From IMG/VR virus record IMGVR_UViG_3300021373_003070: a stretch of 64,000 nucleotides of DNA. One strand, given 5' to 3'. Below are positions 1 to 64,000 of this stretch, piece after piece; within the stretch, counting starts at the first letter, position 1; the number at the start of each line of letters is the position of its first letter. The notes under the pieces were generated by a model. That model was not told the DNA's origin, did not search any database, and was given only the letters and a program-made list of their open reading frames with translations. The position numbers and the translations under genes are program-made. This DNA is from a virus.

Positions 1-810
1 ATCGCTGGTTGGAAACTCAAAGAATTGGTATATCATGATCCACTAAGAACGATTGGCGGAGTCACGATATACGAAGAACCTGAAGCAGAAAAAAAGTACG
101 TCATAACCGTCGATGTTAGTCGCGGCAAAGGACTTGACTATTCAGCATTTCAAGTAATCGATACCACTAAAATGCCGTATAGACAAGTTTGTACGTACAG
201 AAATAATATGATAACACCGGTTGATTATACTGCAGCTGTTCATAGAGCAGCTATGTTTTATAATCAAGCTTCAGTTATGGTAGAAATTAATGATATTGGT
301 GATCAAGTAGCAGGTATATTATTTGAAGAATATGAATATGAGAACATGCTATTAACGGAAAATAACGGCCGAGAAGGTAAAAGATTAATATCTGGTGTTG
401 CTGGTTTTAATGGAAGGGCAGATAAAGGTATAAGGACGACTAAACCTGTGAAGGCTTTAGGCTGTTCAATGCTAAAACTGTTAATCGAACAAAATCAGCT
501 TATAGTAAATGACTTCGAAACGATTAAAGAGCTATCTACCTTTAGTGCGAAAGGCACATCATATGAGGCCGAACCCGGCAATCATGATGATTTAACAATG
601 TGTTTAGTACTCTTTGGATGGCTCACAAATCAAAGATACTTCAAAGAATTGACTGATATAAATACGGTCATAAATCTGAAGGAAATGAACGAAGAGAAAG
701 TTTTTAGTGAATTGACGCCCTTCGGTTTGATAGATTCCGGGCATGAAAACTACGAAGATAAGGTGCCTGTGACTGTGAAAGGCGACGACGACTGGGGTTG
801 GCTGCGCTAA
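1..810 (+). CDS. gp17: Terminase large subunit, C-terminal nuclease part (5' truncated by window edge)
   Basis: Frame is open from position 1; motifs VDVSRGKGLDYSAF, VEINDIG and EAEPGNHDDLTMCL typical of T4 gp17; lies directly before the sheath gene. Confidence 0.95.
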   Translation: MAGWKLKELVYHDPLRTIGGVTIYEEPEAEKKYVITVDVSRGKGLDYSAFQVIDTTKMPYRQVCTYRNNMITPVDYTAAVHRAAMFYNQASVMVEINDIGDQVAGILFEEYEYENMLLTENNGREGKRLISGVAGFNGRADKGIRTTKPVKALGCSMLKLLIEQNQLIVNDFETIKELSTFSAKGTSYEAEPGNHDDLTMCLVLFGWLTNQRYFKELTDINTVINLKEMNEEKVFSELTPFGLIDSGHENYEDKVPVTVKGDDDWGWLR

Positions 811-827
811 TTAGAAATGTTGTTTGT

Positions 828-835
828 TATAAATA
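828..835 (+). promoter_or_regulatory. T4-type late promoter TATAAATA
   Basis: Exact TATAAATA upstream of gp18; gp55 is encoded in the window. Confidence 0.85.
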
Positions 836-883
836 AATGTACGATCTAGATTATATTTAAAATTTTTACAGGGAGAAACAAAT

Positions 884-3406
884 ATGCCTTTTCAATTAAG
901 CCCAGGCGTTAATACTACAGAAATCGATTTGACGACTGTAATCCCTGCCGTGGCTACAACTGATGGCGCCATTGCGGGCGTATTTCAGTGGGGTCCGGTA
1001 GATAAGCCCGTACTAGTTACAGGCGAAGACGACATGGTAGCGCAGTTTGGCAAGCCAAATGCTGGTAATTTTGAAACATTCATGACAGCCGCTAGCTTTT
1101 TGTCTTACAGTAACAGCTTGTATATTTCACGAGCTCATCACTCATTCGGTTCTGATATTCGTCTTTCAGTATTTACTGTCGACGGTGCTGACTACTTTGT
1201 AGTTGCAGATAGCGATTCAACAGGTGTTTCGACTGGCGATGTAGTTGCTGCTCGTGGCTCTGACGTTGCTGAAGCTGTTGTCACTGTTGATGCTTCAGAT
1301 CAAGTCGAAGCTATTACTCAAACCAATATCGACACAGTTGGTAATAAGATTGATCAAACTTTGACTGTTCTTCGCGAAGGCGAGAAAGTCACTGCTACAT
1401 CAGATAACGCATTACCTACTGTACTTGGTGGCGGAACTGGCCCATCAGCTGAACTTTACGTCATTAACGTAAACGCTGGTGACTTCCAGTTAACTACTTC
1501 ACAAGGTTCTACAGGTGATATTGTTGTATTCGGTGATACTGGTAGCGGCACAATGACGCTAACACGCTCCGGTTCAACACGAATCACTATGACCGGCGAG
1601 ACTTTCTCCGGTGGAACTGGTTCAACAATTCTCGAATTCCACGATGCCGACTATTCATTCAACGCTGTTGCTAACTCAAGCGTTCGAGCTGCTTCACTTG
1701 CATCTAACATCGTTAAGAACGAAGACACCTACGACGGTGCTCTTGCTTCATTCGATGATAGTGTAGAGTGGATTGCTAAGTATCCCGGTTCTCTTGGAAA
1801 CAGCTTACAGATTTCAGTTTGCGATTCAGCGAATGCTTTCTCATCCACCGTAACTGTCGCTCAAGGTGCTGCAACTGTACTGGCGATTGAAATTGGTGCA
1901 TCAAATGGTACTATTACTACTGACGGCGCTGATTCACTTATCACTGATGTAACTGCTCAATTGGCAGTAGGCGATAAGATTCTGGTTGGTAATACTACAA
2001 TCGGCGAACAGTACCTCGAAATCTCAGGTATCGATACTACTTCAAACACTTCATCAGGTGTACTTACATTTACTACGCCATTGACTACTACTGAAGACGT
2101 TTCAATTGCATCAACTGCAGGTGCAAATGCTACATTCACACGACTATGGCAACATTGGGATCTTGTAGATGGAGCGCCCGGCACTTCAGAGTATGTTGCA
2201 GAGAAAGGCGGAACTGGTAAAGATCAGGTTCACGTAGTTGTTCTCGATGAAGATGGATTGATTTCAGGTGTCCCCGGCACTGTACTTGAAGTATTCAACT
2301 CACTATCTCGTGCAACAGACGCAAAAGACGAGCAAGGTTCATCTCTTTACTATAAAGATGCGATCAACAGCCGATCTCAGTATGTCTGGTGGGCGAATGA
2401 TCGTACTGGCGCAGCTTCTGCTCCTGCGATTAGCGTTGCATCTTCAACCAACAATGATCCTTCAACATTGTCATTCGCTAGTGGCCGAGATAACGGTACT
2501 GAAACTTCAGCTCCTCTCGGTGATATCCTTCGCGCATACGACGTATTTAAGTCAGCCGAAGATGTTGATATCTCACTAGTCATGGCAGGTAAGGCTCGTG
2601 GCGGTGCACACGGTCAAACACTACCCAACTACATTGTAGATAACATTGCTGAATCTCGTAAAGATTGCGTTGTATTCATCTCGCCAGAGCGTGGAGATGT
2701 GGTTGACAACGTTAGCGATATCGCTGCAGACGTAGTTGAATTTAGAAACGCTTGCCGATCAACTTCATACGGTGTTCTAGATGGCGGATACAAGTACATG
2801 TACGACAAGTACAACGACGTATATCGCTGGGTACCATTAAATGGTGACATTGCAGGTCTCGCAGCTTACACAGATGGCGAGCGTGATGCATGGTGGTCAC
2901 CTGCTGGCTTCAACCGCGGACAAATCCGCAATGTTGTACGCCTCGCTTGGAACCCCAAGAAAGCCCAACGTGATCTTCTATACAAGAACGGTGTGAATCC
3001 AGTAGTTAACTTCCCAGGTCAAGGTGTGGTGCTCTTCGGTGACAAGACTATGCTTGCTCGCCCATCAGCATTCGATCGAATCAATGTACGTCGATTGTTC
3101 ATTGTCCTCGAGAAGGCGATTGCGACAGCATCACAATCAACCTTGTTCGAATTTAACGATGAGTTTACAAGAGCGAGCTTTGTAAATCTTGTAACGCCAT
3201 TCCTTCGCAGTGTGCAAGGACGGCGAGGTATTACCGACTTCGTAGTCGTATGTGATGGAACAAACAATACGGGCGACGTAATTGACCGTAACGAGTTTGT
3301 TGGTGACATCTATGTCAAGCCTTCGCGAAGCATCAACTTCATTCAGTTGAATTTTGTTGCGGTTAGAAGCGGCGTAGAATTCTCCGAAGTTATTGGAAAC
3401 GCATAA
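884..3406 (+). CDS. gp18: Tail sheath protein (840 aa, with insertion domains)
   Basis: N-terminal LSPGV..TEIDLT and FQWGP; C-terminal WWSPAGFNRG, FDRINVRRLF, KPSRSINFIQLNFVA. Confidence 0.97.
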   Translation: MPFQLSPGVNTTEIDLTTVIPAVATTDGAIAGVFQWGPVDKPVLVTGEDDMVAQFGKPNAGNFETFMTAASFLSYSNSLYISRAHHSFGSDIRLSVFTVDGADYFVVADSDSTGVSTGDVVAARGSDVAEAVVTVDASDQVEAITQTNIDTVGNKIDQTLTVLREGEKVTATSDNALPTVLGGGTGPSAELYVINVNAGDFQLTTSQGSTGDIVVFGDTGSGTMTLTRSGSTRITMTGETFSGGTGSTILEFHDADYSFNAVANSSVRAASLASNIVKNEDTYDGALASFDDSVEWIAKYPGSLGNSLQISVCDSANAFSSTVTVAQGAATVLAIEIGASNGTITTDGADSLITDVTAQLAVGDKILVGNTTIGEQYLEISGIDTTSNTSSGVLTFTTPLTTTEDVSIASTAGANATFTRLWQHWDLVDGAPGTSEYVAEKGGTGKDQVHVVVLDEDGLISGVPGTVLEVFNSLSRATDAKDEQGSSLYYKDAINSRSQYVWWANDRTGAASAPAISVASSTNNDPSTLSFASGRDNGTETSAPLGDILRAYDVFKSAEDVDISLVMAGKARGGAHGQTLPNYIVDNIAESRKDCVVFISPERGDVVDNVSDIAADVVEFRNACRSTSYGVLDGGYKYMYDKYNDVYRWVPLNGDIAGLAAYTDGERDAWWSPAGFNRGQIRNVVRLAWNPKKAQRDLLYKNGVNPVVNFPGQGVVLFGDKTMLARPSAFDRINVRRLFIVLEKAIATASQSTLFEFNDEFTRASFVNLVTPFLRSVQGRRGITDFVVVCDGTNNTGDVIDRNEFVGDIYVKPSRSINFIQLNFVAVRSGVEFSEVIGNA

Positions 3407-3434
3407 ATAGAATAAACAATAGGAGAATAAACTA

Positions 3435-3947
3435 ATGGCTTTTAATTTACAAGAGTTCAAACAAAATGCGATCTCAGCTGGCGGGTTCCGACCCGCCCTC
3501 TTTGAGGTAAGAGCGCCTGCAGTATTGGGTGGCTCACCATTTAGTTTTCTTTGTATGTCGACACAGGTACCAGCTTTTACCCACGGTGTCATTGAAGTGC
3601 CATATTTCGGACGTAAGATCAAGATCGCTGGTGATCGAACTTACACCGAATGGACAACTACACTTATGATCGAAGAAGACTTTGGTGTACGCGACAGCCT
3701 AGAAGCTTGGGCAGATCAAATCAATGATCCAGTTTCAGGTCAACGTACATTTGGTGCACCAGAAGATTACAAGAATGAAATGGAAGTTATCTTGTATGGA
3801 AAAACTGGTGAAGCTAAGCGCACTTATAACCTTGAAGGATGCTGGCCAACAGACGTAGGCACTATCGAGTTGGATTGGAATACAACTGACACGATTGGCA
3901 CTTACACTGTAACTTGGGCGTTTGATAACATGCCTAAGGGCAGCTAA
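3435..3947 (+). CDS. gp19: Tail tube protein
   Basis: RPALFEV, VPYFGRKIKIAGDRTYTEWT, WPTDVGTIELDW; position after the sheath gene. Confidence 0.93.
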   Translation: MAFNLQEFKQNAISAGGFRPALFEVRAPAVLGGSPFSFLCMSTQVPAFTHGVIEVPYFGRKIKIAGDRTYTEWTTTLMIEEDFGVRDSLEAWADQINDPVSGQRTFGAPEDYKNEMEVILYGKTGEAKRTYNLEGCWPTDVGTIELDWNTTDTIGTYTVTWAFDNMPKGS

Positions 3948-3984
3948 TTTAGCTTTAAGTCAAATTAACAAAAAGTAGTACCTG

Positions 3985-4021
3985 AGGGGATTATAAATAA
4001 ACTTATAATCCCCTTTTTTTT
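3985..4021 (+). terminator. Intrinsic terminator with a late promoter (3992-3999) embedded in it
   Basis: 12-bp stem AGGGGATTATAA/TTATAATCCCCT, 6-nt loop, T-tract; TATAAATA spans the stem and loop. Confidence 0.8.
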
Positions 4022-4034
4022 ATCGGAGCATTGA

Positions 4035-5741
4035 ATGGAACTTTTTGGATTTGAAATTAATCGTAAGAAGGAGCAAAAGCAGCAAGAAAAACTGCAATCA
4101 TTTGTTCCTCCATCTAATGAAGATGGTGCGCTTACGGTTGCTGCCGGTGGTGTTTATGGTACGTATGTCGACTTAGATGGATCGGTAAGAACAGAAGCAG
4201 AACTCGTTAATAAGTATCGAGCGATCTCTTTTGATCCTATCATTGATCTAGCAATACAAGAAATATGCAATGAGGCCATCGTAGAAGACAGCGACGAAGA
4301 GACCGTGTCTATTGTATTAGACGACGTAAAAACACAAGATTCTATTAAGAAAACGATTATAGCCGAATTCGAAGAGATACTTAATCTCCTCGAGTTTAAT
4401 CGTTTGAGCTATGACATATTTAAACGATGGTATGTCGATGGTAGATTATACTATCATGTAATCGTTGACGAGAAAAAACCAGCACGTGGCATATTAGAAC
4501 TACGTTATATCGATCCACGAAATATTAAGAAGATTCGTGAAGTTAAAAAAGAAAAAGATAGTAAGACTGGTGTCACCATTGAAAAAATCGTCAATGAATA
4601 TTACATGTACAGCCCATCCGGATTTCTTAAAAGAACGGGCTCGTTAACCGGTTCTACGATGAGCTCATATGGATCTAGTAATCCATCCGCTGCCGAAGGT
4701 GTCAAGATATCTCCTGACTCTATTTGTTTCAACACAAGTGGATGTCAGAGTATGGATAATAAGCTCATATTATCTTGGCTACAAAAAGCAATACGCCCGC
4801 TGAATCAGCTTCGATCTATGGAAGATTCGATGGTTATCTATCGTATCTCACGAGCACCTGAGCGTCGTATTTTCTATGTTGATGTAGGTGGATTGCCAAA
4901 AGCTAAAGCTGAACAATATTTGTCAGACATTATGACAAAGTTTAAGAATAAGACTGTCTATGATTCTGCAACAGGCGAAATCAAAGATGATAGAAAGTTC
5001 ATGACCATGCTCGAAGATTTTTGGTTACCTCGTCGAGAAGGTGGTCGTGGTACAGAAATCACTACGCTGCCTGGCGGTCAGAATCTCGGTGATATTGAAG
5101 ATGTTCAATATTTCCAAAGCAATTTGTATCGGTCGTTGAATGTACCGATTACTCGTTTGCAACCAGAAAACACTTATAGTTTAGGCCGTGCAACAGAAAT
5201 TACGAGAGACGAAGTAAAGTTTGGTAAGTTTATTACTCGACTACGCCAAAAATTCTCTGAATTATTCCTTAAGTTGCTTGAGCGCCAGCTAATTCTAAAA
5301 GGTGTATGTACAGTAGAAGATTGGGATGAATGGAAATCTAAAATTAATTTCGACTTTGCTGTAGATAACTACTTCGAAGAATTAAAGATGCTAGAAATGA
5401 ATCGCGATAGAGTTGGTCTATTGCGTGAAATGGAAGAGTGGGTTGGTAAATACTATTCGCATGAGTATATCAGACGCTATGTTTTGCAACAGTCTGAAGC
5501 TGAAATGAAAGATTTAGATAAGCAAATAACTGATGAAGCAAACGATCCTCGCTATAATGAAGTCGAAGAGGAACCACCTGAAGAAGAAGCACCACCACCT
5601 GTACCACAACAATCATTTAAGTTGGTACCTGACGACTCTGCAGAAAAGGAAGGAGAGGATAAAGCTGATAAGAAAGAAGAGTATGATGCTCTTCAAATGA
5701 ATTTGCTTGAATCTATGACAAGATATTTAGACGATGAATAA
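4035..5741 (+). CDS. gp20: Portal vertex protein
   Basis: IYRISRAPERRIFYVDVG, MLEDFWLPRREGGRGTEITTLPGGQNL. Confidence 0.97.
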   Translation: MELFGFEINRKKEQKQQEKLQSFVPPSNEDGALTVAAGGVYGTYVDLDGSVRTEAELVNKYRAISFDPIIDLAIQEICNEAIVEDSDEETVSIVLDDVKTQDSIKKTIIAEFEEILNLLEFNRLSYDIFKRWYVDGRLYYHVIVDEKKPARGILELRYIDPRNIKKIREVKKEKDSKTGVTIEKIVNEYYMYSPSGFLKRTGSLTGSTMSSYGSSNPSAAEGVKISPDSICFNTSGCQSMDNKLILSWLQKAIRPLNQLRSMEDSMVIYRISRAPERRIFYVDVGGLPKAKAEQYLSDIMTKFKNKTVYDSATGEIKDDRKFMTMLEDFWLPRREGGRGTEITTLPGGQNLGDIEDVQYFQSNLYRSLNVPITRLQPENTYSLGRATEITRDEVKFGKFITRLRQKFSELFLKLLERQLILKGVCTVEDWDEWKSKINFDFAVDNYFEELKMLEMNRDRVGLLREMEEWVGKYYSHEYIRRYVLQQSEAEMKDLDKQITDEANDPRYNEVEEEPPEEEAPPPVPQQSFKLVPDDSAEKEGEDKADKKEEYDALQMNLLESMTRYLDDE

Positions 5742-6873
5742 AATTGATCCTATTGTAACATCTTTTGCGATTGCTGCAGCCAAGAAAGAAGCTCAAAAAG
5801 TAAAAGATGCTATTAAAGAAGAAGTACAAATAATAGAAGGACCTCGAGGCGAAGTCGGTCAACAAGGTCCTATCGGTGAACAAGGTCCGAGAGGCTATAT
5901 AGGTCCTATTGGAGACACAGGCGCGCAAGGACCACAAGGAGAAAAAGGACCACAAGGTGAAAAAGGACCACAAGGTGAAACTGGAGAAACAGGTTTACAA
6001 GGTGAAGCTGGCCCTCAAGGCGTTCAAGGAGAACGTGGTGAGAAAGGCGAAAAAGGCGATCAAGGTTTATCTGGACCTGCTGGTGCTGCAGGCAGGATGG
6101 GTCCCCAAGGACCTGCCGGCGAACAAGGTAAAGAAGGACCTCAAGGACTTCGAGGAGCTGATGGGCCACGTGGCGAGAAAGGGGACAAAGGAGATACAGG
6201 ACCCGCAGGACCACAAGGAGAGAAAGGCGAGAAGGGCGATACTGGAGCGCAAGGTCCGCAAGGCGAGACTGGCAAAGATGGCCGAGACGCAGACTCGCAA
6301 GAAATAAAGGAGCAAATCAATACTTTATTTGAAGATGCCAAGACTTATCTCGACTCGCAACAGAAAAATTTACAAGAGCAGTTAGATGCAACGCAATTAC
6401 AAGATCTCACAGAGTTTAAATCTAAGCTAACAAAAGAAGTATCAGAAACGATTGAGAAACATAAGAAGTTTATTGATTCTCAAATATCAAACAAATGGGC
6501 ATCATCAGCAGGTGGTGGTTCAGTAAATATCCTACAGATGGATGACGTCAAATTTCAGAAACGTCATGAAGTCGAAGGTGATGCTATTCTTATCTTCGAT
6601 TCTGTTTCAAAGAAGTTTCAATCAGAATCATTCAACGATATCATAGAAAGGTTACAGGTAGGCATGGAAAAACAATACGATAGACTCGTTGATACAGATG
6701 GCGATTATGTTTATATTGGTGAAGCAAACCCAGGCACGGCACGTGATGCAGCTGGCTGGCGTATTAAGCGTGTCTATGAGTTGCCCGGTGATGATGTAGA
6801 AATCATATGGGCAAACAATACTGCCAACACTGAACTCATCTGGGATAATCGAGCAACTTACGAGTATAACTAA
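5734..6873 (+). CDS. Collagen-like virion fibre protein
   Basis: 50 uninterrupted Gly-X-Y triplets (5839-6288), then a coiled coil and a small C-terminal domain (YIGEA..G....A.WRIKR). Confidence 0.85.
5839..6288 (+). repeat. Collagen Gly-X-Y coding repeat (50 triplets)
   Basis: Counted from GPRGEV to GKDGRD. Confidence 0.9.
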
Positions 6874-7028
6874 TGAGCAGAAATCGAACAAGAATAACAG
6901 TTGATGGCACAGTAGTTGAGATGCTCAAAGATGGCGTTACTATCGTAACTGATTATGACACCGAATTAGAAGCACTAGAAGCTGCTAAAGCTCTCATCGA
7001 TACAGAAATTGCGGAGCAAAGTACTTAA
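6873..7028 (+). CDS. Small hypothetical protein (51 aa, [12 protein letters not shown]...)
   Basis: Fills the gap exactly, with TAATG coupling at both ends. Confidence 0.7.
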   Translation: MSRNRTRITVDGTVVEMLKDGVTIVTDYDTELEALEAAKALIDTEIAEQST

Positions 7029-8773
7029 TGGCTATTACATATAGTACAAACGCTGCTGATAAACGAATGGTTCAGTGGTGGTCAGGCGACACTCTTACTG
7101 GTTGGGGTGGACCAAACGACGGCCTAGATTCTTTCGGTGCTGAGATTGAAGGGACATCGTGCGTTGTAATTGCTGCTCGTAAAAACGAAAATCTTTCTAT
7201 TACATATACGAGTACTCTCACTAGTGTGCCGGCCGGATCACAACTTATTTTTAATACGTATACTATTATTGGTAATGTACTTACATCATTTGATATTGAC
7301 GTAAATGATGGCGCAACAGGTACAGCTAATTTTGATATTCTATCAGAATTTACCGGTGCAACTCCTTCATTAAACCTAGGTTCTTTTGTTGCTATCGCAA
7401 TGGATTTAGAAGCAGGCACTCTTAATGCACCTACAAATAACTTATCAGATATATCATATAATCTAAACGTTCAGAACGTAAACATTCGTTCAACTGATAA
7501 TTTCTTCTTAGACGCAGCTTATGTTGGCGATGGTGTAACACTTATCGGAACAACGGTTGGGGATAAACTCTTTACTGAGGCTCAGGCGCAAGATATTTCA
7601 AACGATATTCATAACGGTGTTTTACAGGCATTTGAGGATGTAATCTTTGCTCAGCATGATATTGATATTGATACGACCACAGGCAATAGCGATAAAGAGT
7701 CTTTGACCTTTATTGAAACAAATAACGGTGCAAACACTTACGAATTAAATGGCACTGGAACTGCGGTCTTTACTGGCACTAATATTCAGACTACCGGCAC
7801 TGTGACATGCACAGTCAATATGAGTAATATGACGTCGTTTAGTATGACTGCTGGTTCGATGAACAACATTACCACGATCACATTCGGATCAGGTCAAACT
7901 ATTACAAGAGCCAATTTCAACGATGTTACTACATTCAACACCGGCGCTTCTACATTTACGAATAATACTCTGAATACTATCACTACTGCTAATATTTCAA
8001 CAGCAGCTTCAGGTTGTACATTTAATAGTGTCACTACTCCGAATGTAACAGCTGCTTTAACAAGTTGTACATTTAATGAATCCGGCGAAGTTGATATCTC
8101 AACAGGCGGTGGTACTCTTACAAGCTGTGCATTTACAAATACGACAGCAGCGATTGCGTTGACTATTGCTGATTTAAACGATATTGATGATCTTTCATTT
8201 ACAGGCGATAACACAAGTCATGCTGTCGATGTTGGTACAATATCAACAAACACGACACGAACTTGGAATCACACAGTTGTTAGCGGCTATGCAGGCACAA
8301 ACGTAGCTGCGAATGCATCCAGCACTGCAGGAGATTCTGAAGTAATATTAGTAAACGTAGCGACTGGTGTAACACTTACAATTAATGTAGCTGCTGGAGC
8401 AACAGTTCCTACTTATCGAAATACTGGCCCAGGAACAGTAGTTGTACAGCAAACAGTTAATTTCGATGTAACGAATATATACGGTGGTACTGAGTTGCGT
8501 TTGTTTACAGATCCTGCACTCGCAGCTCTTGGAGGTGCAGAAGATGTGGCGAACACTTCTACATATGACTCAGGATTTAGTCAGTTATCTGGTCCTGATG
8601 CTTTAGGTAGATATAATGTAAGATATCAATATAATTATACTGCCGACACTGATATATTTGTCGTAGTACATTCACTTGATTATCAATATCTTAGATTGAG
8701 CACGACGTTGGGTTCATCTGATAGCAGTTTACAGATAAATCAAGTCTTCGACAGACAGTATGAGAATCCATAA
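7028..8773 (+). CDS. Putative virion structural/fibre protein (Thr/Asn-rich, possible beta-helix)
   Basis: Composition; repeated CTFN/CAFT-like turns; late-gene context. Confidence 0.6.
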   Translation: MAITYSTNAADKRMVQWWSGDTLTGWGGPNDGLDSFGAEIEGTSCVVIAARKNENLSITYTSTLTSVPAGSQLIFNTYTIIGNVLTSFDIDVNDGATGTANFDILSEFTGATPSLNLGSFVAIAMDLEAGTLNAPTNNLSDISYNLNVQNVNIRSTDNFFLDAAYVGDGVTLIGTTVGDKLFTEAQAQDISNDIHNGVLQAFEDVIFAQHDIDIDTTTGNSDKESLTFIETNNGANTYELNGTGTAVFTGTNIQTTGTVTCTVNMSNMTSFSMTAGSMNNITTITFGSGQTITRANFNDVTTFNTGASTFTNNTLNTITTANISTAASGCTFNSVTTPNVTAALTSCTFNESGEVDISTGGGTLTSCAFTNTTAAIALTIADLNDIDDLSFTGDNTSHAVDVGTISTNTTRTWNHTVVSGYAGTNVAANASSTAGDSEVILVNVATGVTLTINVAAGATVPTYRNTGPGTVVVQQTVNFDVTNIYGGTELRLFTDPALAALGGAEDVANTSTYDSGFSQLSGPDALGRYNVRYQYNYTADTDIFVVVHSLDYQYLRLSTTLGSSDSSLQINQVFDRQYENP

Positions 8774-8777
8774 TTTT

Positions 8778-8785
8778 TATAAATA
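8778..8785 (+). promoter_or_regulatory. Late promoter TATAAATA
   Basis: Exact consensus, intergenic, followed by AGGAG RBS. Confidence 0.85.
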
Positions 8786-8822
8786 AAAAGAACAATAACC
8801 CCCCTTAACAGGAGATTCAACA

Positions 8823-10913
8823 ATGGCAGTTTTCGTAGCTACAGACATTATTACTGATCCGGATGATTTGTCCGCAACAGTAAAATTGACAACTGAGACA
8901 CGAGCGGCAGCTGATGAGATTTTTATCGATACTACACCTGCAGGAACTCCTGCCGATCCTCGTACGATCGCTGTAATTATCGATGATGGTAATAATGGTA
9001 TGAAAGAAGCCGGTCTGACACTTAAGTGTCTTTATTCATTCCTCAAAGAAGAATGGCGTACTAACGCCGATCTAATCAAATTCCCTTTCCCCATGACTCC
9101 AATTACGGATGAGCAGTTTGAATTTACACAGGGATGGAACTTAGAAGCCACAACAACATCTGGTACTGGTAATGACGGTTCAGGTGTAACCACTCCCTAC
9201 CTCATCCGTACAGGTGGTTGGGCTGTAAATAACGCACGTGCAGGATACTCTGGTACAGTACGTGATTCAGAGCGTTGGTTTAGTGCGATTACTCTTGGTG
9301 CTCTTGATTCAAATGACCAAGTTTACTATCGTCAGATTGATGATACTACGACTGCACCTACAGATGTATTCCTCGAAGGCACTGTAAACCAAGCAGTACA
9401 ATTCTATCGCAATGACAATCCAGACGCAGACGGTGATACAGATGATACGAACGAATTTGATTATACAAACTTCTTTGAAATCTTTATTCGTACATTTGGT
9501 AAAACATATACGCAGACTAACTTGGCGGATATCGGTGCGGGCGACGGTGTAACATATCAGGCTTATCGTTTCCCACTTGCAAACGCATCGGATCCAAAAG
9601 TTACACAATCCGAAGCAGCAGCATCTGGTGATTCAATCACTATTTCTAATATCGACGGCGATGCTACTACGATCACTGTTGATACTACAGCTGCACACGG
9701 TCTTGCTGTAGGCGATACAGTTGATATCTTTAGTACAACTAACTATAACGCGAATGGCTTCGTAATTGCTACAGTACCTGATGCAAATACATTTACGATC
9801 GCAAACACTGGATTCGATCAAGCTGCAGAAACATCAGGCAACGTTGCTGGCCAGTTCTTCCGCAATATGAGCTTGTCATGGGCTAATACCACTGTTAATA
9901 CACAACAAACAGGATTTAACGACACGTTTGATACTACAGGTGTTTCTGTACCAGAAGCTTACTTCACAGTAAATCTAGATGCTGACGTAGCTGGTAACTT
10001 GTCAACGAAAGCATCTGCAGAATACATTTACATGTGGACTCAGGCGCAGCTGCGAAAGACAACAGACATCAATGAAAATACAAGTGATACTGGTGTACGT
10101 CGTGGTGATATTACTCCTCTTAAAGTACGTTTCGTGGGTGATGACTTATTCACGATTGGTAAGAAAGATGTACCCGGTGCTGTTGATTACGAAGGTGTAT
10201 ACATTACTGACTTCGCAACAGGCGATCAGAACAGATTGCACTTCTTCGGTTATGGTTCAGAGCAAAATGCAGCTGCAACTATTTCAGCTGCAGCACGTGC
10301 CTCAAACATCGTAACAGTTGATACTTCAGGTGATCACGGATTTATTGTTGGTGATTACATTACTATTGCAAACACAGACGCAACTACTGATTCGTTTAAT
10401 GGTAACTTTGAGATTGCGACAGTACCTGATGCAAATACATTCACATTTGCTCAAACTGGAGCTGATGAGTCAGCAACAGTAACTGGTTCATCAGTTGCAG
10501 AACCAGCGGAATTTGAAAACCTCACATTCCCATTCGTATCTACGTTGATTTTAAACTTCAACTCAAACCTAACAGACGACACTGATGCTATCTTCCGTGT
10601 ATTCTTTACAAATGACGACGCTGGTGATAATACCGGCCGAGACTTTGGTACAAAGGATGCATTGCTAGTACAAGATAGTTCTTCTACTGATATCTCAGGT
10701 ACAGTATCTGCTGCTTCGTTAGAGTTCTCATACGCTTATGATTCAAACGTTCAGCGTGGTTCTGCATCAGCTGGTGAAGATGTACCGATTACAGTAGTTG
10801 CAATTGGTCTTAATGATGCGCAGTATGTATCAGCTTCTGCGACAATTCAACGAGCTGACTTAACAGTATCTCTTGTTGCACCGCTCGAGAGAAACTACGC
10901 TAACCCAGCTTAA
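8823..10913 (+). CDS. Putative virion structural protein with a duplicated beta-domain
   Basis: Two internal copies of TVDT...HG..VGD...IATVPDANTFT; own late promoter. Confidence 0.65.
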   Translation: MAVFVATDIITDPDDLSATVKLTTETRAAADEIFIDTTPAGTPADPRTIAVIIDDGNNGMKEAGLTLKCLYSFLKEEWRTNADLIKFPFPMTPITDEQFEFTQGWNLEATTTSGTGNDGSGVTTPYLIRTGGWAVNNARAGYSGTVRDSERWFSAITLGALDSNDQVYYRQIDDTTTAPTDVFLEGTVNQAVQFYRNDNPDADGDTDDTNEFDYTNFFEIFIRTFGKTYTQTNLADIGAGDGVTYQAYRFPLANASDPKVTQSEAAASGDSITISNIDGDATTITVDTTAAHGLAVGDTVDIFSTTNYNANGFVIATVPDANTFTIANTGFDQAAETSGNVAGQFFRNMSLSWANTTVNTQQTGFNDTFDTTGVSVPEAYFTVNLDADVAGNLSTKASAEYIYMWTQAQLRKTTDINENTSDTGVRRGDITPLKVRFVGDDLFTIGKKDVPGAVDYEGVYITDFATGDQNRLHFFGYGSEQNAAATISAAARASNIVTVDTSGDHGFIVGDYITIANTDATTDSFNGNFEIATVPDANTFTFAQTGADESATVTGSSVAEPAEFENLTFPFVSTLILNFNSNLTDDTDAIFRVFFTNDDAGDNTGRDFGTKDALLVQDSSSTDISGTVSAASLEFSYAYDSNVQRGSASAGEDVPITVVAIGLNDAQYVSASATIQRADLTVSLVAPLERNYANPA

Positions 10914-10928
10914 TAAATAGTTTATGAA

Positions 10929-10951
10929 GGGCCCTTCGGGGCCCATATTTT
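10929..10951 (+). terminator. Hairpin GGGCCC-TTCG-GGGCCC, probable terminator
   Basis: C(UUCG)G tetraloop typical of T4-like phages; weak T-tract. Confidence 0.65.
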
Positions 10952-10962
10952 GAGAGGATAAT

Positions 10963-11511
10963 ATGATTACAAGACGCAATGTAAGAAATACATGCTTTAA
11001 GATGAAAAAAGGAAACACCGTGAAGTTTCCTGAAATCGTGGAAATCTTAGAACCTATGCTTGAAGAAAGAGGCTTTACATGGTTCGGCTTTTCTACGTGG
11101 TGGGATATTGCAATTGTCAAAGGTGAAATCATAATTATACGAGCTATTCATGACTTACAACAAGCTGAAATGGTTTGTGCACAAAAACAAATGGCCGAAA
11201 AAGTCGGCGCCGATCCTGAGTTTAGTGATGAGGAACTCGGTATTGTAGATTCCATCGAATCACAATTTCTAGATGATATTATGACTTGGCAAAATTATCG
11301 AGATGAGTGGGCTTTAACACAGGATCAAGATAATAAAAGAATTTTAACTAAGCTCATAAAAAGAAAGCCGGCGCAAAAAGTAGAAATTACACAAGACGTT
11401 ATCGATGAGATGATTAAGAAGCAATTAGAAGAAGCTTCAGGAGATCCGGACGTCGAAACTGCAAGACGAAATGTCACACCGGTCGAACACGTCGTAAAGA
11501 TATTGGAGTAA
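10963..11511 (+). CDS. Hypothetical protein
   Basis: GAGGA RBS, 182-aa ORF. Confidence 0.7.
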   Translation: MITRRNVRNTCFKMKKGNTVKFPEIVEILEPMLEERGFTWFGFSTWWDIAIVKGEIIIIRAIHDLQQAEMVCAQKQMAEKVGADPEFSDEELGIVDSIESQFLDDIMTWQNYRDEWALTQDQDNKRILTKLIKRKPAQKVEITQDVIDEMIKKQLEEASGDPDVETARRNVTPVEHVVKILE

Positions 11512-11514
11512 TAA

Positions 11515-13599
11515 ATGGCACTCGGAGATAAAAGATTTACACGTATACCACCGGAAAGTACTGGCGATCGTGTATACATGATCCATACTGCCGAGATTGA
11601 GTACAAAACATTCAACTCTGTAGCTGGTGGATCGACCGATCATTCTTGGCAAATAGGTCAGATGTATATGATTGCTGGCTTCGGTGGCAATGGTATGATG
11701 CATGTTCACGGAGTTTATGATAAAGGCGATGGCACTGGCGTTCTTGCTGTTCACTATAATAAGACTGCAAAGTATGAAAATCTTGAGCCAACAGTTGACG
11801 CTAACATCTCTTACAATGGCACTGCAGTTGCTCAAGTAGCCGCATTCTACGATGTCTACATTCCCGCGCAAAACATCATGGGCTACGATAATCCAGAATT
11901 TGGAATGGATGTTGACATCACAGGTTCAGCAAACATTCGATTCGCAGAAGGTCTCCCCCAATTAGACGCATGGGGCAAATTGCGTACATCAGGCGCTACT
12001 CATATCGGTGACTATGTATTTGGTCAAAAAGAAATTCTCGACAATAACTTCTCTCCTACACAATTAAATGGTGGTTCTGTTGTTTACGATAACGATAGAA
12101 ACTCTGTAACAGTTAAAGTGCCGGGAGCTACTGATCCTGAACATGTAACGAACGAAGGATTTGCCTCTTGTTCAAGTAATCTATACCACCACTATGTTGC
12201 GGGTAGTTCACACCTTTACATGGCCACCGCACGACTGAATAATACAGGCGGTGCATCGGGTTGTGTGAGAAACTGGGGTTTATTTGATGCTAACAACGGT
12301 TTCATGTTTAGGCTTGACGAAAACAATAATCTAAGTGTTGTTATTAGGAGTTCCACTTCAGGTAGTAGGGTTGATAATGTAATTGCACAATCTACGTGGA
12401 ACGGCGATAAAGTCAATGGATCTGGTGATTCACAGGCAACATTAGACTTATCAAAAGATAACATCTACTGGATTGACGTTCAGTGGCATGGTGCGGGTCG
12501 AGTACGATTTGGTACCTACATCGACGGCGCTCGTGTTGTAATGCACTCATACTATCATGGTAACAACTATGAAGTTGCTATGTCGCAAACTGCTTCGTTG
12601 CCTACATGTTGGAGTGTAAAAGCAGTCACAGGCCCAACCGATGATACGTCTATTGAAACATGGTCTGCGTCTGTGTGGACTGAGACAACATTAGATCTTA
12701 ATGAGAAAGGTCAGCAAGCAACCTATGCAACGCCACACACAACAGTGACATCAAATATTTCAGATGATTGGCAATACCTCTTTTCTATTTCTCCAAAAGT
12801 AGAACTTCCGAATGGAGAAGTAAACCATACATTGTATATGCCAACATCGGTTACTGCGTACGCATTTGATGCTGGATTCGACGGCGGTACTGCTAACACT
12901 TCCAAAGGTAATAGTTTAGACGCAATAATCGATCTCAAAGCAGAGATTAACTCTGTAGCCTCAGGATTTGACTTTACATCAGTCTCTGGCACTACAGTAG
13001 AAGTTGATAGTTCAGCCACATCTTACCAAAACGGAAAAATTCTTCTTGAAGAAATGTTCGCTGGGCGTTACGAAACAGATACAACCGATACGTTCAATAA
13101 CTGGCAATACGGTTCTGTTAAAAACTTTGCGGATGATGGCGGTACTATTATCAATAATATTCAAACCGTATCAAACGCTTCTCCTGCTGTGATTACAGTT
13201 ACATCTGGTGAAAGAGTCGAAGTGCGTGACCCGATTGCGGCAGGTGTTGCAGAATTTCCACTTAACATTGCAGAGTATGCATCAGACACAGATAAAAACC
13301 AACAGTACGAAGTCTATGATGCACCAGCGGGTTGGGAATCATTTGGTGGTGTTTACTACTATGTGAAGCCAATTGCGGCAAATCAGTTTGAAGTCTACAA
13401 TGACTATGACAGAACTACCGATACATTCTCAAATCCAGTTGATACTTCAGCACTTCCAGCATGGCCGGGTGGTAGCTCATACATCAAAGGATTCAGAGGT
13501 CCACGAGTCATCTGGTCATTCTATGCTAAGACAAGAACGGCTTTACATCACAATGTCAAGTTGATGGTTACTGTAAACTGGAAAGAGATTATTCAGTAA
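11515..13599 (+). CDS. Putative virion structural protein (beta-sandwich/lectin-like)
   Basis: DAWGKLRTS and IYWIDVQWHGAGRVRFG segments resemble marine phage virion proteins. Confidence 0.6.
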   Translation: MALGDKRFTRIPPESTGDRVYMIHTAEIEYKTFNSVAGGSTDHSWQIGQMYMIAGFGGNGMMHVHGVYDKGDGTGVLAVHYNKTAKYENLEPTVDANISYNGTAVAQVAAFYDVYIPAQNIMGYDNPEFGMDVDITGSANIRFAEGLPQLDAWGKLRTSGATHIGDYVFGQKEILDNNFSPTQLNGGSVVYDNDRNSVTVKVPGATDPEHVTNEGFASCSSNLYHHYVAGSSHLYMATARLNNTGGASGCVRNWGLFDANNGFMFRLDENNNLSVVIRSSTSGSRVDNVIAQSTWNGDKVNGSGDSQATLDLSKDNIYWIDVQWHGAGRVRFGTYIDGARVVMHSYYHGNNYEVAMSQTASLPTCWSVKAVTGPTDDTSIETWSASVWTETTLDLNEKGQQATYATPHTTVTSNISDDWQYLFSISPKVELPNGEVNHTLYMPTSVTAYAFDAGFDGGTANTSKGNSLDAIIDLKAEINSVASGFDFTSVSGTTVEVDSSATSYQNGKILLEEMFAGRYETDTTDTFNNWQYGSVKNFADDGGTIINNIQTVSNASPAVITVTSGERVEVRDPIAAGVAEFPLNIAEYASDTDKNQQYEVYDAPAGWESFGGVYYYVKPIAANQFEVYNDYDRTTDTFSNPVDTSALPAWPGGSSYIKGFRGPRVIWSFYAKTRTALHHNVKLMVTVNWKEIIQ

Positions 13600-14183
13600 T
13601 GCCTTCTATACACCAGTTTTATGGCAATCGATGGATGTGGGAAGATTACCCTAATCAAAAGGTTGTCTTTGATGGTCCTACGAAAACTATATTCGTAAAT
13701 GAAGGTGTTACAGAGTTAGATGTAAAAGAAGATATCTATTCGGCTTGGAAAGAGTGGAGTATCTATTCAACAGAACAGGGTACTGCAACAACATGGCCAA
13801 AAGCTATTACAGCGATTGGTGGTGACCCGATTACAGCTGATCAAAATGTTGGTACTACATTCTTCCTCGAGAATGGATGGAGAATACAACCGTTTGCTAG
13901 TAAAGATCCTTATGTTTTGACAGTAAACGGAAATATTTACACACGAGAAACTGGAGAGAATCCTTTCCTCTTTGCTGAAGGTGTATCGACATCTCTTGTA
14001 CGATCTAACATCGTAGATTTGATTAGAGTCGAAGCGCTTGGTGTAAATATCACAAATACAGATATTGCTGCGATTGCTGACAGTGTATGGGATGAAGCTT
14101 TATCTGATCATGTCACGGCAGGTACAACCGGTAATAAACTTGGCAAGATCGCAACAAAAATTCAAGATATTGCTTTAAGATAA
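13599..14183 (+). CDS. Putative virion protein
   Basis: DIYSAWKEW...FFLENGWRI resembles the N-terminus of the 8823 protein; C-terminal IADSVWDE. Confidence 0.6.
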   Translation: MPSIHQFYGNRWMWEDYPNQKVVFDGPTKTIFVNEGVTELDVKEDIYSAWKEWSIYSTEQGTATTWPKAITAIGGDPITADQNVGTTFFLENGWRIQPFASKDPYVLTVNGNIYTRETGENPFLFAEGVSTSLVRSNIVDLIRVEALGVNITNTDIAAIADSVWDEALSDHVTAGTTGNKLGKIATKIQDIALR

Positions 14184-14189
14184 TTTGAA

Positions 14190-14197
14190 TATAAATA
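14190..14197 (+). promoter_or_regulatory. Late promoter TATAAATA
   Basis: Exact consensus, intergenic. Confidence 0.8.
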
Positions 14198-14205
14198 GAT
14201 AGAAT

Positions 14206-14472
14206 ATGGAGAATACTATGACAGACGTAACAGATTTTATTCAAGCGGCCGTAGCCGATAAGCCAATTGCTGCACAACATGCATTTGCCGCTGCTATGGA
14301 CGACAGAGTCGATACTGCACTTACTGCCAAGTATGACGAAGTACAACAACAGATCTTCAATGGAGTTGACGAAGTTGAAGTCGACGAGACAGAATATGAA
14401 GCCGTAGAAGCTGAAATGTCCGATGAAGATCATACAGATTTAGAAACAGAAATGGAAGATAACGATGTCTGA
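14206..14472 (+). CDS. Small acidic protein, possible gp67-like prohead core protein
   Basis: Size, acidity and position upstream of gp21. Confidence 0.45.
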   Translation: MENTMTDVTDFIQAAVADKPIAAQHAFAAAMDDRVDTALTAKYDEVQQQIFNGVDEVEVDETEYEAVEAEMSDEDHTDLETEMEDNDV

Positions 14473-15250
14473 TATACTAAACACAGTTCTTGAAAAATTC
14501 AAGAAGGTAGAAGGTGGAATCCTAGATCCACAACGTTCCGGTGCAGACGGTGCTGAAGATAATTTTATCGGTAAGCATATTGATAATGTGCAGGCAACCG
14601 ACGGACCCGGCGTTGAAAAAGAAAAAGGCCATCCACATAATGCCGGTGAGAAAGTAAAGATGGCGGATCGCAAAAAAGATCGTAAAGGTTACGAGCCAAA
14701 AGAAGATGCTGAAGTATATGAATCATCTGATGAAGGTTATGATATCGAAGATTTCTATGTAGCCGAAGAAGACGATCTTGATGTTGAATTCGACATGGAA
14801 ACACTCAAGGAAGATAGTCTCTACTTCATGAACATTTTTGAAGAAGCTGTAGCAGAATTCATCGAAGAAGAAGCCGACGAAGAAGAAAAAGAGATGTTGG
14901 AAGAGATGATGTCTACCGATGAAGGTATGATGGAACTCATTGATTCTTTGTTCGAAGAGAAAGAGTGTGGCGAGTGCGGCAAGGCAATCGAAAATTGTAA
15001 GTGCGACGACCACGATCATGAAGGCACATCTGACGACGATGTCATTGACGCTAAGCCAAGGTTGAAGAAGACTGATAAAGAAACAACAAAAGAAGGCTAT
15101 GGCAAAAAGAAGTCAATGAAGGAAGGCGAAGAAGAAGATGGCGGAGCCACAGTTAACACTAAGCGCGCTGATGTAAAAATGATCAAGACTCGTACACCTG
15201 ATGGCCGTGTTATCTTTCGAAAGGATAGAAAGGACATCAAGGTTAACTAA
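14465..15250 (+). CDS. Highly acidic hypothetical protein, possible prohead core/internal protein
   Basis: Glu/Asp-rich with a small Cys/His cluster; head-gene context. Confidence 0.5.
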   Translation: MSDILNTVLEKFKKVEGGILDPQRSGADGAEDNFIGKHIDNVQATDGPGVEKEKGHPHNAGEKVKMADRKKDRKGYEPKEDAEVYESSDEGYDIEDFYVAEEDDLDVEFDMETLKEDSLYFMNIFEEAVAEFIEEEADEEEKEMLEEMMSTDEGMMELIDSLFEEKECGECGKAIENCKCDDHDHEGTSDDDVIDAKPRLKKTDKETTKEGYGKKKSMKEGEEEDGGATVNTKRADVKMIKTRTPDGRVIFRKDRKDIKVN

Positions 15251-15966
15251 TGGTTGCTCGTTATTATCCTGACGACTTCAGTATAAACATTGCTCGTGGT
15301 ATTGTAAAAGGTACCACTAGCAATCATAAGTTCGGCGCTGTTCCTCAAATGAGTAACGCCGCAACTGGTACTGTATGGGATATTAACGATACTGTTTATC
15401 CATGGTCAGCGTATGACGTTGCGAATACTGCTGTCATTCCTACTGTTGCTAGCGATGATAATGGAAAGACAATTACGGTACAAGGTTTAGATCAAGATTA
15501 CAATTTTGCTGAAGAAGAATTTGTTGTTTCTTCAACAGTAGCAACAACAGGTTCGGTAGAATTTAAAAGAATAAATCGAGCTTTTGTAAGTGCAGGAGCT
15601 GATAATGCAGCGAATGTAAATATAACATATAATGGAACAAACGTAGCAAGAATTGGTGCCGGCAATGGTCAAACACTTATGAGTGTTTACACTGTACCAG
15701 CCGGAACAGATGCTTTTTTATTAAAGTTTGTAGCATCTGCTAGCGCAGATGCTTCTTTGTTTTTTAGACGTAGAGATTTTAATCAAGAAGCATTTAGAAT
15801 CGCTCATACTGGTGAGCTTGTAAACTTTTACGAATACGAATTTGAAGTACCATTAAAATTTACAGAAAAAACAGATTTAGATGTACGTGCCACAACAGGA
15901 ACAAATAATGCTAGAATTACCTGCTGCTTTGACATCGTACTTATTCAACAAGGACTAGGATCATGA
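15250..15966 (+). CDS. Hypothetical virion-associated protein
   Basis: 238-aa ORF coupled to its neighbours. Confidence 0.6.
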   Translation: MVARYYPDDFSINIARGIVKGTTSNHKFGAVPQMSNAATGTVWDINDTVYPWSAYDVANTAVIPTVASDDNGKTITVQGLDQDYNFAEEEFVVSSTVATTGSVEFKRINRAFVSAGADNAANVNITYNGTNVARIGAGNGQTLMSVYTVPAGTDAFLLKFVASASADASLFFRRRDFNQEAFRIAHTGELVNFYEYEFEVPLKFTEKTDLDVRATTGTNNARITCCFDIVLIQQGLGS

Positions 15967-16205
15967 TCGTAAAAATGAAATCAGCTGAAGTAAATCTCGG
16001 CGCAGCGACAACGGTATCAAATGCTAATGTTGTACGAGTGTATAATTCGAATTCATCTACCGATTTTGAAATCACAAATAGCAATGGTAATTCTATGACA
16101 TTACCAGCTGGTGCTATCTCATTCATCGATAAGCTACCTACTGAAACACTAACAGCCGGAAATACTGACGTTCTTGCCGTTTCTGTAGCATACAATATAG
16201 CGTAA
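15963..16205 (+). CDS. Small hypothetical beta protein
   Basis: ATGA overlap; precedes gp21. Confidence 0.6.
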   Translation: MIVKMKSAEVNLGAATTVSNANVVRVYNSNSSTDFEITNSNGNSMTLPAGAISFIDKLPTETLTAGNTDVLAVSVAYNIA

Positions 16206-16215
16206 GGAAATAGCA

Positions 16216-16878
16216 ATGAAACTCATCACAGAAGTAACCGAATCAGTCAAAGTTATTACTGAAGAGAAAGACGGTAAAAAGAACCTTTATATCGAAGGTA
16301 TTTTTCTTCAAGGTAACATCGTAAATCGCAACGGTCGTCGATACACTACAGAAATTCTTGCAAAAGAAGTAGGCAGATATATGGCAGAGACCGTACAAAA
16401 AGGGCGCGCCTATGGCGAGCTAGGTCATCCTGATGGTCCAAGCATCAATCTCGACCGTGTATCACACATTATTACCGATCTCCGCCAAGAAGGCGACAAC
16501 TTTATCGGTAAAGCAAAAATTTCTTCTACACCTATGGGTAAAATTGCAGAGGGATTGCTCTCAGATGGAGCTCAACTTGGTGTATCATCTCGCGGCATGG
16601 GTTCTATCAAAGAAGGTAAAGATGGTGTTGCTGAAGTTCAAGAGGATTTTTATCTTGCAACTGCAGCTGACATTGTCGCCGATCCTTCTGCTCCTGACGC
16701 TTTCGTAAATGGCATTATGGAAGGCGTCGAATGGGTGTGGAATCAAGATAAGTTAGTCGCTATGCAAGTAGAAGAAATGCAGCGTGAAGCTGAAAATGCT
16801 GTACGCAATAGGAAATTGAATGAACGAAAAAAATTGGCTATGTTTGAGCGATTTATCAACGAGATTTCAAAAGTTTAA
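16216..16878 (+). CDS. gp21: Prohead core scaffold protease
   Basis: MKLITE, YGELGHP, LGVSSRGMGS, DIVADPSAPDAFV. Confidence 0.97.
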   Translation: MKLITEVTESVKVITEEKDGKKNLYIEGIFLQGNIVNRNGRRYTTEILAKEVGRYMAETVQKGRAYGELGHPDGPSINLDRVSHIITDLRQEGDNFIGKAKISSTPMGKIAEGLLSDGAQLGVSSRGMGSIKEGKDGVAEVQEDFYLATAADIVADPSAPDAFVNGIMEGVEWVWNQDKLVAMQVEEMQREAENAVRNRKLNERKKLAMFERFINEISKV

Positions 16879-16882
16879 TTCA

Positions 16883-16890
16883 TATAAATA
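16883..16890 (+). promoter_or_regulatory. Late promoter TATAAATA
   Basis: Exact consensus upstream of gp22. Confidence 0.85.
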
Positions 16891-16928
16891 GTATTTACTA
16901 GAAAAAAATACCTAGGGAGATATATCTA

Positions 16929-17984
16929 ATGTCTGAAGAAATGAACTACGAGGTAGAAGAGACAGTAGATGTTGAACAAGAGGAATCTCTTGAAGAAGCA
17001 TCAGCTGCTCAAGCTTCGCTTAAGCCTTCAGCGACCAAAACACAGATGCTTGGCGATCTGATGTCTAAAGTTGCTGGCATGACAAAGCAGGACTTATCTG
17101 CTTTTCTAGACAAAACTCTCGCCCAAGTTGGTAAGGAAGCTGATTCAGTTCCTGACACTTCTGGCAAGAATGCGTCTTCAGTATCAAACAGCGGCGCTGG
17201 TGTACCTTCACCACGTGTAGCTGTTCCTGCTAAAGCTATGAAAGAAGATTTGGAAGATTTATTCGGAGATCAAGAAGATCTATCCGAAGATTTCCGTGTA
17301 CGTGCAACTACAATCTTCGAAGCTGCAGTAAACAATCGTGTACAACTAGAAATGGTTCGTATGGAAGAAGAAGCCGAAGCTGCAATTGAAGCTGGCATTT
17401 CTGAGTCTGTATCAGAGCTACACGAGCAAGTAGAAAAGTACATGGATTATGTTGTTGAGAAGTGGATGGAAGAAAATGCCGTTGCTCTCGAAAACAACTT
17501 CCGTGTTCAGGCCACCGAGTCTTTCATCGATGGTCTTAAGAATCTTTTTGCCGAGAGCTACGTTGAAGTTCCCGAAGAAAAGATCGATCTCGTTGACGAG
17601 CTGCAAAGCTATGTCGCCGAGCTCGAAGAATCCTTAGAAGTAATTGAAGCAGAAAATGTCGAATTGACTAAGGTGATCAGCGAAGCAACAGTTGAAGCTG
17701 CTTTTGAAGACGTGTCCGAAGGTTTAGTTGATACGCAAGTTGAAAAACTTCGTACACTAGCTGAAGGCGTTGAATACGCTAATGCTGATGAGTATGCAGA
17801 AAAACTCAAGATCATTAAGGAACAGTATTTCACTGAGTCTAAGAAAGAAAACGAAGGATCTACTGGGCTAATTAATGAAGAAGTTTCTGTAGGTTCTAAT
17901 GATGAGATTTCAGAAAATGAGCAACGTGTCCACCCAGACATGGCGCCATATTTTGATGCATTGTCTCGAACCGCTAGAAAATAA
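16929..17984 (+). CDS. gp22: Prohead core scaffolding protein
   Basis: Acidic coiled coil, LSEDF...ATTIFEAAV, YMDYVVEKWMEEN; between gp21 and gp23. Confidence 0.92.
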   Translation: MSEEMNYEVEETVDVEQEESLEEASAAQASLKPSATKTQMLGDLMSKVAGMTKQDLSAFLDKTLAQVGKEADSVPDTSGKNASSVSNSGAGVPSPRVAVPAKAMKEDLEDLFGDQEDLSEDFRVRATTIFEAAVNNRVQLEMVRMEEEAEAAIEAGISESVSELHEQVEKYMDYVVEKWMEENAVALENNFRVQATESFIDGLKNLFAESYVEVPEEKIDLVDELQSYVAELEESLEVIEAENVELTKVISEATVEAAFEDVSEGLVDTQVEKLRTLAEGVEYANADEYAEKLKIIKEQYFTESKKENEGSTGLINEEVSVGSNDEISENEQRVHPDMAPYFDALSRTARK

Positions 17985-17990
17985 CTTTTT

Positions 17991-17998
17991 TATAAATA
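17991..17998 (+). promoter_or_regulatory. Late promoter TATAAATA
   Basis: Exact consensus upstream of the major capsid gene. Confidence 0.88.
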
Positions 17999-18039
17999 GT
18001 TAACAGTAAATCTAAAAATCCCAATAGGAGTTAAGCCAC

Positions 18040-19356
18040 ATGAATTTAAATGAACAAATTCAATCTAAGTGGGCACCAGTGATCTCGCATCCTGATCTTC
18101 CCGAGATCTCTGACCCCCATCGCCGTGCTGTAACAGCAATGGTTCTCGAAAACACAGAGAAAGCTCTGCGTGAGAATGCTGCTGTCGGCGCTTCACAGCA
18201 ACTTATGGAAGCACCAACCATGACCACCGACGGTGGAATGGGTTCTGCTGCCACTGGTAACATCAAAGGTTTTGATCCTATCCTGATCAGCCTTGTACGT
18301 CGTACTCTGCCTAACTTGATGGCATACGACGTCTGTGGTGTACAGCCAATGACTGGTCCAACTGGCCTCATCTTTGCAATGCGTTCACAGTACGCTGTTG
18401 ATCCTGCAAACAACGATACATGGTCAGAGGCTATGTACGACGAAGCCGACACTGACTTCTCTGGTAACACTACACCTGCTCACGCTGGTAACTCTCAAAC
18501 TGGTGCACACGGTATCGGTATGGAGACTAGCACTGCTGAAGGTCTTGGTGACGGTACCAACCCTGACTTCGGTGAGATGGCGTTTAGCATCGACAAGGTA
18601 ACTGTAACAGCTCGCAGCCGTGCGCTGAAGGCAGATTACAGCTTAGAGCTCGCACAAGACTTGAAAGCAGTACACGGTCTTGACGCTGAAGCTGAGCTTA
18701 GCAACATCCTTGCTGCTGAGATCCTGGCTGAAATCAACCGCGAAGTTATTCGTACAGTAAACAAGTCAGCTGTTGCTGGTTCACAAGGTTCTGTTACAAC
18801 TAACGGTACTTTTGACCTTGACGTTGACGCTTCTGGCCGTTGGTCAGTTGAAAAGTTCAAGGGCCTTATGTTCCACATCGAGCGCGAAGCAAACCGCGTC
18901 GCTAAAGACACTCGTCGTGGTAAGGCTAACATCATCATCTGTTCTTCTGACGTAGCTTCAGCTCTTCAGATGGCTGGTGTCCTTGACTACACTCCTGCTC
19001 TTAACAGCAACAACCTCGCAATCGACGATACTGGTAACACATTCGCTGGTGTATTGAATGGCCGTTTCCGCGTATACATCGATCCATATGCAACTACTAA
19101 CTACATGAACATCGGCTATAAGGGTTCAGGCGCATTTGACGCTGGTATCTTCTACTGCCCCTATGTTCCACTGCAGATGGTACGTGCGGTTGACCAAGAC
19201 ACTTTCCAGCCTAAGATTGGATTCAAGACTCGCTACGGCATGGTCGCTAATCCTTTCGCTCCATCAGTACAGGGTACTCCTGCAGTTGGAGATGGTTCAT
19301 TGTCTGCTGGTACTAACGGATACTACCGTATCTCTACAGTCCAGAACTTGCTATAA
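18040..19356 (+). CDS. gp23: Major capsid protein
   Basis: GVQPMTGPTGLIFAMR, EINREVIR, FQPKIGFKTRYG. Confidence 0.98.
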   Translation: MNLNEQIQSKWAPVISHPDLPEISDPHRRAVTAMVLENTEKALRENAAVGASQQLMEAPTMTTDGGMGSAATGNIKGFDPILISLVRRTLPNLMAYDVCGVQPMTGPTGLIFAMRSQYAVDPANNDTWSEAMYDEADTDFSGNTTPAHAGNSQTGAHGIGMETSTAEGLGDGTNPDFGEMAFSIDKVTVTARSRALKADYSLELAQDLKAVHGLDAEAELSNILAAEILAEINREVIRTVNKSAVAGSQGSVTTNGTFDLDVDASGRWSVEKFKGLMFHIEREANRVAKDTRRGKANIIICSSDVASALQMAGVLDYTPALNSNNLAIDDTGNTFAGVLNGRFRVYIDPYATTNYMNIGYKGSGAFDAGIFYCPYVPLQMVRAVDQDTFQPKIGFKTRYGMVANPFAPSVQGTPAVGDGSLSAGTNGYYRISTVQNLL

Positions 19357-19404
19357 CAATAATAATAGCAATCGACCTCGCATTGGTCTGAAATGCGAAT
19401 TTAT

Positions 19405-19430
19405 AGGGGATCTTCGGATCCCCTTTTTTT
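19405..19430 (+). terminator. Intrinsic terminator after gp23
   Basis: GGGGATC-TTCG-GATCCCC followed by T7. Confidence 0.9.
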
Positions 19431-19435
19431 GTCTG

Positions 19436-19464
19436 TGTACCTTGCATAAATAGTACTGTATAAT
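19436..19464 (+). promoter_or_regulatory. Early-type sigma70-like promoter (TGTACC-N17-TATAAT) overlapping a late-like CATAAATA
   Basis: Matches the promoter motif recurring across the window. Confidence 0.55.
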
Positions 19465-19481
19465 CTATTCATGGATATGAT

Positions 19482-19964
19482 ATGACTACATTCAATAAAA
19501 ACATGTTATCTCCTCTTGGCTTTACATTCGAAGTCAAGAAGCTGCCTGGTTTCAATCACTTCGTACAAGCTGTTTCAATACCGGGCGTAACATTAGGTCA
19601 ATCTGAAATACCAACACCGCTCAAAGCAATGCCTATCTATGGCGATCACTTGACATATAGCGAATTGGTTGTAGACTTTAAGGTCAATGAGGATCTGAGT
19701 AACTATATTGAAATCTTCAACTGGATCAAAGGTCTTGGTTTTCCAGATGACTTTCAACAATTCAAAGAGCTCGATCAAAAAGAATCTGACTGCAATCTCA
19801 TGATCATGTCGAGCAATATGAATCCCCTTGTAAGAGTCGACTTTCTCGATGCATTCCCTGTTTCTCTGACTGATATTCGAATGGATTCAAAGGATACCGC
19901 AGTGGAATACATCGAAGCTACGGCTACATTTAAGTTCCTCAATTATACGTTTACAAGTCTATAA
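19482..19964 (+). CDS. gp3: Tail completion / sheath stabiliser
   Basis: NMLSPLGF.F, Q.VSIPG, GD.L.Y..L.V.F.V.EDL.NY, F.DAFP.SL. Confidence 0.85.
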   Translation: MTTFNKNMLSPLGFTFEVKKLPGFNHFVQAVSIPGVTLGQSEIPTPLKAMPIYGDHLTYSELVVDFKVNEDLSNYIEIFNWIKGLGFPDDFQQFKELDQKESDCNLMIMSSNMNPLVRVDFLDAFPVSLTDIRMDSKDTAVEYIEATATFKFLNYTFTSL

Positions 19965-19978
19965 AAGTATGGTAGAAT
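19950..19978 (+). promoter_or_regulatory. Early-type promoter (G)TTTACA-N17-TAGAAT
   Basis: T4 early-like GTTTAC -35 with extended -10. Confidence 0.65.
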
Positions 19979-20004
19979 AGCCTTTTATTGTACGTAAACA
20001 CATT

Positions 20005-20442
20005 ATGACATTAGATGAAATTTTCGAAGAATGGTCAAGTGATACACAAATAGATCATACAGAGTTAGGTAATGCGGCATTAGAGCTAGCCAAATTACAT
20101 CATAAGTATTATCGAATGTTATCACGTGAAAGACTTCATGGCAAAAAACTCGAAGCCGATATCAAGCAACTAAAACTTGAGAAAACGGAGTTTTACCAAG
20201 ATGGACCTACTGAAGAGCATATTGAAAAAGGCTGGAAGCTTCCTGCTAAAGGACGAATACTACGTTCCGATGTTGGAAATTATGTTGATAGTGACAGCGA
20301 TATTATTGCTGCTAACTTAAAGCTAGCCTATCAAAATGAGAAGGTGAATTTATTGCAAGACATTATTAAGACGATTTCTAATCGTGGATTTCATATTAAA
20401 TCTGCGATAGATTGGGAGCGCTTCAAAACGGGATCTATATAA
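20005..20442 (+). CDS. uvsY: Recombination mediator UvsY
   Basis: LHHKY, RGFHIKSAIDW..F; upstream of uvsW. Confidence 0.9.
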   Translation: MTLDEIFEEWSSDTQIDHTELGNAALELAKLHHKYYRMLSRERLHGKKLEADIKQLKLEKTEFYQDGPTEEHIEKGWKLPAKGRILRSDVGNYVDSDSDIIAANLKLAYQNEKVNLLQDIIKTISNRGFHIKSAIDWERFKTGSI

Positions 20443-20522
20443 TGGAATTTAGTGACATGGTAAGTAAGAGTAGATCTAATATGTCAAGATATCATTTTGA
20501 TAATTGCAAAAATAAATTATGA
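20442..20522 (+). pseudogene. 26-codon remnant resembling a homing-endonuclease C-terminal Zn-finger tail
   Basis: MEFSDMVSKSRSNMSRYHFDNCKNKL; NMxRxHFDNCK is a typical end of phage free-standing homing endonucleases. Confidence 0.5.
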
Positions 20523-21964
20523 TTAGAATTCGTAAAGTCAATGAGGTATACAATCAAGTACTCGTTGACGATATGGGCATCGCTCAAGAAATCTCAGACT
20601 ATTTTACATTCCAAGTACCCGGCGCACAGTTTATGCCAGCGTACCGTAATCGTATGTGGGATGGGAAGGTCAGGCTGTACAATACATCTACACAGATGTT
20701 GTATTCAGGTTTAAATAATTACGTTCAGATATTTGCCAAAGAACGCGATTATGATGTCACATATGAATACGATAATTCTGCCAATGAGTTCTCTGTCGTA
20801 GAAGCCAAGCAATTCCTCAAAGATCAGAAGTTTACACTTGAACCTCGCGACTATCAAATCGAAGCATTCGTTGATGCTGTTCGTTATAATCGTGGTCTGT
20901 TCTTATCTCCAACGGCATCTGGTAAGTCGTTTATCATTTATATGATTATGCGTTGGCATCTCAAGCAGACACTACTCATCGTCCCCACGACTACTCTCGT
21001 CCATCAGATGTATTCAGACTTTCAGGATTATGGTTTTAACTCAGAAAAATATTGTCATAAGATTTATTCAGGTCAGGATAAAAAGACAGATAAGCCTATT
21101 GTCATCACCACGTGGCAGTCTATCTACAAACTACGTAAGGATTTCTTCAAACAATTTGATGTAGTCATTGGTGACGAAGCGCACCTCTTCAAAGCTAAGT
21201 CACTGACATCGATACTGACTAAGTTAGAAGATTGCAAATATCGATATGGCTTTACAGGTACACTCGATGGATCACAAACACATAAGCTAGTCCTCGAAGG
21301 TTTATTCGGTCCATGTCAACAGGTCACAACAACCAAAAAGCTGATGGATCAAAAACATCTTGCTGACTTTAAGATCAAAATACTGGCGCTCAAATATCCA
21401 GATGAGATACGAAAAGTCGTTGCAAAGATGAACTATCAGGATGAAATGGACTATCTGGTGGCGTGTGAAGCACGCAACAAATTCATTAAGAACCTTGCTC
21501 TATCGCTTGAAGGTAATACGCTTTTACTGTTTCAATATGTTGAAAAACATGGTAGAATATTACAAGATATGGTCGAGAAAGAAGCAGGTGATCGTAGAGT
21601 ATTTTTTATACACGGAGGTGTCAAAGGTGAAGAAAGAGACGAAATCAGAGGAATCGTCGAAAAAGAAACCAACGCTATCATTATTGCTTCTTATGGGACT
21701 TTTAGCACTGGGGTTAATATCCGAAATCTACATTCTATTATATTCGGATCACCTTCTAAATCCAAGATACGAAATCTTCAGTCTATAGGACGAGGACTAC
21801 GTAAGTCAGATACAAAAGAATCCGCCGTGCTATATGATATAGCAGATGATTTATCATGGAAGAGTACAAGTAACTATACACTTAAACATCTCATGGAAAG
21901 AGTAAAAGTGTATGACGAAGAAAAGTTTGATTATAAACTCTATAGCATAGGAATCAGTGGGTGA
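20519..21964 (+). CDS. uvsW: SF2 DNA helicase UvsW
   Basis: WDGKVRL, SPTASGKS, GDEAH, LQSIGRGLR. Confidence 0.96.
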   Translation: MIRIRKVNEVYNQVLVDDMGIAQEISDYFTFQVPGAQFMPAYRNRMWDGKVRLYNTSTQMLYSGLNNYVQIFAKERDYDVTYEYDNSANEFSVVEAKQFLKDQKFTLEPRDYQIEAFVDAVRYNRGLFLSPTASGKSFIIYMIMRWHLKQTLLIVPTTTLVHQMYSDFQDYGFNSEKYCHKIYSGQDKKTDKPIVITTWQSIYKLRKDFFKQFDVVIGDEAHLFKAKSLTSILTKLEDCKYRYGFTGTLDGSQTHKLVLEGLFGPCQQVTTTKKLMDQKHLADFKIKILALKYPDEIRKVVAKMNYQDEMDYLVACEARNKFIKNLALSLEGNTLLLFQYVEKHGRILQDMVEKEAGDRRVFFIHGGVKGEERDEIRGIVEKETNAIIIASYGTFSTGVNIRNLHSIIFGSPSKSKIRNLQSIGRGLRKSDTKESAVLYDIADDLSWKSTSNYTLKHLMERVKVYDEEKFDYKLYSIGISG

Positions 21965-22341
21965 TAGTAGTTGTAAAAATGAAGAGCGGCGATTTTATTA
22001 TGGGCAATCTTACAATCACTCATGAATCGAGCATCGAACTAAAGGATGCACTGATCGTTGAAATTGGCAAGAATCCTGCCGGTATCACTGTATACTTCTA
22101 TAAGTATTGTCCATTTAATACCTCATTCGATATCTCTTTGCAGAAAACAGAAATATCTAATATATTTGATGATCCTATTCCATCGTTGTCAGATTATTAT
22201 AAAGCGCAATGCAAAATACTAAAGCGCACATATGATTTAAAGCTTGAACAGGATGAACAAGACGAAGAGGATGAGCTAGAGGATGATCCATCTTACGAAG
22301 CCTTTTTTGAAAAATTGAAGACAGACCCGGAGGTACACTAG
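21961..22341 (+). CDS. Conserved T4-like hypothetical (Sm-like) protein
   Basis: Typical position between uvsW and gp55. Confidence 0.6.
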   Translation: MIVVVKMKSGDFIMGNLTITHESSIELKDALIVEIGKNPAGITVYFYKYCPFNTSFDISLQKTEISNIFDDPIPSLSDYYKAQCKILKRTYDLKLEQDEQDEEDELEDDPSYEAFFEKLKTDPEVH

Positions 22342-22850
22342 TGGCCAATTATATCAACAACAAAGAATTTTATGCATTGCTTGTAGATTACAAAGCAAAG
22401 TGCAATGAAGCTGACCTGAACAGTCAGCCAACGCCTCGTATTCCTGAGGACATTGGCAAATGCTTTATGATGATCGCTACTAAGTTATCGACGAAGGCCA
22501 ATTTCTCTGGCTACACATATAAAGATGAGATGATATGTGATGCTCTCGAAAACTGCATCGTGGCTGTGCATAGTTTCAATCCTGAAAAGTCTAAAAATCC
22601 ATTCGCTTACTTTACTCAAATCATTTGGTATGCATTTCTACGCCGCATCGAGAAAGAAAAGAAACAAACATATGTCAAGTACAAATCTCTCGAGCAATTG
22701 GTTGTCGATGCTGATCTCTTAGAAGACGATAACTATAAGAATTTTGATATCGCCAACGAGAAGATGAAACCTATTATTGATAAATTTGAACAAAAGAAAG
22801 CGAAGAAGCCACCTGAGAAAAAAGGTTTAGAGAAGTTTACAGATGAGTAA
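22341..22850 (+). CDS. gp55: Late-transcription sigma factor
   Basis: NYINNKEF, NFSGYTYKDEMICD, NPFAYFTQI..AFLRRI.KEKKQ. Confidence 0.96.
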   Translation: MANYINNKEFYALLVDYKAKCNEADLNSQPTPRIPEDIGKCFMMIATKLSTKANFSGYTYKDEMICDALENCIVAVHSFNPEKSKNPFAYFTQIIWYAFLRRIEKEKKQTYVKYKSLEQLVVDADLLEDDNYKNFDIANEKMKPIIDKFEQKKAKKPPEKKGLEKFTDE

Positions 22851-23004
22851 AGCTTGGTTAGTATGGAAGTATGCCATCGGATCATTTTCTGATGACAAGA
22901 CTGAAAACTATGATGACATTGTGGCGATAATTAGGACACTGGTTGTGCTGGTTAACTTCGTCACATGTTTTTTTATTATGAGCAACGTGGTGCATAACTG
23001 GTGA
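22843..23004 (+). CDS. Small membrane protein (53 aa)
   Basis: WKYAIGSFSDDKT..YD..VAIIRT motif, familiar from marine T4-like phages; coupled overlaps. Confidence 0.7.
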   Translation: MSKAWLVWKYAIGSFSDDKTENYDDIVAIIRTLVVLVNFVTCFFIMSNVVHNW

Positions 23005-24056
23005 AGATAGCATTAATTACAGATCAACATTTCGGCGCACGAAATGATTCAATACAATTTCATGAGTACTACAAAAAATTCTACGACGAGTATTTCTTTC
23101 CTATACTTGCTGAAAATAACGTCGATACAATTGTGGAGTTAGGAGATATATTCGATCGCCGTAAGTATGTCAACTTCGATACACTATATCGAGCGAGAGA
23201 ATACTTCTTCGATCCTATCATCAACAATGGATATCAGCTTCATTGCATCGTTGGTAATCATGACATCTACTTTAAGAATACAAATCGTGTAAACGCACCT
23301 ACTCTTCTTGTTGATGAGGCTGGTGATAATATACATGTATATGATGATCCAACTGTTGCCAACTTTGATGGGTTGAACATCTTATTGATGCCGTGGATCA
23401 ACAACGAAAACTATAATGATGCGATGCATTATATCGAGAATAGTGGATGTCAAGTTTGTCTTGGCCATCTCGAGCTGAAAGGTTTCGAGATGTACAAAGG
23501 CGCCGTGATTGATGCTGGATTGCCACACGGCGTGTTTAAAAAGTTTGATATGGTAATGTCCGGACACTTCCATCATAAGTCTACACGAGATAACGTGCAC
23601 TATCTAGGCGCACCATATGAAATGACGTGGTCAGATTATAACGACGATCGTGGTTTTCACATCTTCGATACAGATACTCGCGAACTGACGTACTATAAAA
23701 ATCCATACACGATGTTCAATAAGGTGTACTATGATGATCTAGAAGGTGAGAAAGTATTAGAGCAAACTTTCGGGCATCTTACAAATACCTATGTCAAGGT
23801 CATCGTAAAAAATAAAGATAATCCATATCTATTTGACCTGTTTATTGACAAACTCAATAGTGCCAATCCTGCTCATGCTCAGGTAGTGGAAGACAACTTC
23901 CATCTCGATATGGAAGACGACGACACCATAGTTGATGAGGCTGAAGACACGATCACAATCATCAACAAGTATATCGATAATCTACAACTCCAAAACAGCA
24001 AACCAATGAGTGATCTATTTTACGATCTATATCATGAGGTGATAAGTGCAGAATGA
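23001..24056 (+). CDS. gp47: Recombination endonuclease subunit (Mre11/SbcD-like)
   Basis: TDQHFG, LGDIFDRRK, VGNHD, SGHFH. Confidence 0.96.
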   Translation: MKIALITDQHFGARNDSIQFHEYYKKFYDEYFFPILAENNVDTIVELGDIFDRRKYVNFDTLYRAREYFFDPIINNGYQLHCIVGNHDIYFKNTNRVNAPTLLVDEAGDNIHVYDDPTVANFDGLNILLMPWINNENYNDAMHYIENSGCQVCLGHLELKGFEMYKGAVIDAGLPHGVFKKFDMVMSGHFHHKSTRDNVHYLGAPYEMTWSDYNDDRGFHIFDTDTRELTYYKNPYTMFNKVYYDDLEGEKVLEQTFGHLTNTYVKVIVKNKDNPYLFDLFIDKLNSANPAHAQVVEDNFHLDMEDDDTIVDEAEDTITIINKYIDNLQLQNSKPMSDLFYDLYHEVISAE

Positions 24057-24489
24057 AGTCATAGCTACCGATGCTGTACCTCACGAATGTGATGGATGCA
24101 TAGGATGTTGTGATGGTACTTTATCACATCGCTATGTGACACAGTCCGGTAAACAATTATATTGTGATAATGATGCCGCGTGCGATTATTGTGGACCATC
24201 AGGTTGTCTAGGATATGACGATAGACCACAAGGTTGTGATGAGTTCCAATGTTACTGGAAACAAGATTCTGGTTTGCCAATGTGGTTGAACCCCAAAGAA
24301 TGTGGATTCATGATTTTACCTTATCCGAAAGACGGTGGCAATTACTTTACGATCAAAGAGATAAAATCATATGACTTGAATTGGTCTTCGTTGTTGTGGG
24401 CATTGGCTTGGGCTAATGAGACTCATAAAAATGTGTACACTATTTTGGCAAAACAAGGTACAATGTACTTTGAAAACGAACGCGAGTAA
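24046..24489 (+). CDS. CxxCxxCC (YkgJ-like) cysteine-cluster protein
   Basis: CDGCIGCC...C..C...C..Y..RP..C..F.C. Confidence 0.7.
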   Translation: MQNEVIATDAVPHECDGCIGCCDGTLSHRYVTQSGKQLYCDNDAACDYCGPSGCLGYDDRPQGCDEFQCYWKQDSGLPMWLNPKECGFMILPYPKDGGNYFTIKEIKSYDLNWSSLLWALAWANETHKNVYTILAKQGTMYFENERE

Positions 24490-24491
24490 GT

Positions 24492-26192
24492 ATGTTATAT
24501 TTTAAGAAGATTCGTTGGCAGAATTTTTTGTCAACTGGTAATCAATTTACAGAGATATTGCTTAACAAATCACAATCTACATTGATCGTAGGTGAGAATG
24601 GCGCCGGCAAATCAACAATGCTGGACGCTATTTTGTTTGCGTTATATGGTAAGCCGTATCGAAACATCAATAAGCCTCAGCTAGTCAACAGCATCAATAA
24701 CAAGCATGCACTTGTCGAAATAGAATTTAGTACAAAGGGCAAAGACTACTTAGTTCGCAGAGGTATCAAACCGGCAAAGTTTGAGATCTTCTGCGACGAT
24801 AAGCTTGTTGATCAGAATGCAAGTGTCAAAGAGTATCAAGATTATCTCGAGAAGACTGTCCTCAAACTCAATCATAAGTCATTCACTCAAATCGTTGTGA
24901 TTGGTTCGGCCAACTTCGTACCATTTATGCAGATGAAAGTATGGGAACGACGTGATGTGATCGAAGATCTTCTTGATATCGAGATCTTTACGAAGATGAA
25001 CAACGCATTACGCGACCGCATATCCAAAAACAAAGACGAAGTCATCGAAGCAAAGTATCATATCGATCTGCTCAATGAAAAGATAGAGCTTACACGTAAG
25101 CATATGAACGAACTAGCGTCTATCAAAAAGTCTGATAAAGAAGCAAAAGAAAAACAGATCAAAGAACACAAACAACAACTGTCTGAGCTCACAGAAAAAT
25201 ACGAAGAGGTCAATGGTCAGGTAAAAGAATTACACGAAAGTATTTCTGACTATCAAAAGCTAAAGGATAAGAAGTCGCAACTCAATGAGTTGAAATATAA
25301 GCTTGATCATAAAGTCAAGACATTACACGAAGAGATTGATTTCTTTGAACACAATGACAATTGTCCAGCTTGCACACAACCTATCGATTCACATGTAAAA
25401 CAATGTGCCGTTGATGACAAGAACAGTAAGCGTGTTGAGTTGCAAGAAGCAGTCACACAGATGGATGAACACTTTAGTGAGGTTGAGAATAGACTTGAGC
25501 AGGTCATGGTTGTACAAGAAAAGATTCAAAGTCTCAACTCATCTCTTCTTAGTCTAAATAATGATATGCTATATCATTCCAATACGATCAAGAAATTGTC
25601 AGTTGAAGAGAAGAAACCAGAAGTCAAAGAAAATACAGATGACATGGCAGATTTGAAGGCTAAGCTAACTGCCAGTCAAGCATCTCATGAGTTTCTATTA
25701 TTTCAAAAAGAAACATATGAAATGGCATCATCACTGCTCAAAGACGGTGGTATCAAAGCAAAGATCATCAAACAATATGTACCTATCATCAACAAATTGA
25801 TGAATAAGTATTTAGCTGCCATGGAATTTTTTGTGCAGTTTGAGTTAGATGAACAGTTTAATGAGAAAATCAAGTCGCGATTCCGTGATGAGTTTACGTA
25901 CGACTCTTTTAGTGAAGGCGAGAAGATGCGTATTGATTTATCATTATTGTTTACTTGGCGAGCTGTAGCCAAGTTGCGTAATTCTATTACGACAAACCTG
26001 TTGATTATGGATGAGGTGTTTGACAGCTCTCTTGATAACACGGGTACAGATGAATTTATGAAACTGATTACGCAGTTGACTAGCGACACCAATGTGTTCG
26101 TGATTAGCCATAAAGGTGATCAACTATTTGATAAGTTTCATAGTAATATTAAATTTGAAAAGGTTAAAAATTTCTCGCAGATTGCTGCATAG
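24492..26192 (+). CDS. gp46: Recombination ATPase subunit (Rad50/SbcC-like)
   Basis: GENGAGKST, CPAC Zn hook, FSEGEKMRID, MDEVFD. Confidence 0.97.
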   Translation: MLYFKKIRWQNFLSTGNQFTEILLNKSQSTLIVGENGAGKSTMLDAILFALYGKPYRNINKPQLVNSINNKHALVEIEFSTKGKDYLVRRGIKPAKFEIFCDDKLVDQNASVKEYQDYLEKTVLKLNHKSFTQIVVIGSANFVPFMQMKVWERRDVIEDLLDIEIFTKMNNALRDRISKNKDEVIEAKYHIDLLNEKIELTRKHMNELASIKKSDKEAKEKQIKEHKQQLSELTEKYEEVNGQVKELHESISDYQKLKDKKSQLNELKYKLDHKVKTLHEEIDFFEHNDNCPACTQPIDSHVKQCAVDDKNSKRVELQEAVTQMDEHFSEVENRLEQVMVVQEKIQSLNSSLLSLNNDMLYHSNTIKKLSVEEKKPEVKENTDDMADLKAKLTASQASHEFLLFQKETYEMASSLLKDGGIKAKIIKQYVPIINKLMNKYLAAMEFFVQFELDEQFNEKIKSRFRDEFTYDSFSEGEKMRIDLSLLFTWRAVAKLRNSITTNLLIMDEVFDSSLDNTGTDEFMKLITQLTSDTNVFVISHKGDQLFDKFHSNIKFEKVKNFSQIAA

Positions 26193-26200
26193 GAGTCATC

Positions 26201-26377
26201 ATGTATAAGCTATATACAAAACTAAAAGAAGATCAAGAGTGGATTGCTGTTCTTGATGTCAAGCTCAGTCGAGTAAATAAAGTAGATCGTATTTTTATGA
26301 ACCGTGAAGAGGCTGAGGCGTTCGTTAAGCAACAAAACATTCCTGATAACATGTACAAAATTGAAGAACAAGAGTAG
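26201..26377 (+). CDS. Small hypothetical protein (58 aa)
   Basis: AGGAG RBS; MYKLYTKLKEDQEW... Confidence 0.65.
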   Translation: MYKLYTKLKEDQEWIAVLDVKLSRVNKVDRIFMNREEAEAFVKQQNIPDNMYKIEEQE

Positions 26378-26404
26378 AATAGATACATCATTGAGGAGAA
26401 AATT

Positions 26405-26818
26405 ATGAGTAACGATTGGGCATCAGACATTCGATCTATGCATGACAAATATGGTGTACACGAATGGGTACAGGAAAATCCAGAAAAGCTACGTGAGTTC
26501 CTACAGTTCCGAATGAAGTTTATACAAGAGGAATTTAGCGAGACGCTCGAAGCAATCATCAATAATGATCCTGAAGAAATGGTCGACGGTCTTATTGATC
26601 TATGTGTTGTAGCTATCGGCACAATGGATGCATTTGGTATCGATGCTCATAAAGCGTGGAACGAGGTCTTCGCTGCCAACATGGCGAAAGAACGTGGTGT
26701 AAAAGAAACACGTCCTAATCCTCTCGGTCTACCAGATCTGATCAAGCCAGAAGGATGGCAAACACCATCACATGCCGGCAATCACGGCCTACTGGCTGAG
26801 ATGTCACGATCGGAATAA
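26405..26818 (+). CDS. All-alpha (MazG-like) nucleoside triphosphate pyrophosphohydrolase; candidate dCTPase
   Basis: EEFSE...EEMVDGLIDL..V acidic motif; V..ANM.K and DLIKPEGW..P. Confidence 0.75.
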   Translation: MSNDWASDIRSMHDKYGVHEWVQENPEKLREFLQFRMKFIQEEFSETLEAIINNDPEEMVDGLIDLCVVAIGTMDAFGIDAHKAWNEVFAANMAKERGVKETRPNPLGLPDLIKPEGWQTPSHAGNHGLLAEMSRSE

Positions 26819-26854
26819 CCGATTAATTTTGTGTTTTTTTGCTGAAAATAAGTG

Positions 26855-26883
26855 TGTACTTTTTCTTGATTATGCTGTAGAAT
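26855..26883 (+). promoter_or_regulatory. Early-type promoter TGTACT-N17-TAGAAT
   Basis: Recurrent motif with ATGCTG before the -10. Confidence 0.7.
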
Positions 26884-26914
26884 AGACTAGTCAAATGGAA
26901 AAAGGTACACACTT

Positions 26915-27541
26915 ATGGCCTATTATTACGGCTCACTCAGAGACTCTCTGATCACAGAATGCCAGAACCAAGGCATGTCTCCATCTCATATCGAAAAGTA
27001 TGCCAAGTACTACATGGCAAAGCAGAGAGCTGCTCGAGGTGGCGGCCGTTCAAAGACTGGATATCAGGACTCCGATAAGACAAAAGTCTATCGTTCAGAG
27101 TGGGCATTTCAGTCAAAGGTTGACATCCGTCAATTCAAAGATATCGACGAAGCAACACAAAGATTCAAGCAAATCAAGAAGTCAAAGCTGTGGAGTCAGA
27201 TTGGTAAGCAATGCTATCTGATGGACAATCGCCGCATGGGTCGTGCTACTGCAGGTCGTGCACACGTTGGTGGTAAGATCGAGCTAGGTACAACAGGCAT
27301 GGATGAGTATACACTTATCCACGAAATGGCACATCAGACACATAACTCAATGCACCACGGTGTACAATTTCGTATCCACTTGTTAAAGTTAGTATCTAGA
27401 TTTATGGGACGAGAAGCACATGACATTCTCAAAGCAGAATTCAAAGAACGTAAGCTTAAGCTATCAATGCCTAAGCCACGTTCACCGGCTAGCTGGTTCA
27501 AATCATATCAACACATGCAAAAAGTAAGAGGTGAAGCATGA
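26915..27541 (+). CDS. Zincin-like (HExxH) protein
   Basis: LIHEMAH...HG..F motif. Confidence 0.65.
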   Translation: MAYYYGSLRDSLITECQNQGMSPSHIEKYAKYYMAKQRAARGGGRSKTGYQDSDKTKVYRSEWAFQSKVDIRQFKDIDEATQRFKQIKKSKLWSQIGKQCYLMDNRRMGRATAGRAHVGGKIELGTTGMDEYTLIHEMAHQTHNSMHHGVQFRIHLLKLVSRFMGREAHDILKAEFKERKLKLSMPKPRSPASWFKSYQHMQKVRGEA

Positions 27542-27879
27542 AAGAATCACTTAAAGTTTTACAAGAATGTGCTGAGGTACAAATCAAAAAGTCTAATGAC
27601 TATCAAAATGATTACTCTCGCATTCGTCAAGCAGACTACTATCCTCGTGGTGTAGCTACTATCACAGATCTCATCTATGCTAAAGTTCTTCGTATGCAAT
27701 CAGTCATCGAAGCTAGCGAACGTGATCCAGAATATACACCAAACTTCGAATCAATCGAAGATTCTGCTAAAGATCTAATCAACTATGCATCATTCGTTGT
27801 TGCATACATGCGTGGCCAAATGGATGGCCAAGAAACAAACCGTGACTTCCTTAATCGGGTGATTGATGATTCAGAATAA
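27538..27879 (+). CDS. Nucleotide-modification-associated domain protein (DUF1599/Nmad1-like)
   Basis: KKSNDY...K..R...ESIEDS..DLINYA pattern; adjacent to gp42. Confidence 0.65.
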   Translation: MKESLKVLQECAEVQIKKSNDYQNDYSRIRQADYYPRGVATITDLIYAKVLRMQSVIEASERDPEYTPNFESIEDSAKDLINYASFVVAYMRGQMDGQETNRDFLNRVIDDSE

Positions 27880-28543
27880 AGTACATGATATCCGTTCTTA
27901 TTTCAAAGAAGCTTTACACAAAGAACAATTCACAATTGACAAGACTGGTCAAAAGACTATCGAATTAATTGGTGCATCGTTTATTGCAGACGAGCCATCT
28001 ATCTTTGGTAGACCGGTTCAAAAGTATATCGATGCCGAGATCAATTGGTATATTTCTCAATCTACTAACATTCACGATATCTATGATGAAGGTAGAGCAC
28101 CACCTGAAGCTTGGAAGTATTCGGCAAATGAACACGGTGAGATCAACTCAAACTATGGCCATCTTATTTACAGTGAAAAGTATGGTAATCAATACCATCG
28201 TGTAATGCAAGAACTTCTCGCTCATCCGGATGGCCGACGTGCAACAATGATTTATAATCGTCCATCTATATGGAATGAATACAACGAGAATGGTAAGTCA
28301 GACTTTATTTGTACCAATGCTGTAACTTACTATGTACGTAATGGTAAACTCCACTGTGTGGTTCAGATGCGCTCTAACGATGTGGTTTTCGGTTACAAGA
28401 ATGACTATGCTTGGCAGAAATATATACTAGATATGTTGGCTTATGATATTTCTAGTCATCACACACAAATATTTTCTGGTGATATTATGTGGCAGGTTCA
28501 AAACCTTCACGTATACGAACGACACTTTAAATTGGTGGAATAA
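27863..28543 (+). CDS. gp42: dCMP hydroxymethylase (thymidylate synthase fold)
   Basis: Collinear with T4 gp42 as recalled: DKTG.KTIE.IGASF.ADEP.IFG, GEINSNYG, SDF.CTN (catalytic Cys), MRSNDVVFG..NDYAWQ with the dCMP-specifying Asp, LHVY.RHF. Confidence 0.9.
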   Translation: MMIQNKVHDIRSYFKEALHKEQFTIDKTGQKTIELIGASFIADEPSIFGRPVQKYIDAEINWYISQSTNIHDIYDEGRAPPEAWKYSANEHGEINSNYGHLIYSEKYGNQYHRVMQELLAHPDGRRATMIYNRPSIWNEYNENGKSDFICTNAVTYYVRNGKLHCVVQMRSNDVVFGYKNDYAWQKYILDMLAYDISSHHTQIFSGDIMWQVQNLHVYERHFKLVE

Positions 28544-29044
28544 ATGTGGATAATGTCCTCTCTTAGAATGATGTTTGTAGGTGCGCTGGCTTCGGCTGGT
28601 GTGCTTGCATATTTTTATTATGTTAATACTCAAGCTGAGTTAGAGTTACTACGCACTGAGATTGAACTATACGAAGTAAAGTTTGCCACACAAACTGAAA
28701 CTATTGATGAGCTAAGAGATGAAATACAAGCTCAAACTGAAAGGCTAAATACTTTAGCCATGGCAAATCAAGAAGCTGAAGTCGAGTTGAACAGATATCT
28801 TGATATTTTTAGACGACACAATTTGCAAAGGTTAGCGGCAGCTAAACCGGACTGGGTGTCGAATATTGTTAATAATGGAACGAAAGATGTATTTGACAGC
28901 ATTGAAGAAGTTAGTCGTGTTATCGACTCTATTGATGGTGACGGGGTGCAGTTGGCTCCATCCGAAGACGGAGATACAGATACAGACGAAACAGGTGAGA
29001 GTGCCAATAGCACAGCCGACACTTCCACGGGAACTGGATCTTAA
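28544..29044 (+). CDS. Putative inner-membrane spanin (Rz-like)
   Basis: N-terminal TM plus long coiled coil; overlaps a lipoprotein gene. Confidence 0.65.
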   Translation: MWIMSSLRMMFVGALASAGVLAYFYYVNTQAELELLRTEIELYEVKFATQTETIDELRDEIQAQTERLNTLAMANQEAEVELNRYLDIFRRHNLQRLAAAKPDWVSNIVNNGTKDVFDSIEEVSRVIDSIDGDGVQLAPSEDGDTDTDETGESANSTADTSTGTGS

Positions 29045-29267
29045 AGAACCAAAGTTCTACGTAGTATCGGATAAAAATCTCGACGATTTTCTCGTAGAAA
29101 TTGAGAAGCGTGCTGGTGGAATTGTATTCGTCGCCATCACTGTTGATGACTACGAACTGATGTCATATAACATGCAAGAGATTAAGCGCTATGTACAACA
29201 GATGAAATCTGTAGTAGTATATTACTATGATATCGTCGAAGACAACAATGCGAAGGCTGAAAAGTGA
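28887..29267 (+). CDS. Putative outer-membrane spanin lipoprotein (Rz1-like)
   Basis: Lipobox VTG-C at residue ~21 followed by a Pro-rich segment; overlaps the 3' end of the i-spanin in another frame. Confidence 0.65.
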   Translation: MYLTALKKLVVLSTLLMVTGCSWLHPKTEIQIQTKQVRVPIAQPTLPRELDLKEPKFYVVSDKNLDDFLVEIEKRAGGIVFVAITVDDYELMSYNMQEIKRYVQQMKSVVVYYYDIVEDNNAKAEK

Positions 29268-29899
29268 GAGTTGCGTATTACGTCAATGGTAGTATACGTA
29301 AGGTAAATCAAAACAATTTGCCATACGATCCTATTGATGTGCATACAGATTTTGCCAATAAGATTGGTGCAGATCTCGGAATGTCAACATGGGAAGTAAG
29401 TAGTGATCCAAAATCAATATCGCTTCAAGAGCTCATGGAATTGCCATTTGAGAGAAGTAAACAGCCGCCGGGTTATTATCCGGATTTGTTCTGGCAACAT
29501 GTAAATTATTGTGAATGGGCGGCATGCAATTATGAAGTATATGACGTATTAGTCAGAGGTCGTTGGGATAATATTTACAATGAAGATAACATCGACCTGA
29601 TCAGTGAAAGCATTACGGCGTGTTATACTGATAGAATGGCGTTTGGATTTTGCAACAGTCGATATCGAGCATTAGATGAATCACTCAAAAATATCAATGA
29701 TCATGTGATTATTCATCCAGCTAAATCGTTTGATCCGGATTTTACCTCAAATTTCTTTCGTACATTCACCGGCGTATGGGAAGAAATGGGACCAGTAAGA
29801 CAAAGTCAGCATGCTGCATGTAAAGCTGAACATATATGGTGGTGGCTACTATGTGGTCGAACAAATTTACCTTACAAGAATATTAGATTATCTGAATGA
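29264..29899 (+). CDS. Hypothetical glycosyltransferase-like protein (YD..VRxRxD family)
   Basis: YDVLVRGRWD and NDHVII; shares motifs with the 58142 and 60887 ORFs. Confidence 0.5.
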   Translation: MRVAYYVNGSIRKVNQNNLPYDPIDVHTDFANKIGADLGMSTWEVSSDPKSISLQELMELPFERSKQPPGYYPDLFWQHVNYCEWAACNYEVYDVLVRGRWDNIYNEDNIDLISESITACYTDRMAFGFCNSRYRALDESLKNINDHVIIHPAKSFDPDFTSNFFRTFTGVWEEMGPVRQSQHAACKAEHIWWWLLCGRTNLPYKNIRLSE

Positions 29900-31065
29900 T
29901 TGAAACTACAAAATATTATGATGAATTCATAAGGTACTTCAACTTAGCCTATAAACAGCAAGAGCTATGTAATGTATCTGATAAAGAACCTTATGGCATG
30001 GTCGCACATAAGGATTCGAATCTCGGTGATGATCTCATGGAGAATGTTGAATTATATGATGTAGTCGAACGCAAATATGCAGGCTTTTCTCAGATCATAA
30101 ATGATTGTTTTTATGGATGGACAGAAGATCATCCATATTGGAAAAAGATGCAGGCGGGCTTGTGTACCCGTCAACGAGAGACCGTCGCCAAAGACTGGAC
30201 CGGTAAACAAGACGTATTCTCTCTTCCTGAATGGCTCTATGTTTTTATCCTTCATAGAGTCACCGGTTCAGCAATTAACTATGCCCAGAAACCATCTGGG
30301 TATTTTAACACCATCCTCTTCAATCTCCATCAGTGTGATACAATAGAAGAGATGGTGCAGCTGGCGAAGCACTACCCGGTACCCTTCTATACCTCAGTCG
30401 GTTACCAGTTCCCAGCGTTTCCAAAACCAGTCGGCGACTATAAGAAAGGCGGTGATTATTACCTCGGTGAATTTGCCCCTCGATTAGCTCGCGATCTCGC
30501 GGACCATTTGACGATGGGTCCTCGCAAGGACCTTCGCGAGATTGGTGAGTTTATGCTGAAGTGGAATGAAGACAATGGTCTTCGACGCTATCAGTTTCAA
30601 TACGCAGCTGTAGTCGCTGACGTCGCCGACTGGTTTCCTCAATACGTTAACCGTGAAAGCATGTTCTATTACGGTACAAATGCAGTAGAATGTATCTCTT
30701 ACTTGGCTAAACCTGTCAAGAAGATGAAAAAAGAGTTGTTCCTTGATGCCGTCATGACGAAAATATATGATGATACAGGAAGTGTACCATATAATGCTGA
30801 AGATGTATGTTGCGACTTCATTCGTTATGTTGAAAATTATGTTCGCCCTGGTCCGGAATATAATCATTTAGATTATGATAATCTGTGGTCGTCATGCGGC
30901 ATCAAGGATCACCCTTATGGAAGACAGAAATATATGTTGGATATGGGGTTGATAGAAACTTTTAATGGCATGAAAAATCATCCATCTGATGATGCAATTC
31001 TAAAAAATAATGAAATGACTGTTGAAGAGTACCAACGTAATGTCGCTAACTTACTTTCTAGGTGA
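29896..31065 (+). CDS. aGPT-PPlase1/5-HMUDK-like helical (HhH-glycosylase-fold) DNA-modification protein, copy 1
   Basis: F.YA.VVAD.......G.NA...I..L and a C-terminal N.EDVCCDF.RY resemble the family's E..LC.F.KY motif. Confidence 0.55.
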   Translation: MIETTKYYDEFIRYFNLAYKQQELCNVSDKEPYGMVAHKDSNLGDDLMENVELYDVVERKYAGFSQIINDCFYGWTEDHPYWKKMQAGLCTRQRETVAKDWTGKQDVFSLPEWLYVFILHRVTGSAINYAQKPSGYFNTILFNLHQCDTIEEMVQLAKHYPVPFYTSVGYQFPAFPKPVGDYKKGGDYYLGEFAPRLARDLADHLTMGPRKDLREIGEFMLKWNEDNGLRRYQFQYAAVVADVADWFPQYVNRESMFYYGTNAVECISYLAKPVKKMKKELFLDAVMTKIYDDTGSVPYNAEDVCCDFIRYVENYVRPGPEYNHLDYDNLWSSCGIKDHPYGRQKYMLDMGLIETFNGMKNHPSDDAILKNNEMTVEEYQRNVANLLSR

Positions 31066-32032
31066 ACACGAAAATGATATCCAATATCAGAACATTGCTG
31101 AGGTGGATTACAAAAACGGCAAACCTACGTCGTCGTGGTTAAAAGGTTGGTGTCAAGAAGCTCGAACTGAAAAGTTTTTCGAGTTCTGTCGTGGCTACGA
31201 TGCACGTCAAGACTTTTTACTAAAGAACAACTATCAACAATTCTCACATCGATTGCACTGGCACGAATGTCCTTTTGTTGACGAGATGGCACAAGAGAAA
31301 GACAGAGTCAAGGTACTCGAAGCATGCGTTCTCTTCTCATTTAGCAACGAGCATTGGCAAACATTCAGAGCATGGCGTGATCATGGTCAAGACGGTATGA
31401 GAGTAAGATTTACAAGCTATCGTCATGCTCGTAGCGATCTGTTTCAGATCTACTATCCAAAAGATACGAAGGTCAAAGACTGGCTCATCGAAGCGCCAGC
31501 TCGTATTGCACTTGAGCTCGATTCATTATTCGATGGCATGCGTAGACCGTTCACGATGATGGAATTTGCCAAAAAAATGAACATCATCATGGTCCGCGAT
31601 TTTGGTTTTCGTAATGCCATGTACCCGTCAAAGAATGCAGCGCGACATGTAGCGATGAGCCATCCTGAGTGGGTTGATCCTGACTCGTTCTTACATGGTG
31701 GTACAGGATACTTCGATGGTTTGTCGCAGATCTTTGACTGTCCACATCTTATGTCAAGATCAAAGTATGAGATTGATGAGGATGGTGAATACGTACCGAT
31801 GAATAAATGGGCAGAGATGCAGATCCAACACATGGACTATCTCAAAAATCATCCTAGCAATCCTATTCATACACATCAGTATCTCAACTTAGAAGACAAG
31901 CTATGTATGCATTACAAGTTTATGTCAATGAAGCTAGGTTCTAAAAAGCAAACAAAGATGATACCATATAACTGGGTGTATCCAGAGAATTGGTCTCTTA
32001 AAACAAATAGGTATGATCGTGGCACACAATAA
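31040..32032 (+). CDS. aGPT-PPlase1/5-HMUDK-like protein, copy 2
   Basis: D.LL..NY..F..R, P.WVDPDS...GTG...GL..IF, NLEDKLC...K; paralogous to the upstream ORF. Confidence 0.5.
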   Translation: MSLTYFLGEHENDIQYQNIAEVDYKNGKPTSSWLKGWCQEARTEKFFEFCRGYDARQDFLLKNNYQQFSHRLHWHECPFVDEMAQEKDRVKVLEACVLFSFSNEHWQTFRAWRDHGQDGMRVRFTSYRHARSDLFQIYYPKDTKVKDWLIEAPARIALELDSLFDGMRRPFTMMEFAKKMNIIMVRDFGFRNAMYPSKNAARHVAMSHPEWVDPDSFLHGGTGYFDGLSQIFDCPHLMSRSKYEIDEDGEYVPMNKWAEMQIQHMDYLKNHPSNPIHTHQYLNLEDKLCMHYKFMSMKLGSKKQTKMIPYNWVYPENWSLKTNRYDRGTQ

Positions 32033-32903
32033 TCATGTAATCGATGGCGTCAACAAAGACGTAGGAGTTTTTGGCTATGAAGCAGCAAAAGAATACTACT
32101 TATCTCTCACTGAAGGATGGGAACCATTCAATCCAGATCCCGTTGTCCGTGAACATGAAGGAGTACGGGTCGTTAGAGATGACCTTATCATGGGGACAAA
32201 ATCGCGAGCTGGCGATCTCCTTGCCTTCAAAGCCCCTGCCGAAACGTTGGTATACTGTCAGCCAAGGACTGGACTCGCTGGGGTATCGTTATTAGATGTA
32301 GCTAAACATCACAATCGTAAGGTTGTCTTGTTTATGCCATCATCAAAGAGAGTATCACATCATCAGGCATGTTGTATAGAACGTGGAGCAGAAGTGCATT
32401 TCCATCGTATTGCAGCGATGCCAAATCTTAACAAAAAGGCAAAAGAATATGCAGAAAAACATGGATACTTTTTCATCCCTCTTGGTCTTAGACACGAGTA
32501 CGCTACCGCCGCAATTGTACACGCAGCTAGTAAAATACCTGAGCCAGATGAAGTGTACGTTGCTACTTCGACTGGAGTTCTCAATCGCGCTCTTCAAATT
32601 GCATGGCCAAATGCTCGTATCAATGGTATTGCCGTCGCTCGTAACATGAAGGCCGGCGAGCTAGGTCGATCTACCATTACATCAGAACCTTTGCCATTCA
32701 TAAAAGCAGAGAAGAAAGAAAATCTACCACCGTTCCCGTCCATCGACACATATGATGGTAAGGTGTGGAAATACATTCCAAAAAATAGTGGTAAAAATAT
32801 ACTTTTTTGGAATGTAGGTACTGAACCTAGTTTACAAGATGATACAATCTATGATAGAATAGATTCATATCGCGATTGGGAGAAAAATAATGCATCAGCG
32901 TAG
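32013..32903 (+). CDS. Fold-type II PLP-dependent enzyme (ACC deaminase/D-Cys desulfhydrase-like)
   Basis: VRDDL..GTKSR (Schiff-base Lys), YFFIPLG, V..STGV phosphate loop, D.YDGK, LFWNVG. Confidence 0.8.
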   Translation: MIVAHNNHVIDGVNKDVGVFGYEAAKEYYLSLTEGWEPFNPDPVVREHEGVRVVRDDLIMGTKSRAGDLLAFKAPAETLVYCQPRTGLAGVSLLDVAKHHNRKVVLFMPSSKRVSHHQACCIERGAEVHFHRIAAMPNLNKKAKEYAEKHGYFFIPLGLRHEYATAAIVHAASKIPEPDEVYVATSTGVLNRALQIAWPNARINGIAVARNMKAGELGRSTITSEPLPFIKAEKKENLPPFPSIDTYDGKVWKYIPKNSGKNILFWNVGTEPSLQDDTIYDRIDSYRDWEKNNASA

Positions 32904-33993
32904 TGGATTAGTAGCAACACCTTTTATTACAATCTCACGCCAATTAAGTAGCCATAGAGCTGCGCAAGGTGTTATATATGCCGATCAATTACAAGAAGCT
33001 AACGTTGGCCAGATTAAAGTCAACATGACAGGGGACCAATACGAAAGTGAATTCAGTAATTATGATGACCTGTATGTATATCATGGCAATGATTGGAGTG
33101 GCAATATTAATCTTTTTGGCGGTCTCAATAATTTCCCTTATATTGAAAACTTTGTCAATTTCTCTAGATTTACTGGTAAAGTGTATTCCCTTGTTATTGA
33201 TATGCCTGATTATTATGGCCTTATGAAAGAGAAGTTCGACAAGGCTAAAGAAAAAGGCAAAGAATGGAATCCTTTATGGGATGGCATCGATTGGGATAAT
33301 CTCAAACGAATGTGTGAAACTGCCGAAACGATTGTGCCTAACGAACTACACAAATTTACAAAAATGTCTGTCGGTGATAGTCATGCAATATGCATGTATC
33401 GCCCGGGCTGGAACAATCTATCCGTACCATTCAAGACATTACACGGCGCATTGAAAGAAGGACTCGAATCATTTCTCGAAGATAGAACATATACACATCT
33501 AGAATTTTACTTTGGCAACATCGATGTAAGACATCACCTTTGTCGTCAAGATGATCCTGTAGCTGCCACACGACAACTCGTTGCAGAGTATATGAAGCAG
33601 GCTCATGCCATTGCACAGAAGTATAATTGCAAAATTCGTATCTACGAACTCCTGCCAATCGAAGCAGAAACACGATCTATTCCAAAAACTGGTTGGTATA
33701 AAGGTACGCCGTTCTATGGCTCTCGTCAAGAGAGAAATGATATTCGCAAGTTGTTCAAAGAAGAAGTAAGAAAGAGATGCACAGACGAGGTGCAACTTTA
33801 CGAGTGGATTGGTGAGATGGTTAACTCGAGAGGTGAACTCGATTTTGAGTTTATGGAACGACCTCAGTCAGTACATTTATCTCGTCGTTGGTATCCACAT
33901 TGGCAAGGCTATCAGTGGAGTCACGCTCCGTATGTTGAATATATACCTACAGCAGAGCGAGAAACAACTACACTTGAGGATTTTTTTAGCTAA
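32890..33993 (+). CDS. Two-domain protein: BGT-N-like domain fused to an SGNH-like domain
   Basis: N-terminal NYDDLYV...INLFGG...GKVYSLVID; C-terminal GDSH, FGNID, SVHL blocks. Confidence 0.5.
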   Translation: MHQRSGLVATPFITISRQLSSHRAAQGVIYADQLQEANVGQIKVNMTGDQYESEFSNYDDLYVYHGNDWSGNINLFGGLNNFPYIENFVNFSRFTGKVYSLVIDMPDYYGLMKEKFDKAKEKGKEWNPLWDGIDWDNLKRMCETAETIVPNELHKFTKMSVGDSHAICMYRPGWNNLSVPFKTLHGALKEGLESFLEDRTYTHLEFYFGNIDVRHHLCRQDDPVAATRQLVAEYMKQAHAIAQKYNCKIRIYELLPIEAETRSIPKTGWYKGTPFYGSRQERNDIRKLFKEEVRKRCTDEVQLYEWIGEMVNSRGELDFEFMERPQSVHLSRRWYPHWQGYQWSHAPYVEYIPTAERETTTLEDFFS

Positions 33994-35201
33994 TGAAGCA
34001 TGCGACTATTATTCCATTAATTGGAGGTGAAGTGCTCGCCTCCGAAAAGGTGTTCGGCCATAAGCCGGATTATATCCTATCATATAATGCGTTTCAAGCA
34101 AACGAAGAGCACCTACTAAATTATTGGAATCATGAGGTACCGTACTACGTACTCGACGAAGGGGATCGCCACCCCCATCCCGTAGACGTAGTGTCCAGTG
34201 TATGTCCTTGTGCTGGCTTGTCATTGTTCAGCACGCGTTATGGAGAGGACAACAAAAACAATCGCTGGATGATTGAAACGGCTAAGTACGTTCTTGGCGA
34301 GATCAAGCCTCTTGTATTTTGGGGAGAGAATGCCCCAACCTTCACCGGTAAAATCGGTGCACCAATTCGAAATCAACTTATCGAAGTTGGTAAAGAACAC
34401 GGTTATGTTATGTCAATGTTTAAGACAAAAAGTCTTTTGCACGGCATACCACAAACACGCGAACGTACATTCTACTTCTTCTGGAAAGGAGACAAGGTAC
34501 CAGTGTTTGACTACTATCGTAGAGACATGACATCAATCGAAGATCTTATACTGAGTGTCGATCGTGATCCTAAGGATCCGATGTCTGAAGTCATTAATAG
34601 AACCAAACCAACAGACAATCCTTTCTACAAATATTTACTTGAGGAGATTCACGGTGGAATATCTCATCGCGATCATTTTGATTCCATTGATGTGCGGGAC
34701 CCTTCAACTCCTAATTATCTTGATGTATATAGCCTCATTGAAAGCCATAAACACGACTACGTCCGTGTTGGAAAATGGCTGGAAAATAAAGGCTATGACC
34801 GCGAATCGAAGCGAGCTTATCGAATGTATGATAAGTTGGAGTCAGGTGGTAATATTATGCGCCGCGGCACTATTCTGCCTAAAGGTCATATCGGATCATT
34901 TGTAGGTCACTATCCTCAGATGCTAACACATCCACATGAAGATCGATACATTACATTTCGAGAAGCAATGACAATCATGGGTCTGCCTGAAGATTATCAG
35001 CTTCTCAATCCTCGTGGTAGCTTCAATCATATATGTCAGAATGTACCTTATCAGACAGCTGTAGATATGGCTACCGAAGTAAAGGCAGCAATCGAAGGTC
35101 AACGACCATGGGTTGATGCTAACGTTTCTTTGCAGCAAAACACATCTAAAAAGTTTGAAATTTTAGACAAAGAAGAATCTACACTTGAATCATTTTTCTA
35201 G
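33993..35201 (+). CDS. DNA cytosine-C5 methyltransferase-like protein with atypical motif I
   Basis: PCAGLS (IV), GENAP (VI), PQTRERTF (VIII), R.IT.REA..IMGLP (IX), QNVP (X); motif I reads IPLIGG instead of FxGxGG. Confidence 0.8.
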   Translation: MKHATIIPLIGGEVLASEKVFGHKPDYILSYNAFQANEEHLLNYWNHEVPYYVLDEGDRHPHPVDVVSSVCPCAGLSLFSTRYGEDNKNNRWMIETAKYVLGEIKPLVFWGENAPTFTGKIGAPIRNQLIEVGKEHGYVMSMFKTKSLLHGIPQTRERTFYFFWKGDKVPVFDYYRRDMTSIEDLILSVDRDPKDPMSEVINRTKPTDNPFYKYLLEEIHGGISHRDHFDSIDVRDPSTPNYLDVYSLIESHKHDYVRVGKWLENKGYDRESKRAYRMYDKLESGGNIMRRGTILPKGHIGSFVGHYPQMLTHPHEDRYITFREAMTIMGLPEDYQLLNPRGSFNHICQNVPYQTAVDMATEVKAAIEGQRPWVDANVSLQQNTSKKFEILDKEESTLESFF

Positions 35202-35230
35202 TGTACATTCTTGTCCACATGCTGTACAAT
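35202..35230 (+). promoter_or_regulatory. Early-type promoter TGTACA-N17-TACAAT
   Basis: Recurrent motif. Confidence 0.7.
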
Positions 35231-35259
35231 TTATAAATCTTATCGAATATAGGTAAACT

Positions 35260-36237
35260 ATGGAAATCAATGTACCAGTCGAAGAACTTCGCCAATATAA
35301 GGTGATGATTGGCACACCAATGTACGGGGCTCAATGCTCAGGTATGTACACGCGATCGATGGCAGAGTTAACAACTACGATGCAGCGATATGGTGTTCCG
35401 ATGCAATTTTATTTCTTGTTCAATGAATCTCTTATTACTCGAGCACGTAACTATTGTGTTGATGAGTTTATGCGATCTGATTGCACGCATCTTATGTTCA
35501 TCGATTCTGACATCTCATTTAAAGCACAAGATGTACTATCGATGCTAGCTATTATGCATCAACGACAAGAAATGGATGTGTGTTGTGCACCATATCCGAA
35601 GAAGACAATTGCATGGGAAAAAATTACTCAGGCTGTCAAGAGTGGTGTCGCTGACGAAGATCCAAATGTCCTCGAAAATTTTGTTGGTGATTATGTCTTC
35701 AATCCAATCAGACCCAAAGAAAAGGGTGAACACTTTATCAAGTTATCAGAACCAACCGAAGTAGCAGAAGGTGGTACTGGTTTTATGATGATCAAGCGAG
35801 AAACGTTTGACAAGTATAAAGAAACATATCCACAATTTATGTATCGACCAGATCATGTTCGAACTGCACATTTTGATGGTTCAACAGAAATCATGGCATA
35901 TTTCGATGCATTGATTGATGATAAATCACAGAATCTAATACCTGAAATAAAAGCATTCTTTAAGAAGAATCCGAATGCTAAGAACAATGATGTCGTCAGG
36001 TTCCTTGAAGATAAGACAAAGGGTATCGATCAGAAGCAATACTCGAATCGATACCTGTCAGAAGATTACATGTTTTGTTATAATGTAAGACGTGCAGGAA
36101 TGAAAGTATTCATGTGTCCTTGGATGGAATTGAAACATATGGGTGCATACGTATTCGGTGGTTCTCTTGCAGCTCTCGCATCAGTTGGTGCAGCGGCTAC
36201 AGCGGATCCTGAAAAACTTGGAAAGAAAAAAGGATAA
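35260..36237 (+). CDS. GT-A fold glycosyltransferase
   Basis: TPMYG, ESLITRARN, LMFIDSD (DxD), GTGFMMI, YLSEDY.FC. Confidence 0.8.
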   Translation: MEINVPVEELRQYKVMIGTPMYGAQCSGMYTRSMAELTTTMQRYGVPMQFYFLFNESLITRARNYCVDEFMRSDCTHLMFIDSDISFKAQDVLSMLAIMHQRQEMDVCCAPYPKKTIAWEKITQAVKSGVADEDPNVLENFVGDYVFNPIRPKEKGEHFIKLSEPTEVAEGGTGFMMIKRETFDKYKETYPQFMYRPDHVRTAHFDGSTEIMAYFDALIDDKSQNLIPEIKAFFKKNPNAKNNDVVRFLEDKTKGIDQKQYSNRYLSEDYMFCYNVRRAGMKVFMCPWMELKHMGAYVFGGSLAALASVGAAATADPEKLGKKKG

Positions 36238-36245
36238 ATTATATT

Positions 36246-36899
36246 ATGAAACTCAACCAACGCTCGGTACAAATTCTCAAGAATTTTTCTACCATTAATC
36301 CGTCAATTCAGTTTCGAGAAGGTAATGCTCTCAAGACTATTTCGCCAAACAAAACCATTATGGCGAAAGCAGTTCTCGAAGATCAGATTCCACAAGACTT
36401 TGCAATCTATGACTTGTCGCGATTCTTAGGAGTGTCATCTTTGTTCGAAGATCCTGATTATGTACTCGCTGATCGCAATGTTGTGATTGCGGCACCGGGA
36501 CGACAGGTAAGTTATACTTTCGCTGATCCTAATACGATCGTGTCAGCTCCAAACAAAGACATTGATATTGGTGATGTCGATGTGCAGTTCGAACTGAAGC
36601 AAGAAGTATTTGCCGAAGTAATGAAAGCACTCGGTGTGATGAGCTTTCCTGAAGTTGTAGTTGCAGGCGAAAATGGTCGAATTGTTTTACGCGCAACTGA
36701 TACGAAGAATCCATCAGCAGATAAATATGACATTGAAGTTGGTGAAACAGATCTTGAATTCACCTCTGTCTTCAAATCCGAGAATCTCAAAATCTTATCT
36801 GGCAACTATGTTGTTGGTATCTCATCGAAAGGTATCTCACACTTCCGCGGTGATGATGTAGAATATTGGATCTCGATCGAATCGAACTCTGCTTTTTAA
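36246..36899 (+). CDS. gp45: Sliding clamp
   Basis: ILKNFSTINPSI, FAIYDLSRFL, ENLKI..G.Y. Confidence 0.95.
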   Translation: MKLNQRSVQILKNFSTINPSIQFREGNALKTISPNKTIMAKAVLEDQIPQDFAIYDLSRFLGVSSLFEDPDYVLADRNVVIAAPGRQVSYTFADPNTIVSAPNKDIDIGDVDVQFELKQEVFAEVMKALGVMSFPEVVVAGENGRIVLRATDTKNPSADKYDIEVGETDLEFTSVFKSENLKILSGNYVVGISSKGISHFRGDDVEYWISIESNSAF

Positions 36900-36901
36900 T
36901 A

Positions 36902-36919
36902 TAGGGGCGTAAGCCCCTA
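36902..36919 (+). terminator. GC hairpin after gp45, probable terminator
   Basis: TAGGGGC-GTAA-GCCCCTA; weak U-tract. Confidence 0.55.
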
Positions 36920-36930
36920 AATTATTTTGA

Positions 36931-36938
36931 TATAAATA
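36931..36938 (+). promoter_or_regulatory. Late promoter TATAAATA
   Basis: Exact consensus heading the 37.0-39.6 kb operon. Confidence 0.75.
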
Positions 36939-37001
36939 ATTCACTGATTTGTGCTTCCTTATATGATGTCTTTGTTACGAGACTTAATATGAGGAATAAT
37001 C

Positions 37002-37313
37002 ATGTCTGAAGAAAAATATCATCCTGCTGACACTAATGGTGATGGCAAGGTAAGCAAAGAAGAAGAATTGCTGTATCTGGAATTCAAGCGAAAAGAACTT
37101 GAAGATGCTGATGCGATGCGTGATGCTCAGCGTAATATGACTTGGTTTGCACTGGCTGGTCTTCTCTTATATCCATTCGCTGTCGTATTGACAGATATTA
37201 TAGATCTTGAACAAGCTGCCAAAATCCTTGGTGATATGGCTGCTACTTATTTTGTTTCCGTTGCCGGTATTGTTGCGGCGTTTTTTGGAGCGCAGGCTTG
37301 GAGCAAAAAGTAA
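37002..37313 (+). CDS. Membrane protein with an EF-hand-like loop and 2 TM helices (holin-like?)
   Basis: DTNGDGKVSKEE; two hydrophobic segments. Confidence 0.6.
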   Translation: MSEEKYHPADTNGDGKVSKEEELLYLEFKRKELEDADAMRDAQRNMTWFALAGLLLYPFAVVLTDIIDLEQAAKILGDMAATYFVSVAGIVAAFFGAQAWSKK

Positions 37314-37997
37314 ATGAGACATATGATCATATTCATTATGTTTCTGCTTTTATCAGGATCTGTAGCTGCTGAAAAAAGTATTCGTGAAGATTACATAGAA
37401 CCATCAGAACCAGTTGAAGATATTGTCGATCCTAACAATGAACAGAACGGCGATTTAAATTCTAATCAACAAAATTCAAACAATAACAATAGAAGTACAA
37501 CTAATATTGGTGCAGGAGCAGGAGCTCCGACGCCAGTACCTACGGCTATCGCTCCATCTCTCATGTCGTCTGGGAGTGATACCTGTTTACAAAGTCGAGG
37601 AACCGGTGTGCAATTATTAGATATCGGAGTTTCGCGTGGAGCATATAAGCAAGATGAAGAATGTAACCGACGACGTGACGCGAAAGTCTTCAAAGATTTA
37701 GGCATGGTGCTACCAGCAGTTAGTCGCATGTGTCAAAATGAAGACAATTGGAAAGCCATGTTTTCATCAGGCAATCCATGTCCGATATTAGTGGCCGGTA
37801 AAATGGTCTTTGGTAAGAGAGCCGTGCTGGCAATGAGAAACCAGCCAACGGTTTATATTCCTGATTACGATGAAAATAGAACTTACTACGACACAGTTTT
37901 AGGAATAGGACAAAAAGATGAAAAATCTGAAAAATCTGATGATGAGCGTAGCATTAGTGAGCGGTTCCGCACTAGCGGGTCCAGTACAGTGGAATAG
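37314..37997 (+). CDS. Secreted Cys-containing hypothetical protein
   Basis: Signal peptide; PTAIAPS..S..SD.C...C...MCQ...AM...G.PCP. Confidence 0.65.
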   Translation: MRHMIIFIMFLLLSGSVAAEKSIREDYIEPSEPVEDIVDPNNEQNGDLNSNQQNSNNNNRSTTNIGAGAGAPTPVPTAIAPSLMSSGSDTCLQSRGTGVQLLDIGVSRGAYKQDEECNRRRDAKVFKDLGMVLPAVSRMCQNEDNWKAMFSSGNPCPILVAGKMVFGKRAVLAMRNQPTVYIPDYDENRTYYDTVLGIGQKDEKSEKSDDERSISERFRTSGSSTVE

Positions 37998-38853
37998 CGT
38001 CGATAACCTCGTAACTGCTTCCGGTAGTATCAATACAACTTTAGACGCCGCTATTAAGCGTGTTGGTGGTGTACAAAGTGGAATTGGTGTTTCTGCTGGT
38101 AACATTACGCCCGATGGATTCCTAGAAACTTCTGCTACGTTGTTAACGAGTGCACAGCAAGATGCCTACAACCTTGCTGTCTTGGAAGTCACCGCGGATG
38201 TATTTTCGAAAACAGCAGCAGAGTATTTTGCTGAAGAGTATGAAACTGCGGGTATTAGCTTTAGTGAAGCAGTTGATGCATTCGTCAATGCTACTACAGC
38301 TATCGCAATTGCAAGTCATGTAGGAAATATGGCAACACAGGTACAAACATCCGGTGATGCTATTCAAGGTCAACAACTACAGGCGTATGTTCAGAACAAC
38401 TCTGTTTTGATTACGACTGCAGAACTTGATGCCTTTAACAACTCGCAAACTGCATTGCAAGATGCAGCTGATCAGTATGCTGCGGTTGCCGCAGTATATA
38501 ATGATGCGCAAATGATTTCTAATTTCCAGACTAACGCTGATTTAAACGGTGTAGATTTCTTGAATGCTGATTCAGTATTCTTAGATCGTATCGAAAATCA
38601 AGGGCTCACTGGCTTTCAGGCTGGTGTCGTAGTTGACTTTACATCAACTGCAAGCTTGATGTTAGTTGAAGATATTAGTGCTAATATTGAAACGACAAAC
38701 TTCTTTGTTAACGCAGGTGCCACGAGCTTCTTTTATACACAAGGCCCAACACAAGATGTTGACACAACTTGTTCTGTTGTAAATGGTGTACTCACTGGTA
38801 CATTCCAAAACGAAGATCCTGCAATGCCATGTTACATTGAACCAATGCCATAG
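37918..38853 (+). CDS. Secreted Ala/Thr-rich hypothetical protein
   Basis: Signal peptide ending in ALA; helical body. Confidence 0.6.
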   Translation: MKNLKNLMMSVALVSGSALAGPVQWNSVDNLVTASGSINTTLDAAIKRVGGVQSGIGVSAGNITPDGFLETSATLLTSAQQDAYNLAVLEVTADVFSKTAAEYFAEEYETAGISFSEAVDAFVNATTAIAIASHVGNMATQVQTSGDAIQGQQLQAYVQNNSVLITTAELDAFNNSQTALQDAADQYAAVAAVYNDAQMISNFQTNADLNGVDFLNADSVFLDRIENQGLTGFQAGVVVDFTSTASLMLVEDISANIETTNFFVNAGATSFFYTQGPTQDVDTTCSVVNGVLTGTFQNEDPAMPCYIEPMP

Positions 38854-38862
38854 GAAACTAAA

Positions 38863-39405
38863 ATGTCAATAGAAGAAATGGAACTAAATGTTGGCGGTAC
38901 ATCATTCAAAGGTGTATGGCTAGCAGTGCTTCTTTCATTTTCTTCTACACTTGGAGGCGGTATTTGGGCCGCCTCTGAGTTCTTCTCACGACTAAATTTG
39001 TTAGAGGAAACGGTAGAAGAATCGCTAAAAAATACTGAGCTAGTATCTGCTCGTTTCAATGATCTCAAGGAAGAGATTGATGAAGACTTAAATGATGCTG
39101 ATGTAGAAATAAACAAAGTGACTCAACAACTCTTAGACAATGATGTAGCTGGTCTACAAGGCAAGTTAGCAACACTAGGTACAAACCTAAAAAGTATTAT
39201 GGATCGACAACAAGAACTGATTACACTTGGTGAACGTATTGTCGAAGTTGAGAAAAAAATAACCGAAACTGAAACACTCGTTTCGAAAGCTGAGATACTC
39301 TTTAAAGATGCAGATAAAATCAACAATAAACTAGATGTGATTCAAAAAGAGATCGACGATTTATGGAACGGCCTCGATTATCTTTCGAATCCATACGGGA
39401 GCTAA
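38863..39405 (+). CDS. Membrane-anchored coiled-coil protein
   Basis: One TM helix then heptad repeats. Confidence 0.6.
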   Translation: MSIEEMELNVGGTSFKGVWLAVLLSFSSTLGGGIWAASEFFSRLNLLEETVEESLKNTELVSARFNDLKEEIDEDLNDADVEINKVTQQLLDNDVAGLQGKLATLGTNLKSIMDRQQELITLGERIVEVEKKITETETLVSKAEILFKDADKINNKLDVIQKEIDDLWNGLDYLSNPYGS

Positions 39406-39406
39406 T

Positions 39407-39592
39407 ATGACTGGATTTATTTTCTCTTTGTGGGAGTGGGTCAACGCGTTGACTCTACTAAGCGTAATGTGTTCGGCCTTTGTTGCCGCGACACCAACAC
39501 CAAAAGACGATGAGCTGTGGGGAAAGATCTATAAGTATATAGATGTCTTCGCACTCAACATAGGCAAGGCAAAAGATAAGTACAGCCTATAA
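39407..39592 (+). CDS. Small membrane protein (holin-like TPTPKDD family)
   Basis: TM helix then ATPTPKDD..GKIYK.ID..ALN.G.AK. Confidence 0.6.
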   Translation: MTGFIFSLWEWVNALTLLSVMCSAFVAATPTPKDDELWGKIYKYIDVFALNIGKAKDKYSL

Positions 39593-39657
39593 CATGTCAA
39601 ATATGTGAGGAATGCTGTATAATTTATATTGATCAACACCCTGAGGTTTTTTATATT

Positions 39658-40596
39658 ATGAATGATGATTTTTTATGGGTAGAAAAGTATCGGCCACGTA
39701 CTGTCGCTGATACTATTCTACCAGTCCAACTTCAACAAACGTTTCAACAGTTCGTTGATGATGGTAATGTACCAAATCTTATCCTCACCGGTACTGCCGG
39801 TGTGGGTAAGACTACTATCGCAAAAGCCATGCTCGAGCAACTCGATTGCGATTACATCGTTATCAACGGTTCGATGAATGGCAATATCGATACACTTCGC
39901 AACGATATCATGTCGTTCGCATCATCGGTATCTCTTCAAGGTGGTCGTAAGTATGTGATCCTCGACGAGGCAGATTACCTTAATCCAAACTCAACTCAAC
40001 CAGCTCTTCGTAATTTCATGGAAGAGTTCTCCAAAAACTGTGGCTTCATCCTCACATGTAATTTCAAGAATAAGATCATCGATCCACTACATTCTAGATG
40101 TAGCGTTGTTGAGTTTAAGCTTGACAAAGAACAACGTATGGAATGTGCAGCACAGATGTTCAAGCGTACATGCACTATCCTTGATAGCGAGAACGTTGAT
40201 TATGACAAAGCAGTTGTTGTTGAAGTAGTCAAGAAACACTTCCCTGACAATCGTCGTATTCTCAACGAGCTACAACGATATTCTGCAACTGGTCGTGTCG
40301 ATACAGGCATTCTTACCAATTTGCAAGAAGTGACTCTCGACAATCTACTCAAATCTCTCAAAGAAAAAGACTATACCTCGGTTCGTAAGTGGGTAGCAGA
40401 CAACAGCGATGCTGATAATACTGTCATCTTTCGTCGACTGTATGACAAATGTTCAGACTTCATGGAAAGCGGTTCGATACCTCAGCTCGTTCTTATTCTC
40501 GCTGACTATCAATACAAGGCTGCATTCGTTGCTGACCATGAAATAAATATGACTGCATGTCTCACTGAAATTATGGCGAATTGCTCATTTAAATGA
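39658..40596 (+). CDS. gp44: Clamp loader ATPase subunit
   Basis: LWVEKYRP, GTAGVGKTT, ILDEAD, PLHSRC. Confidence 0.97.
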   Translation: MNDDFLWVEKYRPRTVADTILPVQLQQTFQQFVDDGNVPNLILTGTAGVGKTTIAKAMLEQLDCDYIVINGSMNGNIDTLRNDIMSFASSVSLQGGRKYVILDEADYLNPNSTQPALRNFMEEFSKNCGFILTCNFKNKIIDPLHSRCSVVEFKLDKEQRMECAAQMFKRTCTILDSENVDYDKAVVVEVVKKHFPDNRRILNELQRYSATGRVDTGILTNLQEVTLDNLLKSLKEKDYTSVRKWVADNSDADNTVIFRRLYDKCSDFMESGSIPQLVLILADYQYKAAFVADHEINMTACLTEIMANCSFK

Positions 40597-41114
40597 TTGT
40601 TGTTCCTAAGTTCCTCACTCTCGATACCTGTCTCAATATCACTCGTGAATTGGATGACAGGCTATTGAAAGAAGGAATGTGGAAAATTAACAAGAACAAC
40701 TGGGCAGATCATCTTACTCGAGGCTTTGACGGAGCTGTATATCTTGCAGATTTCAGAGACCACATGGCACAAGATGACAAAAAGATTTGTTGGAAAATAC
40801 AGAATAGTGGTTACTTCGATCGTAGGATCAATTGGCAAAAGACAAGATTGGTCATGCAAGTATGGGACACTGGCTCAGGTTGTAACTGGCACGCCGACAA
40901 TCATGTTGACTTTGCCTGTACCATTTATCTCAACGATAGATGGCAAGAGGAATGGGGTGGTCTGTTAAAATATAGACCGAAAGACGAAGACAAGTATGTC
41001 ATACCAGATACAGGTACAATGGTCATCAACACTGATCAAACCTACCATATGGTCACTGAACAGAAGGCTCCATTCTATCGATACACTTTGCAATGTTTTG
41101 GAACATACGAATGA
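40593..41114 (+). CDS. 2OG-Fe(II) oxygenase (prolyl-hydroxylase-like)
   Basis: WHAD...IYLN..W..EWGG.L...H.V...R..L. Confidence 0.85.
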   Translation: MIVVPKFLTLDTCLNITRELDDRLLKEGMWKINKNNWADHLTRGFDGAVYLADFRDHMAQDDKKICWKIQNSGYFDRRINWQKTRLVMQVWDTGSGCNWHADNHVDFACTIYLNDRWQEEWGGLLKYRPKDEDKYVIPDTGTMVINTDQTYHMVTEQKAPFYRYTLQCFGTYE

Positions 41115-41296
41115 AAATATTTAAGAACAAGAGACCACTGTGCGAAGTAGCTGCATGTAGTAACTTTTTAGAAGACGATCCAGTCATCATCTATCTCGAC
41201 GAACATGAGTTTAAAGTTTGTAACGAATGTAGTATGGTATTAGAAGCAATAACGACCAAATTTGAAGAGCGAGAAGACGATGTCGAATCCATTTGA
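41111..41296 (+). CDS. Small Cys-containing hypothetical protein
   Basis: ATGA coupling; C....C and CxxC. Confidence 0.55.
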   Translation: MKIFKNKRPLCEVAACSNFLEDDPVIIYLDEHEFKVCNECSMVLEAITTKFEEREDDVESI

Positions 41297-41666
41297 TTAC
41301 CTTAATTCTATCAACACCACCAAGAAGAATCTTATGCGAGGTTCTAACGATGATGATGTGGCTGAGAAAGACTATCTGCCATTCATGATCAATCGAGGAC
41401 TGTCTTACTTTCAGGATACCATCGCTCTTGCCAATGAGATGAATCGCTATCACGACATCGACAAAAAAATGCAATACGAGTTTTATATAAATATTGTCAG
41501 ACCACGGAAGAGATTTTCTAAGTGGTTCAAAAAAGAAGAAGATAGTGACATCGAGGCGGTAAAAGAATATTATGGATATAATGACCAGCGAGCTTCTCAA
41601 GCACTTTCCATTCTCTCAAAAGAACAATTACAAATAATAAAAAGCCGACTAGAAAAAGGTGGTTAG
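41280..41666 (+). CDS. gp62: Clamp loader small subunit
   Basis: PFDYLNSIN, Y.PFMINRGLS, R.RKRFSKW.K, VKEYYGY. Confidence 0.93.
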   Translation: MSNPFDYLNSINTTKKNLMRGSNDDDVAEKDYLPFMINRGLSYFQDTIALANEMNRYHDIDKKMQYEFYINIVRPRKRFSKWFKKEEDSDIEAVKEYYGYNDQRASQALSILSKEQLQIIKSRLEKGG

Positions 41667-41669
41667 TGT

Positions 41670-42068
41670 ATGAACATCGACTCGTTAATTGAGGTCGAAC
41701 TTGTATCTCCCGATGATTTTTTAAAGGTGCGCGAGACGTTAACACGAATCGGTATTGCATCGCCACGGGACATGAAATTATATCAGTCATGTCACATCCT
41801 ACACAAGCGTGGTAAGTATTACATCGTACATTTCAAAGAGTTGTTTGCGCTTGACGGAAAGCCAACAAATTTCAATGAGCAAGATGAAGGTCGACGAAAC
41901 ACAATTACAAAGCTGCTGGCCGATTGGAATCTTATCAAAGTGACAAGACCAGACAGCATTAGCGAACCAATAGCTCCAATCAATCAGATCAAAATCATTG
42001 CTCATAAAGACAAAAATGACTGGCAATTGGTTGCTAAATATAACATTGGAAACAAAGGTAAAAATTAA
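41670..42068 (+). CDS. regA: Translational repressor RegA
   Basis: DDFLKVRETLTRIGIAS, LYQSCHILHKRGKYYIVHFKELF. Confidence 0.97.
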   Translation: MNIDSLIEVELVSPDDFLKVRETLTRIGIASPRDMKLYQSCHILHKRGKYYIVHFKELFALDGKPTNFNEQDEGRRNTITKLLADWNLIKVTRPDSISEPIAPINQIKIIAHKDKNDWQLVAKYNIGNKGKN

Positions 42069-42085
42069 TTTTAAAAGTGCTTTAG

Positions 42086-42143
42086 AATCAATAAGTTAGA
42101 GAGTGACAGAGGCATGTACATCAGTTATGAATTGTAGTAGAAT
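42086..42143 (+). promoter_or_regulatory. IHF-consensus site (42086-42098) plus early promoter TGTACA-N17-TAGAAT (42115-42143)
   Basis: AATCAATAAGTTA matches WATCAANNNNTTR. Confidence 0.65.
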
Positions 42144-42166
42144 GGTACTTCAAATTGGAGATATCT

Positions 42167-42694
42167 ATGGCTATCGTACGATCTTACGGTCTTGATCCAC
42201 TACAGAAGAAAATAGCTAAAAGCTTCTGCGATTTCGCGATGAAGAAGTTTATGCCTCGTATTCATAATAAGATATGCATCAAAATTAAAGGCAAGGACAC
42301 CTTGCTAGATGTAGAAGGCATACACGCTGATGTAATTTACGAAGAGTCTTGGTCACCTCGTGAATTCGTTTTACGTATTGATACTAAGCAATCTTACGAA
42401 CTTTTTACCAAGTCATTGGCCCATGAATGCGTACACATTAAGCAATGGGCCAAAGGCGAAATGAGACAATACGAACGTGACTACAAAATGACACGTTGGC
42501 ACAAAGAAAAAGTCAACGTCGATCGTGTTGCGTACGGTGAATTACCATGGGAGATTGAAGCTCATGGTCGTGAATATGGATTATATGTAGAATTCTTGGA
42601 AAATAATGAGACCCTTGGAGCTTTGATTGATGAAACACATACGGATTACAAACTGCTCGGACCAAAGCAGATGGTATTCAAATTCGGTCGGTAA
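42167..42694 (+). CDS. Zincin-like metallopeptidase (HExxH)
   Basis: LAHECVHIKQ, Y..LPWEIEA; GGAG RBS. Confidence 0.7.
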   Translation: MAIVRSYGLDPLQKKIAKSFCDFAMKKFMPRIHNKICIKIKGKDTLLDVEGIHADVIYEESWSPREFVLRIDTKQSYELFTKSLAHECVHIKQWAKGEMRQYERDYKMTRWHKEKVNVDRVAYGELPWEIEAHGREYGLYVEFLENNETLGALIDETHTDYKLLGPKQMVFKFGR

Positions 42695-42824
42695 GACGTT
42701 CCCTCTCCTTAAAGAATACGATACAGAGTATCTCACCTTGCAAGAGCCAGACGACAGCGTGTTGCCCGGCTATCGCTTTAAAAATTATATACTGAAACAA
42801 GACTCGGAGTTGTGTAATGAATGA
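42627..42824 (+). CDS. Small hypothetical protein
   Basis: Fills the gap; start uncertain. Confidence 0.5.
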   Translation: MMKHIRITNCSDQSRWYSNSVGKTFPLLKEYDTEYLTLQEPDDSVLPGYRFKNYILKQDSELCNE

Positions 42825-43086
42825 TGTTATGACGTACGTCACCATGGGTGGCGAGATTGTTGGTCGATTGAAAGAAGAGCTTGATGATCGTTTGATTATT
42901 GAAAATCCACGTGTGTTTGCAGCAACACCAGAAGGCGCAGCCTTTGTGCCGGGTGTATGTATGACAGGCGAAAAAGAATTGTCTGAATGCGAAGTCATGA
43001 AGACTGGCGTTATTCTTATCAGCCGCACTGATCCTCAAATTGTCAAAGCTTGGCAACAACAAACATCTGGTCTCGTATTGCCGTAA
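42817..43086 (+). CDS. Sm-like hypothetical protein
   Basis: G.EIVG.L, ENPR, C-terminal QQTSGLVLP. Confidence 0.6.
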   Translation: MNDVMTYVTMGGEIVGRLKEELDDRLIIENPRVFAATPEGAAFVPGVCMTGEKELSECEVMKTGVILISRTDPQIVKAWQQQTSGLVLP

Positions 43087-44573
43087 TGATTCTCGAGAAT
43101 GATCCCTTATTACCGATATATCATATCTTATATACTGGCGACAAGGAAGGTGTAAAAGGTCATAATGTAGAAAAGTACTTTGACGATTTTCGAACAGTGA
43201 GAATCGTCGATGCTAATACTGTCGCGCGACGTACACAGGCATGGGATTTTTACAATGGTCACATGCTGAAGAAGCACACCTTATCGATCAAAACTTTCTA
43301 CAAATCAAAAGAGAAAGTAGAAAACTTCCAGTACATGAAGTGTGCGCCTGACACACATCAGAACTACTATCGTGATATTATCAAGATGCAGTGGTTGTGC
43401 AATAATATTATCGATACTGGTCTACGCGAACCTGTTACAGCAGTCACGTTCCCATACAAAGACAAAGATATCGGTAAAATCAGATACAGTTCTGTGATAC
43501 ATCCCGGCACATTTAGATGGTATGCATTTCAAATATGTGACGTCAATCCACAATGCATTGTGTTCGATCCATTCGATCAGTTTACTGATTATCCAAAAGC
43601 AACATTGAGCGAGTGCTTAGACTTGTTTACTGAGGAAAGTAACAAGTATGAGATTGCAATCTTACCTAATAATGACAACTATCTTACACCTCAAATCATG
43701 AATATGAAAGATGGTTCTACGAATGCATCGATGACCAAAGCGGTCACAGAATATGAAGAACGTGTGAAAGAACATTGGCATTCACCTATCAATATCTTTG
43801 TTGGGTATGACTCAAGACATAACGATGTACATGAGGCTTGCATAAAGAGTATCAAACTCAGCAGCACAGGTATTGAAAACACACCTAATATCAACATCAT
43901 TCCACTTGACATTGCTGATATACCTGAATACGATCGTGAGTTTGCCAATCAAAGTGTTGAGTTCTCATACTCAAGATTTCTTGCACCGTACCTGTCTGAC
44001 TATAAAGGATGGAGTATTTTTGTCGACAATGATTACATCTTCGAGTCAGATATACTCAATCTATTATGGTTTATCGACGATACGAAAGCAGTGTCGGTTG
44101 TACAACATGACTTTGAGAAGAAATACGATAAGAAGTTCGGTGATACTAAAGATGTGTGGTATGACAAAAAGCTATGGTCAAGCCTGATGGTTTTCAATAA
44201 CGCTCATCCTGATTGCCAAAAATTGACACCAGAAACGATCAATACTGAGTCTGGAAAATATCTACATCAGTTCGAATGGACAGAGAATGTTGGCAAGATA
44301 CCTGACAAATGGGCATGGCAAGAAGGCTATAGTCCAGTCGATGAATTTGATGACGCTCGTTCCATGCACTGGACACGAGGTGGATACTGGATAAATAATA
44401 TGGACATTGATGATATATATGGTATGAATGTGCACGCAGCATATCATTACATCAATAATGACTTTCCATCGACGTATAAAAGCTATATAGATCCGAGGAA
44501 GTATTTTTACATGGACTTTATAGCAAGGAAAGATAATTCGAAATACTGTCAACCCAAAGATTTAGGAGAATGA
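43086..44573 (+). CDS. Two-domain protein with a C-terminal GT8-like glycosyltransferase
   Basis: IFVGYDSR, EFSYSRFL.P, FVDND, WSSLMVFN, LHQF.W. Confidence 0.75.
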   Translation: MILENDPLLPIYHILYTGDKEGVKGHNVEKYFDDFRTVRIVDANTVARRTQAWDFYNGHMLKKHTLSIKTFYKSKEKVENFQYMKCAPDTHQNYYRDIIKMQWLCNNIIDTGLREPVTAVTFPYKDKDIGKIRYSSVIHPGTFRWYAFQICDVNPQCIVFDPFDQFTDYPKATLSECLDLFTEESNKYEIAILPNNDNYLTPQIMNMKDGSTNASMTKAVTEYEERVKEHWHSPINIFVGYDSRHNDVHEACIKSIKLSSTGIENTPNINIIPLDIADIPEYDREFANQSVEFSYSRFLAPYLSDYKGWSIFVDNDYIFESDILNLLWFIDDTKAVSVVQHDFEKKYDKKFGDTKDVWYDKKLWSSLMVFNNAHPDCQKLTPETINTESGKYLHQFEWTENVGKIPDKWAWQEGYSPVDEFDDARSMHWTRGGYWINNMDIDDIYGMNVHAAYHYINNDFPSTYKSYIDPRKYFYMDFIARKDNSKYCQPKDLGE

Positions 44574-44574
44574 C

Positions 44575-44874
44575 ATGGATAATTTAATCGCACTTGTATT
44601 GTTCGCCGGCGCAGCAGTTGCCATTTATTACTGGCTTCAAAAGCGCAAAGAACCAAAACCCTTTTCGCCTGCAAACCCCGGTATTAGTGAAGCATATTTC
44701 AATCAGATTGTAGATGGTTATCTACGACTTGGTCGCGAAGGAATGATTCAAGAATGGTCACGCCTTATTATTGATAAAGGTGGAAACTATGTACCACCTA
44801 CACTTGGTGACGGCATGACTGATATGGAAATTGCCACTGAGATGGCAATCCTACAAACTGGCGTAAGATACTAG
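44575..44874 (+). CDS. Membrane-anchored hypothetical protein
   Basis: N-terminal TM; AGGAG RBS. Confidence 0.6.
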   Translation: MDNLIALVLFAGAAVAIYYWLQKRKEPKPFSPANPGISEAYFNQIVDGYLRLGREGMIQEWSRLIIDKGGNYVPPTLGDGMTDMEIATEMAILQTGVRY

Positions 44875-44903
44875 TTTACAAATGAATGCATACGATGTAG
44901 AAT
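44875..44903 (+). promoter_or_regulatory. Early promoter (G)TTTACA-N17-TAGAAT
   Basis: Recurrent motif; implies the next gene starts at 44927. Confidence 0.65.
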
Positions 44904-44926
44904 GGTATGGAAATGAGGAAACACGT

Positions 44927-45517
44927 ATGCAAGAAAAAGTAATTCTAACCGACTGTGATGGCGTACTTCTTGATTGGGAGTATGCCTTCGGTCGTTGGAT
45001 GGCCCGCCACGGATATGAAGTAAAAGTAGAGGGTGTCTATAAAATGGACGTCAAGTACGGTCTCCCTCGACAAGCGTCGAAGGCGTTAGTACGAATGTTT
45101 AATGAAAGTGCATCAATCAGGAAGATACCACCACTGAGAGATGCAATTAAGTATGTGCGAAAGTTACATGAAGAACATGGCTATGTATTTCATGCCATTA
45201 CTTCTCAAACAGATGACGAGTATGCACAACACCTTCGAATCAAAAATTTATGTGAACTGTTCGGACCATCTACGTTCGAAAAGTATGTCATCTTAGACTG
45301 CGGTGCAGATAAGGATGAAGCGTTAGCAGAATACAAGAACACAAATTGTTTTTGGATCGAAGATAAAGTAGAGAATGCATTGGTCGGTGAGACGATGGGT
45401 TTAAGATCAATCCTCATGGCTCATGGCTTCAACGAAAATCAAGAAGAATGGGCAGACTCTGAAATCATCAGAGTACAGGATTGGAGAGAGTTGTATGACG
45501 TCATCACCGGATACTAA
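44927..45517 (+). CDS. HAD-family 5'(3')-nucleotidase-like phosphatase
   Basis: LTDCDGVLLDW, ITS, WIEDK; GAGG RBS. Confidence 0.8.
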   Translation: MQEKVILTDCDGVLLDWEYAFGRWMARHGYEVKVEGVYKMDVKYGLPRQASKALVRMFNESASIRKIPPLRDAIKYVRKLHEEHGYVFHAITSQTDDEYAQHLRIKNLCELFGPSTFEKYVILDCGADKDEALAEYKNTNCFWIEDKVENALVGETMGLRSILMAHGFNENQEEWADSEIIRVQDWRELYDVITGY

Positions 45518-45662
45518 GAAATGTGTCCAGTGTGGTAAAGAATTTAGGGTTGTATTAGTTTGGGCTACGTATTGTAGCGGCGATTGCGAGAGAAAACATT
45601 ATGACAAAATGGCAGGAGCACACAAAAGAAGTGCAGATAAGCGAGTTCTTCGCTCAAGATGA
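45495..45662 (+). CDS. Small Zn-finger hypothetical protein
   Basis: CVQCGKEF...YCSGDC. Confidence 0.45.
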   Translation: MTSSPDTKKCVQCGKEFRVVLVWATYCSGDCERKHYDKMAGAHKRSADKRVLRSR

Positions 45663-45843
45663 TTCACGTAAAGCTGTATTGAGTCAAGATAAATACCATT
45701 ATATATGCCGATTGTATGACATAACACATTCCGGTATATTGAGAGAGTATGACACTGTATTGATTGCTGATAGAACACAACAATATGCAGAAGATTGCTG
45801 TGAGAATTTTGTAAATTATGTTGGTAGTTTCAATATTCGCTGA
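45601..45843 (+). CDS. Hypothetical protein
   Basis: Ends in YAEDCCENFV, a motif familiar from T4-like phage small proteins. Confidence 0.55.
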   Translation: MTKWQEHTKEVQISEFFAQDDSRKAVLSQDKYHYICRLYDITHSGILREYDTVLIADRTQQYAEDCCENFVNYVGSFNIR

Positions 45844-46170
45844 AGCTTGTAATAGGAAGTGCGGACGCGGGTTCGACTCCCGCCGCCTCCACCAAATGAA
45901 CACTGTTGATCTAAAGAGTAGTCATTTTAGTCTACGATCAAGATCCCGGCCGCCGGGTATGTGGGTGGAAATCCGACACAGTGTTCATCTGATGGGGGCG
46001 TAATGGATTCGACGGGCGACTGAAAGCAAGTGGAGAATCGTCAATGATGCTGACGTTAAACAGGGTCAAACAAAATAGTTGCAAACGATGACAACTACTA
46101 CGGTGATTACGCACTAGCTGCCTGATCCCGCGAGGCTCGCTCCCTCCTCGTCGCCCAACGGGAGCTTCGA
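45844..46170 (+). ncRNA. ssrA: Circularly permuted (two-piece) tmRNA; tag ANDDNYYGDYALAA
   Basis: T-arm, acceptor 3' strand and CCA at 45867-45894 lie upstream of the 5' strand GGGGGCG...GGATTCGAC (45994 on); 7-bp acceptor with G3.U70; tag ORF 46081-46125 after AAAATAGTT; outer ends approximate. Confidence 0.9.
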
Positions 46171-46184
46171 TTTAGGACTATAGT

Positions 46185-46484
46185 ATGACACCAAAAAGTA
46201 AAGGCGATCCAATGCAACGAGCATTAGGACGATTCAAACCAGATCGAAACTGGTATCCAGACGACTTCGATTGGTATCTCAAATGGGTTGCCTCGATTCT
46301 CGTTCTTATATCTCTAGCCATGCGTTCAGCTGGCATCGATTATCGTATGTACGATCTTGGCTTTGGTTTAGCTGGCATTGTTCTATGGACATGGGTATCT
46401 GTCATATGGAGAGATCGAGCTCTTATCATGTTGAATTCAATCTCGGGCTTTATGTTAGCAGTTACTATTCTTAGGGAAATGTAA
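46185..46484 (+). CDS. Small three-TM membrane protein
   Basis: DWYLKW.AS...W.DRALIMLN. Confidence 0.65.
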   Translation: MTPKSKGDPMQRALGRFKPDRNWYPDDFDWYLKWVASILVLISLAMRSAGIDYRMYDLGFGLAGIVLWTWVSVIWRDRALIMLNSISGFMLAVTILREM

Positions 46485-47212
46485 TGGCTCTGATTGCTGA
46501 AAATTATACACCTCTAAAATTATGGGCAACACCGATTGTCGAATACAATATCGAGTTTACTGAAGAAGAAAATCAGTTGATCGAAAAATTCAATGATGAT
46601 GCTTTCATTGAAAAGCACAATGCTACGATCGACGGTCCAGAAAAAAACTTTAGATTGGCATGGATGGGTTACAACATATTGAATCGTAATCCTGAGTTTC
46701 AATCAATCGCAAAGACAGTCGTCGAATTATCATTTCACTATCTACGTGATGTCTGGAATCAGAATATACCTGATGACCTCGCTCTTACGATATCAGATTC
46801 ATGGATTGTAAAGGTTGGAGGCGACAGCAACTTTAACGAACCAAATTACTTTAGAAATCACAATCATGCTGGTGCATTACTTACTGGCATCATCTATCTT
46901 GATGACAGCAGTCATGGTACTGTCATTAAAAACCCACAGTATGATTTTCCTTTCTTTCCATTCGTATGGAAACCGCTCGTAGATGATCCATGGCGCAAAT
47001 CCGAATACATCTCAGAATCAAAAAGAGGCAAGGTGCTCATCATGCCGGCCAAAACACATCACGAATTATTTCAAACTCCTGATGAATCCGACAGACGATC
47101 AACTATCATCTTTAATATATGGCCAACTGGTGTGATAAGTGCGCAAGCAGGTTCAGAGCTTGATGTTGAAGACTTTGCCAACTGTTATACTCAAGCTGAT
47201 TTAGCCGACTAG
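46484..47212 (+). CDS. Putative 2OG-Fe(II) oxygenase (TIGR02466-like)
   Basis: SW, HNH...LTGIIYL, G.VLI.P....H, R.TI.FN. Confidence 0.75.
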   Translation: MALIAENYTPLKLWATPIVEYNIEFTEEENQLIEKFNDDAFIEKHNATIDGPEKNFRLAWMGYNILNRNPEFQSIAKTVVELSFHYLRDVWNQNIPDDLALTISDSWIVKVGGDSNFNEPNYFRNHNHAGALLTGIIYLDDSSHGTVIKNPQYDFPFFPFVWKPLVDDPWRKSEYISESKRGKVLIMPAKTHHELFQTPDESDRRSTIIFNIWPTGVISAQAGSELDVEDFANCYTQADLAD

Positions 47213-47223
47213 TTACAAAAGCA

Positions 47224-47252
47224 TGTACATTCGTTTTGCAATGCTGTAGAAT
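47224..47252 (+). promoter_or_regulatory. Early promoter TGTACA-N17-TAGAAT
   Basis: Recurrent motif. Confidence 0.7.
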
Positions 47253-47279
47253 AGCATCTGTCAAATGGAGATATATACT

Positions 47280-47600
47280 ATGGGTATGATGTTCACTAAC
47301 ACACTTTCGTATGACATGAATGGCCGTAAGCGTAAGGCCAAGAAAGCCAAAGGCGAGGTGTATGGCAAATACAAACCAGAATTCAAACCTTATGTGGCTA
47401 AGCCAAGTACACCTCGTCGCGACGAAGGTGTTACATATGCATCTGTACCACTGTCTGCCAACAATGCTCAGACACCACGTAAGGAGTCAATGAAGTACAC
47501 TGGTACCTTGATTAAAGGTATCGCAACAATGCACAAGTCAAATGCTGTGCCAGTTATAGAGAAGTCTCACGCTGAAGACATCTCGAGGATGAGGAGATAA
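47280..47600 (+). CDS. Basic conserved phage hypothetical protein
   Basis: YTGTLIKGIATMHKSNAVPV...ISRMRR. Confidence 0.7.
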   Translation: MGMMFTNTLSYDMNGRKRKAKKAKGEVYGKYKPEFKPYVAKPSTPRRDEGVTYASVPLSANNAQTPRKESMKYTGTLIKGIATMHKSNAVPVIEKSHAEDISRMRR

Positions 47601-47601
47601 A

Positions 47602-47910
47602 ATGAAGTACTTTGCAATCGCGCTGTTCATGATGGCATCATCACCAGCTTTTTCTGAAGATAGATTCGAAGACATTCGCGATAAGTGGAAGATGTGCACA
47701 ACTTGTCATGGAGCTCAAGGTCAAGGTGGTATTGGACCAACACTTGCAGGTCAGTCTGCTGATGACATTATTGATAAGCTGTTGCATTATAAGGCAGGTC
47801 ATCAACTTGGTTCACAGTCCGCATTGATGATTCCATGGGCTCAACAATTAACTGAAGGACAGATCGGTACTTTCGGTGTATTTGTTCAAGAAGGATTTCC
47901 AGATCAGTGA
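47602..47910 (+). CDS. Class I c-type cytochrome (c553/c4-like) with signal peptide
   Basis: CTTCHG..GQG..GP.LAGQ; distal Met in SALM. Confidence 0.88.
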   Translation: MKYFAIALFMMASSPAFSEDRFEDIRDKWKMCTTCHGAQGQGGIGPTLAGQSADDIIDKLLHYKAGHQLGSQSALMIPWAQQLTEGQIGTFGVFVQEGFPDQ

Positions 47911-48062
47911 ACGGTAAGGGTGACAAGAGACGACCTCCTAGTGTAGATCAAAAAACATTTGATAGCAACTGGGATCGTATTTTTAATAAACAGCAACAAC
48001 AACCTGCGCAGCCTAATCTTGATGAAAAGAAAAGGCAAGCGCAGGATCGTCGGAATGGTTGA
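47907..48062 (+). CDS. Small conserved phage protein (GKG..RRP...F..NWDRIF)
   Basis: 51 aa, GTGA overlap with the cytochrome gene. Confidence 0.65.
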   Translation: MNGKGDKRRPPSVDQKTFDSNWDRIFNKQQQQPAQPNLDEKKRQAQDRRNG

Positions 48063-48064
48063 AT

Positions 48065-48319
48065 TTAAGCAACCACGATATTGATCTTCTCAACTTCACA
48101 TTGCATAGTTTTTCGTCCTTGTTTTACAAGGACTTTATCTACTGGAAAGTGACGTTGTTTAGTGAGTATCTTTACAGGTTGAGTGGGATCAATGGTGCAG
48201 TTTTCAACTGTGATGGCCCAAGTGTATTTGTCTTGTTCGACATATACTATTTTGGTTTCTTCTTGATTTGCGTATGCAAATGTAGATGTGAGTAGCAAGA
48301 GTGATGCTAGATATTTCAT
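48065..48319 (-). CDS. Small secreted protein
   Basis: Signal peptide (AYA), AGGAG RBS, minus-strand TATAAATA at 48374-48381. Confidence 0.75.
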   Translation of the reverse strand: MKYLASLLLLTSTFAYANQEETKIVYVEQDKYTWAITVENCTIDPTQPVKILTKQRHFPVDKVLVKQGRKTMQCEVEKINIVVA

Positions 48320-48432
48320 TTTTGTCTCCTTTTTTCGTCATCACGACGAGTTAATTGCCTCACGGCATAGTTTTATTTATACAAAATTGTAATACAACCT
48401 TAACATAGACTTAACAAAAAATTAACAATTTA

Positions 48433-48508
48433 GCCGCTATAGCACAATTGATAGTGCATTCGCCTTGTAAGCGAAAGGTTCTTGGTTTGAGTCCAAGTAG
48501 CGGCACCA
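48433..48508 (+). tRNA. tRNA-Thr(TGT)
   Basis: Full cloverleaf, anticodon loop CTTGTAA, encoded CCA; A19/T56 variant. Confidence 0.9.
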
Positions 48509-48515
48509 TTTTAAT

Positions 48516-48542
48516 TCCCTGTTAGCTCATGTTAAAGAGCAA
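48516..48542 (+). pseudogene. tRNA 5' fragment (acceptor strand plus D-arm)
   Basis: TCCCTGT-TA-GCTC-ATGTTAAA-GAGC-A resembles the 5' end of the downstream tRNA-Asn. Confidence 0.55.
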
Positions 48543-48566
48543 CTTTGTATAAATAAAAATACGGAG

Positions 48567-48905
48567 GTGCTTATGAAAACATGTAAACATTGTGGTATAG
48601 ATCTATCTACTGTCAAACATGAAGGTAGACAGTGTAAAACTTGTCGTAATGGATTGGCAAGATATGGTTTAAATCGCAAACAACAACAGGAGTTGTTAGA
48701 ATCACAGAATCATAAATGTGGTATTTGTGAACAAGAAGTAGAATTATTCGTGAATAATAATCAGGCAGGAGTAATTGATCATTGTCACGAAACAGGAAAC
48801 GTTAGAGGGATATTATGTGGACCATGCAATACAGTTTTAGGACGAATAGATATTGTTGGCCAACAAAAATTCTTATCTAACGTCGAAAAATATATTCCCG
48901 AGTAG
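48567..48905 (+). mobile_element. Endonuclease VII-type HNH protein, probable free-standing homing endonuclease
   Basis: CGIC...IDHCHETG.VRGILCGPCN; N-terminal CxxC pairs; late promoter at 48548-48555; stop codon lies inside tRNA-Asn. Confidence 0.75.
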
Positions 48906-48972
48906 CTCAGTTGGTAGTAGCAATTGACTGTTAATCAATGGGTCGTAGGTTCGAGTCCTACCTCGGGAGCCA
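48896..48972 (+). tRNA. tRNA-Asn(GTT)
   Basis: TCCCGAG/CTCGGGA acceptor, anticodon loop CTGTTAA, TTCGAGT T-loop, CCA. Confidence 0.92.
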
Positions 48973-49030
48973 TTTTTTTATATAAATGTGAAAAATTAAC
49001 AAAAATAATTGAAAATAATCGCACTTTTTT

Positions 49031-49097
49031 CTCAAAAAAGTCTAATGAAATCAATAAGTTACAAGTCTCAAAAAACTCTAATCAAATCAATAACTTA
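49031..49097 (+). repeat. Tandem 31-nt direct repeat, each copy ending in an IHF consensus site
   Basis: 49031-49061 and 49067-49097 are 28/31 identical; promoter TGTACT-N16-TATAAT follows at 49102-49129. Confidence 0.8.
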
Positions 49098-49156
49098 GAG
49101 ATGTACTTTCCTGACCATTGTAGTATAATGGTACCATCAAATAGAGGAAAGCAGAC

Positions 49157-49435
49157 ATGGCACGAATCATCTACCAAACAGAATGTGAAATCGCAGAGAT
49201 GAAGGACAGCGGTATCGACTTCAACCAAGCCCTTCGTATCATCAAGGGTTTCATGGGTACAGACGATACTCTTGACGCCCTTCAAGGTTTCGAGCGTCGT
49301 TATTCGAAAGCTGAGGTTGATGCTCTCGAGACTGACGACTACGATTTCGACCACGAATGGCGGTACGAGGTTTACTCTTACAACCTTCTGGTCGAAGGTT
49401 TTTCTAAATTGTTTGCTCCAAAGGAGGTAGCGTAA
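49157..49435 (+). CDS. Early hypothetical protein
   Basis: GAGG RBS after the early promoter. Confidence 0.7.
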   Translation: MARIIYQTECEIAEMKDSGIDFNQALRIIKGFMGTDDTLDALQGFERRYSKAEVDALETDDYDFDHEWRYEVYSYNLLVEGFSKLFAPKEVA

Positions 49436-49617
49436 TGCCAGTAACTGAATGGTGGATGAGAGGTGAGATGGGCGAGTATCTTCGCGATTGTGTTGAGCAT
49501 CGCATTTATAATGCGCCCAACCCTGAGTGGGGTGAGCTCGAGCAAGACGCTAAGCGTGCAGGCTTGTCTTACTCAGAGACGTTTGAATTTTTGCAGAATG
49601 TAAGAGAGGAAGGTTAA
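49435..49617 (+). CDS. Early hypothetical protein
   Basis: AGGAGG RBS; TAATG coupling. Confidence 0.65.
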   Translation: MPVTEWWMRGEMGEYLRDCVEHRIYNAPNPEWGELEQDAKRAGLSYSETFEFLQNVREEG

Positions 49618-49619
49618 TC

Positions 49620-49970
49620 ATGGAAGTTAAGTCAGGTCGTACCCCAGCATACGTTTGCACTTTAGATCCAATGTCAGTTGGTGATATGCAACACCTTGAT
49701 CACATGCGCGCAGCAATTGCTGCAGCAAATCGTACCGCAGAACGCGTGTACACGAAGTACGGTTCGAGCTACATTGCTAAGCAGCGTGTGACTGTCAAAG
49801 GTCGTAAGCCTATTCAAAAGCAACTCGTTAACGTTGGCGGTTATTACGGTAAACCAAAACTCGCTTGGAGAGGTCACAATTCTTTCGGCGACATCGTAGG
49901 TGGTCTTGCCAATGCTGGTGAGTATGACATCTACATTCATCAAGATCGACGAAATTGGGAGTATGCATAA
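49620..49970 (+). CDS. Early hypothetical protein
   Basis: Contiguous in the operon. Confidence 0.65.
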   Translation: MEVKSGRTPAYVCTLDPMSVGDMQHLDHMRAAIAAANRTAERVYTKYGSSYIAKQRVTVKGRKPIQKQLVNVGGYYGKPKLAWRGHNSFGDIVGGLANAGEYDIYIHQDRRNWEYA

Positions 49971-50095
49971 TGAATGAACAAAGAAACTGGTTGATACATC
50001 AACTATCAATGGAAGACATAAAAGTCTACCGACTTATGGCTCTTGAAACAGAAGAGCTTATTCGTCTCGCTAAGTCATATGGTATTGAGTTATGA
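49970..50095 (+). CDS. Small hypothetical protein (41 aa)
   Basis: TAATG and ATGA coupling. Confidence 0.5.
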   Translation: MNEQRNWLIHQLSMEDIKVYRLMALETEELIRLAKSYGIEL

Positions 50096-50634
50096 CACAT
50101 CCATTTAGAAAGATGCAGGAACGCCTGCGTCAAGAAGGCTGGTATGTTGGTTGGAACGAACCATGCTGTCAGTCATGTGCATGGTCTTGTCTACCTGACT
50201 ATCTTGACGAAGAGAAAGAGATCGACGTCGACTTTTCCAAGGTACTCTTCAATCACTCACAAGATTGTGAAGTCGATATGTACATGGATGAAATGGAATG
50301 TGAGATGTGTGATGGTGAAGGCTACTATTACGAAGAAGATCTCAACGAAGATCAAGGCGAAGATGATGACGATGAATGTCCTAAATGTGGCGGAAGCGGA
50401 TACAATCAAGCCTTACTCGAAACGATGTATGACGATGACGAATTCGATCGTTCGGTTGACGGCTTTCTATGTCTTACACCTGAAGCATCGAATGGATCAA
50501 ATTTCTGTTTCGATGGCAGCAAAGAAGGTGTCGAGAACTTCAAAGCCGTTATGCCAATCATTGAGGAGTGTGGCATCAAAATACATTGGAACGGTTCCGG
50601 CGATTCAAGGATTGAACTGACATGGAGAGATTGA
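50092..50634 (+). CDS. Cys-rich protein with DnaJ-type CxxCxGxG Zn-finger repeats
   Basis: CCQSC, CEMCDGEG, CPKCGGSG. Confidence 0.65.
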   Translation: MTHPFRKMQERLRQEGWYVGWNEPCCQSCAWSCLPDYLDEEKEIDVDFSKVLFNHSQDCEVDMYMDEMECEMCDGEGYYYEEDLNEDQGEDDDDECPKCGGSGYNQALLETMYDDDEFDRSVDGFLCLTPEASNGSNFCFDGSKEGVENFKAVMPIIEECGIKIHWNGSGDSRIELTWRD

Positions 50635-50650
50635 TAGATATTAGTATAGC

Positions 50651-51028
50651 TTGTACTATTATAGACATTACTCTCTTAATAGCATTTCAATTATTAGTCA
50701 ACCGAAGTATGATATGATGTCAGAAAAAACATACAAATACAGACAGGTATCGTTAACATTGATTGAGGGAGCTGCGTTAGTATCACGTAAGTTTCCTAAG
50801 TCATATGTTTATCTGCCCGAAGATCAACGTCTTAGCGATTTGATGAATGATGAACGACAGTTCCTCCCAGTGTATAAAGAAAATCAATATCACATGGGCG
50901 ACTATGATATGATGATTGTAAACAAAGCAGTCATCGCAGTGATTGAAGAGGAAGGTAATGGCGCGAAGAAAAAAATCAGTAGAGAAGGAATTAAAACCAA
51001 TAGCGGGATTCGTTTCGACACCGACTAA
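50651..51028 (+). CDS. Hypothetical protein (true start probably downstream)
   Basis: RLSDLMND.RQFLPV...IVNK motif. Confidence 0.55.
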   Translation: MYYYRHYSLNSISIISQPKYDMMSEKTYKYRQVSLTLIEGAALVSRKFPKSYVYLPEDQRLSDLMNDERQFLPVYKENQYHMGDYDMMIVNKAVIAVIEEEGNGAKKKISREGIKTNSGIRFDTD

Positions 51029-51278
51029 TAAGATACCCGGCTATAAAACAAGCTTTCGAAAAGGTGGTATCACATTTAATGTTGGTGATACAATCTTGGC
51101 TGGTGTAGGTGATGAGGCGATAGAAGGTCAGCTGACTTCTGTTCTCGCCTCGCAGTTCGTTGTAACAGGTGATCAAGCACCATATGGTAAGTTCTTCTTT
51201 TATAATGGTACGAAGCTAGTGATGATTAAATCTACAAAACCACAGAAGCCTAAGCGCAAGCGACGTACGAAGAAATGA
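50958..51278 (+). CDS. Basic hypothetical protein
   Basis: GAGG RBS; Lys/Arg-rich ends. Confidence 0.6.
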   Translation: MARRKKSVEKELKPIAGFVSTPTNKIPGYKTSFRKGGITFNVGDTILAGVGDEAIEGQLTSVLASQFVVTGDQAPYGKFFFYNGTKLVMIKSTKPQKPKRKRRTKK

Positions 51279-51826
51279 TTGAAACTCCAGTTTTTCCAAC
51301 GATGTTTTATGAGATGAATATTGATCCGAATCTTGCGATCGATATCATTGCATACATTAAAGAACAAGAACCAAGAATAAGATCGATATCAGAGGCATCA
51401 CAGCCTCATCCTATTACTGACTATGCAACAGATTTTGCTCATCCCATACACATACCATTATTTCATGAGCATGTCATTCCAGCTGTAGAGGCATCAGCTA
51501 GCTCAATTGGATACAAATTTCAGTTAGAAAATTATTGGGTGTCATGCTATACTGGACCAGCTGGTTCACATCCTATGCATAATCACCAAGAGAAATACAA
51601 TGGTAGAATCATGATGTCAGCCATTCTATATTTGTCTGATATTGGTTTTACTGATTTCTTTAACATGAGCTATTCAGCTGACCAATATATGTATAGCGTA
51701 CCATCGAAGATGGGTAAGATTGTATTCTTTCCTTCTATCGTACCTCATCAATACAGAGCAGAACAATACGACGGTAATAGCCGTTACACATTACCATTCA
51801 ACGGAAGCTTTATACGTGCAGACTAG
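51275..51826 (+). CDS. Putative 2OG-Fe(II) oxygenase (TIGR02466-like)
   Basis: VFPT, H..HNH, SAILYL, G.IVFFPS...H, R....FN. Confidence 0.78.
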   Translation: MIETPVFPTMFYEMNIDPNLAIDIIAYIKEQEPRIRSISEASQPHPITDYATDFAHPIHIPLFHEHVIPAVEASASSIGYKFQLENYWVSCYTGPAGSHPMHNHQEKYNGRIMMSAILYLSDIGFTDFFNMSYSADQYMYSVPSKMGKIVFFPSIVPHQYRAEQYDGNSRYTLPFNGSFIRAD

Positions 51827-52514
51827 AATTATATACGTAGAACAATCTGAAAAAAGTGTAAAAGCAGCAACAGCATTAAAAGAAAAGATGTTGGATTATT
51901 TTAAGAATGTAGAATTGTCTGCTGGTGTATGGAAAGATGACGTCGATATTTCTAAACACAAGTTGCTACCGTATTTTGGTGGACAACACGGCAGTGAAGG
52001 TCGACTAGATATAGCTGCTGAAGTGGCAACCTTTCTTTCTCATAAACAATGCTGGGAAGAGTGTGCCAAAGGTTTTGAGAATATGCTCATTCTCGAGGAT
52101 GATGCTGCATTCTTAAACGATCCGGATATGACAGCTATTGAGATGTTTCACGGTCATGTTCTTAATCTTGGCATACCAAATTGGGGCACACCAAATGGTA
52201 GACAGAAAAAGTCAATCATAAAACGCAGAGAGTTAAAGCGCCGGCTCGACTGCAACTATGATCATAACGTTATGAATATTACAAATGATAAATGTGATTG
52301 TGACAACATTAATTTATTCGGTGCACATGCATATATTCTGTCGCCAGCAGGTGCAAAATTATTATTAGCTGATGTAAAAAATGGTATTAGACCAGCTGAT
52401 GTTTTCATTCGACAAGAGATAGTCACCATATATGATTTGTTTCCACTCATTGCAAATCAATCAACATATATTGGAGAATACTTTTCAAACATAGTGAAAG
52501 ATTATAATGTATGA
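51816..52514 (+). CDS. Glycosyltransferase family 25
   Basis: FLSH..CW, LILEDDA, GAHAYILSP.GA..LL, PAD. Confidence 0.8.
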   Translation: MQTRIIYVEQSEKSVKAATALKEKMLDYFKNVELSAGVWKDDVDISKHKLLPYFGGQHGSEGRLDIAAEVATFLSHKQCWEECAKGFENMLILEDDAAFLNDPDMTAIEMFHGHVLNLGIPNWGTPNGRQKKSIIKRRELKRRLDCNYDHNVMNITNDKCDCDNINLFGAHAYILSPAGAKLLLADVKNGIRPADVFIRQEIVTIYDLFPLIANQSTYIGEYFSNIVKDYNV

Positions 52515-53223
52515 TGACATAGAAGGTTACGCCACTTCTGCTTTTTTCGAATGTGTTGGTATGATCAATGACGCGATTAAGAGTGATGCAGGTATCGCCG
52601 AAATAGGCGCATATAAAGGTAAGAGCTTTTGCATGTTGAATCACTATTCGAATGGAAAAGAATCATACGCATTTGATATCTTCGAAGATCAACAATTTAA
52701 CTGGCCGAGATCGGGCACAATTGATTTGACAATGGATATGTTTACCGAAAACTTACGTAAGCATGATCGTTGGTCCGGAAAAAATGTACATATCATGAAG
52801 TGCGATACGCTATATTCGACGAAGCTTATCACTGAAGATTTTGTAAAGAAGAAAGTAAAAATGTTCAGTGTAGATGGTTCTCATACGAAACATCATGCAC
52901 TCAACGATCTGTATATTGCTGAAAAGTGTATTACAAAGGATGGCGTTGTCATTCTCGATGATTTCTTTTCATCGCAATATGCAGGACCTACGGAAGCGTT
53001 GTTTGCCTATGAAGGAAACCTCGTTCCGTTTTTTAATGTTGATGGTGCTTTATTTTTGTGTGATCAGAGTTATCACAATCAATACTATCAACATGTTTAT
53101 ACCCGTACTATCAATGCACATGGAGGACATACAGAGTTCTTCAACAATATCAGTAATATTAATATTGTTAATTTTTCAAAGTTGTTAAATTTTGATGTAC
53201 TGTGGTATAAATATATGCCGTGA
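52507..53223 (+). CDS. Class I SAM methyltransferase (Methyltransf_24-like)
   Basis: EIGAYKGKS, FDIF, SVDGSH, GVVILDD. Confidence 0.8.
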   Translation: MYDDIEGYATSAFFECVGMINDAIKSDAGIAEIGAYKGKSFCMLNHYSNGKESYAFDIFEDQQFNWPRSGTIDLTMDMFTENLRKHDRWSGKNVHIMKCDTLYSTKLITEDFVKKKVKMFSVDGSHTKHHALNDLYIAEKCITKDGVVILDDFFSSQYAGPTEALFAYEGNLVPFFNVDGALFLCDQSYHNQYYQHVYTRTINAHGGHTEFFNNISNINIVNFSKLLNFDVLWYKYMP

Positions 53224-53276
53224 TGCCTAATGGGTCACATAATTCTTGCTTAATAAAAAAGGAGAAAACCACTATG
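53206..53276 (+). promoter_or_regulatory. Late promoter (53206-53213) and ROSE-like thermometer leader of hsp20
   Basis: TTCTTGCTT pairs with AAGGAGAA (SD) with a bulged G. Confidence 0.55.
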
Positions 53277-53705
53277 GTTACGACTAAACATTTTACGTTC
53301 CCTACCTCTAGCTTTATCGGATTCGACCACCTCTGGGATGAGATCACCAAGCTGCAACAAGTTGGCGATAACACATACCCGAGACACAATGTAGTCAAGC
53401 ACAGTGAGACGGAGTACAGTATCGAACTGGCTTTAGCTGGCTACGGGAAGGACGAGATTGAAGTAGAGTTGAAGGAAGGGATACTCGTCATCAAAGGCGA
53501 ACCGTCCAAAGATGACGTAGAGTACCTGCATAAAGGAGTCTCTACTAAGAGATTCACACGAACGTTCCGTCTGTCCGAACACGTTGTAGTGGATGGAGCT
53601 GACTTCAAGAATGGACTACTAGTCATAGATTTGAGAGTAGAAATTCCAGAAGAAAAGCGTCCTCGCAAAATTCCCATTGGAAAACAATTGCTAACAGAGG
53701 ACTGA
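53274..53705 (+). CDS. Small heat shock protein (Hsp20/IbpA family)
   Basis: IGFD, YPRHNV, IELALAG, YLHKG, F.NGLL.I.L...PEEKRPR.I. Confidence 0.93.
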   Translation: MVTTKHFTFPTSSFIGFDHLWDEITKLQQVGDNTYPRHNVVKHSETEYSIELALAGYGKDEIEVELKEGILVIKGEPSKDDVEYLHKGVSTKRFTRTFRLSEHVVVDGADFKNGLLVIDLRVEIPEEKRPRKIPIGKQLLTED

Positions 53706-53706
53706 G

Positions 53707-53934
53707 ATGAAAAAACTGGCCATTACGGCTCTATGTTTTTTTTCTTCATTATCGCAAGCATCTGACATGGAAGAGATGGTTGTAGTAGCACGGCAAGTAC
53801 GAATTGTATTGCTGTCTATCAACGAGACTCACCGGTACGATGCGTTTACACGCTCTTGGATATACGATGCCGCTAAAGAAAAGGCAGCGATGGCTAAGAA
53901 GCTTGCAGATATTGAAGACAAAAAAGCCGCCTAA
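53707..53934 (+). CDS. Small secreted protein with an N-terminal TonB-box-like motif
   Basis: Signal peptide ending SQA, then SDMEEMVVVAR. Confidence 0.6.
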   Translation: MKKLAITALCFFSSLSQASDMEEMVVVARQVRIVLLSINETHRYDAFTRSWIYDAAKEKAAMAKKLADIEDKKAA

Positions 53935-53935
53935 C

Positions 53936-53959
53936 AAAAAGGGGCTTCGGCCCCTTTTC
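53936..53959. terminator. Bidirectional intrinsic terminator
   Basis: A5-GGGGC-TTCG-GCCCC-T4 between convergent genes. Confidence 0.85.
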
Positions 53960-54406
53960 TTAGACAACCTCTAAACGGCCCATTAACCTTTCAGCGCGAT
54001 TAGTTACTTGACGATACCACAATGAATCACGACCTTCCACAGCAGCAGAACTCCACTCACCACATTCGAGGTGGGCATTCATCTTCTTAAATTTTGATAA
54101 GCGAGTACGACCCATATTGAACATCATATTGACAAGAATTTCTTGTACTTCACCGGGATATCCTTCCCAAATATCAGGTCCATATAATGCAACACATTCA
54201 CTTATAGCCAAATCGAGATCCGCTTCGAAGAGTTCGAAGACTCTTTCTTCCGATACTTTTGTTCCCACATCGGCTCCGTGTTCTGGCTCTCCTTCTTTAA
54301 TGAGGTGGCCGACTCCAAGGGTTGGATAGCCGAGGTGATCAAGGTAGATTTCATACTCGACGCCTTCATCGATCTTGAGTTGTTGATATACATTGTTTCT
54401 GTCCAT
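53960..54406 (-). CDS. T4-type lysozyme (GH24) endolysin
   Basis: LKIDEG...YLDHLGYPTLGVGHL, NMMFNMG..RL..F, S.WYRQV.NRA.RL; start MDRNN with AGGA RBS. Confidence 0.92.
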   Translation of the reverse strand: MDRNNVYQQLKIDEGVEYEIYLDHLGYPTLGVGHLIKEGEPEHGADVGTKVSEERVFELFEADLDLAISECVALYGPDIWEGYPGEVQEILVNMMFNMGRTRLSKFKKMNAHLECGEWSSAAVEGRDSLWYRQVTNRAERLMGRLEVV

Positions 54407-54410
54407 TATG

Positions 54411-54439
54411 TTTACTTTCCTATGTTTTTTTGGTAGAAT
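54411..54439 (+). promoter_or_regulatory. Early promoter (G)TTTACT-N17-TAGAAT for gp43
   Basis: Motif match; ATG lies 7 nt after the -10. Confidence 0.65.
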
Positions 54440-54445
54440 AGCCTT

Positions 54446-56998
54446 ATGACTAAATTTTATACTAATATCGATCAGCACGGTTCGCAGATACTCGTACGTG
54501 GCTATAATGAAGATGGCACACCTTTTCAACATAAAGAGAGATACGAACCTTATTTGTTTATGCGATCTCAGGTTGAGACCGGTTACACAGATATTTATGG
54601 TAATCATGTCAAACGCATGGACTTTCCTAACATCGGCGAAGCCAAGCAGTTTCGCAAGAAATACGAAGACGTTGAAGGTGTAGACATCTACGGTCTTGAA
54701 CGATATAAGTGTGTCTATATTTATGACAACTTTCGAAATCAAGTACCTGATACATCACGTATCAACATTGTCAACATAGATATCGAGGTTGCATCCGATG
54801 ATGGTTTTCCAGAACCTGAAGATGCCGACAAAGAAGTAACAGCCATTGGCTTACGAGATCGTACTAAAACAGTTGTGCTTGGTTGTGGTGAATTTAAACA
54901 TGACGATCCTAATACCTACTACGTAAAGTGTAAGAACGAGATTGAGCTACTCGATAAGTTCTTGAACATATGGCAGCATATGAATCCTGACGTAGTCACA
55001 GGTTGGAACACAGAATTCTTTGATATTCCATATCTTGTCCATCGCATTGCAAAGTGTGGTGCACTTGGCGAAGAAGCACTTAAAAGATTTTCTCCATGGA
55101 ATCTGCCACTACGTAAAGGTAGTGTGTTTCGGCCTGGCAGCGACAAAGCTTCAACGACATATCGCATCATCGGTGTAGCAAGTCTTGATTATCTGTCAAT
55201 CTACAAAAAGTTTAGATTGCAACCGCGTGAATCATACAAGCTCGATTTCATTGCCGAGACAGAACTTGGTACCAAAAAGATTGACTATAGCGAGTATGGC
55301 AATCTACACGAGTTGTACAAAAACAACTATCAAAAGTTTATCGAATACAACATTCGAGATATTGATCTGATCTTTGATCTCGAAGAAAAGCTAGGTTTCA
55401 TCGAACAAGTATTTACTGTCGCATATGATGCTGGCGTCAACTATGAAGACACGCTCGGTTCGGTAGGCATATGGGATGTGATTATTCACAACTATCTCAT
55501 GGACCAAAACATTGCGGTGTCAGACAAAGTCAACGCCATATCAGATAGACAGATCGAAGGTGGTTACGTCAAAGAACCAATCGTTGGCATGCACAAGTGG
55601 GTGATGTCATTTGACCTCAACTCGCTGTATCCTCACTTAATTCAACAATACAACATATCACCTGATACAGGTCTCAATAAGTTTGACGACCTCTTTCATA
55701 TTACTTCGCGTGCATCAGTCGACAATATCTTATCAGAAGAAATTGACTTTAGCGAATTAAAATCTTACAACGTAACCATGACACCGAATGGCAAGATCTA
55801 TCGACGTGATCGTCAAGGCTTCTTACCTGCATTGATGAAGAAGATGTATGATGATCGTGTATTGTACAAGAAGAAGATGTTGGAATGCAAACAAGAAGCA
55901 ATCAAGAATCCAAGCCGACAACTTGAGATTGACATCTCTCGCTATCACAACTTACAACACGCCAAAAAGATTCAGCTAAACTCAGCTTATGGTGCACTTG
56001 CCAACAAATACTTCAGATGGTTCGATAACGAGAATGCCGAGGCTATCACCATGGCTGGTCAGTTGTCTATTCGTTGGATCGAAAAGAAGATCAACATATG
56101 GTTGAATGACATACTCAAAACCAAAGGTCGTGACTACGTCATAGCGATCGATACCGATTCAGTATATGTGTCATTCGATAAGATGATCGAACTTACCAAT
56201 CCAAAGAATCCTGTTGAATTTCTTGACAAGGTGGCACAGCAACAAGTCGAACCATTCATCGATAAGTCTTATCGTGAGCTAGCCGATTATCTCAATGCAT
56301 ATGATCAGAAGATGATTATGAAACGAGAAAACATCGCTGATAAGGCAATCTGGACTGCCAAGAAGCGATACATCATGAACGTATGGGACTCTGAAGGTGT
56401 ACGATACGAAAAGCCAGATCTCAAGATGATGGGTATCGAGGCCATTCGATCAAGTACACCAGCGGTATGTCGTGATTACATTAAGAATACGTTGCAGCTT
56501 ATCATGTCAACCAGTGAAGCTGATGTGCAAAAATATATTGCTCACATTCGCGAAGAGTTCCGCACATTACCATTCGAAAAAGTTGCATTCCCTCGATCAT
56601 GTAACTTCGTAAAGTGGCAAACAAACTCACATACAGGTCAGCGATATCCATCTACATATGCTGATGATAAGACAATCTACAAGAAAGCAACACCTATTCA
56701 AGTCAAAGGTGCTCTACTATACAACTGGTACTTACATAAATATAACTTGACAAAGAAGTATGAACTCATAAAATCAGGCGAGAAAATTAAGTTTTGTTAT
56801 CTACGAAAACCAAACTCATTTCGAGATTCGGTTGTTTCGTGTCCTGATATTTTGCCATCGGAGTTTGGCTTGGAACAGTATATCGATTACGATACACAAT
56901 TCGTAAAAGGTTATCTCGATCCAATTGAAATCATACTACATGCAATCGGTTGGAAGTCTGAAAAGATTTCTACATTGGAGGACTTTTTCAGTGACTAA
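54446..56998 (+). CDS. gp43: Family B DNA polymerase
   Basis: DIEV (exo I), SFDLNSLYP, KIQLNSAYG, IDTDS, KKRY; uninterrupted. Confidence 0.98.
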   Translation: MTKFYTNIDQHGSQILVRGYNEDGTPFQHKERYEPYLFMRSQVETGYTDIYGNHVKRMDFPNIGEAKQFRKKYEDVEGVDIYGLERYKCVYIYDNFRNQVPDTSRINIVNIDIEVASDDGFPEPEDADKEVTAIGLRDRTKTVVLGCGEFKHDDPNTYYVKCKNEIELLDKFLNIWQHMNPDVVTGWNTEFFDIPYLVHRIAKCGALGEEALKRFSPWNLPLRKGSVFRPGSDKASTTYRIIGVASLDYLSIYKKFRLQPRESYKLDFIAETELGTKKIDYSEYGNLHELYKNNYQKFIEYNIRDIDLIFDLEEKLGFIEQVFTVAYDAGVNYEDTLGSVGIWDVIIHNYLMDQNIAVSDKVNAISDRQIEGGYVKEPIVGMHKWVMSFDLNSLYPHLIQQYNISPDTGLNKFDDLFHITSRASVDNILSEEIDFSELKSYNVTMTPNGKIYRRDRQGFLPALMKKMYDDRVLYKKKMLECKQEAIKNPSRQLEIDISRYHNLQHAKKIQLNSAYGALANKYFRWFDNENAEAITMAGQLSIRWIEKKINIWLNDILKTKGRDYVIAIDTDSVYVSFDKMIELTNPKNPVEFLDKVAQQQVEPFIDKSYRELADYLNAYDQKMIMKRENIADKAIWTAKKRYIMNVWDSEGVRYEKPDLKMMGIEAIRSSTPAVCRDYIKNTLQLIMSTSEADVQKYIAHIREEFRTLPFEKVAFPRSCNFVKWQTNSHTGQRYPSTYADDKTIYKKATPIQVKGALLYNWYLHKYNLTKKYELIKSGEKIKFCYLRKPNSFRDSVVSCPDILPSEFGLEQYIDYDTQFVKGYLDPIEIILHAIGWKSEKISTLEDFFSD

Positions 56999-57296
56999 AT
57001 CAGCAGTAGACTTACAAGACTTTGACTTTGGTTTTTCGCTTGTAGATGCAGACGAGTTAGACGTCGTACAGCAACTCAAAACAGAGACCACTAATATCTC
57101 TTCAACGGCAGAAGAGTGGGAAGCAAACGCCGAGCAATGGCGATTGAAAGCAAATACCATATACAGTGCAATTATACCTTTGCTTGAAAACCTATCGCAA
57201 TCACCTGAGAAGGAATATATTTTATGGCCGGGTGAAGATCGCGTAAACAAAATCAATGCATTCAAACTAAAGTTAATGCAAATACTGGAGGACTAA
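56991..57296 (+). CDS. Conserved phage hypothetical protein
   Basis: DFDFGFS.VD..EL...PLL.NL...PEKEYI.WP. Confidence 0.65.
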   Translation: MTKSAVDLQDFDFGFSLVDADELDVVQQLKTETTNISSTAEEWEANAEQWRLKANTIYSAIIPLLENLSQSPEKEYILWPGEDRVNKINAFKLKLMQILED

Positions 57297-58139
57297 ATGA
57301 ACATCAATCATCTCGTCTTAGTGATGGGATTGTTGTTGACGGCAGTTGGTGGGTATTTTTCGGTTATTGGTCTCGCAACAATTTTTGCTGGAGCATTTTG
57401 GTCGGTAGTAGTCATGGCGACTACGCTCGAATTATCTAAAGTAGTAGCAGCTTCTTGGATTTACAGAAGCTGGAGTATAGCACCGTTTCTTATACGTCTG
57501 TATATGATTATTGCAGTAGTCGTACTGGTGTTCATCACATCGATGGGTATCTTTGGTTACTTATCAAAGGCGCATGTCGAGCAGACAATCAATCAAGGTG
57601 GAAATAATGAACTTCAAATCGACAGCTTGGAAAGAAAGATTGCAAGGCAGCAATCAATCATTGTGGATTCAGAGACGGTACTCTCGCAATTGGATCAACA
57701 AGTCTCTGTACTCATTCAGTATGACAGAATTCGTGGCCCTTCAGGTTCGATTGCGGTACGCGAAAGTCAATCAGAAGAAAGGAAAGCACTCAACCAGAAG
57801 ATCGATGCTGCGTACGTTCGAATTGAAGAACTCCAAACGGACCTCGCACCGCTACAAAAACAGTCACTTGCGCTTGAAGCGGAAATTGGCCCGCTTAAAT
57901 ATATTGCGGAGTTAATTTACGGAGACGAAGCCCAGTCTTATTTCGATACTGCTGTTCGTTGGATTATTATATTACTCGTCTCTGTATTTGATCCTCTCGC
58001 AGTAACAATGATTATTGCAGGTAACGTTGGACTATCACGAAAAACAATGGTGATACCAATGACAGAAGAAGAAATCATGAAAGACGTTAATATAGATATA
58101 AAAAGAAGATCGAGAGAGGGCCATGGCCTAAGCGGGTAG
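57297..58139 (+). CDS. Multi-TM coiled-coil membrane protein
   Basis: FSVIGL..IF.G, TSMGIFGYLSKAH, EIGPLKYIA, VFDPLAV. Confidence 0.7.
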   Translation: MNINHLVLVMGLLLTAVGGYFSVIGLATIFAGAFWSVVVMATTLELSKVVAASWIYRSWSIAPFLIRLYMIIAVVVLVFITSMGIFGYLSKAHVEQTINQGGNNELQIDSLERKIARQQSIIVDSETVLSQLDQQVSVLIQYDRIRGPSGSIAVRESQSEERKALNQKIDAAYVRIEELQTDLAPLQKQSLALEAEIGPLKYIAELIYGDEAQSYFDTAVRWIIILLVSVFDPLAVTMIIAGNVGLSRKTMVIPMTEEEIMKDVNIDIKRRSREGHGLSG

Positions 58140-58141
58140 AT

Positions 58142-59098
58142 GTGAAGAAATGTTTAGTATTATTAGCTGGCATACCAGAATGGGATTTGATAAAACCCGG
58201 TGAAGATGGTTGGCCAGATTCGATCGTTGAGTCTATTAGATTTAAGCATGTACATCATCGATGGAGAAAGTGGTTAATAGAAAAAAATCCAGACGTTCAG
58301 TTTGATCTTAGACTGTCGTGGGATACTACATTCGTTTCTCCATCCGGTGAGTACCTTAAAAAACATATGGGACTCAAGAAAAGATATATCGATCACGACG
58401 AAACCATTAAATGGATATGTGAAAACTGCATGGGCCGCAATGGCTACAATGATATCGTCGTCAATGACCTGCCTATCGTAGGCAATGGCAAATGGGAACT
58501 ACCAACAGAATTGTCCGATCAAAAAATCTATAGTCCTAATATCATGCCCTTTGTTCGTATGTTTCGAGTATTTCAGCAGACAAAGAACATGGGCTATGAT
58601 TACTTCGTATATGCCAGACCTGATTCATTTATCAAAAGTTCTTTATATCTTGACAAATTTGAGAATACTGCGAGTATCTTTACGCCATCAGAAAATTGGG
58701 GCGGACTGTTCTTCAATAATAAAGACTTCGACTATATGTGGGGAGGCACTTACGAGGCTGTACAGCGTCTCTTACGTTTGTTTGTTAGCGCTCCACACAT
58801 ACAACTACAACCTCATCATACACACAAATTATCTGAAAAACGAAAGCTTGAAATATGTTCTAAGTATGATCTATTCGGCATTCAGTTTCGGAAAGAAGAT
58901 AATGTCACTCGAGATACCGATCAGAGATTATTAGATTATCTCGTTGAGATAGAAAATTATTGGTATGCATGCATTGATATATTTGAGAATGAAGGATACA
59001 ATTTTAGTACGACACATAATCATGGCATATTGTGTATACTAAAGCAAGCTATGTTACAACCGCATCCAAAATATGATAGAGGCGAACGACCTTGGTAA
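58142..59098 (+). CDS. Hypothetical glycosyltransferase-like protein
   Basis: YDYFVYARPD. Confidence 0.5.
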   Translation: MKKCLVLLAGIPEWDLIKPGEDGWPDSIVESIRFKHVHHRWRKWLIEKNPDVQFDLRLSWDTTFVSPSGEYLKKHMGLKKRYIDHDETIKWICENCMGRNGYNDIVVNDLPIVGNGKWELPTELSDQKIYSPNIMPFVRMFRVFQQTKNMGYDYFVYARPDSFIKSSLYLDKFENTASIFTPSENWGGLFFNNKDFDYMWGGTYEAVQRLLRLFVSAPHIQLQPHHTHKLSEKRKLEICSKYDLFGIQFRKEDNVTRDTDQRLLDYLVEIENYWYACIDIFENEGYNFSTTHNHGILCILKQAMLQPHPKYDRGERPW

Positions 59099-59553
59099 TT
59101 ATTGCACATCGTGGAAATACAGCAGGATCAGATAAAGATATCGAGAATAATCCAGAACAAATTGACCGTGTCTATCATCAATATGGTTTTCATAGTGAAA
59201 TCGATTTGTGGCGAATCAATGAGCAACTCTATCTTGGACATGACACGCCTGATTATAAGATAGATTCTGCGTGGTTGAAGATGCGTAGCAATATATTGTG
59301 GATTCATTGTAAAAACATTGAAGCATTTGCCATGTTTCAGAATCATCCATATCGCGAGAAGTTCAATTACTTTTGGCATGAGGAAGACGCATATACAATG
59401 ACGTCACATGGATGGATATGGGCATACCCGGGCAAGAAAGTACCAGACACGTGTAAAGCCATTGCTGTTATGCCTGAAATTACTGGTATGCTGCATAAAG
59501 ATTTGTGTAACTTTCATGGTGTGTGCACAGATTATGGAGTCAACTACCTGTGA
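59092..59553 (+). CDS. Glycerophosphodiester phosphodiesterase-like protein
   Basis: IAHRGN, EN, EID.W, LGHD, WIHCKN. Confidence 0.7.
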   Translation: MVIIAHRGNTAGSDKDIENNPEQIDRVYHQYGFHSEIDLWRINEQLYLGHDTPDYKIDSAWLKMRSNILWIHCKNIEAFAMFQNHPYREKFNYFWHEEDAYTMTSHGWIWAYPGKKVPDTCKAIAVMPEITGMLHKDLCNFHGVCTDYGVNYL

Positions 59554-60890
59554 TAAAACTTATATTATTTGATTTAGATGGTGTACTCATCGATGCAAAA
59601 GATATTCATTATCGAGCCTTGAATAGTGCACTCGGCAAACATTTTAATATCTCTCATGACGAACACTTAAACATATATGATGGTCATAAGACTCGTAAAA
59701 AATTACAGATGCTGACTGAGGCGAAAGGTCTACCACTCGAATTGCATGATGAAATATACAATCGAAAGCAAGCTATTACACAGGTAGAAATAGGTAATCT
59801 AAAACCTAGCAATAAGATAGTCAAACTCTTTCGTCGATTGACAGATGATGGATATAAGATCGGTGTGTGCTCGAATAGTATTCGACAAACGGTGTTGACT
59901 GCTCTCGCAAAATCACAGCTAATAGAATTCTGTTCTGTTATCATATCCAACGAAGACGTAAAGAATAGTAAGCCTCATCCAGAAATGTATTGGAAGGCAA
60001 TGTCAATCATGAGTGTGCTACCTGAAGAGACAATCATTATTGAAGATTCACCGCCAGGTCTATTGGCAGCTGAACGTTCACGCGCACAATATATAAGAGT
60101 AACATCTCCTCGTGATGTGACGATAGATAATATACTGCCGCAAATAAACGGTGATCCAATTGTACATAAATGGAAGAATGATAAGATGAATGTATTGATT
60201 CCCATGGCCGGCGCTGGTTCGAGATTCGCCGAAGCTGGTTATACTTTTCCTAAGCCTCTTATTCAGGTCAATGACAGGCCGATGATCGAACTTGTTGTCA
60301 ATAATATTGGCATCGAAGCTAACTATATTTTCGTTGTTCAAAAAGAACATCGCATCAAATTCAATCTCGACACAATGCTATCATTGATTGCACCTCGCTG
60401 TCAGATTGTCGAAGTAGATGGCATTACCGAAGGCGCAGCATGTACTGCACTTTTAGCAAAAGAATTTATTGACAACGATGAACCATTATTCTTTGCCAAT
60501 AGTGATCAATATGTTGAATGGAATCCTGTTGAATTCATGTATGAAATGCAAGAAAGACAGGCAGATGGTGGCATTGTAACATTTAAAGCAACACATCCAA
60601 AGTGGTCATTCGCTGAAGTTGTAGACGGATATGTGACACGTGTTGCTGAGAAGGATCCAATTAGTGATGAGGCTACGGTAGGATTCTACTATTGGAAATA
60701 TGGATCTGACTTTGTAAAATATGCAGAGCAGATGATTGAGAAAGATGTACGTGTCAATAATGAATTCTATGTGTGTCCAGTCTTTAATGAGGCCATCGGC
60801 GATGATAAGAAGATAAGAACATACCGAGCTGAGAAGATGTGGGGTCTTGGTACTCCTGAAGATTTGGAATATTATTTGGAGAAGAATTGA
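59550..60890 (+). CDS. HAD phosphatase fused to a sugar-phosphate nucleotidyltransferase
   Basis: FDLDGVL...KPHP...IEDS; IPMAGAGSRF...PKPLI, EKDPIS, LGTPEDL. Confidence 0.85.
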   Translation: MIKLILFDLDGVLIDAKDIHYRALNSALGKHFNISHDEHLNIYDGHKTRKKLQMLTEAKGLPLELHDEIYNRKQAITQVEIGNLKPSNKIVKLFRRLTDDGYKIGVCSNSIRQTVLTALAKSQLIEFCSVIISNEDVKNSKPHPEMYWKAMSIMSVLPEETIIIEDSPPGLLAAERSRAQYIRVTSPRDVTIDNILPQINGDPIVHKWKNDKMNVLIPMAGAGSRFAEAGYTFPKPLIQVNDRPMIELVVNNIGIEANYIFVVQKEHRIKFNLDTMLSLIAPRCQIVEVDGITEGAACTALLAKEFIDNDEPLFFANSDQYVEWNPVEFMYEMQERQADGGIVTFKATHPKWSFAEVVDGYVTRVAEKDPISDEATVGFYYWKYGSDFVKYAEQMIEKDVRVNNEFYVCPVFNEAIGDDKKIRTYRAEKMWGLGTPEDLEYYLEKN

Positions 60891-61843
60891 TGCCAAAGAA
60901 AGTAGCAGTATTTTTCTCCGGTCTATTACGTGGACCATTTGAAAAGTATGCTGAACAAATAACACAATGTTTCGATCCTGAATACACTGACTTTTTCTAT
61001 ACAACATGGAAACGAAAGTATGGTCAGAGTGAGTGGGATAATAAAACTGATGGATGGAAAACACGTCTTAAACATCCACCTCGTAGTGCACTCATCAATC
61101 ATTATTTCGATGAACCAGAGCAAAACTTTCAATACGATCTCTTATCTGTTCGTGAATATATTCGAGCATATAGGAAAATGGAAGAAGAATATAACTGGGA
61201 CATCAGCAAACTACCTCGCATTATTACTAACTCCGGTAAGAAAACTGTTGAGCAAGTAAAAGACGATCTCATCAACCCAGCACGTAATTTTAGGATGATG
61301 AGACATCAACACAAACAAACACTTGCACATGCATGGGCTGTCGATCATTTGATTGATCGCAGAAAATACGATTTGATTGTAAGAGTACGATACGATACTG
61401 TTGCAATGCGTGGACTCAGAGACAACATGTCCACACTCCTAGATCTTTGTTATGATACTAAGATGCCTATAGGATTCAACTACCTTAATTACTGGGGTAT
61501 GACGAATATGTATCCGGGCAGATTCGAGTTAAAGTATCATCCGACCGAAGATCTACATGACTTTATGATTATTCATAGAGCAGATCAGATTGACGTTAAC
61601 TATATCAACTACTTATACCAAGAGAAGAAAATGTGTATCGCTGAAACAGGATGGTATCAAGCACTGTGTTTGCCATACGACTGTTTTAGTTGGGAGACAC
61701 TCGGTCTTGTCAAGCTCCATGCTCAGCATGTAGATGAACAGAAATGGTTTGATTGGTACAGAAAACAACCGTCTGAATCATATAAGAATTCGTATCAAGA
61801 AAAAATGAAAGCTGTGGTAGGAAACGTAGGAGCAAACTTATGA
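60887..61843 (+). CDS. Hypothetical glycosyltransferase-like protein
   Basis: KVAV.FSG..R, FYTTW, YDLIVRVRYD, HDFMII. Confidence 0.55.
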   Translation: MMPKKVAVFFSGLLRGPFEKYAEQITQCFDPEYTDFFYTTWKRKYGQSEWDNKTDGWKTRLKHPPRSALINHYFDEPEQNFQYDLLSVREYIRAYRKMEEEYNWDISKLPRIITNSGKKTVEQVKDDLINPARNFRMMRHQHKQTLAHAWAVDHLIDRRKYDLIVRVRYDTVAMRGLRDNMSTLLDLCYDTKMPIGFNYLNYWGMTNMYPGRFELKYHPTEDLHDFMIIHRADQIDVNYINYLYQEKKMCIAETGWYQALCLPYDCFSWETLGLVKLHAQHVDEQKWFDWYRKQPSESYKNSYQEKMKAVVGNVGANL

Positions 61844-62160
61844 AGTTTACTGTGGTAACAAATCAAAAGTGGTTGTTCTGGGCAGGTGGCATGGTCATCT
61901 ATCCTTTCGTTATTATAAAAGGTCGTGTTCTCAGTAAACGTCTCTTTCGACATGAACTAGAACATTGCTATCAAATTGAACGCATGGGTGTCTGGAAATT
62001 TTATCTGAGTTACATTGGAAAATATCTGCTAAAAGGATATTGGCATCACCCGTACGAGAGAGAAGCACGTCAAGTAGAATACGATGCCCTTACATCTCGA
62101 GAAGAAGAATGGTATAAGACAGGCAAGATCGATCTGTCTAAGAAGTGGCTCGAAGACTAG
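61840..62160 (+). CDS. Small HExxH metallopeptidase-like protein
   Basis: RHELEH..Q...Y...PYEREA. Confidence 0.6.
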   Translation: MKFTVVTNQKWLFWAGGMVIYPFVIIKGRVLSKRLFRHELEHCYQIERMGVWKFYLSYIGKYLLKGYWHHPYEREARQVEYDALTSREEEWYKTGKIDLSKKWLED

Positions 62161-62189
62161 TGTACAAAATCATCATTATGCTGTAGAAT
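62161..62189 (+). promoter_or_regulatory. Early promoter TGTACA-N17-TAGAAT
   Basis: Recurrent motif. Confidence 0.7.
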
Positions 62190-62195
62190 ATGCAG

Positions 62196-62849
62196 ATGAT
62201 TGGTAAAAATAAATATGGTTCGTATTCGGTACCTGAGAGTTCTTCTTGGCGTGTTTGCGCGCAGCAAATACTTGCCGGTAAAGTATACGAGCCTGATACA
62301 ATCTCTTATATGATCGAAAATTGTGGTGATGGTAGTATCATACATGCCGGCACATATTTTGGTGACTTCTTACCTGCCCTTTCACGGCACTGTCAAAACA
62401 CAGTCTATGCATTCGAACCTAACACAGAAAATTATGAGCATGCTAGAGCGACATGTGACATGAATGATTGTTGGAATGTGGACCTTCATCACTATGCGTT
62501 AGGCAATGATGAAACGATGGTCAACTTAGAAGTCACATCTCATGGTAGATCTGCCGGCGGCATTAGTAAAGTCGTATCATTTGCTTCAGACAAAACTGAA
62601 AGAGTCAAACAGGTTAGACTCGATGATGTTATACCAGACGAACCTATCAGTATTCTGCAACTCGATGTCGAAGGACACGAAGCATTGGCCATCGAAGGTG
62701 CTTTACGTATCATCGAAGAAAATAATCCTATTATTATTGTTGAAGGCAAAAATGCATTCGACATACTACAACAACTTGAGTACAAATTAATCAAACACAT
62801 ACATCTAAATACTGTATGGAAACGAACATTAAATAATGGAGAGACTTAA
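62196..62849 (+). CDS. FkbM-family methyltransferase
   Basis: HAGTYFG, VYAFEP, LQLDVEGHE. Confidence 0.8.
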   Translation: MIGKNKYGSYSVPESSSWRVCAQQILAGKVYEPDTISYMIENCGDGSIIHAGTYFGDFLPALSRHCQNTVYAFEPNTENYEHARATCDMNDCWNVDLHHYALGNDETMVNLEVTSHGRSAGGISKVVSFASDKTERVKQVRLDDVIPDEPISILQLDVEGHEALAIEGALRIIEENNPIIIVEGKNAFDILQQLEYKLIKHIHLNTVWKRTLNNGET

Positions 62850-63904
62850 TGTCTGTATTGGCAAAACTAAAGAAAAATTCAACAATCAAGGATACAGCTA
62901 TCCTCACTGAATCAAAGTTCTTTACACAAAAAGACATGATTCCAACATCTATTCCTGTCATCAACGTTGCATTAAGTGGACGACTTGATGGCGGTCTTAC
63001 ACCCGGCTTAACAATGTGGGCCGGCCCTTCTAAACACTTTAAAACGGCATTTAGTCTACTCATGGCTAAAGCATACATGGACAAATATAATGATGCAGCG
63101 CTTTTATTCTATGATTCGGAGTTTGGTACTCCTCAATCCTATTTTGATTCCTTCGGTATTGACTCTGATCGTGTTCTACATACTCCTATTACTGATGTCG
63201 AACAACTAAAATTCGATATTATGAAGCAGCTTGATCAAGTTGATCGTGGCGATAAAGTGATTATTATTGTTGATTCCATCGGTAACTTGGCTTCGAAGAA
63301 AGAAGTTGAGGATGCATTGAACGAGAAAGCTGTGGCTGATATGTCACGCGCTAAACAGATCAAGTCATTGTTCCGTATGGTCACACCACATCTTACACTC
63401 AAAGACATTCCTATGGTTGTAGTCAATCACACATACAAAGAGATGAGTCTCTTTCCGAAAGACATTGTTGGTGGTGGTACAGGTTCTTACTACTCAGCTG
63501 ACAATATCTACATCATCGGTCGTCAGCAAGAAAAGCAAGGCAAGGATGTGGTTGGTTACAACTTTATTATTAACGTGGAGAAATCACGACATGTTCGAGA
63601 GAAATCTAAGATACCTGTTACTGTTACTCACAACGGTGGTCTTTCTAGGTGGAGTGGACTCCTTGAGATGGCCCTCCAAGGTGGATTCGTCGTCAAACCA
63701 AGTAATGGCTGGTACGCGAGGGTAAATGCAGAAACAGGTGAAGTCGAAGACAAAAAGTTCAGACTCAATGATACTGACTCATCAGATTTTTGGATGCCTA
63801 TTCTTACTCAATCAAACTTCTCAGAGTACGTAAAGAATACATATTCAGTAGCACACGATTCGATTATTAAAGATGACGAAGTAGAGGATTTCCTAAGTGC
63901 TTGA
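62849..63904 (+). CDS. uvsX: RecA-like recombinase UvsX
   Basis: AGPSKHFKT, FYDSEFG, DSIGNLASKKE, DMSRAK..KSLFR. Confidence 0.96.
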   Translation: MSVLAKLKKNSTIKDTAILTESKFFTQKDMIPTSIPVINVALSGRLDGGLTPGLTMWAGPSKHFKTAFSLLMAKAYMDKYNDAALLFYDSEFGTPQSYFDSFGIDSDRVLHTPITDVEQLKFDIMKQLDQVDRGDKVIIIVDSIGNLASKKEVEDALNEKAVADMSRAKQIKSLFRMVTPHLTLKDIPMVVVNHTYKEMSLFPKDIVGGGTGSYYSADNIYIIGRQQEKQGKDVVGYNFIINVEKSRHVREKSKIPVTVTHNGGLSRWSGLLEMALQGGFVVKPSNGWYARVNAETGEVEDKKFRLNDTDSSDFWMPILTQSNFSEYVKNTYSVAHDSIIKDDEVEDFLSA

Positions 63905-64000
63905 TGAATCTACAATAGCATTGCTTGTACTTTTTCTGCCAATCAGTGTAATATGGTGGTTGATCAAAGGCGGAGATGATGATGACTAGTGATGCTTCAA

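What the first reader, a model, noticed from the sequence alone, without database searches (positions are those of the whole stretch)
26405..36237. Candidate new DNA hypermodification pathway built on hydroxymethylcytosine
Seen: one co-oriented, tightly coupled island encoding a MazG-type NTP pyrophosphatase, a DUF1599-like protein, a gp42-type hydroxymethylase, two paralogous aGPT-PPlase1/5-HMUDK-like proteins, a fold-II PLP enzyme, a BGT-N/SGNH fusion, a C5-MTase homologue and a GT-A glycosyltransferase next to gp45. The hydroxymethylase has Asp at the position equivalent to TS Asn177 (RSNDVVFGYKND). Established: that Asp makes T4 gp42 dCMP-specific; HMUDK plus amino-acid transfer plus a PLP enzyme is the logic of THYMINE (hmU) hypermodification in ViI, M6 and phiW-14-like phages; T-even hmC is glucosylated by alpha/beta glucosyltransferases, and no full-length version is visible here. 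Inference: this phage makes hmC-DNA and decorates it by phosphorylation, amino-acid or acyl transfer and PLP chemistry. I do not know of that combination being described.
Basis: partly seen in the sequence, partly recalled or inferred. Interest (0 to 1): 0.92.

Follow-up and report, generated by a model that had tools for sequence, protein, structure and literature searches.

The report
Kinase-less hydroxymethylcytosine hypermodification module
This T4-like environmental phage carries a true dCMP hydroxymethylase followed by a widely conserved gene set that probably turns hydroxymethylcytosine in its DNA into a chemically undescribed, non-sugar base, using relatives of thymine-hypermodifying enzymes but with a glucosyltransferase/esterase hybrid where the usual DNA kinase would be.

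Summary
The stretch is composite.

**Conserved core (seven genes, kept in order in about 80 IMG/VR contigs):**
- MazG-like pyrophosphatase and DUF1599.
- A genuine gp42 dCMP hydroxymethylase (T4 gp42, E 9e-69; Asp179 kept).
- A PALP-type PLP enzyme.
- A protein joining a T4 BGT acceptor-like domain to an SGNH domain.

**Supporting links:**
- The SGNH protein and the transferase are fused in other phages, including cultured Aeromonas phages 44RR/31/25. Those phages have gp42 but no glucosyltransferase.
- The SGNH protein and the C5-methyltransferase end in the DNA polymerase's clamp-binding-type tail.

**Not core:**
- The C5-methyltransferase is present in 6 of 80 loci.
- The GT-A-like gene also occurs in phages that lack the module.

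Best reading: a post-replicative, non-sugar hmC hypermodification whose chemistry is unknown. The scan found the same module earlier on other DNA (e1-5698750). No paper describing it turned up in my searches.

The parts
26405..26818 (+). MazG/PRA-PH-type NTP pyrophosphatase (core). Candidate dCTPase, a functional analogue of T4 gp56.
   Evidence: PF01503 4.5e-11. phrog_671 'nucleotide pyrophosphohydrolase' 1e-23. Present in 42 related loci just upstream of DUF1599 and gp42.
26915..27541 (+). SprT-like HExxH ORF. An insertion, not part of the core.
   Evidence: PF10263 0.0017, below cut-off. Present in only 4 of 82 loci.
27538..27879 (+). DUF1599 ('nucleotide modification associated domain 1'), core.
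   Evidence: PF07659 5.5e-5. phrog_18404 matches MazG at profile positions 49-140 and this ORF at 173-252, so fused forms exist. Present in 46 loci.
27863..28543 (+). gp42 dCMP hydroxymethylase orthologue, core.
   Evidence: PDB 1b49 8.9e-69, with Asp179, catalytic Cys and D169 kept and L143 changed to D. The same residues occur in all 51 linked homologues whose alignment covers these positions.
28544..29267 (+). Rz-like i-spanin (28544-29044) with an overlapping o-spanin (28866-29267). Unrelated to DNA modification.
   Evidence: phrog_739 2e-11. phrog_812 2.8e-13. Lipobox LVTGC. Found in only 1 related locus.
29264..29899 (+). 211-aa ORFan, function unknown, not conserved.
   Evidence: No Pfam or PHROG hit. 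No homologue in 82 loci.
29896..31065 (+). 389-aa AADT/HMUDK_hel-fold protein with E302..C306 (ExxxC). Putative Cys-dependent group transferase acting at C5-CH2 of hmC.
31022..32032 (+). 336-aa distant paralogue of the 389-aa protein (probable start at 31040), with E291..C295. Optional in about a fifth of loci.
   Evidence: hhalign A3 against A1: 95.8%, E 7e-9, aligning ED..C. ESM neighbours scoring 0.96 carry HMUDK_hel/ADDT. Present in 62 of 82 loci.
32013..32903 (+). Divergent PALP (fold-type II) PLP-enzyme homologue with invariant K63, core.
   Evidence: phrog_7093 6e-35. Homologues in Microcystis phage Mae-JY30 and Erythrobacter phage R6L hit PF00291 above cut-off. ESM neighbours carry PALP. 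Present in 72 loci.
32890..33993 (+). 367-aa protein: BGT-acceptor-like N-domain (about residues 1-150), SGNH domain (about 150-354) and a C-terminal TLEDFF tail. Putative hmC-DNA acyl-transferase or esterase, core.
33993..35201 (+). C5-cytosine methyltransferase homologue with a STLESFF tail. Accessory.
   Evidence: PF00145 1.2e-15. PC, ENA and QTRER motifs against 3g7u. Present in 6 of 82 loci, all with the tail.
35260..36237 (+). GT-A-like protein (DSD motif). A neighbour of gp45, not module-specific.
   Evidence: phrog_1574 2e-61 and a weak glycosyltransferase hit. Homologues in DLP6, phiN3, cyanophages and pelagiphage.
36246..36899 (+). gp45 sliding clamp, the proposed docking platform.
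   Evidence: PF09116 4.9e-15.
36902..36919 (+). Terminator-like hairpin that ends the unit. The first T4-type late promoter, TATAAATA, follows at 36931.
   Evidence: No TATAAATA occurs between 17998 and 36931.
54446..56998 (+). gp43 DNA polymerase. Its C-terminus STLEDFFSD carries the tail shared with the modification enzymes.
   Evidence: PF00136 and PF03104. 30% identity to T4 gp43, E 2e-117, where the T4 tail is SLDFLFG.

Best explanation
The core of the stretch is a mobile seven-gene module for hypermodifying cytosine through 5-hydroxymethylcytosine.

**Pre-replicative steps**
- The hydroxymethylase step is shown by homology; the pyrophosphatase step is inferred from context.
- The MazG-like pyrophosphatase, working with DUF1599, supplies dCMP and depletes dCTP.
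- The gp42 orthologue makes hm-dCMP, which is polymerised into DNA.

**Post-replicative steps (inferred)**
1. The BGT-N/SGNH protein rides on the gp45 clamp through its polymerase-like tail. Its BGT-like domain binds the flipped hmC. Its intact Ser-His SGNH site derivatises the 5-CH2OH, most likely by O-acylation. This takes the place of the P-loop 5-hmU DNA kinase of the thymidine pathways.
2. The HhH-fold transferase (389 aa), with or without its 336-aa paralogue, attacks C6 with the ExxxC cysteine. It expels the leaving group, or water, to form an exocyclic methylene, and then adds an amine or hydroxyl nucleophile such as an amino acid.
3. The PALP enzyme tailors the appended group on DNA.

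The product would be a non-glycosyl 5-substituted-methylcytosine of unknown structure. The C5-MTase is an optional, clamp-tethered add-on. The GT-A-like gene, the spanins, the SprT-like ORF and the ORFan are bystanders.
For: - **hmC synthesis:** the gp42 match to 1b49 is 8.9e-69 with Asp179. The same signature is present in all 51 linked homologues that could be read at those positions. D169 is kept, so this is not a 5-hydroxy-dCMP synthase by the criterion of PMC13326640.
- **One module:** the order mazG-DUF1599-gp42-389-(336)-PLP-SGNH recurs in about 80 IMG/VR loci. It sits either beside gp45 or between gp43 and uvsX.
- **Fusions:** BGT-N/SGNH is fused to the AADT-like domain in seven metagenome proteins and in Aeromonas 44RR ORF233c.
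- **Cultured phages without glucosyltransferases:** 44RR, 31 and 25 have gp42 and gp56 but no glucosyltransferase (PMC2993671). I found no BGT or AGT family match in 44RR.
- **Catalytic motif:** PUGT's catalytic residues are Glu243 and Cys247, an ExxxC spacing (PMC11472151). The same spacing is nearly invariant in both paralogue families.
- **SGNH site:** the catalytic blocks are invariant.
- **BGT-N likeness:**
- **PLP enzyme:** PALP assignment.
- **Clamp tail:** among 1385 ORFs of at least 100 aa in 82 loci, the L[EDA]xF[FLM] tail occurs only in gp43 (23 of 24), BGT-N/SGNH (35 of 68), MTase (6 of 6) and PLP (4 of 67).
- **Timing:** no late promoter lies inside the unit.
Against: - No chemistry has been observed. 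The product, the donor and the order of steps are all inferred.
- The equivalence of C306 to Cys247 rests on range offsets, not on a superposition.
- The Asp equivalent to BGT D100 is kept in only 33 of 54 homologues.
- About half of the BGT-N/SGNH homologues lack a clear clamp tail.
- 44RR-type phages lack the PLP enzyme, so the pathway is not uniform.
- SGNH enzymes are usually hydrolases, so acyl transfer is a guess.
Confidence: 0.6

Rival explanations
1. The BGT-N/SGNH protein alone makes the final modification, for example an O-acyl ester of hmC. The HhH-fold paralogues are non-catalytic DNA-binding or base-flipping partners, or readers.
For: The SGNH site is invariant. PatB-type O-acetyltransferases are among its fold matches. 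The 44RR-type phages carry only the fusion, without the PLP enzyme. The 336-aa paralogue is dispensable in about a fifth of loci.
Against: The ExxxC motif, which matches the catalytic Glu/Cys of PUGT, is nearly invariant in both paralogue families and is kept in the 44RR fusion as EIACC. A PLP enzyme co-occurs in 72 of 82 loci, which implies an amino-acid-like adduct.
Confidence: 0.15
2. The module acts before replication on free hydroxymethyl-dCMP or -dCTP rather than on DNA.
Against: Polymerase-type clamp tails are found on the SGNH protein, the MTase and some PLP homologues, and on nothing else except gp43. The nearest characterised relatives, PUGT and BGT, act on DNA. In other phages a PALP homologue is fused to an N6_N4 DNA methylase.
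Confidence: 0.08
3. The HhH-fold proteins are DNA glycosylases or lyases used for repair, host-DNA degradation or anti-restriction. Their linkage to gp42 reflects discrimination between C-DNA and hmC-DNA, not hypermodification.
Against: The best match is the transferase PUGT. The conserved Cys/Glu motif is typical of AADT rather than of HhH-GPD glycosylases. The proteins are constantly linked or fused to an SGNH enzyme and a PLP enzyme.
Confidence: 0.07
4. The accessory C5-MTase homologue is itself an hmC-derivatising enzyme. It would attack C6 covalently and condense a thiol or amine onto the carbon, as C5-MTases do in vitro, adding a second modification in the few phages that carry it.
For: The catalytic PC, ENA and QxRxR motifs are intact. 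C5 would already be occupied in hmC DNA. A clamp tail is present in all 6 homologues. Its position inside the module is always the same.
Against: It is present in only 6 of 82 loci. Homologues occur in cyanophage S-TIM5 and in a Pseudoalteromonas phage, where no match to the module's transferase or BGT-N/SGNH protein was found. It could simply methylate residual C or host DNA. Motif I is only mildly deviant (IPLIGG).
Confidence: 0.1

Closest known systems
Thymidine hypermodification pathways of phages M6, ViI, PaMx11, PhiW-14 and SP10: dUMP hydroxymethylase, 5-HMUDK kinase, aGPT-Pplase/AADT and PLP or other tailoring enzymes (PMC8989533, PMC11472151)
   Same: A TS-family hydroxymethylase makes a 5-hydroxymethylpyrimidine that is polymerised into DNA. 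A frequently paired HhH-fold transferase carries a Glu-x3-Cys motif. A PLP enzyme is linked. The genes are clustered.
   Different: The base is cytosine, because the TS homologue has the gp42 Asp179 signature. There is no P-loop kinase, and a BGT-N/SGNH protein occupies that role, sometimes fused to the helical domain. The transferases fall below the Pfam thresholds and show no profile similarity to PaMx11 gp46. The PLP enzyme is a very divergent PALP.
T-even hmC glucosylation: gp56, gp42, alpha- and beta-glucosyltransferases
   Same: Orthologous gp42 (about 51% identity). A pyrophosphatase supplies dCMP. The N-domain of the 367-aa protein resembles the hmC-DNA acceptor domain of T4 BGT.
   Different: The UDP-glucose-binding domain is absent and is replaced by an SGNH domain. 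No AGT or BGT family member was found in the closest near-complete relative. BGT D100 is not strictly conserved.
5-hydroxy-dCMP synthase / arabinosyl-5hoC pathway of RB69 and DLP3 (PMC13326640)
   Same: A T4-like phage with a dCMP-specific TS homologue that lacks the classical glucosyltransferases.
   Different: The diagnostic D169N change is absent here (SND is retained), so the product should be hydroxymethyl rather than hydroxy. No NDP-arabinose genes were seen.
Aeromonas phage 44RR2.8t ORF233c (NP_932588, phrog_17781), uncharacterised
   Same: It combines a BGT-N/SGNH half (E 1.7e-47 to the 367-aa protein) with an HMUDK_hel-like half bearing an ExxCC motif. It sits in a gp42-positive, glucosyltransferase-negative phage.
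   Different: It is a single fused polypeptide. Its C-terminal half is too diverged to match the 389-aa family profile. That genome has no PLP partner.

Membership tests
T4 gp42 dCMP hydroxymethylase (TS superfamily) | Full-length similarity to solved gp42, far above classical TS | tested here: met
   1b49 scores 8.9e-69, against about 1e-7 to 1e-10 for thymidylate synthases.
T4 gp42 dCMP hydroxymethylase (TS superfamily) | Asp at TS N177 (T4 Asp179), catalytic Cys, an acidic residue at TS L143, and D169 retained (not the D169N of 5hodCMP synthases) | tested here: met
   SDFIC and MRSNDVVFGYKND motifs. Criteria taken from PMC13326640. The residues are the same in 51 linked homologues.
Amino acid:DNA transferase / aGPT-Pplase (PF18724; HMUDK_hel PF18723) | Pfam profile match above the curated cut-off | tested here: not met
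   The window proteins gave no hit even at E 10 or E 1. PF18723 found nothing in the closest relative genome. Only 1 of 66 family members hits PF18724, at 1e-3.
Amino acid:DNA transferase / aGPT-Pplase (PF18724; HMUDK_hel PF18723) | Two-bundle HhH glycosylase-like fold closest to a solved AADT | tested here: met
Amino acid:DNA transferase / aGPT-Pplase (PF18724; HMUDK_hel PF18723) | Essential Cys with a nearby Glu (PUGT Glu243/Cys247) | tested here: inconclusive
   E302..C306 and E291..C295 are nearly invariant and align with each other. Structural equivalence to Cys247 is only inferred, from the ranges 9..317 and 8..258, which give an offset of 59.
Amino acid:DNA transferase / aGPT-Pplase (PF18724; HMUDK_hel PF18723) | Works on 5-phosphomethyl-dU made by a linked P-loop 5-hmU DNA kinase | tested here: not met
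   No island protein has a Walker A motif or a kinase family hit. The linked hydroxymethylase is of the dCMP type.
SGNH/GDSL hydrolase superfamily | SGNH fold with block I GDS(x), block III GxND and block V His | tested here: met
T4 beta-glucosyltransferase (PF09198, GT-B) | N-terminal acceptor (hmC-DNA) domain | tested here: inconclusive
   Foldseek 1qkj 3.9e-4, probability 0.98, but rmsd 15. hhalign 60%, E 8.6e-5 over 66 columns. PF09198 E 0.009 on the homologue in G001. The D100 equivalent is kept in 33 of 54 sequences.
T4 beta-glucosyltransferase (PF09198, GT-B) | C-terminal UDP-glucose-binding Rossmann domain | tested here: not met
   Residues 150-354 are SGNH. The tblastn match of T4 BGT covers only BGT residues 53-101.
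PALP, fold-type II PLP enzymes (PF00291) | Profile match and a Schiff-base lysine | tested here: inconclusive
   The window protein has no Pfam hit. Its phage homologues (tblastn 6e-21 and 3e-26) hit PF00291 at 46 and 41 bits against a cut-off of 35. K63 is invariant. The match to cysteine synthase is weak, at 0.014-0.04.
C5-cytosine DNA methyltransferase (PF00145) | Profile match with motifs IV (PC), VI (ENx) and VIII (QxRxR); motif I FxGxG | tested here: met
   1.2e-15. The alignment to 3g7u shows PC, ENA and QTRER. Motif I reads IPLIGG, so SAM binding was not tested.
GT-A glycosyltransferase | Profile match and a DxD motif | tested here: inconclusive
   GT21 0.0011, below cut-off. phrog_34859 3.3e-5. 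A DSD motif is present. There is no PDB sequence match.

The most novel reading that the evidence does not exclude
Aquatic T4-like phages, and the cultured Aeromonas phages 44RR, 31 and 25, make the first amino-acid- or amine-type hypermodified cytosine by a kinase-independent route. A clamp-tethered enzyme, built from the hmC-binding domain of beta-glucosyltransferase and an SGNH acyltransferase, esterifies hmC in DNA. A cysteine-dependent HhH-fold transferase then swaps the ester for an amino acid, and a PLP enzyme remodels that amino acid on the polymer.
Probability: 0.35. Interest if true: 0.9.

Novelty: new variant of a known kind. Interest (0 to 1): 0.8.

Why it matters
- **A gap in cytosine chemistry.** All characterised viral cytosine hypermodifications built on hmC or hoC are glycosylations, or in one metavirome case a carbamoylation. 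Amino-acid-type chemistry is known only for thymine. This module would extend that chemistry to cytosine and would show a second way of activating the 5-hydroxymethyl group without a DNA kinase.
- **Abundance.** The transferase has about 930 protein clusters at 90% identity, and the BGT-N/SGNH protein about 980. At least 588 IMG/VR contigs carry a relative. The unknown base may therefore be common in aquatic viromes, where it could bias sequencing and affect restriction and CRISPR sensitivity.
- **An old open question.** It offers a concrete answer to what gp42-positive, glucosyltransferase-negative T4 relatives such as 44RR, 31 and 25 do with their hmC. The question is directly testable because those phages are in culture.
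- **Tool value.** The enzymes could serve for selective chemical tagging of 5hmC.

Tried and rejected
- **Close relatives among phage records.** Megablast of the island against phage records found nothing. tblastn of the 389-aa protein against phages found nothing, so no cultured close relative is known.
- **PDB sequence searches.** Searches with the 389-aa, 336-aa and 367-aa proteins and with profile A1 gave no meaningful hit.
- **Comparison with PaMx11 gp46.** hhalign of A1 and A3 against a single PaMx11 gp46 sequence was not significant. HMMs of A1 and A3 found nothing in the PaMx11 region, the M6 region or the 44RR region. The M6 record carries no annotation.
- **Paralogy with shallow alignments.** Pairwise BLASTP of the two paralogues gave only E 0.008. 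hhalign with shallow alignments gave only 8%. The deeper profile was needed.
- **Complex prediction.** The complex prediction for the 367-aa and 389-aa proteins returned no verdict. It counts neither way.
- **Whole genome.** No whole genome is held for the window. I used the closest IMG/VR record, G001, which is 91% complete.
- **Tenacibaculum phage PTm5.** It carries only an SGNH-half homologue, among RNR genes, and was uninformative.
- **Literature.** Iyer et al. 2013 could not be retrieved. Searches for an hmC plus AADT pathway, and for experimental data on Aeromonas phage DNA, found nothing.
- **5-hydroxy-dCMP synthase.** Considered and rejected, because D169 is retained.
- **GT-A and MTase as core pathway genes.** Rejected on their distribution.

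Full report
**Context**

The window is part of a T4-like phage.
- gp47 lies at 23001-24056, gp46 at 24492-26192, gp45 at 36246-36899 and gp43 at 54446-56998.
- The closest cultured gp46 is that of Stenotrophomonas phage DLP6 (51%), followed by cyanomyoviruses (about 46%).
- No phage record matches the island at the nucleotide level.
- The stretch 26405-36237 carries thirteen + strand ORFs, most of them overlapping or abutting.
- No T4-type late promoter (TATAAATA) lies between 17998 and 36931. A terminator-like hairpin at 36902-36919 closes the unit after gp45.

**The hydroxymethylase**

- The 226-aa product of 27863-28543 matches solved T4 dCMP hydroxymethylase at E 8.9e-69. Classical thymidylate synthases score about 1e-7 to 1e-10.
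- The aligned motif MRSNDVVFGYKNDYAWQKY differs from T4's only by two conservative changes (Y for F, K for R) and includes Asp179.
- In the residue code set out in PMC13326640:
  - N177D indicates dCMP specificity.
  - L143D/E indicates a hydroxymethyl rather than a methyl product.
  - A retained D169 argues against a 5-hydroxy-dCMP synthase.
- The protein meets all three. So do all 51 TS homologues linked to the module in related contigs whose alignment covers these positions.

**Which genes belong together**

I searched metagenome proteins with the 389-aa product of 29896-31065 and found 929 clusters, none with a Pfam domain.

In the 80 best loci plus two contigs from another collection, the order mazG-DUF1599-gp42-389-(336)-PLP-SGNH recurs. 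Some loci have SGNH before PLP. The module sits either beside gp45, as here, or between gp43 and uvsX.

| Gene | Loci with a homologue |
|---|---|
| 389-aa transferase (the query) | 82 |
| PLP enzyme | 72 |
| BGT-N/SGNH protein | 71 |
| 336-aa paralogue | 62 |
| gp42 | 52 |
| DUF1599 | 46 |
| MazG | 42 |
| GT-A-like | 20 |
| C5-MTase | 6 |
| SprT-like | 4 |
| Spanins | 1 |
| 211-aa ORF | 0 |

- Many of these loci are truncated, so the counts are lower bounds.
- GT-A-like homologues also occur in DLP6, Sinorhizobium phiN3, Ochrobactrum, cyanophages and a pelagiphage. None of these gave a match to the 389-aa or 367-aa protein.
- MTase homologues occur in cyanophage S-TIM5 and a Pseudoalteromonas phage.
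- ORFs 28544-29044 and 28866-29267 are an Rz/Rz1-type spanin pair.

**The two transferase-like proteins**

- An alignment of 66 diverse relatives gave an AlphaFold model of the 389-aa protein with pLDDT 97.
- Foldseek found only weak HhH glycosylase and PUGT rows.
- An independent shape search of the ESM Atlas found viral clusters at TM 0.6-0.73, some of which carry PF18723 HMUDK_hel or PF18724 ADDT, or are named amino acid:DNA transferase.
- One of 66 family members hits PF18724 at 1e-3.
- The 336-aa protein is a distant paralogue. Profile-profile comparison gives 95.8%, E 7e-9. Its language-model neighbours, scoring 0.96, carry HMUDK_hel/ADDT.
- PUGT uses Cys247 as the C6 nucleophile, with Glu243 and Thr244 at the metal site (PMC11472151). 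M6 gp51 and ViI gp247 need the equivalent Cys and Glu (PMC8989533).
- Both paralogue families keep the same Glu-x3-Cys spacing nearly invariant: E302..C306 and E291..C295. The profile alignment superposes the two motifs.
- The ranges of the PUGT alignment (9..317 against 8..258) imply an offset of 59. That would place C306 on Cys247. This is an inference, not a superposition.
- Neither window protein reaches a Pfam threshold, and neither shows profile similarity to PaMx11 gp46. I therefore file them as working like an AADT and belonging to the same fold superfamily, not as members of the curated families.

**The BGT-N/SGNH protein and the fusions**

- The model of the 367-aa protein has pLDDT 90.
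- The GDSH, GNID and SxH blocks are invariant in 54 homologues.
- Three weak, independent lines link the N-domain to T4 beta-glucosyltransferase:
  - Foldseek 1qkj at 3.9e-4.
  - hhalign at E 8.6e-5 over BGT residues 29-100.
  - Pfam PF09198 at E 0.009 on the orthologue in the closest relative genome.
- The residue aligned to BGT's catalytic D100 is Asp in only 33 of 54 sequences, so I do not rely on it.
- In seven metagenome proteins of 640-790 aa, an N-terminal 367-like half is fused to a C-terminal 389-like half.
- The same architecture (phrog_17781) is ORF233c of Aeromonas phage 44RR2.8t. Its C-half weakly hits HMUDK_hel (0.0036) and keeps an E..CC motif.
- Petrov et al. (PMC2993671) noted that 44RR, 31 and 25 encode gp42 and gp56 but no glucosyltransferase. 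I confirmed gp42 in 44RR and found no BGT or AGT family match there.
- The domain order [BGT-N/SGNH]-[HMUDK_hel] mirrors [P-loop kinase]-[HMUDK_hel] of the 5-hmU DNA kinases. No island protein has a Walker A motif.
- This is the basis for proposing that the SGNH protein replaces the kinase.

**The PLP enzyme**

- 32013-32903 matches phrog_7093 (6e-35) and, only weakly, cysteine synthases.
- Its homologues in Microcystis phage Mae-JY30 and Erythrobacter phage R6L pass the PALP gathering score. In R6L the PALP domain is fused to an N6_N4 DNA methylase.
- K63 is invariant.
- 44RR has no homologue, so this step is tailoring specific to one clade.

**Evidence that the enzymes work on DNA**

- gp43 of this phage ends in STLEDFFSD. 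T4 gp43 ends in SLDFLFG, its known clamp-binding tail (my own knowledge).
- The 367-aa protein ends in TTLEDFFS and the MTase in STLESFF.
- Among 1385 ORFs of at least 100 aa in 82 loci, a C-terminal L[EDA]xF[FLM] occurs only in four families: gp43 (23 of 24), the BGT-N/SGNH family (35 of 68), the MTase (6 of 6) and the PLP enzyme (4 of 67). It occurs in no other family.
- About half of the loci have no clear tail on either enzyme.

**Mechanism**

- Shown by homology: dCMP is converted to hm-dCMP.
- Inferred from context: MazG and DUF1599 act as the dCTPase. Fused forms of the two exist in phrog_18404.
- Inferred by analogy:
  1. A clamp-tethered SGNH step derivatises the hmC hydroxyl.
  2. 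A Cys-dependent step substitutes at the C5 methylene.
  3. A PLP step tailors the product.
- The identity of the adduct is unknown.

**Prior work**

The scan has seen this module before on other DNA. A follow-up (e1-5698750) reached the same "kinase-less cytosine hypermodification" reading. My analysis is independent of it, but it is not independent evidence. I found no paper in the held library that describes the pathway.

**Verdict**

The core logic holds. Phosphorylation is unsupported, and the MTase and the GT-A-like gene are not core.
- I classify the module as a new variant of the known hydroxymethylpyrimidine hypermodification systems.

Noticed in passing
window 54446-56998, 32890-33993, 33993-35201; loci L001-L083: The C-terminal tail (S/T)LE(D/S)FF is shared by the DNA polymerase, the BGT-N/SGNH protein and the C5-MTase. 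In one clade the PLP enzyme has it too. Among 1385 ORFs in 82 loci it occurs in no other family, which suggests a set of clamp-tethered DNA-modifying enzymes.
   Followed up: partly
window 28544-29267: An Rz-like i-spanin with an overlapping lipoprotein o-spanin (lipobox LVTGC) sits between gp42 and the transferase genes. It is present in only one related locus.
   Followed up: partly
window 26915-27541: A SprT-like ORF with an HEMAH zinc-protease motif lies between MazG and DUF1599. It is found in only 4 related loci.
   Followed up: no
window 29264-29899: A 211-aa ORF with no Pfam or PHROG hit and no homologue in any of the 82 related loci. It overlaps the next gene by 4 nt.
   Followed up: partly
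L088 3759-6188 (Erythrobacter phage R6L gp1); L087 5207-6798 (Microcystis phage Mae-JY30): A PALP domain homologous to the module's PLP enzyme is fused to an N6_N4 DNA methylase in R6L. In Mae-JY30 it lies next to a protein annotated ParB/sulfiredoxin that hits the N6_N4 DNA methylase family. This may be another uncharacterised PLP-dependent DNA modification.
   Followed up: no
L003 6399-10379 (Aeromonas phage 44RR2.8t): The fused ORF233c lies directly downstream of a phage-encoded sodium:solute symporter homologue (ORF234c). This could import a substrate for the modification.
   Followed up: no
L001 9191-9607 and 17675-18352: In the clade where the module sits between gp43 and uvsX, a dCMP deaminase lies inside the module and a ThyX gene lies nearby.
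   Followed up: no
window 36902-36938: A strong terminator-like hairpin lies right after gp45, followed by the first T4-type late promoter (TATAAATA) since 17998. It marks the boundary between the replication/modification unit and a late unit.
   Followed up: partly

What the first reader, a model, noticed from the sequence alone, without database searches (positions are those of the whole stretch)
32890..33993. T4 beta-glucosyltransferase acceptor domain fused to an SGNH domain: possible hmC-DNA acyltransferase
Seen: the N-terminal segment NYDDLYVYHGNDWSGNINLFGG...FSRFTGKVYSLVIDMP aligns by eye with T4 BGT NDYDRLIVVNSSINFFGG...FMAKYKSKIYYLFTDIR (recalled), including the Asp matching catalytic D100. 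The C-terminal half lacks BGT's UDP-glucose domain and instead has SGNH-like blocks (GDSH, G, GNID, SVH). Established: the BGT N-domain binds the flipped hmC, and SGNH domains can act as O-acyltransferases (PatB, OatA, AlgX). Inference: a base-flipping enzyme that acylates or deacylates hmC.
Basis: inference. Interest (0 to 1): 0.8.

Follow-up and report, generated by a model that had tools for sequence, protein, structure and literature searches.

The report
Glucosyltransferase half fused to esterase-type enzyme
A marine T4-like phage gene encodes an undescribed, widespread enzyme that joins the DNA-side half of T4's beta-glucosyltransferase to a serine esterase/acyltransferase domain and ends in the DNA polymerase's clamp-docking peptide, so it most likely helps build a still unknown, non-sugar decoration on the hydroxymethylcytosine of the phage DNA.

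Summary
ORF 32890-33993 (+, 367 aa) is real and belongs to a large uncharacterised phage family.

- **N-terminal domain.** Residues 1-150 are homologous to the N-terminal domain of T4 beta-glucosyltransferase (BGT). A family-against-family profile comparison gives probability 97.4%, E 1e-11. BGT is also the top structural match among 48,161 chains (Z 7.5).
- **C-terminal domain.** Residues about 150-345 have an SGNH fold (Z 14.6). GDSH and His329 are essentially invariant.
- **One detail fails.** The Asp matching BGT's D100 is kept in only 21% of relatives.
- **Tail.** The protein ends in TLEDFFS, the tail of this phage's own DNA polymerase and a relative of T4's gp45-binding SLDFLF.
- **Context.** The gene sits in a conserved operon with:
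  - a gp42-type dCMP hydroxymethylase (51% identical to T4 gp42);
  - a Cys/Glu-motif partner protein ("u389"), which is fused to the target family in some genomes;
  - a PLP enzyme homologous to phage M6 gp52, a decarboxylase that acts on DNA adducts.
- **No kinase.** No P-loop kinase of the 5-hmdU DNA kinase type was found.

Best reading: a clamp-tethered enzyme that acts on hydroxymethylcytosine (hmC) in DNA within a kinase-free hypermodification pathway, possibly O-acylating hmC to create a leaving group. The chemistry is inferred, not shown.

The scan has found this family before on other DNA (e1-5725156, e1-5725169, e1-5320537, e1-5741660). My independent tests agree with those reports.

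The parts
32890..33993 (+). Target ORF, 367 aa, a two-domain enzyme with a C-terminal tail. Its start overlaps the end of the PLP gene by 14 nt, and its stop overlaps the start of the next gene.
32890..33339 (+). N-terminal domain (residues 1-150), homologous to the N-terminal domain of T4 beta-glucosyltransferase.
32950..32955 (+). S21-H22 at the start of helix 1. It is 96% conserved in 91 diverse relatives and is not shared with BGT.
   Evidence: alignment
33109..33123 (+). N74-L-F-G-G78 loop. It aligns with the BGT family invariants N70, G73 and G74. N74 is 99% conserved and G78 98%.
33199..33201 (+). D104, aligned with BGT catalytic D100, but conserved in only 21% of relatives.
33340..33924 (+). 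SGNH-fold domain (residues about 151-345).
33373..33384 (+). Block I G-D-S164-H, the putative nucleophile Ser. It is 100% conserved.
33514..33537 (+). Block III variant G209-N-I-D212, followed by the invariant R214-H215-H216.
33652..33735 (+). Conserved basic/aromatic loop 255-282 (E258, R262, P265, G268, G277, R282) with low model confidence. It is a candidate lid or DNA-contact loop; this role is inferred.
33856..33876 (+). Block V equivalent, E323-R-P-Q-S-V-H329. His329 is 99% conserved and E323 100%. There is no Asp at position -3.
33925..33990 (+). Variable low-confidence linker followed by the terminal peptide TLEDFFS (33970-33990), a putative gp45 clamp-binding motif.
27863..28543 (+). 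gp42-type dCMP hydroxymethylase, 51% identical to T4 gp42, with the same RSNDVVFG motif.
26405..26818 (+). PRA-PH/MazG-type NTP pyrophosphohydrolase, conserved at the head of the module.
27538..27879 (+). DUF1599 (nucleotide modification associated domain 1)-like protein. The Pfam score is just below the cut-off.
29896..31065 (+). u389, the obligate partner of the target. It has a conserved PY..ED..C motif and is naturally fused to the target family in some genomes. Its relation to HMUDK_hel/ADDT is a lead only.
31022..32032 (+). u336, a variably present second protein with an ED..C-type motif.
32013..32903 (+). Fold-type II PLP enzyme, homologous to M6 gp52 (PLP decarboxylase of thymidine hypermodification). 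Its nearest solved relatives are cysteine synthases.
33993..35201 (+). C5-methyltransferase-like protein that carries the same tail (STLESFF). It is present in only part of the related loci.
35260..36237 (+). GT-A-like protein (phrog_1574). It is frequent in the related loci but is not part of the minimal module.
36246..36899 (+). gp45 sliding clamp, the presumed docking partner of the tail.
54446..56998 (+). Family B DNA polymerase (gp43) ending in STLEDFFSD, the reference clamp-binding tail of this phage.

Best explanation
The gene encodes a two-domain enzyme that acts on DNA.

Anatomy:
- The first ~150 residues descend from the N-terminal half of T4 beta-glucosyltransferase. In that GT-B enzyme this half forms one wall of the cleft where the hydroxymethylcytosine (hmC) of DNA is presented.
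- BGT's catalytic carboxylates have been lost. The invariant N-x-F-G-G loop is kept.
- BGT's UDP-glucose half is replaced by an SGNH domain with an invariant Ser164 (GDSH) and His329. This is the machinery that forms an acyl-enzyme.
- A flexible linker ends in TLEDFFS, the same peptide that ends this phage's DNA polymerase. The peptide is a relative of T4's gp45-binding SLDFLF.

Proposed action:
- The enzyme is carried on the sliding clamp behind the replication fork.
- It works on hmC, which is supplied by the neighbouring gp42-type dCMP hydroxymethylase.
- It works together with its obligate, sometimes fused, partner u389 (a protein with a Cys/Glu motif).
- A PLP enzyme homologous to the DNA-adduct decarboxylase M6 gp52 acts afterwards.

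Favoured step:
- Ser164 picks up an acyl group and transfers it to the 5-CH2OH of hmC. This makes a carboxylate leaving group.
- That is the job done by the P-loop 5-hmdU DNA kinase in thymidine hypermodification. No such kinase was found here.
- u389 then installs an amino-acid-type nucleophile, and the PLP enzyme trims it.

Shown: the domain homologies, conservation, tail identity, synteny, fusions and PLP homology.

Inferred: clamp binding, DNA/hmC as substrate, acyl transfer, and the order of steps.

Odds:
- About 0.75 that it is a DNA-directed enzyme of an hmC hypermodification pathway.
- About 0.3 that its step is the O-acyl activation of hmC.
For: Architecture:
- The full model has pLDDT 90 and pTM 0.87.
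- The N-domain is homologous to BGT: probability 97.4%, E 1e-11; top structural hit Z 7.5; PF09198 hit weakly by 22 of 40 members.
- The C-domain is SGNH: Z 14.6.
- Catalytic-type residues are invariant in 91 representatives that share at most 50% identity.

Tail:
- Only three ORFs of the window end in TLE[DS]FF: the target, the C5-MTase-like neighbour and the DNA polymerase.
- The same three genes are the only real genes with the strict motif in a 163.7-kb related genome.
- The motif is kept in 73 of 78 target homologues despite variable linkers, and in none of 56 GT homologues.
- In 4 of 5 related genomes the target tail resembles that genome's own polymerase tail.
- T4 gp43 and gp55 end in SLDFLF/Y.
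- T4 alpha-GT is known to bind gp45 (PMC13216743).

Context:
- 26 long loci keep the order mazG, DUF1599, gp42-like, u389, (u336), PLP, target, (MTase), GT, gp45.
- Distant members keep gp42-like, target, u389 and PLP in another order.
- 48 of 48 loci seeded with u389 contain the target.
- The u389 profile hits the C-terminal halves of proteins whose N-terminal halves belong to the target family: P0256, P0252 and P0232, E 8e-54 to 6e-30.
- Other fusions carry Pfam HMUDK_hel: P0170 at 4.5e-11, and Aeromonas phage ORF233c weakly.
- The PLP family matches M6 gp52 with probability 95.7%, E 9e-9. M6 gp52 is a PLP decarboxylase acting on DNA adducts (PMC8989533).
- The gp42-like protein is 51% identical to T4 gp42.
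- Aeromonas phages 44RR/31/25 carry genes 42 and 56 but no glucosyltransferases (PMC2993671), and they carry the fused family member.

No kinase:
- There are no PF18723 or PF18724 hits in five related near-complete genomes.
- The target has no Walker A motif.
Against: - No biochemical datum exists. The substrate, the acyl donor and the product are unknown.
- Block III is non-canonical (G-N-I-D; N210 is 79% conserved), and block V lacks the usual Asp at -3. The chemistry may therefore differ from classic SGNH acyl transfer.
- Many invariant Arg and His residues (R214, H215, H216, R219, R262, R282) could point to a phosphorylated ligand rather than an acyl donor.
- The N-domain HMM did not reach BGT directly in 1.84 billion proteins. 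Homology rests on profile-profile and fold evidence.
- The kinship of u389 to aGPT-Pplase/ADDT is only a lead. It comes from the protein atlas. hhalign against M6 gp51 and gp55 was not significant.
- Tenacibaculum phage PTm1 and a 359-kb jumbo contig have a family member without a detectable u389. 44RR2.8t has no PLP homologue.
- The related loci are phylogenetically close, so the synteny counts are not independent events.
Confidence: 0.55

Rival explanations
1. It is a late tailoring enzyme. The SGNH domain adds or removes an O-acyl group on something already attached to hmC, such as a sugar put on by the neighbouring GT-A-like protein or the amino-acid adduct, rather than activating hmC itself.
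For: The closest structural matches are carbohydrate and sialate O-acetylesterases and the peptidoglycan O-acetyltransferases PatB and OatA. A GT-A-like gene follows in most T4-like loci.
Against: The GT is absent from the minimal module of distant members, whereas the target, u389 and the PLP enzyme persist. The target is fused to u389-type and HMUDK_hel-type proteins, not to the GT. Without the target, no activating enzyme is found in the module.
Confidence: 0.2
2. The protein is a stand-alone hmC O-acyltransferase or deacylase, and the acylated (or de-acylated) hmC is the final mark in virion DNA.
For: The architecture is consistent: a BGT-type acceptor domain plus a Ser-His domain. The fused Aeromonas phage form occurs without a PLP homologue.
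Against: The target co-occurs obligately with u389 and nearly always with the M6 gp52-like PLP enzyme, and it is fused to u389 in some genomes. An ester on a benzylic-type CH2 is a good leaving group and would be a chemically labile end product; this rests on general chemistry and is an inference.
Confidence: 0.1
3. It is an ordinary SGNH esterase or lipase working on a non-DNA substrate, such as the host envelope, lipids or a small metabolite, and it merely lies among replication genes.
For: SGNH domains are common in phage tail and lysis proteins (rows 6-49).
Against: It has a polymerase-type C-terminal tail shared only with the polymerase and a DNA-methyltransferase-like protein. Its N-domain is homologous to a DNA glucosyltransferase. 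The operon is conserved and translationally coupled with a dCMP hydroxymethylase and a homologue of a DNA-adduct PLP enzyme. No signal peptide or tail-protein context was seen.
Confidence: 0.07
4. The SGNH domain is a non-catalytic nucleic-acid-binding module, as in the OSK domain of Oskar, and the protein only recruits or positions u389 on DNA.
For: The Oskar OSK domain is among the structural matches (5a4a, Z 11.0). The domain carries many conserved basic residues.
Against: GDSH, His329 and E323 are 99-100% conserved across 91 diverse relatives. That degree of conservation is not expected for a domain that has lost catalysis.
Confidence: 0.04

Closest known systems
T4 beta-glucosyltransferase (BGT; Pfam PF09198 T4-Gluco-transf; PDB 1c3j, 1qkj)
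   Same: The N-terminal Rossmann-like domain is homologous (probability 97.4%, E 1e-11; Z 7.5, top structural hit). The invariant N-x-F-G-G loop is shared. Both belong to T4-like phages that make hmC with a gp42-type enzyme.
   Different: The whole UDP-glucose-binding C-terminal domain is missing and is replaced by an SGNH domain. BGT's invariant D100 and near-invariant E22 are not conserved. The target carries a clamp-binding tail, whereas T4 BGT does not bind gp45 (PMC13216743). It does not reach Pfam's threshold.
SGNH/GDSL hydrolases and O-acyltransferases (PAF-AH, sialate O-acetylesterase, PatB, OatA)
   Same: The fold matches (Z up to 14.6). The Ser of GDS sits after strand 1, a Gly-Asn-x-Asp block follows strand 3, and a C-terminal His is present.
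   Different: No sequence-level match reaches any SGNH Pfam threshold. Block III is shifted (G-N-I-D) and there is no Asp at His-3. An extra invariant R-H-H and an Arg cluster are present. The context is cytoplasmic and replication-linked, and the domain is fused to a DNA glucosyltransferase half.
Thymidine hypermodification pathways of phages M6, ViI and PaMx11 (5-HMUDK kinase, aGPT-Pplase2/amino acid:DNA transferase, PLP decarboxylase; PMC8989533)
   Same: The logic matches: a hydroxymethylpyrimidine made at the nucleotide level is then processed after replication by a small enzyme set. The PLP enzyme is homologous to M6 gp52. The partner protein has a conserved Cys with neighbouring acidic residues. 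Some fusions of the target family carry HMUDK_hel.
   Different: The base is cytosine (a gp42-type enzyme with Asp), not thymine. No P-loop kinase and no Pfam-recognisable ADDT are present. The BGT-N/SGNH protein stands where the kinase would be. Clamp-binding tails are present.
T4 alpha-glucosyltransferase binding to the gp45 clamp
   Same: It is a DNA-modifying enzyme of a T4-like phage coupled to the sliding clamp, so that modification follows replication.
   Different: Here the coupling would go through a copy of the polymerase's C-terminal peptide. The enzyme is not a glycosyltransferase.

Membership tests
T4 beta-glucosyltransferase family (PF09198, GT-B) | N-terminal Rossmann-like domain homologous to that of BGT | tested here: met
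   hhalign of family against family gives 97.4%, E 1e-11. BGT 1c3j is the top hit among 48,161 chains, Z 7.5. 22 of 40 members give weak PF09198 hits.
T4 beta-glucosyltransferase family (PF09198, GT-B) | C-terminal UDP-glucose-binding Rossmann domain (BGT invariants G188, R191, R269, E272) | tested here: not met
   Only residues 20-118 align to BGT in the full-length comparison. Residues 150-354 fold as SGNH.
T4 beta-glucosyltransferase family (PF09198, GT-B) | Catalytic carboxylates D100 and E22 (invariant and near-invariant in the BGT family) | tested here: not met
   The aligned D104 is conserved in 21% and Q26 in 15% of 91 relatives.
T4 beta-glucosyltransferase family (PF09198, GT-B) | Score above Pfam's gathering threshold | tested here: not met
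   The window protein gives no Pfam hit at E 0.1. The best family member reaches E 0.0012.
SGNH hydrolase superfamily | Three-layer alpha/beta/alpha SGNH fold | tested here: met
   Z 14.6, rmsd 2.9 A over 169 residues to 2hsj, with more than 40 SGNH entries at Z above 9.5. Foldseek gives probability 1.00.
SGNH hydrolase superfamily | Block I GDS with the nucleophile Ser directly after strand 1 | tested here: met
   G162-D-S164-H is 100% conserved and follows strand 158-162.
SGNH hydrolase superfamily | Block II Gly and block III GxND Asn (oxyanion hole) | tested here: inconclusive
   G186 is 90% conserved. Block III reads G209-N210-I-D212, with N210 at 79% (Ser in 16%) and D212 at 99%. The register differs from the canonical G-x-N-D. 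The local alignment to E. coli TesA puts the blocks in canonical order but is not significant.
SGNH hydrolase superfamily | Block V DxxH (His base with Asp) | tested here: inconclusive
   His329 is 99% conserved. There is no Asp at -3. An invariant E323 lies at -6.
SGNH hydrolase superfamily | Ser and His side chains within hydrogen-bonding reach | not testable with these tools
gp45 sliding-clamp clients (C-terminal clamp-binding peptide, as in T4 gp43 and gp55) | Extreme C-terminal hydrophobic peptide of the SLDFLF type on a flexible linker, matching the phage's own polymerase tail | tested here: met
   The target ends in TLEDFFS and the polymerase in STLEDFFSD. T4 gp43 ends in SLDFLFG and gp55 in SLDFLYEAND. 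The motif is kept in 73 of 78 homologues. pLDDT falls to 58-79 over residues 341-367.
gp45 sliding-clamp clients (C-terminal clamp-binding peptide, as in T4 gp43 and gp55) | Physical binding to gp45 | not testable with these tools
5-hmdU DNA kinase (5-HMUDK) | P-loop kinase domain | tested here: not met
   The target has no Walker A motif and its fold is SGNH. It may work like the activating enzyme, but it is not a member of this family.

The most novel reading that the evidence does not exclude
The SGNH domain O-acylates the 5-hydroxymethyl group of cytosine in double-stranded DNA while riding on the sliding clamp. This would be an acyl-based, kinase-independent way to activate a DNA base for nucleophilic substitution. 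Together with u389 and the gp52-like PLP enzyme, it would produce a chemically undescribed aminoalkyl-type cytosine hypermodification that is widespread in marine T4-like phages and present in cultured Aeromonas phages.
Probability: 0.3. Interest if true: 0.85.

Novelty: new variant of a known kind. Interest (0 to 1): 0.75.

Why it matters
Phage DNA hypermodifications decide which restriction, CRISPR and glycosylase defences work against a phage. They also supply enzymes used for epigenetic sequencing.

All characterised non-sugar pyrimidine hypermodifications start from hydroxymethyluracil and need a DNA kinase. This module would extend that chemistry to hydroxymethylcytosine. It would use a new kind of DNA enzyme (half a glucosyltransferase plus an SGNH acyl-enzyme domain) and no kinase.

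It would also explain an open question from 2010: what Aeromonas phages 44RR, 31 and 25 do with their hmC, given that they have no glucosyltransferases (PMC2993671).

The family is abundant. It has about 1,000 clusters at 90% identity, and 161 representatives at 50% identity match the N-domain profile. Near-identical DNA occurs in seawater metagenomes of at least two studies.

Reuse of the polymerase's clamp peptide by modification enzymes is a simple, testable mechanism for modifying DNA as it is replicated.

Tried and rejected
Searches that found nothing:
- Pfam, NCBIfam and PADLOC-independent naming. Pfam gave no family at E 0.1 and NCBIfam none at E 0.05 for the target. PHROGs gave only 'unknown function' families 13881 and 17781.
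- A family profile against all PDB sequences gave no hit at E 10.
- Megablast of the 6.3-kb cluster against cultured phages gave no match.
- tblastn of u389 against cultured phages gave no match.

Tests that did not reach significance:
- The N-domain HMM against 1.84 billion representatives gave 161 hits. Every full-length hit also carries the SGNH domain, and none is a BGT. HMM-level search alone therefore does not bridge to BGT.
- hhalign of the C-domain against E. coli TesA was not significant, although the blocks line up in canonical order.
- u389 against u336, against M6 gp51 and gp55, and against the HMUDK_hel parts of P0170 and P0152 was not significant. I therefore do not call u389 an aGPT-Pplase.
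- Pairwise BLAST of u389 with the fusion proteins was uninformative.
- Pfam HMUDK_hel and ADDT gave no hit in five related genomes.

Tools that could not be used:
- No whole genome is held for the window.

Other:
- Sequencing runs: no RNA holder is listed. Nothing can be said about expression.
- Literature: no paper combines SGNH with beta-glucosyltransferase or with DNA hypermodification in a relevant way.
- A search for relatives of the 740-aa fusion P0256 in viral contigs found none.
Full report
**What is there.** ORF 32890-33993 (+) encodes 367 aa. It lies in a T4-like myophage segment containing:
- tail sheath and gp23;
- UvsW, gp47 and gp46;
- gp45 and gp44;
- RegA;
- a family B DNA polymerase.

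The gene is translationally coupled to both neighbours. It overlaps the upstream PLP gene by 14 nt, and its stop overlaps the start of the downstream gene. Near-identical DNA is held by seawater and marine metagenome runs of at least two studies besides the probable source.

**The family.** The protein belongs to a large, unnamed family.
- A search found 977 clusters at E <= 1e-3, with no name better than 'hypothetical protein'.
- PHROGs places it in families 13881 and 17781, both 'unknown function'.
- Pfam and NCBIfam have no model.
- BFVD relatives are all 'Uncharacterized protein'.
- Among cultured phages, only the Aeromonas T4-like phages (44RR2.8t, 31, 25 and their kin), Stenotrophomonas IME13 and Tenacibaculum PTm1/PTm5 have relatives, at about 30% identity.

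**Check of the observation: N-terminal domain.** The AlphaFold model of the whole protein is confident (pLDDT 90.1, pTM 0.87). The N-domain alone gives pLDDT 93.5. Four independent lines tie residues about 4-150 to the N-terminal domain of T4 beta-glucosyltransferase:
1. VIA-align against 48,161 representative chains ranks BGT 1c3j_A first: Z 7.5, rmsd 2.8 A, 110 residues, model 4-152 against BGT 1-138. The next hit has Z 5.9.
2. Foldseek lists BGT 1qkj with by far the best TM-score, 0.56, at probability 0.99.
3. 22 of 40 family members give sub-threshold hits to Pfam PF09198. No other Pfam family is hit by more than one member.
4. hhalign of the family N-domain against T4 BGT gives 76%. Against a 28-member BGT family alignment it gives 97.4%, E 1e-11, over 92 columns, target 20-118 = BGT 16-114.

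Only this part of the two proteins aligns. The shared core includes the BGT family invariants N70, G73 and G74. These correspond to N74, G77 and G78 of the target family, conserved at 99%, 88% and 98% in 91 diverse relatives.

BGT E22 corresponds to Q26 here, conserved in 15% of relatives, with Trp the commonest. The glycosyl-transfer residues are therefore gone, while the scaffold and one invariant loop are kept. A plain HMM of the N-domain did not reach BGT in 1.84 billion proteins. Every full-length hit also carries the C-domain described next, so the two domains are an obligate pair.

**Check of the observation: C-terminal domain.** Residues about 150-354 are an SGNH fold.
- The best match is Z 14.6, rmsd 2.9 A over 169 residues, to 2hsj.
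- Sialate O-acetylesterase scores Z 13.0 and PAF acetylhydrolase Z 12.9.
- PatB scores Z 10.6 and OatA Z 9.7, with dozens of other GDSL entries in between.
- Foldseek gives E 4e-6.

Conservation across 91 representatives that share at most 50% identity:

| Residue(s) | Conservation |
|---|---|
| G162-D-S164-H165 | 100% |
| T183 | 99% |
| G186 | 90% |
| G209 | 98% |
| N210 | 79% (Ser in 16%) |
| D212 | 99% |
| R214 | 97% |
| H215 | 92% |
| H216 | 99% |
| R219 | 96% |
| E258 | 90% |
| R262 | 99% |
| R282 | 99% |
| E323 | 100% |
| H329 | 99% |

- Ser164 follows strand 158-162, and the G-N-I-D block follows strand 203-207, as in canonical SGNH enzymes.
- The block III register (G-N-x-D instead of G-x-N-D) and the lack of an Asp three residues before the His are departures from the canon.
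- I could not measure the Ser-His distance, because model coordinates are not exposed.

**The tail.** The last residues, TLEDFFS, follow a linker of variable length and falling confidence: pLDDT is 79, 77 and 58 over the last three blocks.
- A scan of all window ORFs finds this ending in three proteins only: the target, the C5-methyltransferase-like neighbour (STLESFF) and the 850-aa protein at 54446-56998 (STLEDFFSD). The last is the family B DNA polymerase.
- In a related 163.7-kb genome, the same three genes are the only real genes with the strict motif among 897 ORFs.
- The motif is kept in 73 of 78 target homologues and 18 of 23 methyltransferase homologues. It is absent from all 56 GT homologues.
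- In 4 of 5 related genomes, the target tail resembles that genome's polymerase tail.
- T4 gp43 ends in SLDFLFG and gp55 in SLDFLYEAND. From established knowledge of T4, these are the peptides known to dock on the gp45 clamp.
- T4 alpha-glucosyltransferase binds gp45 and beta-GT does not (PMC13216743), so a clamp-coupled DNA-modifying enzyme has a precedent.
- Binding itself is inferred. The complex predictor was closed.

**Context.**
- In 26 long related loci the order is: PRA-PH/MazG pyrophosphatase, DUF1599-like, gp42-like, u389, (u336), PLP enzyme, target, (C5-MTase-like), GT-A-like, gp45, gp44.
- Distant members (30-40% identity to an already distant query) keep MazG, DUF1599-like, gp42-like, target, u389 and PLP in another order, without the GT or gp45.
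- The core is therefore hydroxymethylase plus target plus u389 plus PLP.
- Seeding from u389 instead, 48 of 48 loci with enough flank contain the target and 46 of 48 contain the PLP enzyme. These loci are close relatives, so the counts are not independent.
- The hydroxymethylase is 51% identical to T4 gp42 (E 2e-79) and shares its RSNDVVFG motif. The precursor base is therefore very probably 5-hydroxymethyl-dC.

**Fusions.**
- The u389 profile matches the C-terminal halves of three proteins whose N-terminal halves are target-family: P0256 (740 aa), P0252 (759 aa) and P0232 (693 aa), with E 8e-54 to 6e-30.
- Two other fusions carry Pfam HMUDK_hel, the helical domain of the 5-hmdU DNA kinase. 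These are P0170 (E 4.5e-11) and, weakly (0.0036), the 795-aa Aeromonas phage protein ORF233c. The two are homologous to each other in that part.
- u389 has an invariant PY..E-D-x-x-C-D..R motif. This recalls the conserved Cys and neighbouring Glu of the amino acid:DNA transferases (PMC8989533).
- The kinship of u389 to those families is only a lead. It comes from the protein atlas, and hhalign did not confirm it.

**The PLP enzyme.**
- Its family is homologous to M6 gp52 (probability 95.7%, E 9e-9, 194 columns). The paper shows M6 gp52 to be the PLP-dependent decarboxylase acting on the amino-acid adduct in DNA (PMC8989533, Table 1).
- Its nearest solved relatives are cysteine synthases, at weak scores (E 1.4e-3).
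- This ties the operon to post-replicative hypermodification of DNA with an amino acid.

**How it most likely works.**
- In the thymidine pathways, a P-loop kinase phosphorylates 5-hmdU in DNA. An amino acid:DNA transferase then displaces the phosphate through a C6-thiol adduct, and a PLP enzyme trims the product (PMC8989533).
- Here no kinase is found. The target has no Walker A motif, and five related near-complete genomes give no HMUDK_hel or ADDT hits.
- The protein that occupies the kinase's place, next to or fused with the u389/HMUDK_hel-type module, is the BGT-N/SGNH enzyme.
- The most economical reading is as follows:
  - the BGT-derived domain presents hmC of freshly replicated DNA;
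  - the SGNH Ser-His site transfers an acyl group onto the 5-CH2OH, giving a leaving group;
  - u389 performs the substitution;
  - the PLP enzyme finishes the adduct.
- The homologies, conservation, synteny and fusions are shown. Substrate, donor, order of steps and clamp binding are inferred.
- I put about 0.75 on 'DNA-directed enzyme of an hmC hypermodification pathway' and about 0.3 on the specific activation step.
- The rivals are a later tailoring O-acyl transferase or esterase (about 0.2), acyl-hmC as the end product (about 0.1), a non-DNA esterase (about 0.07) and a non-catalytic module (about 0.04).

**Caveats.**
- The Arg/His-rich invariant set could bind a phosphorylated ligand.
- The SGNH blocks are non-canonical.
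- PTm1 and a jumbo contig carry a family member without a detectable u389.
- 44RR2.8t has the gp42-like gene but no PLP homologue, so the end product probably differs between lineages.

**Comparison with what is known, and novelty.**
- The protein is not a member of the BGT family. It lacks the donor domain and the catalytic carboxylates, and it scores below threshold.
- It is an atypical member of the SGNH superfamily by fold.
- No paper in the library links SGNH domains with beta-glucosyltransferase or with DNA hypermodification.
- PMC2993671 notes that Aeromonas phages 44RR, 31 and 25 have genes 42 and 56 but no glucosyltransferases, and that it is unknown whether they modify hmC otherwise. 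The fused family member in exactly these phages is a candidate answer, and it gives a cultured system in which to test it.
- The scan has met this family before on other DNA, with the same verdicts. My tail, fusion and homology tests were run independently on this window and agree.

Noticed in passing
window 33993-35201 (+): The C5-cytosine methyltransferase-like protein (PF00145, E 1e-15) carries the same clamp-type tail (STLESFF). It is present in only part of the related loci (17 distinct homologues in 26 long loci). What it does in a genome that presumably has hmC instead of C is unexplained.
   Followed up: partly
related loci, PLP homologues: A few PLP-enzyme homologues end in TNTATLASFQ or TTNTATLSGF, a tail resembling the clamp motif. 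The docking peptide may move between enzymes of the pathway in different lineages.
   Followed up: no
L001 (Aeromonas phage 44RR2.8t) 4399-8379: The fused 795-aa family member ORF233c ends in CSLDGLFAI. The polymerase of that phage ends in NNLFDMFDI. ORF233c lies directly after a phage-encoded sodium:solute symporter-family gene.
   Followed up: partly
L069 / G005: One related genome has a target homologue that ends in WNDSQTK without the tail, although its polymerase keeps VTLEQFFT. This could be a truncation, a frameshift or a true loss.
   Followed up: no
window 40593-41114 (+): A 2OG-Fe(II) oxygenase (PF13640, E 1e-8) lies directly after the clamp loader gene gp44. Its substrate is unknown.
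   Followed up: no
proteins P0135 (896 aa) and P0149 (566 aa): Two database proteins match short pieces of the N-domain profile 17 and 10 times over (profile positions 103-139 and 46-87). They look like repeats or assembly artefacts and have no SGNH domain.
   Followed up: no
window 35260-36237 (+): The GT-A-like protein (phrog_1574, weak Glyco_transf_21 hit) has a conserved basic C-terminus (…KLGKKK) in 56 homologues. It is frequent in the T4-like loci but absent from the minimal module of distant members.
   Followed up: partly
L104 / G006, a 359,550-bp viral contig: A jumbo-phage contig holds a distant family member with none of the usual partners within 10 kb and no u389 detectable anywhere in the contig.
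   Followed up: partly

Follow-up and report, generated by a model that had tools for sequence, protein, structure and literature searches.

Canonical C5-cytosine DNA methyltransferases such as M.HaeIII and M.HhaI (PF00145) share a two-domain fold, the Pro-Cys, Glu-Asn, and Gln-x-Arg-x-Arg motifs, and motifs IX and X, and they carry a ribose-binding Glu after strand beta-2. Methyltransferase-directed derivatization of 5-hydroxymethylcytosine (5hmC) already serves epigenome mapping. The C-terminal tails of the T4 and RB69 gp43 polymerases are known to bind the sliding clamp, and eukaryotic DNMT1 is tethered by its PIP-box. According to one account (PMC11347137), the Cys-C6 adduct renders a 5-hydroxymethyl group exchangeable or removable in vitro without SAM. 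Two phage systems are among the closest known counterparts. CmoX of Synechococcus phage S-B43 (PDB 8YF3), a C5-methyltransferase homolog, is a DNA cytosine C5-carboxymethyltransferase with a changed cofactor that feeds a hypermodification pathway; it keeps the adenine/ribose contacts Phe25, Glu47, and Asp69 and has gained an SPPC motif and an Arg350 that binds the carboxymethyl group (PMC12783734). The C5-methyltransferases paired with TET enzymes likewise form phage-specific clades in cytosine hypermodification clusters with glycosyltransferases, and some of these clades showed no detectable methyltransferase activity (PMC8256090).

The locus described here lies in a window of 64,000 nucleotides from the virus record IMGVR_UViG_3300021373_003070. 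A preliminary description of this DNA had placed a C5-methyltransferase homolog at 33993..35201, with an altered motif I (IIPLIGG) and intact motifs IV, VI, VIII, IX, and X, all of which was confirmed by translation, alignment, and fold match. The gene and its motifs are as follows.

33993..35201, + strand: C5-cytosine methyltransferase-fold gene of the PLIGG clade (402-aa ORF; PF00145; AlphaFold2; VIA-align)
34008..34031, + strand: motif I variant, I6-I-P-L-I-G-G-E13, replacing FxGxGG (90-sequence alignment)
34080..34112, + strand: residues 30-40, S-Y-N-A-F-Q-A-N-E-E-H, with Ser-aromatic at the place of the motif II Glu
34200..34223, + strand: motif IV, V70-C-P-C-A-G-L-S77, with catalytic Cys73 (aligns with the PC motif of solved methyltransferases)
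34323..34337, + strand: motif VI, G111-E-N-A-P115 (family alignment)
34452..34466, + strand: motif VIII, Q154-T-R-E-R158 (family alignment)
34944..35048, + strand: motif IX (R318 to P332) and motif X (Q349-N-V-P352), aligned to M.HaeIII and a canonical phage enzyme
35175..35198, + strand: tail E-S-T-L-E-S-F-F, a putative gp45 sliding-clamp binding motif by its likeness to the polymerase tail

The Pfam match to PF00145 (1.2e-15) is limited to residues 63-339, corresponding to profile positions 61-297. The AlphaFold2 model of the 402-aa protein (mean pLDDT 95.6) has the two-domain Rossmann-like catalytic fold and target-recognition domain of that superfamily, and VIA-align matched it to M.HaeIII (1DCT; Z 27.4, rmsd 2.9 A over 279 residues) and M.HhaI (Z 25.6). 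Among 90 aligned family sequences, the catalytic residues of motifs IV, VI, and VIII are conserved in 82 to 90: Cys73 in 89 and Pro72 in 82; Glu112 in 90 and Asn113 in 88, the motif reading E-N-A rather than Glu-Asn-Val; and Arg156 and Arg158 in all 90 with Gln154 in 88. The motif X Asn, located beside the group being transferred in enzymes of solved structure (PMC12783734), is present as Asn350 in 87/90. Judged from the alignment, the protein retains every residue required for Cys73 to attack C6 of a cytosine-type base that has been flipped out. Such a core speaks for an ordinary C5-cytosine methyltransferase that depends on SAM despite its unusual motif I, and which would methylate whatever C escapes replacement by hmC, or defined sites if that replacement is only partial, while riding the clamp as maintenance methyltransferases do. 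We regard this account as a serious if unlikely possibility, and much of what follows bears upon it.

The N-terminal cofactor half is remodeled in a fixed way, with PLIGG in place of FxGxGG and a Ser-aromatic pair in place of the motif II Glu. Pro8 and Gly11 are invariant in the 90 sequences, Leu9 occurs in 89 and Gly12 in 88, and PLIGG was read in 227 of 234 family ORFs at the loci described below. Leu thereby takes the place of the first motif I Gly in 89/90, a departure from the Phe-x-Gly-x-Gly-Gly of the SAM-dependent family, and the aromatic that should precede it is never present (position 7 is Ile in 48, Val in 34, and aromatic in 0/90); both points weigh against ordinary methylation. 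Since Pro8, Leu9, Gly11, and Gly12 remain fixed down to ~30% identity, the motif I change reads as a trait under selection throughout a large clade confined to phages, not decay. The Ser-aromatic pair is an addition of the present analysis to the original observation. The model has a strand at residues 28-30 and then a helix at 32-44, with Ser30-Tyr31 directly after the strand; Ser30 is found in 80/90 sequences, Tyr, Phe, or Trp at position 31 in 85, Phe34 in 85, and His40 in 64. Within the helix, Asn37 (85/90) and an acidic Asp or Glu at position 38 (87/90) resemble the canonical motif II Asn-Glu, offset 9 residues later. Together with Asn350, this pair possibly leaves room for SAM binding and, with Asp55 (64/90), it counts in favor of an ordinary enzyme. 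The same is true of the structural match, in which M.HaeIII and M.HhaI overlie the complete N-terminal Rossmann half beginning at model residue 1, and of two signs of continuity with canonical proteins: gp301 of Bacillus phage G is an intermediate form, with FIFGG and an acid after strand 2, and the Pfam profile aligns from position 10 in some family members. The canonical phage enzyme of phiD12 has FSGVGG and ANEFD at the corresponding sites. Against an ordinary enzyme, residues 1-60 were unmatched to canonical enzymes by Pfam, by the family profile against solved structures, and by hhalign, whose alignment with a canonical phage methyltransferase begins at residue 61. The protein differs from canonical enzymes in PLIGG, the Ser-aromatic pair, these profile-unrecognized residues, and a polymerase-like tail, as well as in belonging to a phage-only clade linked to hmC genes. 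It is also the opposite of CmoX, having an altered N-terminal site while keeping Asn350 and VCPC.

The following neighboring genes provide the context in which this enzyme has to be understood.

26405..26818, + strand: MazG-type nucleotide pyrophosphohydrolase, candidate dCTPase (phrog_671 9.8e-24; PF01503 4.5e-11)
27538..27879, + strand: DUF1599-type small pyrophosphatase-like protein (PF07659 5.5e-5, under the curated cut-off)
27863..28543, + strand: dCMP hydroxymethylase, T4 gp42 homolog (E 8.9e-69 to PDB 1B49/1B5E)
29896..31065, + strand: 389-aa protein in the variable part of the island (present in 11 loci)
31022..32032, + strand: candidate amino acid:DNA transferase or DNA kinase-helical-domain-like protein, a lead only (ESM Atlas)
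32013..32903, + strand: PLP-enzyme-like protein (threonine dehydratase-like phrog_7093, 6.4e-35)
32890..33993, + strand: SGNH/GDSL-hydrolase-fold protein (GDSH motif; tail T-T-T-L-E-D-F-F-S; translational coupling with the methyltransferase-like gene)
35260..36237, + strand: glycosyltransferase-like protein (phrog_1574 2e-61; phrog_34859 3.3e-5; PF13506 0.0011, under the cut-off)
36246..36899, + strand: gp45 sliding clamp (phrog_223 1.2e-70; PF09116 4.9e-15)
54446..56998, + strand: gp43 DNA polymerase with the C-terminus S-T-L-E-D-F-F-S-D (phrog_262 4.6e-300)

The premise of the preliminary description, that this is an hmC genome, is supported by the gp42-like gene, which retains Asp at the ThyA-equivalent positions 143, 169, and 177. 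This is the 5hmdCMP-synthase signature under the residue criteria that separate 5hmdCMP from 5-hydroxy-dCMP synthases (PMC13326640), and an RB69-type 5-hydroxy-dCMP synthase was rejected because Asp169 is retained. On these residues, the window genome very probably makes hmC. The pyrophosphatase genes beside the synthase, including the DUF1599-type gene whose homologs in Xp12 and PaMx74-type phages are annotated as nucleotide pyrophosphohydrolases, argue for complete replacement of C by hmC, in which case little unmodified C would be expected as a substrate for ordinary methylation. The window differs from the TET-paired systems, where hmC is made after replication by a methyltransferase plus TET (PMC8256090), in having a nucleotide-level hydroxymethylase. 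A TET-coupled pathway was rejected; no TET/JBP gene was found in the window, its two 2OG oxygenases match PF13759 only, and no TET/JBP was found among the recurrent neighbor families of the family loci.

To judge from its neighbors elsewhere, the hmC context belongs to the family and is not confined to this window. A thymidylate-synthase-family ORF was found in the flank of 129/231 loci, a set assembled from three scans in which each locus was retrieved via its methyltransferase-like protein, the loci being related by descent and not dereplicated. All but one of these synthases (128/129) have D143/C146/D169/D177, the exception (S-TIM5) has C/C/D/D, and none has the dUMP-type Asn177. Among loci of at least 15 kb, 70/90 include a synthase (26/26, 17/34, 25/28, and 2/2 in the four sets). 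The 17/34 set leaves an equal number of long loci without a synthase within 10 kb. One 94%-complete record of 364 kb without a nearby synthase has a DCDD-type gene ~100 kb away, three synthase-less records that were searched whole (7-24% complete) yielded none, and one 26%-complete record carries an ordinary ThyA with Asn177. A T4-type DNA alpha-glucosyltransferase (PF11440, 6.6e-80) lies directly upstream of the methyltransferase-like gene in 84 loci with a median gap of -3 bases, and the glycosyltransferase-like gene is the downstream neighbor in 67/82 loci of the first set. Other nearby genes encode dCMP deaminase (112 loci), DUF1599 (88), NDP-sugar epimerase (76), and MazG (64), in addition to TAGT-type glycosyltransferase and 5-hmdU DNA kinase-like genes. 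The position of the clade inside islands for hmC synthesis and tailoring fits a role tied to hmC, not that of a stray restriction-evasion methylase.

The genes immediately upstream of the enzyme in the window are less readily assigned. The 389-aa protein had no Pfam (E up to 1) or PHROG match, its neighbor at 31022-32032 was negative in Pfam to E 1 but reached an ESM Atlas feature score of 0.96 to clusters with PF18723 or PF18724 on 10-36% of members, and the PLP-enzyme-like protein had no Pfam match; searches of three neighbor proteins against solved structures by sequence found nothing. The SGNH protein has an invariant G162-D-S-H165 and a Foldseek match (3.2e-5) to PAF acetylhydrolase and sialate O-acetylesterases, and its stop codon overlaps the ATG of the methyltransferase-like gene (TAATG). 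It should be noted that the candidate kinase/transferase genes of the island could perform nucleophile chemistry without the methyltransferase-like enzyme, by an already known route.

The match between the STLESFF tail and that of the phage's own polymerase, common to the neighboring DNA-tailoring enzymes, is new in the present analysis. The three tails in the window read STLEDFFSD (polymerase), ESTLESFF (methyltransferase-like), and TTTLEDFFS (upstream SGNH protein). Across loci, the motif was present in 162/231 methyltransferase-like proteins, 24/27 SGNH proteins, 40/84 alpha-glucosyltransferases, 33/56 polymerases, and 12/13 kinase-like proteins, as compared with controls of 0/106 for UvsX, 0/65 for gp45, 0/72 for the glycosyltransferase-like protein, 9/128 for the synthase, and 14/111 for the deaminase. 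In 40 distinct pairs of methyltransferase-like and polymerase tails, both had the motif in 23, neither in 13, the polymerase only in 4, and the methyltransferase-like protein only in 0. These comparisons suggest that the polymerase-type tail tethers the enzyme to the gp45 clamp. As in the gp43 tails and the DNMT1 PIP-box, the candidate element is a short C-terminal hydrophobic-x-x-aromatic-aromatic sequence that the window enzyme has in common with the replicative polymerase. Unlike in those cases, clamp binding by the window enzyme is predicted, and weakly: the complex of gp45 with residues 361-402 scored 0.36, with 0.00 for the best of three controls, at least 82% agreement of contacts between runs, and a partner pLDDT of at least 39. 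The mark used for such predictions was reached by 116/157 solved complexes and 2/215 mismatched pairs; of these, just 18 of the 157 solved complexes, but both of the mismatched pairs, reached it with a score no higher than 0.60. A solved clamp-peptide complex exists for a related phage, so the score may mirror likeness only. The T4 alpha-GT-gp45 interaction is itself disputed, as it was not found with C-terminally tagged enzymes according to a 2025 preprint (10.64898/2025.12.06.692756).

From the gene context and the alignments, the enzyme appears to belong to a branch of the C5-cytosine DNA methyltransferases that is specific to phages, and to be part of an hmC DNA-modification island of marine T4-like phages; its reaction on phage DNA is probably something other than plain methylation. 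Our preferred reading, to which we assign a probability of roughly 45%, is replisome-coupled Cys-C6 covalent catalysis in newly made phage DNA, with hmC or stray cytosine as the target and a non-canonical cofactor site. The tail would dock the enzyme on the gp45 clamp, so that it would work on freshly replicated phage DNA beside the glucosyltransferases. There, hmC would occupy nearly every cytosine position, and for this reason no plain SAM methyl transfer to C5 would be expected. A Cys-C6 adduct would instead form on 5hmC and make the 5-CH2OH group labile, and this group would then be replaced or removed at the target sites of the enzyme; alternatively, the enzyme would convert stray unmodified C. 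The rebuilt pocket would hold a partner other than SAM in its canonical pose. In its most specific form, a SAM-independent, clamp-tethered enzyme that swaps or strips the hydroxymethyl of 5hmC, the proposal is more tentative; it would be the first natural, selected 'atypical' methyltransferase reaction, whereas the in vitro side reactions on 5hmC are those of normal enzymes without cofactor. The preliminary suggestion of neofunctionalization on hmC gains from the fixed motif I and the phage-only clade in hmC islands. It also named use of a SAM analogue, and the known natural case of this, CmoX with carboxy-SAM, is excluded, as detailed below.

If the enzyme does act on hmC, it would show that a modified base can be rewritten enzymatically within the DNA itself by a route that is new, and these very abundant marine phages would carry either a new cytosine hypermodification or site-specific unmodified marks. 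A laboratory curiosity would become biology, and a natural catalyst could outperform engineered ones. Should plain methylation prove to be its activity, the enzyme would show that motif I can function when its first glycine is missing, and that 5mC is retained in hmC phages as an additional mark. Independent of the chemistry, the tail common to polymerase, glucosyltransferases, and kinase-like, SGNH, and methyltransferase-like proteins suggests that the clamp acts as a 'tool-belt' for DNA modification during replication, which bears on the disputed T4 alpha-GT-gp45 interaction.

Three further accounts can be set against the preferred reading. A DNA-level cytosine hydroxymethylase could serve as a proofreader that transfers one carbon from methylene-tetrahydrofolate or formaldehyde onto rare C, yielding hmC after replication. 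An intact catalytic core with an altered cofactor half, a putative clamp tail that would put the enzyme at the fork, and the tight linkage to the hmC pathway are all compatible with this, and C5-methyltransferases do couple aldehydes to C in vitro. We nevertheless consider it improbable, as no folate-binding feature was identified in the protein, the activity would be redundant with the nucleotide-level pathway, and we know of no natural precedent for such an enzyme. Somewhat less probable again is an action on host cytosine DNA, in which the enzyme would be a covalent roadblock or slow deaminase aiding host shut-off. Host DNA is the sole abundant C-DNA during infection by an hmC phage, and SAM-free methyltransferases slowly deaminate C, but the polymerase-type tail indicates the phage clamp and phage forks, and the gene is co-operonic with phage-DNA tailoring enzymes. 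Lastly, use of carboxy-SAM or another SAM analogue by an alkyltransferase has a natural cyanophage precedent (PMC12783734), with PDB 8YF3 among the structural (Z 23.2) and profile (6.1e-14) matches, yet it is very improbable, and its CmoX form was rejected outright, given Asn350 (87/90) for CmoX Arg350 and VCPC for SPPC. The C5 of hmC is, moreover, already substituted, and no CmoA-like carboxy-SAM synthase gene was seen in PHROG scans of 68 window ORFs or Pfam scans of 27, the window being part of a genome.

The family itself is large, and its carrier phages are common, with >2000 members in public metagenomes: 2324 homologs at E <= 1e-5 among 3923 candidates, and 820 cluster representatives at E <= 0.001, similarities far above chance as sequence matches go. 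Two sub-alignments of the family served for the pattern search, with subgroups chosen from a midpoint-rooted FastTree tree used for that alone. Cultured carriers include an S-TIM5-type cyanophage and Pseudoalteromonas phage XG4. Locus searches by single protein, with two distant members as queries, found nothing, and megablast of 31000-36300 against the phage collection gave no match. In the literature, with subscription-only papers and supplements outside its scope, we found no paper on the clade, on a PLIGG-type motif I, or on a methyltransferase homolog tied to dCMP hydroxymethylase, and no activity, cofactor, or DNA-composition measurement for the window phage or family members. The target-recognition region is conserved across the clade, co-inheritance with the hmC genes persists down to 30% identity, and no restriction-modification setting was seen around the family loci, including those from a one-genome-per-species scan. 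In these respects the clade is unlike restriction-evasion methylases, which also counts against an ordinary methyltransferase. The family was found on T4-like phage contigs only. A scan of one genome per species across 185,579 species returned 15 loci, every one on MAG contigs; 13/15 occur with T4-like replication or modification genes, and the remaining two are a fragment of 1.2 kb and a locus that had no match of this kind.

The methyltransferase (MTase)-like protein begins at an ATG overlapping the stop codon of its upstream gene by one base (TAATG). The preliminary description had reported intact motifs IV, VI, VIII, IX, and X together with a variant motif I, IIPLIGG, and all of these can indeed be read in the translation.

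33993-35201, + strand: MTase-like protein, 402 residues
Motif I position: I6-I-P-L-I-G-G-E
Motif IV: V70-C-P-C-A-G-L-S
Motif VI: G111-E-N-A-P
Motif VIII: Q154-T-R-E-R
Motif IX: R318...P332
Motif X: Q349-N-V-P

Pfam identified a C-5 cytosine DNA methylase match (PF00145, E 1.2e-15) limited to residues 63-339, while the closest solved sequence relative, a prophage cytosine methyltransferase, aligned over residues 60-165 and 292-337. AlphaFold2, given 90 family sequences, produced a model (mean pLDDT 95.6) whose fold is clearly that of a C5-methyltransferase by Foldseek and VIA-align, as shown by the matches to M.HaeIII (Z 27.4, rmsd 2.9 Å over 279 residues; residues 1-367 of the model against 1-324 of the chain) and M.HhaI (Z 25.6; residues 1-370 against 12-325). 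Residues 1-60 remained unaligned to canonical enzymes by the PF00145 profile, in a family-profile search of solved structures, and using hhalign with a canonical enzyme from Streptococcus phage phiD12; that enzyme contains FSGVGG and ANEFD. Assuming that the first dozen residues are gap-free, the starts of the structural alignment ranges imply that I7-P8-L9-I10-G11-G12 take the places of the Phe-x-Gly-x-Gly-Gly loop, with Leu9 replacing its first glycine and Ile7 its aromatic residue. Strand 2 of the model spans residues 28-30 and the following helix starts from 32, which would put Tyr31 at the place of the canonical ribose-binding Glu.

With a cutoff of E ≤ 1e-5, 2324 of 3923 candidate proteins belong to the family, and a 50%-identity library yielded 820 cluster representatives at E ≤ 0.001, including 239 at ≤ 1e-30. 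Conservation was examined in an alignment of the window protein with 7 of its close relatives and 82 representatives, the latter all full-length and reaching down to 27% identity; 150 representatives were listed, and those that are fragments or long fusions were left out.

Conservation among 90 family sequences (numbering of the MTase-like protein)
P8, 90/90; L9, 89/90; G11, 90/90; G12, 88/90
Position 7: I 48, V 34, aromatic 0
S30, 80/90; aromatic at 31, 85/90; F34, 85/90
N37, 85/90; D or E at 38, 87/90
H40, 64/90; D55, 64/90
C73, 89/90; E112, 90/90; R156 and R158, 90/90 each
N350, 87/90

Thus, the cofactor half is conserved like the catalytic center, only to another consensus. Judging from these sequences, the altered cofactor site of the PLIGG clade (the MTase-like protein and its homologues with PLIGG replacing FxGxGG) is selected, not decayed. 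The loci retrieved contain 234 family ORFs, of which 227 have PLIGG, five have PL(L/V/A)GG, and two are cut by the locus end. Bacillus phage G gp301 (355-1635 of its locus) has an intermediate motif set (FIFGG, NCPCSGLS, ENAP, and QGVP) and an acidic residue after strand 2, and may link the PLIGG clade to canonical enzymes.

The window comes from a T4-like myovirus and encodes sheath, tube, portal, prohead protease, scaffold, and major capsid proteins as well as UvsY, a UvsW-like helicase, gp55, gp46/47, gp45, gp44/62, RegA, gp43, and UvsX. Two ORFs (3435-3947 and 19482-19964) both match the tail-tube family phrog_45 (4.7e-45 and 6e-33, respectively). A megablast of 31000-36300 against the phage collection found no close cultured relative, and the nearest named carriers of the MTase-like protein are the S-TIM5 cyanophage group (31% identity) and Pseudoalteromonas phage XG4 (29%). 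The preliminary description had also presumed a genome containing 5-hydroxymethylcytosine (hmC), and this premise is supported by a predicted 5hmdCMP synthase.

27863-28543: dCMP hydroxymethylase, T4 enzyme match at E 8.9e-69, ~52% identity to T-even enzymes

This ORF has Asp at the ThyA-equivalent positions 143, 169, and 177. As described in PMC13326640, Asp177 is a determinant of dCMP specificity, an acidic residue 143 accompanies hydroxymethylation, and Asn169 is the mark of the recently discovered 5-hydroxy-dCMP synthases; since Asp169 is kept, the ORF reads as a genuine 5hmdCMP synthase. Directly upstream are a MazG-type pyrophosphatase and a DUF1599 protein, the latter having homologues in Xp12 and PaMx74-type phages that bear a nucleotide pyrophosphohydrolase annotation; according to a preprint, C is wholly replaced by 5mC in these phages. 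Given these upstream genes and this parallel, full replacement of C by hmC is likely in the window phage as well.

We examined 231 loci, every one of which was reached through the MTase-like protein: 80 closely related loci on viral contigs (51-87% identity), 76 and 73 further loci from scans with two distant sub-alignments, and two named phages. A thymidylate-synthase-family ORF is present in the flank of 129 of these 231 non-dereplicated loci of common ancestry. The residues are D143/C146/D169/D177 in 128 of the 129 and C/C/D/D in one (S-TIM5), with Asn177 in none. Among loci of at least 15 kb, a flanking synthase was found in 26/26, 17/34, 25/28, and 2/2 across the four sets. Five whole records having no nearby synthase were searched in full: a 94%-complete 364-kb record encodes a DCDD-type synthase ~100 kb from the MTase-like gene, a 26%-complete fragment encodes an ordinary ThyA with Asn177, and no synthase was found in the other three, which are fragments (7-24% complete). 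Clustering of all ORFs in the loci and annotation of the representatives revealed the following recurrent neighbors.

Neighbor families, by number of loci
T4 DNA alpha-glucosyltransferase (PF11440, 6.6e-80), immediately upstream, median gap -3 bases: 84
dCMP deaminase: 112
DUF1599: 88
MazG: 64
NDP-sugar epimerase: 76
The window's glycosyltransferase-like protein: 77
ThyX: 30

Smaller recurrent families include a TET-associated-type glycosyltransferase (PF20691, 2.7e-19), a 5-hmdU DNA kinase helical-domain protein (PF18723, 9.4e-12), UDP-glucose dehydrogenase, and a cytidylyltransferase. Therefore, the MTase-like gene is a constant member of variable islands for making and tailoring hmC. In a group of related contigs (L110, 1-9984), a bacillosamine/legionaminic-acid-like sugar pathway is found directly upstream of the MTase-like gene (dehydratase, hexapeptide acetyltransferase, DegT aminotransferase, GT2, HAD, nucleotidyltransferase, and DAHP/KDO8P-synthase-like genes), which hints that unusual glycans may decorate the DNA. 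In S-TIM5, an ORF annotated as ThyA (5766-6602 of its locus) lies 2.4 kb from a PLVGG-type MTase-like gene. It has Asp at ThyA-177 and Cys at 143 and is probably not a thymidylate synthase but a dCMP-specific enzyme making 5mdCMP or 5hmdCMP.

We counted 12 matches to the T4 late-promoter consensus TATAAATA in the window (657-53213), where 4.05 were expected, and 1 of 100 shuffles reached 12; 11 of the 12 are on the + strand, mostly directly 5' of structural genes. None lies in 17999-36930, the replication and modification block, which fits early/middle expression of the island. Coupled to the MTase-like gene is the following.

32890-33993: SGNH protein, translationally coupled to the MTase-like gene, invariant GDSH motif, SGNH/GDSL esterase or acyltransferase fold

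Foldseek matched this protein to PAF acetylhydrolase (3.2e-5) and to sialate O-acetylesterases, while its N-terminal domain faintly resembles T4 beta-glucosyltransferase; acylation or deacylation of modified DNA is a possible role for the protein. The 29896-33993 block between the hydroxymethylase and MTase-like genes, found in only 9-11 fetched loci, encodes a 389-aa protein, a kinase/transferase-like protein, and a PLP-enzyme-like protein. The block resembles the gene set for thymidine hypermodification, here carried by an hmC phage, which suggests amino-acid-type cytosine hypermodification. Its kinase/transferase-like protein, a candidate amino acid:DNA transferase or kinase-like protein, was negative in Pfam and scored 0.96 in ESM Atlas to clusters with 5-hmdU DNA kinase helical or transferase domains, an assignment we consider a lead only. 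Elsewhere (51720-53223, 59523-60890, and 62190-62849), the window encodes a GT25 glycosyltransferase, Methyltransf_24, an HAD-nucleotidyltransferase fusion, and an FkbM methyltransferase, which may supply a sugar donor for DNA glycosylation.

The C-terminus of T4 and RB69 polymerase binds the clamp. In the window, the DNA polymerase (54446-56998) ends in S-T-L-E-D-F-F-S-D, the MTase-like protein in E-S-T-L-E-S-F-F, and the upstream SGNH-fold protein in T-T-T-L-E-D-F-F-S. By analogy, we read the MTase-like tail as a putative gp45-docking tail.

ORFs with the tail motif (hydrophobic-x-x-aromatic-hydrophobic, ≤3 residues from the end), among those with their C-terminus inside the locus
MTase-like, 162/231
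SGNH, 24/27
Alpha-glucosyltransferase, 40/84
Polymerase, 33/56
Kinase-like, 12/13
UvsX, 0/106
gp45, 0/65
Glycosyltransferase-like, 0/72
Synthase, 9/128
Deaminase, 14/111

Lineages with a different polymerase end also differ in their MTase-like tail: among 40 distinct, phylogenetically non-independent tail pairs from loci with both genes, the motif was present in both proteins in 23, in neither in 13, in the polymerase only in 4, and in the MTase-like protein only in 0. When gp45 was predicted in complex with residues 361-402 of the MTase-like protein, the score was 0.36 (best of 3 controls, 0.00), with at least 82% contact agreement between runs and a partner pLDDT of at least 39; the mark passed here was also passed by 116/157 solved complexes and 2/215 mismatched pairs, although only 18/157 solved complexes, as against both of these mismatches, did so with a score of 0.60 or under. 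This lends weak support to docking, and the pass may mirror likeness because a similar clamp-peptide complex from a related phage has already been solved. An (S/T)-L-E-(D/E/S)-F-F tail is common to the polymerase, alpha-glucosyltransferase homologues, SGNH, and MTase-like proteins (window and loci L003-L231) and also occurs on a TAGT-type glycosyltransferase and a 5-hmdU-kinase-like protein, which suggests a clamp "tool-belt" for DNA modification. Binding of gp45 by the T4 alpha-glucosyltransferase is an old idea and is disputed by a 2025 preprint using C-terminally tagged enzymes (10.64898/2025.12.06.692756).

Our leading interpretation, to which we assign a probability of roughly 0.45, is that the MTase-like protein would act coupled to the replisome, its Cys forming a C6 adduct on 5hmC or rare unmodified C, after which the C5 substituent would be exchanged, removed, or installed using a partner that is not SAM bound in the canonical way. 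We favor it because the catalytic machinery is strongly selected while the canonical SAM loop is absent, because DNA at the fork should hold hmC for C, and because the tail and operon are common with enzymes acting on hmC in DNA; the covalent 5hmC chemistry has in vitro precedent, as described in PMC11347137. The main rival reading, SAM-dependent methylation of residual cytosines by an ordinary methylase with a divergent loop, seems less likely to us. SAM binding is possible given two conserved features: Asn37-Asp/Glu38, resembling a motif II shifted from its usual position, and Asn350, whose equivalent adjoins the transferred group in the solved enzymes described in PMC12783734; the residual cytosines that such a methylase would target are set against the likely full replacement of C. 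If the hydroxymethyl group does undergo nucleophile addition, the transferase/kinase-like, PLP-enzyme-like, and SGNH genes of the island could accomplish this by a known kinase/transferase route without the MTase-like enzyme. The earlier suggestion of a SAM analogue fails in its carboxy-SAM version, the solution of the cyanophage C5-carboxymethyltransferase CmoX, as Asn350 and VCPC rule it out. In the openly accessible literature, we found no account of the PLIGG clade or a PLIGG-type motif I and no methyltransferase homologue linked to nucleotide-level hmC synthesis. SAM-independent chemistry on hmC, if true, would be categorically new; otherwise, the protein is a variant of known enzymes.

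Lastly, a non-exhaustive scan of 185,579 prokaryote species (one genome each) with two peptide patterns identified 15 MTase-like loci, all on MAG contigs and none in a restriction-modification setting. Thirteen bear T4-like genes, such as UvsX, gp41, gp45, gp44, polymerase, synthase (in 10), and alpha-glucosyltransferase; the remaining two are a 1.2-kb fragment (L248) and a locus without a match to a named phage family (L250). Within the scope of this two-pattern scan, the family was found only in phages. CXXC zinc fingers are typical of eukaryotic CpG readers, and one family member, the 598-aa library representative P0212, has such a finger at its C-terminus (PF02008, 6.6e-7), which hints at members beyond phages. 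Long extensions without annotation, of up to 1462 aa, are fused to other members.
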